Source of the DNA: Crocosphaera subtropica ATCC 51142
GTDB lineage: Bacteria > Cyanobacteriota > Cyanobacteriia > Cyanobacteriales > Microcystaceae
Direction of reading: 5' to 3'
Assembly (NCBI RefSeq): GCF_000017845.1
Contig: NC_010546.1
Span: 1,410,001 to 1,442,000, forward strand
Length of the DNA: 32,000 nt
Positions within the stretch are counted from its first letter, which is position 1. Each line of letters begins with the position of its first letter. The notes under the pieces are model-generated. The model saw only the letters and a list, made by a program, of their open reading frames with translations, made no database searches and was not told where the DNA came from. Positions 1 to 32,000 of the stretch are shown here, one piece after another. Both the position numbers and the translations under genes were made by a program.

Positions 1-150
1 GTTAATGAAAGACAGTTACACATTTTTCGTCAACCCACTTCAGAAGGATATAAAAATTGCTTTATCTTAACAGAAGAAGAAGAGATTAATTTATCACACT
101 TTTCTCAGATTCGTTTATCAATTCAAGCTATGTTACCACCCAAAATCTAA
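1..150 (+). CDS. Uma2-family (DUF820) endonuclease, C-terminal fragment; the 5' end lies outside the window
   Basis: Frame 1 is open from base 1 to TAA at 148-150. The translation VNERQLHIFRQPTSEGYKNCFILTEEEEINLSHFSQIRLSIQAMLPPKI fits the usual Uma2 C-terminal pattern (v.vyR.P..g.Y ... l.l..f..l.l.v..l). It also resembles the tail of the pseudogene at 27184-27315. Confidence 0.55.
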   Translation, partial: VNERQLHIFRQPTSEGYKNCFILTEEEEINLSHFSQIRLSIQAMLPPKI

Positions 151-157
151 AGAAAAC

Positions 158-799
158 TTATGTTATTGTTTGCTTTACCCATTGTCTAAACTGTTTTAAA
201 GCTTTTGCGCTACCTATTGTTTGGGCTATTTTTAAAGTTTCTGGGATTTTTTGAATAAGATTAAATTGTGGAAATAGATAACTTTGATCTTTGATAATAT
301 ATCGACCACCTTGTAAAATATTAATCTCTAATCTTTGTCCATTATATCGCCATAGTTCAGGAACTCCTAACGCTTCATAATTATTAAATAAAGTACGATT
401 AGTTATATCAATTTCAATCGCTAAATCAGGAGGTGGATCGTTATCTAAATTGATTCTTTCTTTGCCTCGAATTTTTGTACAATTATCAATGTAAAAAGAC
501 TCATCAGGTTCACCCCCTTGATCCATTATTTGACTTTTGAAAGTTGTTGATCCGGCTGCTTCATAATCTAAGTTTAATTCATCCAGAAGAATTCTAATTA
601 AATCCCCTATTAAAACCTTAGTATTTTCATGAATAAATAAAGGGGTCATAATTTCTAAAGTACCCTGACTATAGGATAAACGAATACTTCGATGTTCTCC
701 TAATTCTTCTAAAATTTCCTCATAATCTTGCCATTTTAAGGCAGTTAATATTAAGCGATCGCCGGGAGGTATTTCTAATTGTTTTAAAGTCAATAACAT
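158..799 (-). CDS. Uma2-family (DUF820) putative restriction-endonuclease-like protein, full length
   Basis: 213-aa ORF with an ATG start. N-terminal pattern W.DYEEIL...RLSYSQGTLEIMTP, catalytic-core-like PPPDLAIEIDITN, and C-terminal GVPELWRY...RLEINIL. These are typical of the cyanobacterially expanded Uma2 family. Confidence 0.85.
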   Translation of the reverse strand: MLLTLKQLEIPPGDRLILTALKWQDYEEILEELGEHRSIRLSYSQGTLEIMTPLFIHENTKVLIGDLIRILLDELNLDYEAAGSTTFKSQIMDQGGEPDESFYIDNCTKIRGKERINLDNDPPPDLAIEIDITNRTLFNNYEALGVPELWRYNGQRLEINILQGGRYIIKDQSYLFPQFNLIQKIPETLKIAQTIGSAKALKQFRQWVKQTIT

Positions 800-932
800 G
801 ATTTTTTTATTTTATTCTAATAACCAATCAAATATATCTTTAACAGTAAGATTTATTTCTTTAGCAAAAGATGGCACAGGAAGTCTTAAATCTAGCTGAT
901 CAAATACCGCTGTTTCATTATTGCAACTAACT

Positions 933-2051
933 TTAATTAAACAGTTCTTTAACAGCCATTGCCACTTGTTGCATTTGTTCTTCTGTTAATGCTAACCCAC
1001 TAGGAATATAAAACCCTCGACGGGATAATCTTTCTGACACTGGACAAGAAACGTCTTTTAATAATCCCATTTTATGGAATACCGGCTGTTCGTGCATCCC
1101 CCAGAAAAAGGGACGAGTCCCTATGCTTTTCTTCCGTAACCGTTCCATTGCTTCTGCTGCATCAAAGGGAACTTCATCTTTTAAAACCATCCCATAAACC
1201 CAATAAATATTATCTGCATAATCGGTTTTAACTAAGGGTAATTCTAATTGAGGAATATCTGATAAGAGTTCAGTATAAATTGCCCCCATTTTGCGCTTTC
1301 GTTGCACAAATTCTGGTAATCTTTCTAATTGTGCTAACCCTACCGCAGCTTGTAAGTTTGTAAAGCGAAAATTCCAGCCTAATTCTTCATGAATAAATCG
1401 TCTTTGAGGTTGAAAACAAAGGTTTCGTAAGGAGCGACATTTTTCCGCTAAACTATCATCATCGGTGACAATCATTCCTCCTTCTCCTGTGGTAACGTGC
1501 TTGTTAGGATAGAAGCTGAAGGTACTAATATCCCCAAAACCACCGCAAGGTTGACCCCTGTAAGTTTGTCCGTGCATTTCTGCTGCATCTTCGATAATTT
1601 TTAAGCCATGTTTCTTGGCAATTTCTAACACAGGTTTCATATCAACTGGTAGGCCATATATATGCACCACCATAATCGCTTTTGTCTTGGGGGTAATTTT
1701 AGCTTCTATTTGATTAACATCCATATTCCAGGTAACGGGGTCACAGTCTACTACTATTGGAATACCTCCCGCCCTGACAATAGCTGCACCACAGGATATG
1801 ATAGTAAACGTGGGTAAAATGACTTCATCCCCTGCTTGGATGTTTAAAGCAACCACAGCAGCATCTAAAGCAACAGAACCATTACAGACAGTAATGGCGT
1901 GTTTTCTACCAACGGTTTGAGCAAATTCTGCTTCAAACTTTTTCACAAAAGGCCCTTCTGAAGAAATCCACCCCGTATCAATGCATTCGTTTAAATATTT
2001 TTTTTCATTACCATCGAGTAAAGGTTCATTAACAGGAATAAAGTCAGCCAT
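933..2051 (-). CDS. DegT/DnrJ/EryC1/StrS-family PLP-dependent sugar aminotransferase (ArnB/perosamine-synthase-like)
   Basis: 372 aa. N-terminal IPVNEPLLDGNEKKYLNECIDTGWISSEGPFVKKFE. PLP-lysine motif FSFYPNKHVTTGEGGM. Overall length is typical of the family. Confidence 0.9.
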   Translation of the reverse strand: MADFIPVNEPLLDGNEKKYLNECIDTGWISSEGPFVKKFEAEFAQTVGRKHAITVCNGSVALDAAVVALNIQAGDEVILPTFTIISCGAAIVRAGGIPIVVDCDPVTWNMDVNQIEAKITPKTKAIMVVHIYGLPVDMKPVLEIAKKHGLKIIEDAAEMHGQTYRGQPCGGFGDISTFSFYPNKHVTTGEGGMIVTDDDSLAEKCRSLRNLCFQPQRRFIHEELGWNFRFTNLQAAVGLAQLERLPEFVQRKRKMGAIYTELLSDIPQLELPLVKTDYADNIYWVYGMVLKDEVPFDAAEAMERLRKKSIGTRPFFWGMHEQPVFHKMGLLKDVSCPVSERLSRRGFYIPSGLALTEEQMQQVAMAVKELFN

Positions 2052-2098
2052 AATAATTACATTTTTAAAATGAATCGTGATTGATTTAATTGCAATTT

Positions 2099-2554
2099 TT
2101 ATTTTACGTCGGCTTCACTTCCATCAATACCTGAAAAGCGAACTTTATCATTATCTCCCACATAAGGACCCTGTTTGACTTCAATCATTTCTAATTCTTC
2201 TAATACTTCAAATCCATGACCCCCTTTAATTAATAAAATAACATCCCCTGATTTTAAAATACGGCTTTCTAAATAATCTCGATCGTCATTATAAAAATCA
2301 ACCCGAAGTTTTCCCCTTTTAATTAATAAGACTTCTTGGGTATAAAAAACTTCTCTACGAACCTGTTTATGAATGTGAGGTTGAATGATTTTCCCTTCAG
2401 GATGTCTCATATAAGCAAGTTGCTGAGAGAAACTATCAGGGGTGAAAAAATGAATTCCTGGTTGACGAAACTCAGAAGGAAGAATAATGGCTAATACTTG
2501 ACCATTATAAGTGATTTCTTCGATCATGGTTTGAGTATTGGTTTGTTGAATCAT
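2099..2554 (-). CDS. Small cupin-fold protein of polysaccharide loci (WbuC/WxcM-like; exact activity unknown)
   Basis: 151 aa with His-containing beta-barrel motifs (IIQPHIHKQ ... GDVILLIKGGHGFEV). It lies 47 nt upstream of the aminotransferase on the same strand. It lacks the RGxHAH signature of FdtA-type isomerases, so only the fold is called. Confidence 0.55.
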   Translation of the reverse strand: MIQQTNTQTMIEEITYNGQVLAIILPSEFRQPGIHFFTPDSFSQQLAYMRHPEGKIIQPHIHKQVRREVFYTQEVLLIKRGKLRVDFYNDDRDYLESRILKSGDVILLIKGGHGFEVLEELEMIEVKQGPYVGDNDKVRFSGIDGSEADVK

Positions 2555-2644
2555 GATATTAAGTTTAAAAAGGGAAAAACTTGGTTCTATTGTAAATTGT
2601 ATCAGCTTGTTTGGTTAATGTCGAATTCAACCATAAACCTTGTC

Positions 2645-4474
2645 TTAGTTAACTGAATTTCTAGAGATCAGTTTTCCTTCGTACATCGCATATTTTCCTT
2701 TATCTCCTAAAGAATTAAATATGACTTGAAAACTAGCGTTATCATTATCTTCTTTTGTAAATACTTTAGAGGTCAAATCGGGAATTTCACACTTACGGTA
2801 AGGATAACAAACATAGATAAACTCTGATTTATTATTCTTGATTAAAGTTTGACCTAATTTAACTAAATTTTCAGGTTTATCAACCCGAAAAAATAGTTTA
2901 TCCTTTCTCAAAGGAGATTCTAATAGTTGGGCTGCATATTGATGAGAAACCACCACAACTTGACGAGGATCATTCCCCAAAAATTCAATGGCTTCAGTAA
3001 CTCCCCGATGGGTTTTCTGGAAAAAATCAGTCCCTAGATATATGTTCTTGTATAATCCAATCATCAGGAAGATTGAAAATAAGAAAATTGTGTAATATTT
3101 AATCAAGTATTGCGATGTTTGTAAAAACAACTTTAATTGTTTAACAATCATAATTGAGAAAAAAGGAAGTAAAATTAATAAATATCTTTGTCCCCATTGT
3201 TTTCCACCAACAGCAATTTCATCGGAACCCGAATCCACTAATAAAGCGACTCCAGTAGTAAATAATAAGCTCATCACATAAATGAAAGCCATTCTTTGGT
3301 TAATCTTAATGTCTTCTTTTTTACTGAGAAATAACCAAATTGCTGATAATATAACTAAAATTCCGTAGGTTTTAACAAAAAGCTTAATTTCTGTCAATCC
3401 ATGAGTATTAACCCAATAGACACTGGTGATTAAAGAAAAAATAATTAAAGTAATGAAAATTATTCGTGGTATTTTTTCCTGAAAGCTTTTGGTAATGAGA
3501 AATAACAATAGATAGAGTAAGGAAAAACAGGCAACAGGAAAATACTCGAAAAACGTTACAATAATCTCTAAAAAGCTCTCCCAAGCTTCCGTTAAACGTC
3601 TTATTATAGAAAATTCTTCAACAATTTGTAAGGCATGAATTCCTAAAAAATGACCGTAAATTAACTTATTACTAATAAAAAATAAACCAACAGTAGCATA
3701 CATTGTTAAAATAAAAATCCATCCTTTATCCCCTAAATACAACAGGTTATCTAATTTCATTTTCTTGGCCAGATTAAATTCTCTATCTGACTGAAAATTA
3801 GATGATAGTCGTACAATTGTCATGATTCCTACTAGAAATGTTAAAGTAGCAATCATGGCTAAAAATTCTGAACGTATCCAAGCAGATAAACCAACAAAAA
3901 ACCCACTTAAAATTGCTTCTTTTATGGTTACTGATTCCCTAGGGACTAATAAAATAATCATGCCGATTAAACAAAAGAGAACAGCTAAAGTATGTTCCCA
4001 ATACATTCCACTGTATAAAGTTAAATTAGAAGCAAAAACCAAAAGAAATACCGCTAAACCTTGCTGAAACGGACTTAACTTTAAATAATAACAATAAACA
4101 TTGAAACTAATCCAAATTAACCAAGTAGAAACTAAAGGAATCACATATAAACCCCATTCACCAAATAAGGCATAAAAAGGGGCAGTCATTAAAGAAAATG
4201 GATAAGGAAAGGTAATGTAATAACGATCATTCAAATAGTAAACAAAAGGTTCTTCATAGGGATATAATCCATCCTGCCACAGTTGACGAACCCACTCAAC
4301 ATCAGGCTTAACTAAATCAATGCGAAAAATTCCCTCACTTAATTGTTGTGCTAATAAAGCTTTAAGACCACCGTCACCACTAAAATAAACCCCTTCCGGA
4401 ACTTGTCCCAGTAAATACAAAGAAAAAAGGACACCAGCACCTATAATAAACCAAGATAATCCATATCTAATCAT
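2645..4474 (-). CDS. Polytopic membrane protein, GT-C-type glycosyltransferase-like (ArnT/PMT-like architecture)
   Basis: 609 aa with more than 10 predicted hydrophobic helices, followed by a roughly 130-aa soluble C-terminal domain. It is the first gene of a co-directional trio with the cupin and aminotransferase genes. The family assignment rests on architecture and context only. Confidence 0.5.
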   Translation of the reverse strand: MIRYGLSWFIIGAGVLFSLYLLGQVPEGVYFSGDGGLKALLAQQLSEGIFRIDLVKPDVEWVRQLWQDGLYPYEEPFVYYLNDRYYITFPYPFSLMTAPFYALFGEWGLYVIPLVSTWLIWISFNVYCYYLKLSPFQQGLAVFLLVFASNLTLYSGMYWEHTLAVLFCLIGMIILLVPRESVTIKEAILSGFFVGLSAWIRSEFLAMIATLTFLVGIMTIVRLSSNFQSDREFNLAKKMKLDNLLYLGDKGWIFILTMYATVGLFFISNKLIYGHFLGIHALQIVEEFSIIRRLTEAWESFLEIIVTFFEYFPVACFSLLYLLLFLITKSFQEKIPRIIFITLIIFSLITSVYWVNTHGLTEIKLFVKTYGILVILSAIWLFLSKKEDIKINQRMAFIYVMSLLFTTGVALLVDSGSDEIAVGGKQWGQRYLLILLPFFSIMIVKQLKLFLQTSQYLIKYYTIFLFSIFLMIGLYKNIYLGTDFFQKTHRGVTEAIEFLGNDPRQVVVVSHQYAAQLLESPLRKDKLFFRVDKPENLVKLGQTLIKNNKSEFIYVCYPYRKCEIPDLTSKVFTKEDNDNASFQVIFNSLGDKGKYAMYEGKLISRNSVN

Positions 4475-4533
4475 TTTTATTAAACGGCTTTTATTAGCTA
4501 AACTGAGACAATGTTATACCATGTTAAAGGATT

Positions 4534-5472
4534 ATGCAGAAACTTTTGAGGTTAGCTCCTTGGGCGATCGCAGCAACCGCAGCCTGGTCATTGGGCTTTG
4601 TCTATAATGTCTATTATGGTGGTGAATTAAGCTTCTTACGGGGGATGTATTTTGAAAAAATGTCTCTAGCAGCAGAGGTTAAAGCGTCTCCTCGCTTATT
4701 AATTTTAGGCGGGTCAGGGGCCCATCATTCCATTGATTCTGAGGTTTTATCGCAAAAATTAGGTATACCTGTCCTCAACATGGGATTAGATGGCCCTGTA
4801 GGTTTAAATGTGATTTTACCGAGTATTCTTAAAGCTGTGCGTCCTGGCGATATTGTATTATTAATCCCCGAAGATTTGATATTACTGGATAAAGATGGCT
4901 TATTAGAACGTTCGGCCCCTTTTGGTATTGCCACCGGACGACCGGGACTGGGTGGAGTTCCTCCTCAACAGTTAGTGGAAACTATCTGGATGCAGGGAGT
5001 TCCGAGTCTGAGGGCTATCACAAAATCAACGGTTGACCTAGTTCAACAAGGCCGTTTTACAGGATACTATTCCGACCCATTAACCGAAAGAGGTGATCCC
5101 ACCACGGTAAAATATCGCGAAGGAAAATGGTGGCAATGGAAAATTCATAACTCTATTTCTCCCCATGCTGTTAAACGGATTAAACAGTTTCGTCAAGAAG
5201 TTGAAGCCAAAGATGCTAGTTTAATCCTATCTTTGCCTTGGGTTTATGCCAGTAAAGATGAAAAAACCTTATCAAATATGGAGGACATAACGAAAAAATT
5301 AAGCAACATTGCTCCCCTTGTTTATGATAAAAATGATTACAATCTAAAAACTGATTCTAGTCTCTTTGCTGATACCCATCATCACCTCGTTTTTGAAGCT
5401 AGAAAACTGAGATCAGAACAATTAGCCGAACAATTAAAACCTGTTATCAATAGAGTAACCAGCGACCAGTGA
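4534..5472 (+). CDS. Membrane-anchored hypothetical protein with SGNH/AlgX-DltD-like motifs (possible glycan O-acyltransferase or esterase)
   Basis: 312 aa. N-terminal hydrophobic anchor (APWAIAATAAWSLGFVY). Block-I-like LLILGGSGAHHSID. C-terminal FADTHHHL resembles the DxxH/DTHW catalytic block of SGNH-like acyltransferases. ATG start at 4534. Confidence 0.4.
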   Translation: MQKLLRLAPWAIAATAAWSLGFVYNVYYGGELSFLRGMYFEKMSLAAEVKASPRLLILGGSGAHHSIDSEVLSQKLGIPVLNMGLDGPVGLNVILPSILKAVRPGDIVLLIPEDLILLDKDGLLERSAPFGIATGRPGLGGVPPQQLVETIWMQGVPSLRAITKSTVDLVQQGRFTGYYSDPLTERGDPTTVKYREGKWWQWKIHNSISPHAVKRIKQFRQEVEAKDASLILSLPWVYASKDEKTLSNMEDITKKLSNIAPLVYDKNDYNLKTDSSLFADTHHHLVFEARKLRSEQLAEQLKPVINRVTSDQ

Positions 5473-5485
5473 CCAGTTAAGAGTT
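5458..5485. repeat. Heptamer tandem repeat (ACCAGNN x3-4; STRR-like) spanning the stop codon of the 4534-5472 gene
   Basis: accagcg accagtg accagtt aagagtt read directly. The last codons (T-S-D-Q-stop) are encoded by the repeat. Confidence 0.85.
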
Positions 5486-5549
5486 AGTATATAAAAATAT
5501 AAAAAATAATTTTGCAATTCTCACTTTATAACAACAGTTAATAACCGAT

Positions 5550-7448
5550 ATGAATCAAGAAAAGCTATCAAAATTAACTAATATTTTTGGCTTAGATTTG
5601 CGATCGCTTGCTATTTTTAGGATCGGTTTAGCGTTGGTGGTAATGGCTGATTTATTCAGTCGATTTAGGTCAGTTTCTGCTCACTATACGGATCAAGGGG
5701 TACTACCAAGACAAGTGTTACACCCTAATCTTTTTGCTTCTTTTATCGCCTTTAAATCAGCTAATAATTCTTTACTTCATCCTTGGTATTGGTCTTTCAA
5801 TTTACTCAATGGTAGTTTATTATTTCAAGTTTTTTTATTTATAATTGCTTTTATTATTTGTTTATTCTTATTAGTTGGTTATCGTACGAGATTAGCTGTT
5901 ATTGCTGTTTGGGCGTTAAATATTTCTTTACAAAATCGTAATCCTGCTTTGATTTTTGCAGGGGATGATGTTTTAAGGGCGATGCTTTTTTGGTCGATGT
6001 TTTTACCATTAGGTTGCGCTTATTCCATTGACAGTGCCTTAAATTCTAACCCGAAACCTTTGCCAAAAAGGGTTATGAATGCAGCAACTGTGGCCTTTAT
6101 GGTACAACTAATATTTATTTATACTTGGTCAGCAGCTTACAAAACAAAAAGTGAATTATGGTGGCCCAATGGCGATGCGGTTTATTATTCCCTACATTTT
6201 GATCAATATGCCACAGAATTTGGCCATTTTTTATTAGGATTTCCTATTCCTATTTTACAAATACTCACCTTTGGGGCGTTAATTTTCGAATGGATTGGAC
6301 CGTTTTTAATTTTTATTCCCTTTCGTACTAGCTTCTTTCGTTGTGTTGCTATTATTTCTTTTATTCTCTTACATATTGGTTTTGAATTATGTTTTGCTAT
6401 TGGGGTTTTAAGTTATCTAAGTATTATTAATTGGTTAGCATTATTGCCCACAGAAGTGTGGGATCAAGCTCAAGAAAAAATTAACATTCAATCTAGAAAA
6501 GGTTTAACGATTTACTATGATAAAGACTGTGGTTTTTGTAAGAAAGTCGTTCATGGAATTCGCACGTTATTAATCTTACCAGGTACTCCCTTATTAATGG
6601 CACAAGATCATCAATCCATCTATGAAGATATGTTAGAAAAAAATTCTTGGGTTGTGGTAGATTGGCAAGATAATCGTCATTATAAATTTGAAGCGATCGC
6701 TTATGTGGTGAGTCTCTCCCCTATTCTTTCTTTCTTACAACCTTTATTACGTTGGAAACCAGTGATGAAGGGAGGAACAAAGTTCTATGAAATGATTGCT
6801 TCTAACCGAAAAGTGGCTGGTAACTTTACCAAACCTTTTAAGTTTCGTCCTTTAAGCATTAATTCTTCTTTACCGTTTAATCTCACGGTATTAGTATTAT
6901 TGTTATTAACAACTATGTGGAATCTAAAAGGGTTTGTTGATCAAACAGTGGCCCGTAATAAAGAATATCGTGACAATAATAAAAAAGATTGGATTTTATT
7001 TACCCGTAATTTTTTAAGTCGTCGTACCTTTCAATATATTGATATTATTGGTTATCTCACCCGTTTAGATCAATCTTGGAGTATTTTTGCCCCTGCACCC
7101 CCAAGGGATGATGGTTGGCACGTTATTATTGGAACATTAAAGAACGGAAAAACTGTCAATCTTTTGGATAAAAATAGTCCGCTTCGTTGGGAAAAACCCA
7201 CTTTGAGACAACGGCGACAACTCTATCAAACCATTCAATGGCGAGTCTATTATATTAATCTGAATCGTGCTATTGGACAAAAACTTTATCCTTATTTTGT
7301 CGACTATTTAATTCGAGAATGGAATAGTCAACATTCTCCTGATCAACAGTTAGAAAGTCTAGAAATTTACTTTATAGAAGAACGAACCGTTCCTCCTGGA
7401 CAACAACAACCCCTTAATAAGAAAAAAGTCTGGCCAAAATCGTTGTAA
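5550..7448 (+). CDS. HTTM (vitamin K-dependent gamma-carboxylase-like) membrane domain fused to a DCC-family (DUF393) CxxC thiol-disulfide oxidoreductase, plus a C-terminal TM helix and extra domain
   Basis: 632 aa. HTTM-type N-terminus FGLDLRSLAIFRIGLALVVMADLFSRF...YTDQGVLP, followed by multiple TM helices (about aa 12-305). DCC motif IYYDKDCGFCKKVVHGIR (Cys327/Cys330, nt 6528-6539). Another TM helix at about aa 441-457. C-terminal domain with DQSWSIFAPAPPRDDGWHVIIGTLKNGKTVNLL. Confidence 0.75.
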   Translation: MNQEKLSKLTNIFGLDLRSLAIFRIGLALVVMADLFSRFRSVSAHYTDQGVLPRQVLHPNLFASFIAFKSANNSLLHPWYWSFNLLNGSLLFQVFLFIIAFIICLFLLVGYRTRLAVIAVWALNISLQNRNPALIFAGDDVLRAMLFWSMFLPLGCAYSIDSALNSNPKPLPKRVMNAATVAFMVQLIFIYTWSAAYKTKSELWWPNGDAVYYSLHFDQYATEFGHFLLGFPIPILQILTFGALIFEWIGPFLIFIPFRTSFFRCVAIISFILLHIGFELCFAIGVLSYLSIINWLALLPTEVWDQAQEKINIQSRKGLTIYYDKDCGFCKKVVHGIRTLLILPGTPLLMAQDHQSIYEDMLEKNSWVVVDWQDNRHYKFEAIAYVVSLSPILSFLQPLLRWKPVMKGGTKFYEMIASNRKVAGNFTKPFKFRPLSINSSLPFNLTVLVLLLLTTMWNLKGFVDQTVARNKEYRDNNKKDWILFTRNFLSRRTFQYIDIIGYLTRLDQSWSIFAPAPPRDDGWHVIIGTLKNGKTVNLLDKNSPLRWEKPTLRQRRQLYQTIQWRVYYINLNRAIGQKLYPYFVDYLIREWNSQHSPDQQLESLEIYFIEERTVPPGQQQPLNKKKVWPKSL

Positions 7449-7509
7449 TCTGAAATCTTGCACCAGAACAAATAAACTAACCAATGTTATCGAAGGTGCA
7501 GGATATGAG

Positions 7510-8964
7510 TTAGATAATTTGTGGACGAAACTCAGAAACCGAAAAACGATTTCTTCCCATATCTTTAGCTTGATACAGTGCTTTATCCGCAGCTTTAATT
7601 AACTTTTGAGGTGAAACTTGTGGCGTGGGTATAGTGGTAGCAACTCCCAGACTCAAGGTAACATAAGAACTACACTTAGAACAATAGTGAGGTATCTCTA
7701 AAGCTTCGATGGCATTACAGAGTTCTTGCGCTACCTTTTCGGCTCCTAAGCGGTTGGTATTAGACAGAATAATGACAAATTCTTCCCCTCCAAACCGTGC
7801 CACTAAATCTGCCGGTCTTTTGACTAAATTTTTGAGACATTGAGCAACTTTATATAAACATTTATCTCCCGCTTGATGGTAATAATAATCATTATAAAGT
7901 TTAAAATAATCAACATCACAGACAATCAAAGAGATAAACTTTCTTTCCCTTGCTAATCTTCGCCATTCTCTCCTCAAATATTCATTAAAGTAACGTCGGT
8001 TATAAACTTGAGTCAGTTCATCTATTGTGGCTAAATGTTTTAATTTTTCGGTGGCTTTCTCTAACTCTTGATTGGAGGTTGCTAAGGCATTATTAGCCTC
8101 TTCTAATGCTTCAGTCCGTTCAACCACTTTTTGTTCTAAGGTCTGGGAATATTCGATAAGTTGATTATAGTATTGGGTACTTTGAATAGCAATAGCAGCT
8201 TGAGAGGTAAGGGCGGTAAATAATTTCAATTGTTCACTGGTATATTTAATCAATTCATTATGAGTAACTTTAATCACTCCAATGGTTTTATTTTGTACTT
8301 TTAACGGCGCACAAATTAGGGATTGAATATTAGGATCTTGAGGAATATATCGAGAGTCTTTGCGAACATTATTAACAATTTCTGCTTTTCCAGAACGTAA
8401 TACATAACCAGTAATACTTTCAATACTGCCTTGTCTTTTATTTAACTTTTTGTCTCGATAATAAAAAATATCTAGCTCTCCTTTTTGGGTTAATAATATA
8501 ACAGAAATTTGAGAATTTGTGAGAAATTTATTAGTTTCATCGGTAATAACTTCCATGATTTCTTCAAAACTTAAACATCTTGAAAGTTTATGAGAGATAT
8601 CTGATAAAAAGTTTATTTCTTCATATTTTTCTAATGTATCAGCAGCCAATAATTTTTTTTCAAATTCTTCGTTAACAATATAATTTAACATTTGAGAAAC
8701 TACGTCAATTGCATTGGTTTCTCCATTAACTTTTCCTAAAATTTGCTGATTGACCAAAATAGGATAATGATGATTAAAGCTATTATTAAAATTTCCCCAA
8801 AGTATATTTTCTTGGGTATCGCTAATAAAAAATGAGATATTAAATGTCTTCGTAAAATTTTCTAATAACGAATTAAGCTTAGGTTTATTCAGTAACTTTT
8901 TTAATTTAACCTGAATCATGATGAGGTTAAGGAACAAGGTTAGGTTATTCCCATTATACTTCAT
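7510..8964 (-). CDS. GAF-domain diguanylate cyclase (GGDEF; active-site GGEEF with RxxD I-site)
   Basis: The track ORF begins at a TTG (8967). The first ATG is at 8964, which overlaps the upstream receiver gene by 11 nt. The order is an N-terminal domain of unknown function (about 110 aa), a GAF region, a coiled coil (EALEEANNALATSNQELEKATEKLKHLA) and a GGDEF domain. That domain has DELTQVYNRRYF, DVDYFKLYND and KRPADLVARFGGEEF, with RxxD five residues before GGEEF. Confidence 0.9.
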   Translation of the reverse strand: MKYNGNNLTLFLNLIMIQVKLKKLLNKPKLNSLLENFTKTFNISFFISDTQENILWGNFNNSFNHHYPILVNQQILGKVNGETNAIDVVSQMLNYIVNEEFEKKLLAADTLEKYEEINFLSDISHKLSRCLSFEEIMEVITDETNKFLTNSQISVILLTQKGELDIFYYRDKKLNKRQGSIESITGYVLRSGKAEIVNNVRKDSRYIPQDPNIQSLICAPLKVQNKTIGVIKVTHNELIKYTSEQLKLFTALTSQAAIAIQSTQYYNQLIEYSQTLEQKVVERTEALEEANNALATSNQELEKATEKLKHLATIDELTQVYNRRYFNEYLRREWRRLARERKFISLIVCDVDYFKLYNDYYYHQAGDKCLYKVAQCLKNLVKRPADLVARFGGEEFVIILSNTNRLGAEKVAQELCNAIEALEIPHYCSKCSSYVTLSLGVATTIPTPQVSPQKLIKAADKALYQAKDMGRNRFSVSEFRPQII

Positions 8965-9337
8965 CAATTCCTAGAATTTCTTTGGACTTTCGTAAGACCT
9001 CTTTAGGACGAAATGGTTTTGTAATATAGAGATCCGCTCCAGCTTCCATTCCGCTTTCTTCATCAAAACTTTGTCCCCTAGCCGTTAGAAGAATAACATA
9101 AACATGGGAAAGACGATGATCTTTTTTGACTGTTTCACAGACTTCTAGTCCACTAATATGGGGCATCATTACATCTAAAAAGACAAGATCAGGCTGTTCT
9201 TGCTTAATAATTTCTAATGCTTGTTCTCCGTCTTTAGCTGTTAATAGTAATACGCCCGCATCTTCTAAATCTTCTAAAATTTGTTCCATTAAAATGATAA
9301 TATTGGGTTCATCATCAACAATTAAAATTTTTTTCAT
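8954..9337 (-). CDS. Single-domain response regulator (CheY-like receiver)
   Basis: 127 aa. MKKILIVDDEP, phospho-acceptor context DLVFLDVMMP, LLTA, and KPF at the C-terminal end. No output domain. Confidence 0.95.
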   Translation of the reverse strand: MKKILIVDDEPNIIILMEQILEDLEDAGVLLLTAKDGEQALEIIKQEQPDLVFLDVMMPHISGLEVCETVKKDHRLSHVYVILLTARGQSFDEESGMEAGADLYITKPFRPKEVLRKSKEILGIDEV

Positions 9338-9643
9338 TCTTAGTGTTTCAAGTCAATTTTCTCTTAAGGTTTAAAGATAAAAAATCAAATTACTTAAGGT
9401 ATTATTCCTTTAGAAAAAAACATAGCAAAGATAGACATCAAATAGTTAAATACTATTTAATATCAACTAAATATTATTAAGTTGTAAAGATTGTTTTCCT
9501 CAATTGATAAATATTTGCATTATTGGTTAAATAGTGCTTTAATCAATTAAAGGATAGTTATGTTTTTTCTGAATTACCGTAAAGTTACTATACGGCCAAC
9601 TTCTATCTTAACATTAAAAAATAGTTATGATCCGTTTAATCGT

Positions 9644-12600
9644 TTAATTATCTTTTGCTAAGGGAAGACTCACAAAAAATGTGCTTCCTTTTTGTCGTTC
9701 GCTGGTAAACCAAATTTTCCCTCCATGTTGTTCGATAATTTGTTTAGAAATGGATAAACCTAATCCAGTTCCTTTGGGTTTGTTAGTTAAAATATTGCCC
9801 ACCTGTTGAAATGGCTCAAATACCTTACTATAATCATTTTCTGCAATTCCTATGCCTGTGTCGGTAATAGAAATCAATAAATTATCGTGATCTACCTCTC
9901 CATGACAGGTAACCGATCCTGTTTCTGTAAATTTAAACCCGTTAGAAATCAAATTAACAAACACTTGAATTAAGCGATCTTCATCCCCTAGAATCGTCGG
10001 TAACTCTTCAGGAAAATCTTCGATTAACTCTACAGAAGAATCTTCAAATAAAGGAGCAGTCGAAGCGATCGCCCAAGTCAACACTGTACTGGGTTTAACT
10101 GGGAATAAACTCAGGGTGATTTTCCCTGATTCTATTTTCGTCATGTCCAAAAAGTCGTTCACTAATTTGGTTAATCTTTCTGCTTCAAACACCACAATAT
10201 CTAAATTCTGTTTAATCCGTTCTACGGCTTTATCAACTTTCTTATCCTTCTCTTGTATTTGGGGAAAAACCACGGCATGGAGTTTATCTCGAATTAAAGA
10301 AGAAAAACCCACAATAGAAGTCAAAGGCGTTCTTAATTCATGGGAAACCATGGATAAAAAGTTCCGTTTCATCCGTTCCATTTCCCGTTCTTTGGTAATA
10401 TCTCGAATTAAAATAACAACTCCGAGATATTCTTCTCCCGATTCTACTTGTTCCTTAATAATATTACTGGCTAATGCTTGACCAATGCGATTATTCGATA
10501 GAGGAATTTCAACAGCCACCACTTTCTTTTGATCTAATTTTTTGCGTTCCAATAAAGGAGATAACTCTTCAGGAAAGATATCTAACAGTTGCTTTCCCAA
10601 TAAAGGAAGGGTCACATTAAACATCGAAACTAAACTAGGGTTGTAGCGTGTAATTCTTCCGTAGATATCGGCCACCAATAACCCATCTCCCAAATTATCA
10701 ACGATCGCATTAAGATCCGCTAACGTCGTCTGTAATGTCTCTGACTGTTCCTGTGTTTGCCTCAATAACTCACTTTGATGAACCGCAACCCCCAACTGGT
10801 TTCCTACCTGTTTAAGCAAGTCAATTTCTCGTTTATACCAATAGCGAGGCTTTTGATTATCATAAGCTCCTAAAATTCCCCAAAGTTTCTCCCCCACAAA
10901 GACAGGAACCGTAAGCAAAGCCTTAACTTGGAATTGCTGTAAAAGTTCTCGATGACAAGGGGTTAACTGGGCCGTATCAATATCACTCACCCAAAAAACT
11001 TCCTGGTTACGGTATCGTCCCCCTTGGGTTTCTTGGAGATAGGTATCTTCCCAAATGGGAGGTTCTGCTGTATCTCCTCTCAGGGGTTTCCACCCTGGTG
11101 CGAGGGACTCGTATAAAAATTCCCCTCCCCAATTTTCCCAAAAACGATACACTACCACACGATCGCAGTTTAATATGTGTCTAACTTCTTCGGTGGTTGA
11201 GGCAAAAATAGAATCTAATTTTAAACTTTGGCGAATTCGTTCAATTACCCGTGCTAAGGCTTTTTCTTGACCTGCTACCTCAGCTAAATGTTGCTTTTGA
11301 ACTTGAACTTGTTTTAACGTTTTTTCGAGAATCTTAGCACGTTGCTGACTTTCTTGGAGTAAGGCTGCTTGTTGAATAGCCACACTGAGATGGGTCGCTA
11401 TTTTGGTAATAAAGCCTTTTTCTAAGGGTTTCCATTGGCGAGGAGAGGAACATTGATGAACACAAATTAACCCCCAAAGTTCTTCTCCTATCAACAAGGG
11501 AGCGACCATATTAGCTTGAACTCCGAACCGCTCTAAAATTTGACGATGACAGTCAAGTAAGTCAGCTTGGCTCAGATCATTAATGGTAAAAACGTGACCC
11601 TGTTGATAATAGGGTCCTTTATATTTAGCAAAACAGTGATCCTCCACTTGTTCTTGTAGGGCCGAGGGATAACCAGAGGTAACATCTTCTGAAACCAATT
11701 CTGCTAGAGCAAATTGTGAGTCGGGGTCAAACTTAAAAATAGCCACTCGATCCGCATTCAGAAGATGACGAACTTCTGTAACTGCTGTTTGAAAAATAGT
11801 TTCTAAATCTAAAGTACGACGGATTTTATCGATCACTTCCGATAAAGCTCGCTCTTGCTGAACCATCATCGCCTGTTCTTGTCCATACTCTTGAATGCGT
11901 CGAACATGAAAGCTTTGTTGTAAAGCGACACTAATATGATGAGCCACTCGTTTTAAGAGGTGAATTTCGTCATGTTGCCACTGTCTGGGATGAGTATGTT
12001 CAAACCCTGCCAATAGTCCCCATAATTGAGGTCCTTGGAACAGAGGTACAATGGCTAAGGCTCTCACCCCAAAACTTTCTAAAATTCGTAAGTGACAGTC
12101 AGAGAAACGATAATCTTCCTGAATATCGTCAATAATACAGGGTTCATTCTCTCTAAATCTTCCTCCTTGGGTTTGTTGTAAATAATCATCATTCCAGGTT
12201 ACTCCAGCAAAAGAAGCAAACTTCCCAGGATCAGACTCAAAAATAAACTGTCCCCCATAACTGGGATCGAACCGATAAATTGTAATATGTTCAACCCCTA
12301 GCAGTTTCTGCATTTCCGTAGCGGCCGTTTGAAAAATGGTATTTAAGTCGAGGGTTTGACGAATTTTATCAATCACTAGCCCCAGCGATCGCTCTTTTTG
12401 GTTGATTTTGATTAAGGTATCTGCTTGTTCTTTTAAAGCGGTTTCTAAGGCAGTTTGTAGTTGTTGTTCATGTTGTTGGGTTTTGGCCAAAAGATCCCCT
12501 TGTTGCAAGGCAATGCCTAAATTGACCCCAACTTGTACCATAAAGTTGATTTCTGTGGTTTCCCAACAACGGGGACCATCATTGTGATAGGCGGCAAAAA

Positions 12601-13597
12601 GTCCCCACAGGGATTTATTTTTATAAATAGCGACAATAATATAAGCTTTAGCTTGATATCTTTCTAGAAGTTGTAAATAACAGTGAGAAAACTCAGCTTG
12701 ATAAATATCATTACACACCCGAAACAAGTCTTGGGGGTTAAAAATAGCTGCTTGGGTTTCTTGTAAGTAGGTGTCGCTTAATCCTAAGTTGTTTAAAAAG
12801 TGAATGGTACAGTCTTTAATATCCTTAGCATTATCAACATCTTTTGGTTGTGTCTGTACCAGCGATCGCCAACCTTCAGCCACCGACTCAGCAATAAATT
12901 TTCCACTATAATCTGCATTGAAACGATAAACAGCCACACGATGGCATTTCAGGAGTTTTCGACTTTCCTCTGTCGCTGTGGTTAAAATCGTCTTGATGTT
13001 GAGAGAGCGACGAATTTTATCAATAATGTTAGCGATCGTGGTTTGCCGTTCTATGGCGGTTTCAACTGCTTGATTGAGAATTTGCTCCTGCTGTTGTTGT
13101 TCTTGGTACATTTGATAGTGTTCCACTGCAATACTAAGATGAAAGGCAACTTGCTGCACCCAGTGGGTTTCCTCTGGTTTCCAATGACGGGGGTGTGAAC
13201 CGTGATGAATGATTAAAAGTCCCCAATCTTTCTGTTTCGAGGTAATGGGAACCATGAGTTGCGTGATTTCTTTTCCTATTTCTATACCATCATTCGTAGC
13301 TTCTGTTAAAATCAGACTGGATTGTTGCTCAGCGTGAATAGAAACTCTATATTTATTTTCAGTCTCTTCTAAAAAGTCTAATGGATGATCTTGTACATCC
13401 ACCGATCTTTTGCTACTTGTCCACCATTGACCCCCAAACTCATAAACAAATACCCCATCTACGTCTAGTATGGCACTGAGTTCAGTGGTAATTACTCGGC
13501 AGATTTGATCGATTTCTACGATTGCATGAATTTTTCTAATAATTTCTATTAGACTTTCTTGTTGAGGAATAAGTGGGTCATGGGACTCGGTTGACAT
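9644..13597 (-). CDS. Multi-GAF / PAS sensor histidine kinase, probable cyanobacteriochrome-type photoreceptor
   Basis: 1317 aa. Five GAF-like modules at about aa 20-160, 185-365, 405-560, 585-745 and 780-940. Four of them are preceded by a paralogous ID(K/R)IR..L.L..IF linker. Then a PAS domain (about 960-1070), the HisKA H-box SHELRTPL (His1086), N-box NLISNGFKFT, G1 DTGIGI and G2 GTGLGLS. GAF3, 4 and 5 carry the bilin-binding-type motif CH..(I/L)L..F.V.A: C501, C683 and C881. GAF4 also has DHCF (C655, codon 11633-11635). Confidence 0.9.
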   Translation of the reverse strand: MSTESHDPLIPQQESLIEIIRKIHAIVEIDQICRVITTELSAILDVDGVFVYEFGGQWWTSSKRSVDVQDHPLDFLEETENKYRVSIHAEQQSSLILTEATNDGIEIGKEITQLMVPITSKQKDWGLLIIHHGSHPRHWKPEETHWVQQVAFHLSIAVEHYQMYQEQQQQEQILNQAVETAIERQTTIANIIDKIRRSLNIKTILTTATEESRKLLKCHRVAVYRFNADYSGKFIAESVAEGWRSLVQTQPKDVDNAKDIKDCTIHFLNNLGLSDTYLQETQAAIFNPQDLFRVCNDIYQAEFSHCYLQLLERYQAKAYIIVAIYKNKSLWGLFAAYHNDGPRCWETTEINFMVQVGVNLGIALQQGDLLAKTQQHEQQLQTALETALKEQADTLIKINQKERSLGLVIDKIRQTLDLNTIFQTAATEMQKLLGVEHITIYRFDPSYGGQFIFESDPGKFASFAGVTWNDDYLQQTQGGRFRENEPCIIDDIQEDYRFSDCHLRILESFGVRALAIVPLFQGPQLWGLLAGFEHTHPRQWQHDEIHLLKRVAHHISVALQQSFHVRRIQEYGQEQAMMVQQERALSEVIDKIRRTLDLETIFQTAVTEVRHLLNADRVAIFKFDPDSQFALAELVSEDVTSGYPSALQEQVEDHCFAKYKGPYYQQGHVFTINDLSQADLLDCHRQILERFGVQANMVAPLLIGEELWGLICVHQCSSPRQWKPLEKGFITKIATHLSVAIQQAALLQESQQRAKILEKTLKQVQVQKQHLAEVAGQEKALARVIERIRQSLKLDSIFASTTEEVRHILNCDRVVVYRFWENWGGEFLYESLAPGWKPLRGDTAEPPIWEDTYLQETQGGRYRNQEVFWVSDIDTAQLTPCHRELLQQFQVKALLTVPVFVGEKLWGILGAYDNQKPRYWYKREIDLLKQVGNQLGVAVHQSELLRQTQEQSETLQTTLADLNAIVDNLGDGLLVADIYGRITRYNPSLVSMFNVTLPLLGKQLLDIFPEELSPLLERKKLDQKKVVAVEIPLSNNRIGQALASNIIKEQVESGEEYLGVVILIRDITKEREMERMKRNFLSMVSHELRTPLTSIVGFSSLIRDKLHAVVFPQIQEKDKKVDKAVERIKQNLDIVVFEAERLTKLVNDFLDMTKIESGKITLSLFPVKPSTVLTWAIASTAPLFEDSSVELIEDFPEELPTILGDEDRLIQVFVNLISNGFKFTETGSVTCHGEVDHDNLLISITDTGIGIAENDYSKVFEPFQQVGNILTNKPKGTGLGLSISKQIIEQHGGKIWFTSERQKGSTFFVSLPLAKDN

Positions 13598-13688
13598 GGA
13601 AAAACCCTATTAGGGGGAAATACAATCCTAATTATAGTTTAACCTCAATACTTAATTCATGATAATTGAATTATTTATTTATATAACA

Positions 13689-13827
13689 AACAACACCCAA
13701 GTCCTACTCTGCGGTTCTATTCCTCTCTTAATTGATACTATCTGAAGAGACCGATTAAGCTTACTTATTGGTCTTACTTCCTATTTACCCATTTGAGGAA
13801 TTATCCGTTTTCGGATTGGGTGTTGTT
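13689..13827. repeat. Long-range inverted repeat (12 perfect bp plus 3 bp after a 1-nt bulge) enclosing about 108 nt with an internal hairpin
   Basis: aacaacacccaa(g)tcc at 13689-13704 pairs with ggattgggtgttgtt at 13813-27. An inner hairpin agaccgat/attggtct (13748-55 / 13767-74) has one G-U pair and an 11-nt loop. Confidence 0.6.
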
Positions 13828-13981
13828 GTCGGATACGAGACAGATGTTAGTTTAAACAGCGTTGACTTACCTCTTGGTTTTACTTTTTACTTTCACTGGG
13901 CTGTTTGATCTGCCAGGGAAGCTTTACTTGCTTCAATTATTAATATATCAACTTTTGTTCCTGTTTGACTTAATTCGTAAC

Positions 13982-14013
13982 AAAGCTTCATATTTTACGA
14001 ATTACTGTTTACT
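13982..14013. repeat. Perfect 9-bp hairpin (aattcgtaa / ttacgaatt) with a 14-nt loop, in an intergenic region
   Basis: Read directly from the sequence. The function and the transcribed strand are unknown. Confidence 0.6.
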
Positions 14014-14056
14014 TTGGAGGATAACGGTTTAGGGATCGTTTTAGAGATGATTAGAT

Positions 14057-14084
14057 GAGGAAAAATGAGATGAGCTTTTTCCTC
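14057..14084 (-). terminator. Candidate terminator hairpin for the 14102-15022 gene
   Basis: Perfect 9-bp stem gaggaaaaa / tttttcctc with a 10-nt loop, beginning 18 nt downstream of the stop codon. There is no classical trailing U-run, since the U-run lies inside the 3' arm, so the call is weak. Confidence 0.35.
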
Positions 14085-14101
14085 ACCCCATCACTATCGT
14101 C

Positions 14102-15022
14102 TCATCTGTAACGCTTATCAGGATCAACAGGAATAAACACCTTAGATTTTCGCAGATATTTCCAGGCGATACCATCAGGGTCTTTACTTTGACTCCATTC
14201 AGCAAAACTGGCATCTCTTTTACGACGACCAATGGTACTAGGGGTTGTATCAAGTCGTTTGGCTAAATCGGATTGAATAAGGGTAAATTGCTCTTTTTTC
14301 TCGGTATCAGCAGGGGTATCTTGCTTTTGACTGTCAGTGTCCGTTACTGATGGAGTTTTGTCAGTGGGAGGGGTAGGGGTTGATGGGGTCGGTGAGGGGG
14401 AAGAAGCAGAAGATTCCTGAGTGGGTTGATTTTGTTGTTCTCGTTCTTCTTTGATGGCAGCTAATTGAGCAAAAGGACTGGATAAAGATGAATTAGAGGC
14501 CGAGGAAGCAACCTCAGAAGGGGAGGAAGATTCAATTTGATTGCTTTGAGAAATATCAATATCGTCCTCATCCTCATCGTCACCATCGAAGATTTCAGGT
14601 TCTTCAGGTTCTTCTGTCATCGGTTCACTATCGTCTAGGATACTGCCCAATGTGCTGGCTGTAATGAAATAATATACCTTTCCCTGTTCTGGTAACTCCC
14701 TAGACGTTGCACTAAATTCTTCAGCTTTTCTGGCCAAAAAACGTTTCGCACTCCCTGCACTTAAATTAGCTTTGAGGGATAAATCCATCGCAGTGATTTG
14801 TCCCTGATTTTCCTTGAGTAATTGATTAAAAATCGGGTTAATCTTTGCACTCCACTGTTGCCATTGATAATTGTCCACCAGTTTCCAGACAATAATTAAA
14901 GCAACAAATCCTAATACCCACATCCAAGCTTTGTAAAGAAGGACGATCACCGCAGCAAGGGGAAGGATTAGAATCAAAAAGGCGGCCGGGGTTGGATTAC
15001 CATCGAATACTTTTCCAGTCAT
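14102..15022 (-). CDS. Hypothetical membrane-anchored protein with acidic and Ser/Pro/Thr-rich low-complexity linkers and an HTH-like C-terminal segment
   Basis: 306 aa. Two N-terminal hydrophobic helices. Acidic run EEPEEPEIFDGDDEDEDDIDIS. The tract SSASSPSPTPSTPTPPTDKTPS. C-terminal LIQSDLAKRLDTTPSTIGRRKRD resembles a helix-turn-helix. Confidence 0.6.
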   Translation of the reverse strand: MTGKVFDGNPTPAAFLILILPLAAVIVLLYKAWMWVLGFVALIIVWKLVDNYQWQQWSAKINPIFNQLLKENQGQITAMDLSLKANLSAGSAKRFLARKAEEFSATSRELPEQGKVYYFITASTLGSILDDSEPMTEEPEEPEIFDGDDEDEDDIDISQSNQIESSSPSEVASSASNSSLSSPFAQLAAIKEEREQQNQPTQESSASSPSPTPSTPTPPTDKTPSVTDTDSQKQDTPADTEKKEQFTLIQSDLAKRLDTTPSTIGRRKRDASFAEWSQSKDPDGIAWKYLRKSKVFIPVDPDKRYR

Positions 15023-15143
15023 AATTTCTGGTGTTCTCTAGAAGTAATTGGCAAAACTGATGTTATTATGCACTACTGTTTCACCATTTATAAATATCTA
15101 AATGTCAAAGAACTCTATATTATCAGGATTTGGTGTTTTTATC

Positions 15144-15347
15144 CTAGAAACGACGGGTTACAGAAATACCATAAAAAATCCCCAAGAAAATCGAGATGGT
15201 CATTAAAAGTAAGATAACGCTTCCTGGAATAAAACCTAAAATACCTAAACCCCTTAAAATATAGGTCGTTAGGGTGATTAGCACAGATATTATCAAAGCT
15301 AAGGTAATAGGGGACAGTTTGGACGAAGTTGATTTATTCATTAGCAT
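15144..15347 (-). CDS. Small two-helix membrane protein (hypothetical)
   Basis: 67 aa with an ATG start and two clear hydrophobic helices (ITLALIISVLITLTTYIL; VILLLMTISIFLGIFYGI). The end is basic (TRRF). No family was recognised. Confidence 0.5.
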   Translation of the reverse strand: MLMNKSTSSKLSPITLALIISVLITLTTYILRGLGILGFIPGSVILLLMTISIFLGIFYGISVTRRF

Positions 15348-15674
15348 TTAGAATTTAGCCTCACAGGGGAGATAGTTGGGGAGATCATTGACAATGATAA
15401 GTAATATTAATTTTCAAAACTCCCGAAATTGCTCTCCAATAAAATTTAATCATAAATTCTGTTGTACCTGTGTTTTGGAGGTTAAAGAAAAGGTTTGGGT
15501 GAGATTGCTGAGAAAGGAAGAACCTTCCCTGAGGACTGCTTGACCGTTGAGGATGGTGGTAGGGGTTGGAAATGTTGAAGTTTCCATTAGCGATCGCCGA
15601 TTTTGTCGGTTGGGTAAAGGAACGAAACCCAACTCATAGCCTCTTGGTTATTGTTGATTGATACAGTTAAAAAA

Positions 15675-15747
15675 TCCAGGGTGCAGGAGTTGAACCTGCC
15701 TAGCACGAATTATGAGTTCGTTGCCTAAACCGCTCGGCCAACCCTGG
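15675..15747 (-). tRNA. tRNA with CAU anticodon: elongator tRNA-Met or lysidine-modified tRNA-Ile2
   Basis: The reverse complement folds as a 73-nt cloverleaf. Acceptor CCAGGGT/ACCCTGG, D-arm with GG, anticodon stem ACGAA/TTCGT with loop CTCATAA, 5-nt variable loop, T-arm GCAGG-TTCAACT-CCTGC, discriminator A. No CCA is encoded. A T5 run follows the 3' end. It is not an initiator: position 1-72 is paired and the anticodon stem has no GGG/CCC. Confidence 0.88.
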
Positions 15748-15798
15748 AAATAAGGCTAAATAATTTTAGCCCTTGTCAATTATAGCGTTTCTAGAAGT

Positions 15799-17586
15799 CT
15801 ATTGACTAATAAATTTGCTCATAACTTCAGCATTATCACTCCAAACTGCAGCAATATTGATGGTTCCATTCAAGAAGTTTTGACGACAAGCGCGACGCTG
15901 AATTTTTCCACTGGCGGTTTTTAACACGGTTCCAGATTTAGCTAAAACGATCGCATAGGTTTGTATTTCGTGTTCTTCGGCAATTTCTTGACGAATATCT
16001 CCGAGTAATTGCTCAAAGTTTAAGTCTCCACTTCTTCTTTCTAACTCCTGAACAATCACTAATTGTTCTTCCCCCTCTACTTCAACGGAAAAAGCAGCCC
16101 CATAGTCAGATCGAAAAACAGGGTTAAGATGTTGTACACTCCACTCAATATCTTGGGGATAATGATTGGTTCCTCGGATAATAATTAAATCTTTCATCCG
16201 TCCCGTAATATAGAGTTCTCCGTGTTTTAAAAACCCTAAATCCCCTGTTCTTAAAAACGGGCCTTCTTGAGTATCTTTAATATAGGCTTGAAACGTCTCT
16301 TCTGTGGCCTCTTTTCGTTGCCAGTAACCCTGGGCTACACTAGGATCAGATACCCAGATTTCTCCCACTTCATCCTTGGCGCAACGGGTTAAGGTATCAG
16401 GGTTGACGATCGCAACTTTGGTTTCACACACCAACTGGCCACAACTGGCCATAACACGAGTACCTTTTTCCTGTTGAGGATCAGCATCTACGATTTTATC
16501 CTGTTCTAAGGCCGACGCATCTAAACAAGCAAAGACGGGATGGGTTCCTTTGGGTTTACTCGATACCAGTAACGTATATTCTGCTAACCCATAAGCCGGG
16601 GCGAAGGTTTCCCAGCGAAACCCGCAAGGGGCAAAGGTTTCAACAAAGTTCATCATCACTTTGGGGTTAATGGGTTCGGCCGCATTTCCAGCTGCTTCCC
16701 AACTACTTAAGTCTAGTTGTGCCATATCTTTGCTTCTTAAGCGACGTAAACAGAGATCATAGGCAAAGTTAGGGCCTTGGGAATGGGTGACTTTATACTT
16801 AGTGATGTTTTTTAACCATTGAATAGGACGTTTAATAAAAGAAAAAGGAGACATTAAATAACAAGGGGTTCCGTTGTACAAAGGAACGGTTATCCCTTCC
16901 ACTAACCCATAATCATGAAAATAGGGCATCCAAGTATGGGTAATGCTGTTTTCATCGTAGCCACAGGCCCGTTTTAAATAACTGGCATGGTGCATTAAAT
17001 TGAAGTGAGATAACATCACCCCTTTTGGCGTTGAAGTTGAGCCAGAGGTATATTGTAAATAAGCTAATTCGTCTTTATCCACCTGGGGATCTTTCCATCC
17101 TTCAGCCAACGATAAATCTACCGTAGCCGTGTCGATCCACTTCATTTGCTCAAATTCGGGAAATTCTTCTTTTACCCCTTCTACCAGGTCTAAAATAGCC
17201 TCTGTGGTTAACGCAAAGGTGGCATTAGCATCCTGTACAATAGACCGCAGACGGGGTAAGGTTCGTTTTAGTCTTCCGGACTCCGGTGGGGGAACGGGAA
17301 TGGCAATGACACCAGCATATAAACACCCACAAAAGGCTGCGATCACTTCTAACCCTTGGGGGTATAAGAGTAATGCCCTTTCTCCTCTAGCCTGATATTT
17401 TTGTAGTAAGGTGGCGATCGCTTTAGCCTGTCGATCTAATTCTCCGTAGGTTAAGGGTGGGGTTTCTTTTTTTCCGTCTATTAAGAAAGTATAGGCATGG
17501 CCGTTGGGAGTTTGATCAGCCCTCAAACGCAATAATTCTATTAAGGTAGTGGGAGTGGTTAAAGATTTTTCTAAGCTTTGAGTCAT
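15799..17586 (-). CDS. Fatty acyl-AMP ligase (FAAL, FadD32-like adenylating enzyme)
   Basis: 595 aa. YLQYTSGSTSTPKGVMLSH (A3 core), WMPYFHDYGLVEG, SPFSFIKRPIQWL, SQGPNFAYDLC, GNAAEPI, YGLAEYTL, TGDLGF, and a C-terminal SGKIQR. This combination is characteristic of FAALs rather than acyl-CoA synthetases. Confidence 0.85.
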   Translation of the reverse strand: MTQSLEKSLTTPTTLIELLRLRADQTPNGHAYTFLIDGKKETPPLTYGELDRQAKAIATLLQKYQARGERALLLYPQGLEVIAAFCGCLYAGVIAIPVPPPESGRLKRTLPRLRSIVQDANATFALTTEAILDLVEGVKEEFPEFEQMKWIDTATVDLSLAEGWKDPQVDKDELAYLQYTSGSTSTPKGVMLSHFNLMHHASYLKRACGYDENSITHTWMPYFHDYGLVEGITVPLYNGTPCYLMSPFSFIKRPIQWLKNITKYKVTHSQGPNFAYDLCLRRLRSKDMAQLDLSSWEAAGNAAEPINPKVMMNFVETFAPCGFRWETFAPAYGLAEYTLLVSSKPKGTHPVFACLDASALEQDKIVDADPQQEKGTRVMASCGQLVCETKVAIVNPDTLTRCAKDEVGEIWVSDPSVAQGYWQRKEATEETFQAYIKDTQEGPFLRTGDLGFLKHGELYITGRMKDLIIIRGTNHYPQDIEWSVQHLNPVFRSDYGAAFSVEVEGEEQLVIVQELERRSGDLNFEQLLGDIRQEIAEEHEIQTYAIVLAKSGTVLKTASGKIQRRACRQNFLNGTINIAAVWSDNAEVMSKFISQ

Positions 17587-17603
17587 GGTTATCTTTTAAA
17601 GAA

Positions 17604-17631
17604 GGAGTCAGGAGTCAGGAGTCAGGAGTCA
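17604..17631. repeat. STRR-like heptamer array GGAGTCA x4
   Basis: ggagtca ggagtca ggagtca ggagtca, starting 18 nt upstream of the FAAL start codon. It therefore falls in the FAAL 5' leader as TGACTCC x4. Confidence 0.95.
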
Positions 17632-17771
17632 GAATAATCGTTCATTATTGACTTCTTACCCCAAAAAGACGATAAAACGCCCAAGGATAAAAGGATACAG
17701 AATAGCGGATTTCAATATATCAAGAAACTGTCTCAATTCTAAAGGAAATCTTCACATTGGCAAGTCTCAAA

Positions 17772-17802
17772 TTATTAGTTATCAGTTATCAGTTATCAGT
17801 TA
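17772..17802. repeat. STRR-like heptamer array TTATCAG x3 perfect, plus degenerate flanking copies
   Basis: ttattag ttatcag ttatcag ttatcag tta, read directly. It lies 30 nt downstream of the stop of the 17833-18384 gene. Confidence 0.95.
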
Positions 17803-17832
17803 AATTGATTGGTCCCCGTTCATTGTTCACTG

Positions 17833-18384
17833 TTAAAACGGAAGACGAGGCACTTTACTGACAAACCCTTCTATACTTTGATAAATTTCTGCTAAGCGAT
17901 CGCCGTCTACATGAATTTCTTCAGTAGGATAGTTTTCAAATATTTCAATTAAGCGTATATTTTTATCAGATAAAGCAGAGGTAACTAATGCCCCTCTTAA
18001 GGATTCTCGATTCGCTCGTTTTGATGGGGTATGAATCACTTCTCCAATGGGATCGAGTACGATTCCTCCTGCAAAACTATTAAGGGCTTTTGATAAAAAA
18101 ACGGGATCAACATCCACATTATTATTTAATAATGTCCTTAATTCTTCTGGCTCTTTATTAGCTAATTTTAAATAGGATCTTAAGGATCTTGAGGCTTCTC
18201 CTGTGTTAGCTAAGTGACTTAATTCTTCAACGGAAACAGATTCTCGTAAAATACTATATTTTAAGATAACTCTTTCGGCTGCTTGCGCTGGTACTTTAGC
18301 TGAAAATAGCCCTAACAGAGAAAATAAGAGGCTCAACATAATTTGAGGTTTTTTAGATAGCTTTTTCTTCTGTGTCATCATCAT
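17833..18384 (-). CDS. Secreted protein resembling the cyanobacterial DUF1400 domain (normally the N-terminal module of putative alpha/beta hydrolases)
   Basis: 183 aa. Signal peptide ending AQA-AE. The segment ERVILKYSILRESVSVEELSHLANTGEASRSLRSYLKL...VDVDPVFLSKALNSFAGGIVLDPIGEVIHTPS matches my recollection of DUF1400. No hydrolase domain follows. Confidence 0.55.
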   Translation of the reverse strand: MMMTQKKKLSKKPQIMLSLLFSLLGLFSAKVPAQAAERVILKYSILRESVSVEELSHLANTGEASRSLRSYLKLANKEPEELRTLLNNNVDVDPVFLSKALNSFAGGIVLDPIGEVIHTPSKRANRESLRGALVTSALSDKNIRLIEIFENYPTEEIHVDGDRLAEIYQSIEGFVSKVPRLPF

Positions 18385-18520
18385 TAAGACAGTTCCTAGT
18401 TATATTTTTATGATTATTATTCTAACTAAAATAAAATGATTAACCCGAAATTTCAAGACAGTAACTTAAGGTGTCACAGATAATATTCCCATCAACTTAG
18501 GATTCTTGCCAGATACGCCA

Positions 18521-18550
18521 TTGCCTCTTGCCTTTTGTCTTGAATATAAT
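18521..18550 (+). promoter_or_regulatory. Candidate sigma70-type promoter for the 18586 gene
   Basis: TTGCCT (18521-26), an 18-nt spacer, then perfect TATAAT (18545-50). A purine-rich aaggaagg lies about 7 nt before the ATG. This is a pattern match only. Confidence 0.3.
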
Positions 18551-18585
18551 AGATAGAGTGGCTTGGAAAATAAGGAAGGTATTAT

Positions 18586-19908
18586 ATGACACTTCAGCCT
18601 GAAATCATGAAATCTGTTGAACAATTGGGCTACCGTGTCACTGTTGGAGACGTGGCAGCGAAATCAGGATTAAATATTAATTTAGCACAACAAGGATTGC
18701 TGGCTTTAGCGTCTGATGTGTCGGGCCATTTACAAGTCGCAGAGTCAGGAGATATTATTTATCTTTTTCCTGAAAATTTTAGAACCATTCTTCGTAATAA
18801 ATATTGGAAATTACAGTTAAAAGAAACCTGGGATAAAATTTGGAAAGTTTTGTTTTATATTATTCGTATTTCTTTTGGTATTATTTTAATTGCTTCGATT
18901 ATTTTAATGCTGATTGCTATCACTGTAATTATTATTGGTATTAGTTCGAGTCGTGACGGCGAGAATAATTCTAGTAGTGGTGGTAGAAGTTATCGAGGAG
19001 GTGGATTCTTTTTCTTTCCCAATTTCGGCGATCTCTTTTGGATCTTTTATCCTGATTATGGTTACCGTCGTTATGGTTCTTCGAGAAGACATCAAACTAG
19101 AGATTCTAATGAGATGAACTTTTTAGAAGCAATATTTTCCTTCTTATTCGGAGATGGTGATCCTAATTATAATTTAGAAGAACGTCGCTGGAAAACCATT
19201 GGAAACGTAATTAGAAATAATAAAGGCTCAATTATTGCTGAACAAGTTGCCCCTTACCTCGATAATATTGATCGTTATAATCAAGAGAATGAAGATTATA
19301 TCTTGCCAGTTTTAACTCGTTTTAATGGAACCCCTGAAGTCTCTCCACAAGGTGAATTAATTTACTATTTTCCTGAGTTACAAGTAACGGTTCAAGAATC
19401 AAGTCAAAAATCAATTGCTAGTTACTTGCGAGAAAAATTATATAAATTTAGTGAAGCTTCTAGTAGTCAAGTTATGTTAGCCATTGGCTTAGGAGCGATT
19501 AATTTTATTTTGGCGTTGGTATTAGGATCATTTTTGAGAGATCCCAGTCTTGTTGCACAATTTGGTGGTTTTATTGCTTTTATTAATTCAATTTACTGGT
19601 TATTATTAGGCTATGCTATCGCCTTTTTAGGAATCCCCACTATTCGTTATTTCGTTATTCAAGCAAGAAACAGTAAAATCGAAGAAAGAAATAGTAAACG
19701 ACAAGAAAGAACTAAACTTTTACAGGATAAAGATGAAACCATACAACATAAATTAGAGTATGCTAGTCAATTCGCAAATCAAGCAATTCTTCAACAATCT
19801 GATATTACTTATACAACAGAAAAAGATATCCTCCAACAAGAAATTGAACAAGCAGATAAAATTGATCAAGAATGGCAAAAACGGCTAGAGTCTTTAGACG
19901 ATAATTGA
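18586..19908 (+). CDS. Conserved-looking hypothetical membrane protein (cytosolic N-terminal domain, TM, Gly/Arg/Tyr/Phe-rich loop, further TMs, coiled-coil tail)
   Basis: 440 aa. N-terminal LGYRVTVGDVAAKSGLNINLAQQGLLALASD looks wHTH-like. Low-complexity loop SSGGRSYRGGGFFFFPNFGDLFWIFYPDYGYRRYGSSRR. C-terminal basic/acidic coiled coil with ERNSK repeated. Confidence 0.7.
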   Translation: MTLQPEIMKSVEQLGYRVTVGDVAAKSGLNINLAQQGLLALASDVSGHLQVAESGDIIYLFPENFRTILRNKYWKLQLKETWDKIWKVLFYIIRISFGIILIASIILMLIAITVIIIGISSSRDGENNSSSGGRSYRGGGFFFFPNFGDLFWIFYPDYGYRRYGSSRRHQTRDSNEMNFLEAIFSFLFGDGDPNYNLEERRWKTIGNVIRNNKGSIIAEQVAPYLDNIDRYNQENEDYILPVLTRFNGTPEVSPQGELIYYFPELQVTVQESSQKSIASYLREKLYKFSEASSSQVMLAIGLGAINFILALVLGSFLRDPSLVAQFGGFIAFINSIYWLLLGYAIAFLGIPTIRYFVIQARNSKIEERNSKRQERTKLLQDKDETIQHKLEYASQFANQAILQQSDITYTTEKDILQQEIEQADKIDQEWQKRLESLDDN

Positions 19909-19940
19909 AATATAAGAAATTGTCGATTGATTAATGAGTA

Positions 19941-20687
19941 ATGAAACCTTCTACTAATCCTTGGATTTATTTACCGAAACCCAATACAAACGCCAAAATA
20001 CGCCTTTTTTGTTTTCCTTATGCTGGAGGAGGAACCCGCATTTTTCGACATTGGCCAAACCATTTATCAGATACGCTCGAAGTCTGTGCTATTCGACTAC
20101 CTGGAAGAGAAGGAAGACTCTTAGAAACTCCCTTTTTCCAACTTCCCAATTTACTAGAAAGTCTAACGCCTAATTTGCTACCCTATCTCGATAAACCTTT
20201 TGCTTTTTTTGGTCATAGTATGGGAGCATTAGTCTGTTTTGAAGTTGCTCATCAATTAATCAAAAACTACGGAATATTGCCATTACATCTGTTTGTCTCT
20301 GGTCATTCTGCACCCCAACTGCCGAATCTTGATCCCCCTATTCATCAATTACCAGAGTCTGATTTTATTAAAGCCATTCATGATCTTAATGGAACGCCAA
20401 AAGAGGTGTTAAAAAATGAAGAATTAATGCAGCTTTTAATTCCCATGTTAAGGGCAGATTTTAGCGTGTTAGAAACGTACGTTTATCAACCTAAACCCCT
20501 TTTAACTTGTCCAATTACGGCGTTTGGAGGGTTAAATGACCCCGAAACCAACGAAACTGAATTAGCAGCCTGGGGTCAACAAACCAATCAATCATTTGAA
20601 CAACATATGTTTCCTGGGGATCACTTCTTTATTCATTCGGCCGAATCAGACATTTTTCTCATTCTTCAGCGATCGCTTTATTCATAA
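19941..20687 (+). CDS. Type II thioesterase (GrsT/TesA-like, alpha/beta hydrolase)
   Basis: 248 aa. LFCFPYAGGG, nucleophile elbow GHSMGA, and C-terminal GDHFF. This is the classic editing or stand-alone TE of PKS/NRPS systems. Confidence 0.9.
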   Translation: MKPSTNPWIYLPKPNTNAKIRLFCFPYAGGGTRIFRHWPNHLSDTLEVCAIRLPGREGRLLETPFFQLPNLLESLTPNLLPYLDKPFAFFGHSMGALVCFEVAHQLIKNYGILPLHLFVSGHSAPQLPNLDPPIHQLPESDFIKAIHDLNGTPKEVLKNEELMQLLIPMLRADFSVLETYVYQPKPLLTCPITAFGGLNDPETNETELAAWGQQTNQSFEQHMFPGDHFFIHSAESDIFLILQRSLYS

Positions 20688-21400
20688 TCTAAAATAACCT
20701 GTACCCATTTGGGAGGACGAGGAATGGGATTACCCAGTTTATCTAATACCAATAAAGCCACTAAATGTACGGCAAATAAATAGATAAGACTATTAACAAA
20801 AATGAGAACAACTGCCAACAATTGAATAAAAACAGCACTCGGTTGCGCTAAAATTCCTAATCTTAAAAATATCCATTCTGCCAACCCAGTCATCTGATTG
20901 ATGATATATTGCCATAAGTCTTCCCCCAAGAGAATAGAGAATAACCAAAAACGAAAAAAGAAGCCAAATGTCCCCAACAATGCCCCTGTAATCATAGAAA
21001 ATTCCCAAGGGACACCCCTACGCCAAAACGCTCCTAATTGAACCCCCATAACTCCATAAGGGATCAAAAAGACAATGCTACGAGTCGGTCCCATCAAGAC
21101 GGTTAATAATAACCCTGACACTAACGCTCCCATCCAAGCAGAACGACTTCCCCAACGAAGATAGAGTAAAGCAATGGGAATAGGGAAAAATATCCGTAAT
21201 AACGGACCGAGGGGAAAATAATAATTAATCAGCCAAATTAAGCTACCGGCACTTGCTAAAAACGCAGTTTCTACCATCGCCAGAGTCTGACGAATTTTAG
21301 CCGATTTAGGATTTAACGGAGAGGTTGGCATTTTTGGGGGGGTAGGTTGAGGTTCATTTCTTAACTCATCCCCCTCATCTACCCAGTTGGAATCATCCAT
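20678..21400 (-). CDS. Polytopic membrane protein (possibly DUF2232 family)
   Basis: 240 aa with a Pro-rich cytosolic N-terminus followed by about 6 hydrophobic helices. Its 3' end overlaps the convergent thioesterase gene by 10 nt. It starts 3 nt after the Crp-family gene stop, so it is likely co-transcribed with it. Confidence 0.6.
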   Translation of the reverse strand: MDDSNWVDEGDELRNEPQPTPPKMPTSPLNPKSAKIRQTLAMVETAFLASAGSLIWLINYYFPLGPLLRIFFPIPIALLYLRWGSRSAWMGALVSGLLLTVLMGPTRSIVFLIPYGVMGVQLGAFWRRGVPWEFSMITGALLGTFGFFFRFWLFSILLGEDLWQYIINQMTGLAEWIFLRLGILAQPSAVFIQLLAVVLIFVNSLIYLFAVHLVALLVLDKLGNPIPRPPKWVQVILDYE

Positions 21401-21403
21401 AGG

Positions 21404-22135
21404 TTACGAAATAATTTGTTCTAGAGCGTCCAGAGAGAAGATACACAGAATATCATCTTCCCGTTTAATTAAAGCTTTTTTTTCCAATTTAGTCAGGGAT
21501 CGCGTCACCGTTTCCCTAGCTAACCCACTAATACTACTTAACTCTCGATGAGGTAAATTAGGAATTTCGATCCCTTGGCTGGTTTGTTTTCCCTGGCCTT
21601 CAGCTAAGAATAACAGGGTATCAGCAACCCGTGACAGACTATCTGCTTCTCGTAACCTTAATCGTCGGTTAATTTGACGCAGACGCTTGGCCATAACTTG
21701 GGCCAGTCGAATCCCTGCGATGGGATCACTATGAAGTAGGGTAACAAAATCTTGTGACGGAATGCTACTGATAGTTGTAGGGGTTAACGTAATAGCATCC
21801 GTTGATCGTGGTACTTCTTCTAAGGCAGCCATTTCACCGATCACTTCCCCTTTGCCGACAATATTTAGGGTCACTTCTTTGCCGTCAACATTATGAGTGC
21901 GAATTTTTACCCATCCGTCTAGGATAAAGTAAACAGATCCACCCCAATCATTTTCTAGGAGAATGACACGATTCGCAGGATGAGTGCGAATCACCGCATG
22001 ACTCATTACCAGTTCTAAACTTTCTTCTGGTAAACCATTAAAGAACGGTGCTGTTTTTAGACTCTCTCGGAGGTCACTAGATTGGTTACGATAGTTTTTG
22101 ATATCTTCCATAAGCTTCATAAGCAGATTATCCAT
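21404..22135 (-). CDS. Crp/Fnr-family transcription regulator (cNMP-binding domain plus C-terminal HTH)
   Basis: 243 aa. Cyclic-nucleotide-binding signature GEVIGEMAAL...PRSTDAITL. HTH segment HRELSSISGLARETVTRSLTKLEKKALI. The sequence does not match NtcA. Confidence 0.9.
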   Translation of the reverse strand: MDNLLMKLMEDIKNYRNQSSDLRESLKTAPFFNGLPEESLELVMSHAVIRTHPANRVILLENDWGGSVYFILDGWVKIRTHNVDGKEVTLNIVGKGEVIGEMAALEEVPRSTDAITLTPTTISSIPSQDFVTLLHSDPIAGIRLAQVMAKRLRQINRRLRLREADSLSRVADTLLFLAEGQGKQTSQGIEIPNLPHRELSSISGLARETVTRSLTKLEKKALIKREDDILCIFSLDALEQIIS

Positions 22136-22226
22136 TGATCTGCTATGCTAAGCCTATCAAAAATTATCAACTTAATGATTAAAGTTTCTAAAAGTTGCTT
22201 ATTTTTTGTCTCTTTGAAAGGTTATT

Positions 22227-23879
22227 GTGACGGTTCAAGATAATGTTCAATCCTTAATTAGCGAGCTTGAGCAAATTTTGTGGCAAGATAAGCTCAAGGA
22301 GTATCCAGAGGTGTCCATTTTACTCGAAAGAATACGGCACCATTTACTGATGGGTCAATCTAGCCTAGAAAATCATTATGATATTCATGCCGAGAGACTT
22401 AGCGAGATTATTTTAAATCGGGTTGATCATAAAATTAGCGATCGCATTTTACAAGGGGAACTGCAACAACTACATTATCAACGAGATGCTTTATTACAAG
22501 AAATTAAAACTTTAGAAAGCCAAAAGCAAACCCTATTGTCCAATTTTGTCCAAGAATTATCAACGGATAGAGAACTATCCCTATCCCAAATCAAAAATTC
22601 TCAAGTTAATTACCTCAATGAGTCCCTAGAAACAGACTTTCAACCCTTATTAGAAGACTTGCATCTTTATTCTGATGCGTTACAAGCAGGAATCGAAAGA
22701 ATGTATCGTTTAGGACAACAGAGTGAAACAAAATTTTTAGCTTATTTGAATCGTTTACAAGAAAAATTAGAATTATTTTTACAAGACGAAAAAACCAAAA
22801 ACAAAATGATGATTCCTGATGATTGGTTTTTAGGGTTTGATATCACAACGCATAACCTATCTGGTTATTTATTTACTTATCACATAACAGATGATTCTCT
22901 AGAAAAAATAAAATGTTATTCTTTATCTGAACTGGTAGAATTATGCAGCTTAAAATTAGTGAATCATGAAAGTATTATAGAAAATGTGAAAGAAAAATTA
23001 ACCGCTTTACATCATATTTTTAATGATAACTCCCTAAAAATAGAGAATGACATATCCGTAAAAAATATTATAGAAAATATAAAAAAAATTGTTTTGATTT
23101 GTCCTTCTCGATGGAATGAAAAGGATCGAAACTTACTCAAAAATCTTATTGTAGAAAATTTCAAAATTAGTCAATTCAAAGAAGTTATTTGTATTCCTAA
23201 ACCCCTAGCTTTAACTTTAAGTAATTGTTCTCAACATCCATCAGATAACTCAGTTTTATCTTGTGTCATTAATCTAACGGAAACCAGAACAGAATTATCT
23301 ATTGTTGATCTATCTCAAGAACTTTCGGGAACTATGACTCAACAATTATTTTATGGGACTCAAGGAATCGATCAAGATATTCTCTGTTACTTAATTTATC
23401 CTCAATGGTACGATCAAATAACCTTAACATTTCCTCCTGTTCCGCAACCTTTACCTACTCCCGGAATAGCCGAAATTTCCAGAAGAAAAATTCTTAAACA
23501 ATACCTAGAAAATAATAGTCTAGGAAATGATCTAATCGAAGCTGCTCAATTAACAAGATTGATTTTACAAGAACAAGAAGAATTCACATCTACCCTAACT
23601 CAAAAATCTTGGTCAGTTAACCGTCAAGAGATGATAAAAAAAGTGATTAATCCTTGGATAAAAACCATCAATGAAAAGCTGAAAATTATGTTATCTCAAG
23701 GTCAATATTCCCCCGATTCTATTACTCATATTATTCTGGCAGGAGAAGGGATTAATTCTCTTGATCATGCTTTAATTCCTTGGTTAACTCAACGATTTTG
23801 TAAGGCTAAGGTAATCTCAGCAGAAAAACGGGTAAACGATGATCAAATCTTCATAGGATTAAACAATTTGCTCATTTGA
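22227..23879 (+). CDS. Coiled-coil protein fused to a divergent Hsp70/actin-fold nucleotide-binding domain (degenerate ATP-binding loops; no substrate-binding domain)
   Basis: 550 aa with a GTG start; the next in-frame Met is aa 41. aa 1-190 are heptad-rich. aa 198-550 align by eye to the DnaK NBD. FLGFDITTHNLS corresponds to GIDLGTTNS. VLICPSRWNEKDRNLLKNL...VICIPKPLALTLS corresponds to VITVPAYFNDAQRQATKDA...RIINEPTAAALAYG. VINLTETRTELSIV corresponds to YDLGGGTFDISI. GTQGIDQDILCYLI corresponds to GGEDFDxxLxxYL. IILAGEGIN corresponds to VILVGGQTR. Confidence 0.55.
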   Translation: MTVQDNVQSLISELEQILWQDKLKEYPEVSILLERIRHHLLMGQSSLENHYDIHAERLSEIILNRVDHKISDRILQGELQQLHYQRDALLQEIKTLESQKQTLLSNFVQELSTDRELSLSQIKNSQVNYLNESLETDFQPLLEDLHLYSDALQAGIERMYRLGQQSETKFLAYLNRLQEKLELFLQDEKTKNKMMIPDDWFLGFDITTHNLSGYLFTYHITDDSLEKIKCYSLSELVELCSLKLVNHESIIENVKEKLTALHHIFNDNSLKIENDISVKNIIENIKKIVLICPSRWNEKDRNLLKNLIVENFKISQFKEVICIPKPLALTLSNCSQHPSDNSVLSCVINLTETRTELSIVDLSQELSGTMTQQLFYGTQGIDQDILCYLIYPQWYDQITLTFPPVPQPLPTPGIAEISRRKILKQYLENNSLGNDLIEAAQLTRLILQEQEEFTSTLTQKSWSVNRQEMIKKVINPWIKTINEKLKIMLSQGQYSPDSITHIILAGEGINSLDHALIPWLTQRFCKAKVISAEKRVNDDQIFIGLNNLLI

Positions 23880-23976
23880 ACATATAAACTAGCTAATTTA
23901 ATCGAAGGTACAAGATAAGTACCTAAACATAATTAATTACACACTTTGATAAGAGTTTAAAATTACTGTATCTCTT

Positions 23977-24010
23977 CCCTGTTACCTGTTCCCCGTTCCC
24001 TGTTCCCTCT
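23977..24010. repeat. STRR-like heptamer array (CCCTGTT family, about 4.8 copies)
   Basis: ccctgtt acctgtt ccccgtt ccctgtt ccctct, read directly. It lies 27 nt beyond the premature stop of the truncated Uma2 gene. Confidence 0.9.
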
Positions 24011-24037
24011 CACAACTGTGCAATTTATTTTGTGTAC

Positions 24038-24409
24038 TCACTTAATAACTTTTTGTTCTAAATCTTTTTGAAGCGTGTTATTGGATACTTCGATCAACCA
24101 ATAGATATCTTGAGCATAGGGGTGATGATTACAATAGATAGTTTGAGGCAAGCGAACGATGGCTATGTCTGGTTCTGGTTCTGAATTATCTAAGGTTATT
24201 GGATGGGAATCTCTTACTTGAGCCTGTCCTTTAAGTAAATCTCTTAAGTAATCGCTTACCGATTGATTAGTATAGCTATGCTCGATCCCTTCTGGACTCA
24301 TCTTAACGATATCTCCTTCCAAAAGTTCAACTGGTTTACCTTCTAATACTCCAGAGTCAACCAGTTTGTGCCATTCATCTATCGACCATTTATAAAGAGT
24401 TGAAACCAT
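24038..24409 (-). pseudogene. Uma2-family endonuclease, 3'-truncated (lacks about the last 50-60 residues)
   Basis: From the ATG at 24409: MVSTLYKWSIDEWHKLVDSGVLEGKPVELLEGDIVKMSPEGIEH...EPEPDIAIV...YWLIEVSNNTLQKDLEQKVIK-stop. The reading frame ends where family members continue with K..YA.aGI.EYWIVdl...v.vyr. The track ORF start at 24448 is a TTG extension. Confidence 0.55.
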
Positions 24410-24558
24410 GTGTGCTTTCGTCCTTAACCATTGCCTAATTCTACACAATAATAAAAGGTCGCTATTGATGGCTCAAAAACTATCATTATTTTTGGGAGCT
24501 TTAAACCCAAATTTTCGGTAGAATTGAAATTTGTTTGACGACTTAACTCAGCCTAAAG

Positions 24559-26037
24559 ATGACCATCAACGACATCCCTGAAACCTTTGACCCTAAACCT
24601 CTTAAACCCCTACCCAAAATCAAACTATTAACCATGTTTCGGTTAGGTTTATTCCAAATGGGACTAGGGATCATGTCTTTGTTGACATTGGGCGTGATCA
24701 ACCGCATTATGATCGATGAATTGACTGTACTCCCTTGGATCGCAGCAACAGCGATCGCCATGTATCAGTTTGTCAGTCCGGCACGGGTGTGGTTTGGGCA
24801 ACTTTCAGATACCAAACCCATTAAAGGGTATCATCGCACAGGATATGTCTGGATTGGTGCCATTCTCTTCACTTCTCTGGCCTTTGTTGCCCTACAAGTA
24901 GTCTGGCAACTGGGAAGCAGCATCCAAGCCAACGGATGGAATTGGATCAGTTATGGTTGGGCTATTTTCTTAGGAGTCATTTTTGGCGGTTATGGGTTAG
25001 CTCTGAGTATGAGTTCTACCCCCTTTGCTGCGATGTTAGTGGATGTGTCCGATGACGATAACCGATCGCAATTAATTGGTATTGTTTGGTCGATGTTAAT
25101 GGTGGGTATTGTGGTTGGGGCGATCGTTAGTTCTCAATTACTGAATACTCCCGAAATTTGTGGTCAAGCTATTTTGTCCTACGACCCCACAGACACGGCT
25201 AAAATAGCTAATATTCCCACCTTACAGGCGACGGTTGACCCTGTATTTATTATTATGCCAGTGGTGGTCTTGGTCATGTGTTTTTTGGCCACTTGGGGGG
25301 TAGAATCTCGTTATTCTCGCTTTGGGATGCGGTCACAAACCGTACAACGAGAAGATCAAATCGGGTTAAAAGATGCCTTAAATGTGTTGACAGCCAGTCG
25401 TCAAACGGGACTCTTTTTTAGCTTTATTTTGATTCTCACCCTTAGTTTGTTTATGCAAGACACAGTGATGGAACCCTACGGGGGTGAAGTGTTTGGAATG
25501 TGTATCTCTGAAACCACCCAATTAAATGCCTTTTTTGGCACCGGAACCCTCTTCGGTATTGCCTCAACCGGTTTTTTGGTGGTTCCCCGTTTAGGAAAAC
25601 AACGCACCACGAAACTCGGTTGTATTTTGGCTGTGGGTTGCTTTGTCCTCATCGTTTTAGCCGGGGCTACCGCTAGTCAAAGTTTACTCAAGTCAGGGTT
25701 ATTATTTTTTGGCTTAGCATCAGGGATGATCACCGCCGGGGCCACCAGTTTAATGTTAGATTTAACCGTAGCTGAAACCGCCGGAACCTTTATCGGTGCG
25801 TGGGGGTTAGCACAGGCGATCGCTAGAGGACTGTCTACGGTTTTAGGGGGAGTTGTTTTAAATTTTGGTAAATTAATCTTTACCGTTCCTGTTTTATCCT
25901 ACGCTTTAGTGTTTGTTATTCAAGGGTTGGGTATGATTCTAGCGATTTGGTTGTTAGGAAAAGTCAATATTCAAGAGTTCCGGGATAATGCTAAATCAGC
26001 CCTGTCTATGGTGATGGAAGGGGACTTAGATGGGTAG
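24559..26037 (+). CDS. PucC/BCD-family major-facilitator membrane protein (bacteriochlorophyll-delivery-like)
   Basis: 492 aa with about 12 TM helices. The family-typical N-terminus is MFRLGLFQMGLGIMSLLTLGVINRIMIDEL...AIAMYQFVSPARVWFGQLSD. Confidence 0.8.
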   Translation: MTINDIPETFDPKPLKPLPKIKLLTMFRLGLFQMGLGIMSLLTLGVINRIMIDELTVLPWIAATAIAMYQFVSPARVWFGQLSDTKPIKGYHRTGYVWIGAILFTSLAFVALQVVWQLGSSIQANGWNWISYGWAIFLGVIFGGYGLALSMSSTPFAAMLVDVSDDDNRSQLIGIVWSMLMVGIVVGAIVSSQLLNTPEICGQAILSYDPTDTAKIANIPTLQATVDPVFIIMPVVVLVMCFLATWGVESRYSRFGMRSQTVQREDQIGLKDALNVLTASRQTGLFFSFILILTLSLFMQDTVMEPYGGEVFGMCISETTQLNAFFGTGTLFGIASTGFLVVPRLGKQRTTKLGCILAVGCFVLIVLAGATASQSLLKSGLLFFGLASGMITAGATSLMLDLTVAETAGTFIGAWGLAQAIARGLSTVLGGVVLNFGKLIFTVPVLSYALVFVIQGLGMILAIWLLGKVNIQEFRDNAKSALSMVMEGDLDG

Positions 26038-26039
26038 TT

Positions 26040-26067
26040 CAGTAAACAGTGACCAGTTATCAGTGTT
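26040..26067. repeat. Degenerate heptamer array CAGTNNN x4 (STRR-like)
   Basis: cagtaaa cagtgac cagttat cagtgtt, beginning 3 nt after the PucC-like stop codon. The units are related to those at 5458 and 17772. Confidence 0.8.
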
Positions 26068-26075
26068 GAGGAGTA

Positions 26076-26753
26076 ATGACCGAGATTAAACCTTTATTAG
26101 AGAAAATTCGTTGTGAAGCAGAAAGGGAGACTTTTCCCCTTGATACACCTATTTATGAAGCTGCTGGTAAAAATCCCACAGAACCGGTACTTTATGCAGG
26201 AAATTTAAACAGTAAAATTTGCTTTTTTGGTCGAGACTTGGGACGGGATGAGGTAGCCAAAGGACAACCTTTAATTGGTTCGGCTGGTACGATGGTTCGT
26301 AAAGGGTTTTATCAAGGCATTTATCATCAAGAAGCGACTTCCCCTGAAGACTTACAAGCTATCTGCGATCGTGCTTTACTCACTAATACTGTCCCCTACA
26401 AACCCCCAGGGAATAAAGCCTATTCTGTTAAAGTCAAAGAGCGATTTCGTCCCTTTATCGAACAATTACTGGTGATTTATTGGGGAGGGACTCAAATTGT
26501 GACTTTAGGGACAGAAGCGTTTAAATGGTTTACTCCCTATGCACCAAAAGAAGACATTGAAGCCTTTTGGAAACGAAGCGATCGCTATGAAAAACAATTT
26601 GCTGTAACCCTTGAGGCTGTTGATTTTCAAGGAACAAAATACCAGCATCCAGTGTCATTACTTCCGTTACCCCATCCCTCTCCGTTGAATAAGCGATACT
26701 ACGCTAAATTTCCTCAAATGCTGCAACATCGATTAAACGAATTGGAGTTCTAG
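26076..26753 (+). CDS. Uracil-DNA glycosylase superfamily protein (family 4/5-like)
   Basis: 225 aa. Motif A-like FFGRDLGRDEVAKGQPLIGSAG corresponds to GExPGxxEdxxGxPFvGxAG. Motif B-like LPLPHPSPLN. Confidence 0.75.
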   Translation: MTEIKPLLEKIRCEAERETFPLDTPIYEAAGKNPTEPVLYAGNLNSKICFFGRDLGRDEVAKGQPLIGSAGTMVRKGFYQGIYHQEATSPEDLQAICDRALLTNTVPYKPPGNKAYSVKVKERFRPFIEQLLVIYWGGTQIVTLGTEAFKWFTPYAPKEDIEAFWKRSDRYEKQFAVTLEAVDFQGTKYQHPVSLLPLPHPSPLNKRYYAKFPQMLQHRLNELEF

Positions 26754-26794
26754 GCAAATCAGGGAAAAACAAGTTACAATAGGGGTCGTGCTAT

Positions 26795-26867
26795 GGGTGT
26801 GTAGCTCAATGGATAGAGCAACAGCCTTCTAAGCTGTCGGTTACAGGTTCGAGTCCTGTCACACCCG
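26795..26867 (+). tRNA. trnR: tRNA-Arg (anticodon UCU)
   Basis: 73-nt cloverleaf. Acceptor GGGTGTG/CACACCC, D-arm GCTC-AATGGATA-GAGC, anticodon stem ACAGC/GCTGT with loop CTTCTAA, T-arm ACAGG-TTCGAGT-CCTGT, discriminator G. No CCA is encoded. Confidence 0.92.
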
Positions 26868-26997
26868 TTGATTGATTGTATCGCTTTAATACTATTAAAT
26901 ATGTTACACTTTCGATAAAATTAGCTATAGCAGTACAAAAATTAGTTAGGACGTTTTTTATATTCTTAGTTGTCATTCTAAAGTTTAAATAAAAGAG

Positions 26998-27315
26998 ATG
27001 GAAACTATTACCATTCCCAAAGGATTTAAAATAACTCCAGAACAATTTGAACAGCTTGCTTATGCTGAATAACTCGTCCGAAGGGAGTTAACAAAAGACG
27101 GGGACTTAATTATTATGAGTCCGACAGGTGGCACAGCAGGAGAGAAAAATTTTAATCTATACGGCGTAAAATTAGCCTGATTAATTAATCCATCTACCAA
27201 AATTGTTGAAATTTATAGACGAAATCAACCAGTAGACATTTTACAAAATCCTCAAACATTATCAGGAGAAACTATTTTGCCTGGGTTTATTTTGCATTTA
27301 ACCGATATCTTATAA
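26998..27315 (+). pseudogene. Uma2-family endonuclease pseudogene (two in-frame stops and an internal deletion of the catalytic core)
   Basis: One frame reads METITIPKGFKITPEQFEQLAYAE*LVRRELTKDGDLIIMSPTGGTAGEKNFNLYGVKLA*LINPSTKIVEIYRRNQPVDILQNPQTLSGETILPGFILHLTDIL*. The N-terminal and C-terminal Uma2 blocks are present but joined directly. The total is only 106 codons. Confidence 0.7.
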
Positions 27316-27582
27316 TCTTATTTATTATCTTGTAAATTTCCTCAAGCAACAATAACAAAAGAAGCAGCAGGATAATTTAAGATTGAGTCAATCGCAACCC
27401 AACTTCCTGGTTTAATTGCACTCAATCATTTCGGGTTTCATTGGAGCTTATATCTTAATTGAACTTCTAGGAATCATACTTTCTAACTTTTGTCTTCTGT
27501 GCTATCATGCCGAAACGGAGAAGATGACTCCATAATATTATATATTAACCATGAAATTATAAGGGATTAAGTAACTAAGCTG

Positions 27583-29346
27583 ATGAAACTAGAAACAATT
27601 TTAGACAAAATCAAACCCAAAGGAGCGGGTCTTAGCCGTCAGTTATCCCTTCGACCTTATTTATTGGAAGGAATAATAGTTGCGCTGTTAATTATAGCGA
27701 CGATTATCATCAATTATAAGATGATAAAAGATGGAATTAATGGAAAAGTTGATCTGAAATGGCATCTTACTTGGATTCAACATTTTTCTAAACAACTATC
27801 CGAAGGAATCTGGTATCCTCGATGGTTAGCTGGAACAAACTATGGATATGGTAGCCCTACTTTTGTTTTCTATCCACCATTTGTTTATTATCTTGGTTCA
27901 TTTCTAAAATTGACTGGTTTAAATACTCAAGATGTCGTTATTACACTCTTTTCTTTAGCACTTTTTTTATCAGGTTTTACTTTTTACCTTTATGGTCGAA
28001 CTCAATGGGGAAGAACTGCTGCTTTATTGGGTGGATTCGCTTATATGACAGTTCCCTATATTGCTTTTGATATTTATTGGAGAGGAGGATTAGCATCGGT
28101 CTTTGTGCAAGCATGGATTCCCTTACTTTGGTGGTCAACGGACCAATCTCTCTCTGAGAAAAAATGGCGATTCACACTACCCATGTCTTGGACATTGATT
28201 GCTTTGACCCATACTCCAAGCTTATTAGTCTGTGCAATTGGTTGGTTTCCTTATGTGTTATTTTCTCTACTTAACCGACCCTGGAAAGCTGTGGTGAAAA
28301 CCATTGTATCAGCAGGAATAGGATGGGGAATGGCCTCTTTTTATTTATTACCAGCTATTCTCGAAAAACGCTTTGTTAATATCGAGGTCATGAGAGGAAT
28401 TTGGGGAGGTGCTGCAGCGAATTTATTAAATTTTAGAGATATTTTTACTAATATTCATCAGGATCAGATTGTCTATATTTTTAGTCATCAGGCCTTAGTC
28501 ATTCTTATCTTAATAATTATTGCTTGTTTTATTCATCGTTATCAATCTGACATTATTCAAAAAATACAGCCCTGGTTAGTTTTTATATTGGCTTTAGTTT
28601 TTATAATGAGTTCTTTTTCTGAATTGATTTGGGACATGAGTCCTACTTTACAAATGTTACAGTTTCCTTGGCGATTTTTACAGATATTTTCATTTGTTGG
28701 AGCGGTTTTGTTTACCATTGTTGTCAATGGAATTTTAACATTACCTCTGAGTCCTCGATTTTTACTATCAACCATTATTATCGGACTTCTTTTCTTTAAT
28801 TTTAGCTATTCTTATAAGGTATCACGTAAATATGTGACACTTCGGAATCCAGGTCGGGGTAGTATCGAACATCTTAGTCATATCGTAACCATTCTTGAAG
28901 ACCCCTACACCAATAAATTGAGGGATGTTGAAGAATACCGGCCGCTGATCGAGGAAGAACCTTCATCTCCTCCCGTCCCTCTTCAAGGCCAACCTAAACT
29001 TTCTGTTATGAGTGGTGAGGCTAACATTGAAATTGAGCAATGGAAAAGCTATCATCGAGTGTTCTCTGTGAGGGTAGAAAAATCATCAAAACTCCGCATC
29101 AGACTTTATTATTATCCAGCTTGGCATTTATATATTAATCAGAAATCCTCTCCTATTACGATGTCTAAGGATGGAACCATAGAATTGCAACTAGACCCTG
29201 GCTTCTACAATGTAGAATTACGATATCAATGGACTCTAGCTTTTACCATAGGGGTCATTGTTAGTTTTTTAAGTTTTGCTACTTTGATTTTTCTGAATAG
29301 AAATGTTGGGAGAAATCTCCATGTTTTGAACCAAGAGTCAATCTAG
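27583..29346 (+). CDS. Large polytopic membrane protein, GT-C/YfhO-like (resembles the family annotated as 6-pyruvoyl-tetrahydropterin-synthase-related membrane proteins)
   Basis: 587 aa. The first-loop motif HLTWIQHFSKQLSEGIWYPRWLAGTNYGYGSPTFVFYPPFVYYLG is followed by more than 10 TM helices and a roughly 170-aa C-terminal beta-rich domain ending in a TM helix. The family is named from memory only. Confidence 0.55.
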   Translation: MKLETILDKIKPKGAGLSRQLSLRPYLLEGIIVALLIIATIIINYKMIKDGINGKVDLKWHLTWIQHFSKQLSEGIWYPRWLAGTNYGYGSPTFVFYPPFVYYLGSFLKLTGLNTQDVVITLFSLALFLSGFTFYLYGRTQWGRTAALLGGFAYMTVPYIAFDIYWRGGLASVFVQAWIPLLWWSTDQSLSEKKWRFTLPMSWTLIALTHTPSLLVCAIGWFPYVLFSLLNRPWKAVVKTIVSAGIGWGMASFYLLPAILEKRFVNIEVMRGIWGGAAANLLNFRDIFTNIHQDQIVYIFSHQALVILILIIIACFIHRYQSDIIQKIQPWLVFILALVFIMSSFSELIWDMSPTLQMLQFPWRFLQIFSFVGAVLFTIVVNGILTLPLSPRFLLSTIIIGLLFFNFSYSYKVSRKYVTLRNPGRGSIEHLSHIVTILEDPYTNKLRDVEEYRPLIEEEPSSPPVPLQGQPKLSVMSGEANIEIEQWKSYHRVFSVRVEKSSKLRIRLYYYPAWHLYINQKSSPITMSKDGTIELQLDPGFYNVELRYQWTLAFTIGVIVSFLSFATLIFLNRNVGRNLHVLNQESI

Positions 29347-30320
29347 CGAAGGGAATTAAACCATTTTCCCACAGATTCAAGTCTTTCTGCATTCCGTTGG
29401 CGACGTAGTTGATATTCTTCGTAAGCGGTATTAATACGAGCGGTAATTTGATGAGCTAATGGATGTTGGGTGCGATCGGGGTGCCACGATCGCAATAAAT
29501 TTCGATAAGCTTGTTCAACTTTATTGGGAGGAGAAAATGCGGTAATACCTAAGACTTTCCACCAAGATGAAGCAGGATCAAGCAAAATAGGCTCAACTAC
29601 TAAAGAACTATCCCACAAGATTAATTTGACTCTCTCCCAGGGCATCCCATAGCAACGATGATAAATTGTTTTGAGAGAACCTAACCCTAAAAGTTCTGCA
29701 CTTTGTTGATGCCATTGTCTAAAAGCACACAGTTTATCCCATTGCCAAAAACTATGATATTCTTCGGCCAAGGATTCTAATACCCCTTTCACTAGGGTTG
29801 ATGGTTCTTTTAACCGCAATAAATTAGCTAATTCAGGGGAAAATTCTTGATATAGGGGATAATTAACCCATTCCCAATAATTAAACCCTGGTTGTCCTAA
29901 CCGTTGACGATAAAAGGAAAACCAACCCATTTCCCAAAGGGAAGCGAAGGGAGTGGCCAACGGGTAAAATTGACCTGCTAAGGCGGTTTGAGGGGTATCT
30001 TCTAATAAACAGGTTAAGGGAGTGAGTAACGAGGTGGCTAGGGGATAAAATTGACCTGTTAGGGCGGTTTGAGGGGTATCTTCTAATAAACAGGTTAAGG
30101 GGGTGAGTAATGGCGTAGCTAAAGAGCAATACTGTCCTTTTAGATAATAGTGAGGAGTATCTTCTAGTAAACAGGCGATGGGTTTATGTTGACCCCTTAA
30201 AACTGGAGGAGAAGACTTGTGACGTTTTGCTACAGATAATATCCAAGAAACTGCGATAAAAATAAATCCCCAGACTAATAGATTTGATAAAGCATCACCA
30301 ATAAAAGCCACCACTCCCAT
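29343..30320 (-). CDS. Membrane-anchored J-domain (DnaJ-like) protein with three 27-aa tandem repeats
   Basis: 325 aa. N-terminal TM helix. The repeats P(I/L)(A/T)CLLEDTP....L.GQ(Y/F)..LAT occur three times. C-terminal J domain WWKVLGI...AYRNLLRSWHPDR (HPD motif). The stop overlaps the convergent upstream gene's stop within the palindrome CTAG. Confidence 0.85.
   Translation of the reverse strand: MGVVAFIGDALSNLLVWGFIFIAVSWILSVAKRHKSSPPVLRGQHKPIACLLEDTPHYYLKGQYCSLATPLLTPLTCLLEDTPQTALTGQFYPLATSLLTPLTCLLEDTPQTALAGQFYPLATPFASLWEMGWFSFYRQRLGQPGFNYWEWVNYPLYQEFSPELANLLRLKEPSTLVKGVLESLAEEYHSFWQWDKLCAFRQWHQQSAELLGLGSLKTIYHRCYGMPWERVKLILWDSSLVVEPILLDPASSWWKVLGITAFSPPNKVEQAYRNLLRSWHPDRTQHPLAHQITARINTAYEEYQLRRQRNAERLESVGKWFNSLR
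29946..30182. repeat. 81-bp in-frame tandem repeat, 3 copies, inside the J-domain gene
   Basis: A 39-nt perfect core ggcggtttgaggggtatcttctaataaacaggttaaggg occurs at 29982-30020 and again at 30063-30101 (offset 81). A diverged third copy is in register around 30151 (tgaggagtatcttctagtaaacagg). Confidence 0.9.
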
Positions 30321-30417
30321 AATTTAACCCCTTCAAGAGTGCAGAATACTCAAAAAATACAAGGATTGCTGACATTTTGTCAACTTTAGTTATGGAAAAG
30401 AAATATTCTGGTTTTGA

Positions 30418-30438
30418 TCAGGAGTCAGGAGTGAGGAA
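30418..30438. repeat. Short STRR-like array TCAGGAG x2 plus a degenerate copy (same unit family as 17604-17631)
   Basis: tcaggag tcaggag tgaggaa, lying between the J-domain gene start and the acyl-ACP reductase stop. Confidence 0.75.
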
Positions 30439-30495
30439 AATAACCGATATTGGCTTTCTTTCTGTGGTTGGTTGCGGTTATCTAATTAATCCTAA

Positions 30496-31518
30496 TTACC
30501 AACTCAACAACGGTTGTAACCCATGTTTGACAGAAGCTTCTCCTATTTGTTCCATTTTAGTCACTGTAATTTGATTGCGTCCCCAAGAAAAATTAGTGTG
30601 CCATTGTTCAAACTCTAATAAAATGGCTTCGGCAAAACAAGCAAACATTTGACGAGAAGGAACATCCATATTGACAGTTTCCATAATCTTCCAGTCAATA
30701 TCTAGAGAATGTTCTACAATTCCCCCTTTCAGGATATGGACATCAGGATGTTTAATTTTTGTGTCTAAATTCTTAGGATAACCACCATCGATAATTAAAC
30801 AGGGTTTTTTGAGAGTTTCGGCATTAATTTCCACTCCTTTGGGCATACTCGCCACCCAAACGATAATATCTGCTTCGGGTAAAGCCTCCTCCAATCCCAT
30901 AATTTTACCCCGTCCCAACTCATCTTGCAGTCGTTGTAATCGTTCTTTATTGCGAGCAATTAAGAATAGTTCCTGGGTATCGGTTTTTCTATCTAACCAA
31001 CGACACACTGCACTGCCAATATCTCCGGTTGCCCCGCAAATAGCAACCGTTGCTTGGGATAAGTCAATCCCTAGTTTAGCGGATGCCTGTTCAACTTGAC
31101 GACAAATGATATAAGCAGTATGGGTGTTTCCGGTGGTGAAGCGATCAAACTCTAAAGAGACATTACGAACTTGTCTATTCTCTTTGAGATTAAATTCTTC
31201 AAAAATAATCGAAGAAAAGCCCCCTAATGCTGTGATGTTAAGGTTATTTTTCTGAGCAAAGGCCATCGCATTCAGTATTTTGCGAATTGCTGCTTTAATC
31301 CGTCGCTTTATCAGCATTTCTGGTAAGAAAGCGGATTCTATATACTTTCCTTCGATGGTTTGTCCTGTGATGCTAGTAACATGAAAATGCTCGACGAATT
31401 GGGGTGGAGCAGAACACCACAAATCAAGTCCCTGAGTGGCGTATGGGCCATAGCCAAAGGCATCAGCAACGGAGTGGGCGTGTTCTAAACTTGTAAGATG
31501 ACCAATTAAACCAAACAT
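30496..31518 (-). CDS. aar: Acyl-ACP reductase (long-chain fatty aldehyde-forming; cyanobacterial alkane pathway)
   Basis: 340 aa. [14 protein letters not shown]...[10 protein letters not shown]...[13 protein letters not shown], Rossmann motif [16 protein letters not shown], and catalytic-Cys context [17 protein letters not shown]. This closely matches my memory of the S. elongatus orf1594 family. Confidence 0.93.
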
Positions 31519-31783
31519 TGATTATTCTAAATGATAATTAGGGAGGAAAGAGACTACATTATAGGAAAAAGTTAAGACTCTTAACAATATTACCTTAATA
31601 CTTTGATGATTGATCAGTTTTTAAGGGCAGATAGCCTTTATCATGGGGGTAAGATCAGTGAAACTACAGTGTATTGCCACCTTGAAATCTAAAAAAATAC
31701 TGGTCTTAAGGGGACTACTAAAAATTCTGATCTAGCTTTTTAGGGTATCACATAAAATCTTCTAGGTCTTTTTACTCTTTTTT

Positions 31784-32000
31784 ATGACTAAAAATCCTAT
31801 TTTCCGTTGGCTTCCTCCCTGTGTCAGTTTAGGGCTATTTGCCTTATCCTTATGGACGATACAGCAAAATTTACAACATTATCAAGCAGAAAATTTTTGG
31901 AGGAGTTTAGCTAAGATTCCCTCGACTCATATTTGCTTAGCGATCGCCTTAATGGGGGTCAATTATTTTATTATGACAGGCTATGAATGTTTAGGATTAG
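31784..32000 (+). CDS. Membrane protein, N-terminal fragment running off the window (possibly lysyl-phosphatidylglycerol-synthase-TM-region / UPF0104-like)
   Basis: The frame is open from the ATG at 31784 to the window end. MTKNPIFRWLPPCVSLGLFALSLWTIQQNL...ICLAIALMGVNYFIMTGYECLGL shows two hydrophobic helices. The family guess is weak. Confidence 0.45.
   Translation, partial: MTKNPIFRWLPPCVSLGLFALSLWTIQQNLQHYQAENFWRSLAKIPSTHICLAIALMGVNYFIMTGYECLGL

What the first reader, a model, noticed from the sequence alone, without database searches (positions are those of the whole stretch)
5550..7448. Single-polypeptide fusion of a vitamin-K-carboxylase-like HTTM domain with a CxxC (DCC/DUF393) thiol-disulfide oxidoreductase
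The N-terminal roughly 300 aa carry the HTTM signature (LDLRSLAIFRIGLALVV...YTDQGVLP plus multiple TM helices). The HTTM family includes the vertebrate vitamin K-dependent gamma-glutamyl carboxylase and the Bacillus SdpB toxin-maturation protein. A DCC-type redox module follows directly (YYDKDCGFCKK, Cys327/Cys330), then another TM helix and a roughly 175-aa domain.

In animals the carboxylase depends on a separate CxxC enzyme, VKOR, to recycle the quinone cofactor. Cyanobacteria synthesise phylloquinone (vitamin K1) for photosystem I. A fused carboxylase-like and CxxC-reductase protein in a phylloquinone producer is therefore a plausible self-contained quinone-dependent protein or peptide modification enzyme. 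I know of no characterised example.
Basis: partly seen in the sequence, partly recalled or inferred. Interest (0 to 1): 0.7.

Follow-up and report, generated by a model that had tools for sequence, protein, structure and literature searches.

The report
Carboxylase-like membrane protein with thioredoxin-like insert
This cyanobacterial gene encodes a membrane protein related to the animal vitamin K-dependent carboxylase, with a thioredoxin-like CxxC domain inserted on the cytoplasmic side; it belongs to a very large, already annotated but untested bacterial family, and its gene neighbours point to cell-envelope sugar modification rather than peptide carboxylation.

Summary
ORF 5550..7448(+) encodes 632 aa: an HTTM/GGCX-type membrane domain (residues 16-310), a DCC1-like CxxC domain (321-427, C327/C330), one more TM helix (441-469) and a 163-aa C-terminal domain.

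Foldseek finds only human GGCX structures (E 8e-6). A family profile aligns to GGCX at 94-96% probability. The GGCX catalytic Lys218, Trp223, Asp263 and His287 have conserved equivalents (K198, W204, E247, H275). The CO2-stacking Phe299 is Leu in this protein.

The fusion is not rare. There are 10,507 clusters at 50% identity, public names already exist, and a 2026 preprint discusses an HTTM+DCC1 protein as a GGCX-like system. No member has been tested.

Homology with GGCX, loop charges and a covarying Cys pair in the C-terminal domain place the CxxC in the cytoplasm, opposite the Lys site. No conserved small or Glu-rich ORFs lie nearby.

The window protein belongs to a cyanobacterial subfamily linked to aminosugar and GT-C glycosylation genes and an SGNH-like partner. 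A sister subfamily sits next to a type II NADH:quinone reductase and MBOAT/acyl-carrier genes.

My best reading is a quinol-dependent GGCX-like enzyme acting on an envelope glycoconjugate, with cytoplasmic-side redox recycling. The mechanism is inferred, not shown.

The parts
5550..7448 (+). Whole gene: HTTM/GGCX-like membrane domain, DCC1-like domain, TM helix and C-terminal domain (632 aa)
   Evidence: ORF list. More than 1,433 homologues of 610-635 aa. 10,507 clusters at 50% identity with E<=1e-3.
5595..6479 (+). HTTM/GGCX-type transmembrane domain, residues 16-310 (eight helices, equivalent to GGCX TM1-TM8)
   Evidence: hhalign aligns window 15-299 with GGCX 59-311 at 96% probability, E 1.9e-9, and at 94% against a GGCX profile. 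Foldseek finds only GGCX structures. Helices come from the AF2 model.
5721..5762 (+). Insertion of 14 aa (residues 58-71) in the first outer loop, seen only in the window protein and its closest Crocosphaera relative (P0001); low model confidence
   Evidence: Alignment A1. pLDDT is below 50 for residues 63-72.
6141..6143 (+). Lys198 codon, equivalent of the GGCX catalytic base Lys218. Trp204 (equivalent of W223) lies 6 residues downstream.
   Evidence: Invariant in 30 close and 66 diverse homologues. Aligned to K218 by hmmsearch and hhalign. Translation checked.
6510..6830 (+). DCC1-like thioredoxin-fold domain, residues 321-427. It is inserted where GGCX has its TM8-TM9 loop and is predicted to be cytoplasmic.
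   Evidence: PF04134 at E 1.6e-5, matched by 63/66 family members. Flanking linkers are strongly positive.
6528..6539 (+). CGFC redox motif (Cys327, Cys330) within D324-x-x-C-x-x-C
   Evidence: Translation. Cys is present in 64/66 diverse homologues at both positions. These are the only conserved Cys outside the C-terminal domain.
6870..6956 (+). Last transmembrane helix, residues 441-469 (position of GGCX TM9)
   Evidence: AF2 helix 441-469. Hydropathy. N458 is invariant.
6957..7445 (+). C-terminal domain, residues 470-632, predicted extracytoplasmic. Its conserved core motif is T504-RLDQSWSIFAPAPPRDDGW-523 (nt 7059-7118). No Pfam family matches.
   Evidence: Q508 is invariant; W510, F513, P515, P517, G522 and W523 are at least 90% conserved. 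A covarying Cys pair occurs in most homologues (66 both, 14 neither, 0 mixed) but is absent here. There is no significant match to the GGCX lumenal domain or to PDB structures. DUF5819 hits are weak only.
4534..5472 (+). Upstream partner gene (312 aa): N-terminal TM anchor plus SGNH/GDSL-like domain. It lies 78 bp upstream on the same strand.
   Evidence: Same strand and upstream in 40/80 cyanobacterial loci. Invariant GGSGA, DGP and FADTHxH motifs. UniRef names the 100% identical C. subtropica ATCC 51142 protein 'SGNH/GDSL hydrolase family protein'. No Pfam, NCBIfam or PDB sequence hit.
2645..4474 (-). Divergently transcribed GT-C-type putative glycosyltransferase (609 aa)
   Evidence: NF047440 LA_3751/LA_3752 family, E 2.7e-122. 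Linked to subfamily-A HTTM-DCC genes in 19-20 loci.
2099..2554 (-). WbuC-like cupin (151 aa)
   Evidence: TIGR04366 at E 6.6e-8, below the cut-off. Co-conserved in 18-19 loci.
933..2051 (-). DegT/DnrJ/EryC1-type sugar aminotransferase (372 aa)
   Evidence: PF01041 at E 5e-117. Co-conserved in 20 loci.

Best explanation
Shown by tool results. The gene encodes a polytopic inner- or thylakoid-membrane protein of the HTTM/GGCX superfamily. Its eight-helix core keeps the equivalents of the GGCX quinol-deprotonating Lys and its supporting residues at the outer membrane face. A DCC1-like thioredoxin-fold domain with a conserved CxxC is inserted in the loop that is cytosolic in GGCX. A ninth helix then leads to a conserved extracytoplasmic domain.

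Inferred mechanism. The outer-face site binds a membrane quinol and O2. In cyanobacteria the quinol would most plausibly be phylloquinol or another naphthoquinol. As in GGCX, the site converts the quinol to an oxygenated strong base and then an epoxide, in order to activate a C-H bond of a substrate presented at the periplasmic or lumenal surface. The cytoplasmic CxxC domain uses cytoplasmic thiol reducing power to return the oxidised quinone or epoxide to a usable state after it moves to the inner leaflet. NAD(P)H:quinone reductases complete the reduction.

Inferred substrate. In this subfamily the substrate is probably not a Glu-rich peptide. More likely it is a product or intermediate of the co-conserved envelope pathway: DegT aminotransferase, WbuC cupin, polyprenyl-phosphate GT2, GT-C transferase and an SGNH-like partner. 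That means a lipid-linked or surface glycoconjugate. Because the CO2-stacking Phe is Leu here, the outcome may be something other than carboxylation, for example epoxidase-coupled deprotonation or oxidation.
For: Architecture and homology:
- Foldseek finds only GGCX (E 8e-6).
- The family profile matches GGCX at E 4.9e-6, and hhalign gives 94-96% probability.

Catalytic equivalents (residue roles from PMC12647623):
- K198 = K218, invariant.
- W204 = W223.
- E247 = D263.
- H275 = H287.
- Q186 = Q206.
- Y191 = Y211.

DCC domain: 63/66 members match PF04134, and the CxxC is present in 64/66.

Topology:
- GGCX has 9 TM helices with lumenal loops after the odd-numbered ones.
- Across 66 homologues, loop K+R density is 0.164 inside against 0.057 outside, and the DCC linkers carry net charges of +2.9 and +2.4.
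- The C-terminal domain has a strictly covarying Cys pair (66 both, 14 neither, 0 mixed), as expected for a disulfide in an oxidising compartment.

Quinone link:
- A type II NADH:quinone oxidoreductase homologue (best PDB relatives YjlD, S. aureus NDH-2 and 4nwz, E 5e-32 to 3e-27; FSP1 is also among the hits) lies directly upstream on the same strand in 33/80 loci of the sister subfamily.
- It lies directly downstream of a subfamily-A gene in L020.

Substrate context:
- DegT, GT-C, the WbuC cupin and GT2 are each found with subfamily A in 18-21 loci; the SGNH-like partner lies upstream in 40/80 loci, in both subfamilies.
- A GT2-GtrA gene, a polysaccharide deacetylase and GT-C genes lie beside distant homologues.
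- No conserved small ORFs were found.

Independent literature: an AF3 model of a Firmicute HTTM+DCC1 protein places menaquinol next to the conserved Lys and Trp.
Against: - No biochemical data exist for any member.
- The CxxC is on the opposite face from the Lys site, so direct VKOR-like recycling at the active site is excluded. Recycling would require the quinone species to flip between leaflets.
- The window locus has no NDH-2 gene within 32 kb. NDH-2 linkage is essentially a property of the sister subfamily.
- Phe299, needed for CO2 positioning in GGCX, is Leu287 here and throughout subfamily A.
- Alignment of the GGCX Glu-binding loop (N159/H160) is unstable between methods, and Y395 has no demonstrable equivalent.
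- The C-terminal domain shows no significant similarity to the GGCX lumenal domain.
- Gene context is conserved only within cyanobacteria. No f1, MBOAT or NDH-2 neighbours were seen in metagenome loci whose protein is at most 47% identical.
- DCC-family proteins have no established quinone or epoxide reductase activity (my knowledge; the literature search was uninformative).
Confidence: 0.4

Rival explanations
1. Transmembrane thiol-quinone redox relay without C-H activation. The HTTM domain serves only as a quinone-binding membrane module. The DCC CxxC exchanges electrons between cytoplasmic thiols (thioredoxin or glutathione) and the quinone pool. This would adjust extracytoplasmic redox state or feed a periplasmic oxidoreductase. 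The idea is analogous to VKOR-Trx fusions, DsbB, or the role proposed for LMF1.
For: - Weak LMF1 (PF06762) matches over residues 190-301 occur in 12/30 and 4/66 members (best 3.5e-6).
- The CxxC is cytoplasmic, where thiol reductants are available.
- NDH-2 adjacency shows a quinone link but not its chemistry.
- DoxX hits and JGI names of the form 'DoxX/SURF4 family / DCC family' are present.
Against: - The only conserved Cys outside the C-terminal domain are C327 and C330. There is no membrane Cys pair for a DsbB/DsbD/VKOR/LMF1-type relay.
- The residues that are invariant are exactly the GGCX quinol-deprotonation set (K198, W204, E247). A passive quinone site would not need these.
- The conserved extracytoplasmic domain and its motif next to the active-site face suggest substrate handling.
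Confidence: 0.2
2. Accessory membrane enzyme or scaffold of a polyprenyl-phosphate-sugar (Arn-like) glycosylation pathway that does not use quinone chemistry. The isoprenoid-binding tunnel of the HTTM fold would bind the lipid carrier or lipid-linked aminosugar. The DCC domain would be regulatory or structural.
For: - Subfamily A, including the window, is tied to DegT, the WbuC cupin, GT2 and GT-C genes and lacks NDH-2.
- Distant homologues sit next to GT2-GtrA, Polysacc_deac_1 and PMT-like GT-C genes.
- There are weak O-antigen polymerase Pfam hits.
- In GGCX the vitamin K tail runs through a hydrophobic tunnel formed by TM5-TM8.
- Phe299 is lost in subfamily A.
Against: - Strict conservation of the Lys/Trp/Glu/His set and of the CxxC in both subfamilies argues for retained redox catalysis.
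- One subfamily-A gene (L020) is directly followed by NDH-2.
- There is no sequence or fold similarity to known flippases or GT-C enzymes.
Confidence: 0.15
3. One reading: a self-contained vitamin K-dependent gamma-glutamyl (peptide or protein) carboxylase. Its fused CxxC would act like VKOR on the same membrane face, modifying Glu-rich secreted peptides.
For: - GGCX homology and the conserved catalytic Lys.
- Cyanobacteria make phylloquinone (established knowledge).
- A bacterial HTTM carboxylase, MloH, exists.
Against: - The CxxC is predicted on the opposite face.
- No conserved small or Glu/Asp-rich ORFs were found in 81 loci.
- Phe299 is replaced by Leu, and the Glu-binding N159/H160/Y395 are not demonstrably conserved.
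- No propeptide-clamp domain (PF22777) was detected.
Confidence: 0.07

Closest known systems
[quoted passage not shown]
   Same: - It shares the membrane-domain fold and collinear sequence over TM1-TM8: window 16-298 aligns with GGCX 60-310.
- Equivalents of Lys218, Trp223, Asp263 (as Glu), His287, Gln206 and Tyr211 are conserved.
- The active site lies on the extracytoplasmic face.
- A further TM helix is followed by an extracytoplasmic domain.

   Different: - A 107-aa DCC thioredoxin-fold domain replaces the short TM8-TM9 loop.
- There is no detectable clamp/lumenal domain (PF22777) or C-terminal domain of GGCX type.
- The Phe299 equivalent is Leu in this protein.
- The Glu-binding residues are not demonstrably kept.
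- Identity is about 15%.
- No peptide substrate genes lie nearby.
Firmicute HTTM+DCC1-like protein with adjacent TM+DUF5819 partner (Melghirimyces thermohalophilus A0A1G6IBF2/A0A1G6IAS5; bioRxiv 10.64898/2026.08.19.745780)
   Same: - HTTM is followed by DCC1-like in one polypeptide.
- A conserved Lys and Trp lie near a modelled menaquinol.
- A TM helix plus an extracytoplasmic domain completes the assembly.
- It is proposed to be a GGCX-like system.

   Different: - Here the TM helix and extracytoplasmic domain are fused to the same chain.
- The C-terminal domain matches Pfam DUF5819 only weakly: E 0.049 for one C-terminal segment of 10, and 2 of 66 full-length members at E<=1, best 0.19.
- Its equivalence to DUF5819 is therefore unproven.
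- Neither system has been tested experimentally.
MloH, bacterial vitamin K-dependent carboxylase orthologue in malonomycin biosynthesis (Law et al. 2018, cited)
   Same: It is a bacterial HTTM-family enzyme. It shows that GGCX-type chemistry is used on non-Glu substrates.
   Different: - MloH acts in a PKS-NRPS cluster on an aspartyl intermediate.
- No DCC domain was reported in the texts I read.
- The window gene is not in a PKS/NRPS cluster.
- I did not compare the sequences directly.
VKOR and bacterial VKOR-Trx fusions (functional analogy only)
   Same: A CxxC redox module is coupled to a membrane quinone. Fusion of a thioredoxin-fold domain to a quinone-handling membrane protein is also shared.
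   Different: - There is no sequence or fold relationship.
- VKOR carries its catalytic CxxC in a 4-TM bundle at the extracytoplasmic face.
- Here the CxxC is in a soluble-type domain on the cytoplasmic face, and the membrane domain has no conserved Cys.
Dlt/MBOAT-type extracytoplasmic acylation systems and the Arn (lipid A aminoarabinose) pathway (context only)
   Same: - Neighbouring genes resemble ArnB (DegT), ArnC (GT2) and ArnT (GT-C).
- In the sister subfamily they resemble DltA (FAAL), DltC (carrier protein), DltB (MBOAT; TIGR04091 at 7e-48, below the cut-off) and DltD-like SGNH proteins.

   Different: No described Arn or Dlt system includes an HTTM-DCC protein, to my knowledge. Acceptor and donor are unknown.

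Membership tests
HTTM / GGCX superfamily (PF05090) | Significant profile match to the HTTM domain | tested here: met
   The window protein alone gives no hit at E<=0.1. The family does: 8/30 and 35/66 members match (best 8.4e-17). The family profile matches GGCX at E 4.9e-6. hhalign gives 96% and 94% probability.
HTTM / GGCX superfamily (PF05090) | GGCX-like fold of the membrane domain | tested here: met
   The AF2 model has pLDDT 78. Foldseek returns 15 GGCX structures at E<=1e-3 and nothing else below E 0.5. TM-score is 0.34-0.40 over the whole chain.
GGCX-type vitamin K-dependent carboxylase or epoxidase | Catalytic base Lys218 with Trp223 and Asp263 | tested here: met
   K198 is invariant. 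W204 and E247 are at least 90% conserved in 66 diverse homologues. They align to K218, W223 and D263.
GGCX-type vitamin K-dependent carboxylase or epoxidase | CO2-positioning Phe299 | tested here: not met
   The window has Leu287, as do all 29 cyanobacterial subfamily-A proteins. Phe is present in at least 90% of the wider family and in subfamily B.
GGCX-type vitamin K-dependent carboxylase or epoxidase | Glu-substrate binding residues Asn159, His160 and Tyr395 (loops LL3 and LL9) | tested here: inconclusive
   HMMER and hhalign align the LL3 loop differently. In the hhalign profile alignment N131 = N159 and P132 = H160. The LL9 region has no significant alignment.
GGCX-type vitamin K-dependent carboxylase or epoxidase | Lumenal propeptide-clamp domain (PF22777) | tested here: not met
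   - No PF22777 hit in the window protein or in any of 30 close and 66 diverse homologues, although all listed vertebrate GGCX sequences carry it.
- hhalign of the C-terminal profile against GGCX 340-520 gives E 0.24.
- Foldseek with a C-terminal-only model (pLDDT 70) finds no GGCX.
GGCX-type vitamin K-dependent carboxylase or epoxidase | Quinol- and O2-dependent epoxidation coupled to carboxylation | not testable with these tools
   This needs biochemistry. The only indirect support is NDH-2 adjacency in the sister subfamily.
DCC1-like thiol-disulfide oxidoreductase (PF04134 / DUF393) | Profile match above the curated threshold | tested here: inconclusive
   The window protein scores 26.5 bits against a gathering score of 27.8, at E 1.6e-5. 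Homologues do match: 30/30 and 63/66 at E<=0.01 and E<=1, best 1.8e-13. Many carry a precomputed PF04134 annotation. The domain is therefore a member by homology transfer, although the window sequence itself is marginal.
DCC1-like thiol-disulfide oxidoreductase (PF04134 / DUF393) | D-x-x-C-x-x-C motif at the start of the first helix of a thioredoxin-like fold | tested here: met
   D324-K-D-C327-G-F-C330 is present. D324 is at least 90% conserved and each Cys is present in 64/66. The model shows strand 320-323 followed by helix 328-340 and then a beta-alpha-beta-beta arrangement. The only structural hint is a weak glutaredoxin hit (6mws, E 3.1).
HTTM+DCC1 / DUF5819 system (2026 preprint) | A TM-anchored DUF5819 module completing the complex | tested here: inconclusive
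   A TM helix plus an extracytoplasmic domain is fused at the C-terminus. PF19136 matches only weakly: E 0.049 for one C-terminal segment of 10 scanned, and E<=1 (best 0.19) for 2 of 66 full-length members.
VKOR | 4-TM bundle with a catalytic CxxC at the extracytoplasmic face | tested here: not met
   There is no VKOR hit in Pfam or Foldseek. The CxxC lies in a soluble-type domain predicted to be cytoplasmic. The membrane domain has no conserved Cys.

The most novel reading that the evidence does not exclude
This would be a bacterial, single-polypeptide 'vitamin K cycle'. The outer-face GGCX-like site would oxygenate phylloquinol to generate a strong base. That base would carboxylate, or otherwise C-H-activate, a cell-envelope glycoconjugate or lipid-linked aminosugar. 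The fused cytoplasmic DCC CxxC domain would re-reduce the resulting quinone epoxide, with NDH-2 completing the cycle in the sister subfamily. It would be the first GGCX-type chemistry on a non-peptide, non-natural-product substrate. It would also be the first enzymatic function assigned to a DCC-family domain.
Probability: 0.15. Interest if true: 0.85.

Novelty: new member of a known kind. Interest (0 to 1): 0.45.

Why it matters
What bacterial GGCX homologues do is an open question. Only MloH has a known reaction. The HTTM-DCC architecture found here is abundant, with thousands of sequence clusters, yet no member has been tested.

This analysis adds testable structure to the question:
- The catalytic Lys set is conserved.
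- The CxxC sits on the cytoplasmic face.
- The outer domain carries a covarying disulfide pair.
- Cyanobacteria have two subfamilies with distinct, conserved gene contexts. One is linked to aminosugar and GT-C glycosylation genes. The other is linked to NDH-2, MBOAT and FAAL/carrier-protein genes.

If the quinol-dependent reading is right, vitamin K-type chemistry would extend to bacterial envelope biogenesis, and the DCC family would gain a first biochemical role. If it is wrong, the protein remains an ordinary member of an annotated family of unknown function.

Tried and rejected
1. Direct PDB sequence searches with the window protein and the close-homologue profile found nothing. Only the more diverse profile A2 reached GGCX.

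2. I aligned the C-terminal motif RLDQSWSIFAP to the GGCX LL9 loop (GLYGYSWDMM) by eye. hhalign did not support this against either the single GGCX sequence or the GGCX profile (E 0.24-0.29), so I dropped it.

3. A separate AF2 model of residues 428-632 (pLDDT 69.8) gave no significant Foldseek hit. Equivalence of the C-terminal domain to the GGCX clamp or to DUF5819 therefore remains unproven. Pfam DUF5819 hits are only weak.

4. Profiles of the SGNH-like partner (f1) and of the 408-aa family f4 found no PDB sequence relatives and no Pfam or NCBIfam family.

5. The search for conserved small or Glu-rich ORFs was negative.

6. The promoter and terminator scan of 4300-7700 was at chance level.

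7. I looked for the cyanobacterial context in more distant homologues. No recurrent neighbour family appeared in metagenome loci whose protein is at most 47% identical. The listing of cluster members gave no taxon names for distant representatives.

8. Literature searches for HTTM in cyanobacteria and for DCC-family biochemistry found nothing useful.

9. I considered an apparent break-up of the locus in C. watsonii WH 8501 as evidence of dispensability. I rejected it because several unrelated neighbouring genes are also frameshifted in that assembly.


Full report
**1. Observation**

The motif YYDKDCGFCKK is present, with Cys327/Cys330 at nt 6528-6539.

For the DCC1-like domain:
- Pfam places PF04134 on residues 321-421 at E 1.6e-5.
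- The score is 26.5 bits, just under the gathering score of 27.8.

For the HTTM domain:
- The window protein itself gives no Pfam HTTM hit at E<=0.1. It gives only a weak LMF1 match (E 0.013) over residues 190-301.
- The HTTM call therefore cannot be made from this sequence alone with Pfam.

The upstream neighbour (4534-5472) is 100% identical to a protein of Crocosphaera subtropica ATCC 51142. That identifies the source organism. The closest listed homologue of the target protein is from C. chwakensis, at 90% identity.

**2. Family-level confirmation**

The protein has more than 1,433 homologues in the word-indexed search. They are nearly all 610-635 aa and cover 98-100% of the query. Several are named 'HTTM domain-containing protein' or 'DCC1-like thiol-disulfide oxidoreductase family protein' by NCBI.

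An exhaustive HMMER search of 1.84 billion cluster representatives finds 10,507 clusters at E<=1e-3 and 4,002 at E<=1e-30. The top 150 are mostly full-length proteins of 585-640 aa.

| Alignment | Members | DCC1-like matches | HTTM matches |
|---|---|---|---|
| A1 (close homologues) | 30 | 30/30, best 5e-11 | 8/30, best 2.6e-10 |
| A2 (33% mean identity) | 66 | 63/66, best 1.8e-13 | 35/66, best 8.4e-17 |

The three-part architecture is therefore real, ancient and very common.

**3. Relationship to GGCX**

An AF2 model built on A1 has pLDDT 78 and pTM 0.79. Foldseek against the PDB returns 15 hits at E<=1e-3. All are human GGCX cryo-EM structures (best 9bur_A, E 8.1e-6, probability 1.0). The next hits have E>0.5.

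Comparisons with it gave:
- The diverse profile A2 hits GGCX chains by sequence at E 4.9e-6.
- hhalign gives 96.3% probability (E 1.9e-9) for window 15-299 against GGCX 59-311.
- hhalign gives 94% probability (E 1.3e-7) against a 22-sequence vertebrate GGCX profile.

The alignments agree on these residue equivalences:

| Window | GGCX | Note |
|---|---|---|
| Q186 | Q206 | |
| Y191 | Y211 | |
| W204 | W223 | stacks on K218 |
| E247 | D263 | next to K218 |
| H275 | H287 | |
| G285 | G297 | |
| Position 287 | F299 | stacks on CO2 |

The residue roles come from PMC12647623. K198 is invariant, and W204 and E247 are at least 90% conserved across 66 diverse homologues.

Two things are not conserved or not demonstrable:
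- Position 287 is Phe in at least 90% of the wider family but Leu in the window protein.
- The loop carrying GGCX N159/H160 is aligned differently by HMMER and hhalign.

**4. The C-terminal part**

After the DCC domain come a TM helix (441-469) and a conserved domain. Its core motif is T504-RLDQSWSIFAPAPPRDDGW-523. Q508 is invariant, and W510, F513, P515, P517, G522 and W523 are at least 90% conserved.

A 2026 preprint (bioRxiv 10.64898/2026.08.19.745780) describes a Firmicute 447-aa HTTM+DCC1 protein. Its adjacent TM+DUF5819 partner is modelled to sit where the GGCX clamp domains are. I therefore tested whether the window's C-terminal module is a fused DUF5819 or GGCX lumenal domain. The tests did not establish this:
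- No PF22777 match was found in any member.
- DUF5819 hits are weak only: E 0.049 for one C-terminal segment of 10 scanned, and two of 66 full-length members at E<=1, best 0.19.
- hhalign of the C-terminal profile against GGCX 340-520 is not significant (E 0.24-0.29).
- A C-terminal-only model (pLDDT 69.8) has no significant PDB neighbour.

The positional analogy holds: a last TM helix followed by an outer domain. Homology remains unproven.

**5. Topology**

GGCX has nine TM helices, with lumenal loops after TM1, 3, 5, 7 and 9. TM6 and TM7 are monotopic. The active site lies at the lumenal membrane interface.

The collinear alignment of TM1-TM8 places the DCC domain in the GGCX TM8-TM9 loop, which is on the cytosolic side. 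Two independent checks agree:
- Across 66 homologues, predicted inner loops have 0.164 K+R per residue against 0.057 for outer loops. The linkers flanking the DCC domain have net charges of +2.9 and +2.4.
- Most homologues have two Cys in the C-terminal domain, at the position of I588 and near the C-terminus. These occur together or not at all. In 81 cyanobacterial sequences the counts are 66 both, 14 neither and 0 mixed. In A2 they are 53, 9 and 4.

This is the pattern of a structural disulfide in an oxidising, extracytoplasmic compartment. The window protein has lost both Cys.

Apart from this pair, C327 and C330 are the only conserved Cys. The membrane domain therefore has no thiol relay of the DsbB/DsbD/VKOR kind. 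The CxxC and the Lys198 site are on opposite faces.

**6. Gene context**

I took 80 cyanobacterial loci from the one-genome-per-species collection, clustered all neighbouring ORFs and named the families.

| Family | Identity | Occurrence |
|---|---|---|
| f1 | Window gene 4534-5472; TM anchor plus SGNH/GDSL-like domain; invariant GGSGA, DGP and FADTHxH; UniRef name | Upstream, same strand, 40/80 loci |
| f3 | Type II NADH:quinone oxidoreductase homologue; best PDB relatives B. subtilis YjlD, S. aureus NDH-2 and 4nwz (E 5e-32 to 3e-27), with Ndi1 and FSP1 further down | Immediately upstream, 33/80 loci |
| f2 | DltB-like MBOAT | 36 loci, often two copies |
| f4 | 408-aa protein with GSS and DNSHY motifs | 27 loci |
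| f7, f5, f6 | FAAL, acyl-CoA-dehydrogenase-like protein and carrier protein | 22-27 loci |
| f8 | GT2 | 21 loci |
| f9, f11, f10 | DegT, WbuC-like cupin and GT-C (LA_3751/LA_3752 family) | 18-20 loci |

Sorting the loci by the motif at residues 285-290 splits them cleanly into two subfamilies:
- **Subfamily A** has the motif G-x-L-S-Y/F-L, with Leu at the F299 position. It comprises the window and 28 loci. It goes with DegT, the cupin, GT-C, GT2 and f1. It lacks NDH-2, MBOAT and FAAL, with two exceptions: L020 has every family on one strand with NDH-2 directly downstream, and L013 carries one f4 gene.
- **Subfamily B** has the motif G-x-F-P-x-L, with Phe kept. It goes with f1, MBOAT, NDH-2, f4 and FAAL/ACAD/ACP. 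In some taxa, such as Microcystis, it has no conserved neighbour.

Some Okeania genomes carry one copy of each subfamily (L014 and L029). K198, W204, E247, H275, C327, C330, Q508 and W510 are kept in both subfamilies, apart from alignment gaps at the W204 column in six Nostocales sequences and Lys for Q508 in L040.

Further context results:
- The window itself has no MBOAT, NDH-2, f4, ACAD, carrier-protein or GT2 gene within 32 kb. It has a FAAL at 15.8-17.6 kb on the other strand.
- No small or Glu/Asp-rich ORF family is conserved near the gene.
- The 78-bp gap to the upstream gene has no terminator-like hairpin, and promoter-like matches are at chance level. Co-transcription is plausible but not shown.

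Outside cyanobacteria the picture is less clear:
- A 456-aa homologue without the C-terminal domain is followed by GT2-GtrA, a polysaccharide deacetylase and a GT4.
- Another homologue lies next to a PMT-like GT-C.
- In 80 metagenome loci, the f1, MBOAT and NDH-2 neighbours appear only where the protein is at least 53% identical to the cyanobacterial type. The detailed context is clade-specific.

**7. Mechanism**

Shown:
- A GGCX-type membrane core with the quinol-deprotonation residues at the outer face.
- A conserved cytoplasmic CxxC thioredoxin-fold insert.
- A conserved outer domain.
- A conserved envelope-glycan gene context.

Inferred:
- The outer site uses a membrane naphthoquinol and O2, as GGCX does, to generate a strong base or epoxide for C-H activation of a substrate at the outer surface.
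- The DCC domain returns the oxidised quinone species to the cycle from the inner leaflet, using cytoplasmic thiols.
- NDH-2 supplies quinol where it is encoded alongside.

For the window's subfamily the likely substrate is a product or intermediate of the aminosugar/GT-C pathway, not a peptide. With Leu in place of Phe299, carboxylation in particular is doubtful. I give this composite 0.4.

The rivals are:
- A pure thiol-quinone redox relay, like the role proposed for LMF1. It is weakened by the lack of membrane Cys and by conservation of the catalytic Lys set. I give it 0.2.
- A non-redox role in lipid-linked glycan handling. I give it 0.15.
I give it 0.07.

**8. Novelty**

The domain composition is already in public annotation. 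The idea that HTTM+DCC1 proteins form GGCX-like systems is in a 2026 preprint. MloH shows that bacterial HTTM enzymes can carboxylate. The window protein is one orthologue among thousands, so I rate it a new member of a known, uncharacterised kind.

What this analysis adds:
- The residue-level GGCX equivalences for this family.
- The opposite-face topology of the CxxC.
- The covarying disulfide in the outer domain.
- The two cyanobacterial subfamilies with distinct conserved contexts.

Interest is moderate. The function is unknown and could prove remarkable, but nothing here shows that it is.

Noticed in passing
window 7510-13597 (- strand): A signalling cluster lies immediately downstream and convergent with the target gene. 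It comprises a GAF-GGDEF diguanylate cyclase (7510-8967), a stand-alone response regulator overlapping it by 14 nt (8954-9337), and a 1,317-aa multi-GAF/PAS histidine kinase (9644-13597). The GGDEF gene follows the target gene only in the closest Crocosphaera loci (4 of 80).
   Followed up: partly
window 15799-17586 (-), 17833-18384 (-), 19941-20687 (+): A fatty acyl-AMP ligase (62% identical to the FAAL family that accompanies subfamily-B HTTM-DCC genes), a DUF1400 protein and a thioesterase lie 8-13 kb from the target. They may be a remnant or a separate lipid module. No carrier protein or MBOAT is present in the window.
   Followed up: partly
window 158-799 (-) and 24038-24448 (-): There are two Uma2-family putative restriction endonuclease genes, a family that is common in cyanobacterial genomes.
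   Followed up: no
window 27583-29346 (+) and 22227-23879 (+): The 587-aa ORF (27583-29346) gives a weak PTPS_related match (E 5.6e-6, 25.5 bits, just below the 26.4 cut-off), a family described as a membrane protein. The 550-aa ORF (22227-23879) has no Pfam match. Neither was examined further.
   Followed up: no
L006 (Crocosphaera watsonii WH 8501, NZ_CP191777.1) 4800-11900: In this assembly the HTTM-DCC homologue contains an in-frame stop. The SGNH-like, GT-C, cupin and response-regulator genes are each split over two frames. Because unrelated neighbours are affected too, this may be assembly error rather than gene decay.
   Followed up: partly
L014 and L029 (Okeania sp. KiyG1); L017 and L038 (Okeania sp. 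SIO1I7); L019 and L034: Single genomes carry two HTTM-DCC paralogues in different gene contexts. One copy sits in the aminosugar/GT-C context, with Leu at the GGCX F299 position where residues were tabulated. The other sits in the MBOAT/NDH-2/carrier-protein context and keeps Phe. This argues for two distinct functions.
   Followed up: yes
window residue 588 (nt 7311-7313) and the C-terminus; alignments A1 and A2: The window protein, 13 other cyanobacterial sequences of the 81 compared and 9 of the 66 A2 members have lost both cysteines of a strictly covarying pair in the C-terminal domain: YLCRxWN and a C-terminal QSC. The pair is probably a disulfide in the other members.
   Followed up: yes
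L081 (GCA_039817905.1) 1296-2666: A 456-aa homologue ends after the DCC domain, with no last TM helix or C-terminal domain. It is followed by GT2-GtrA, Polysacc_deac_1 and GT4 genes. No DUF5819 gene is called beside it.
   Followed up: partly
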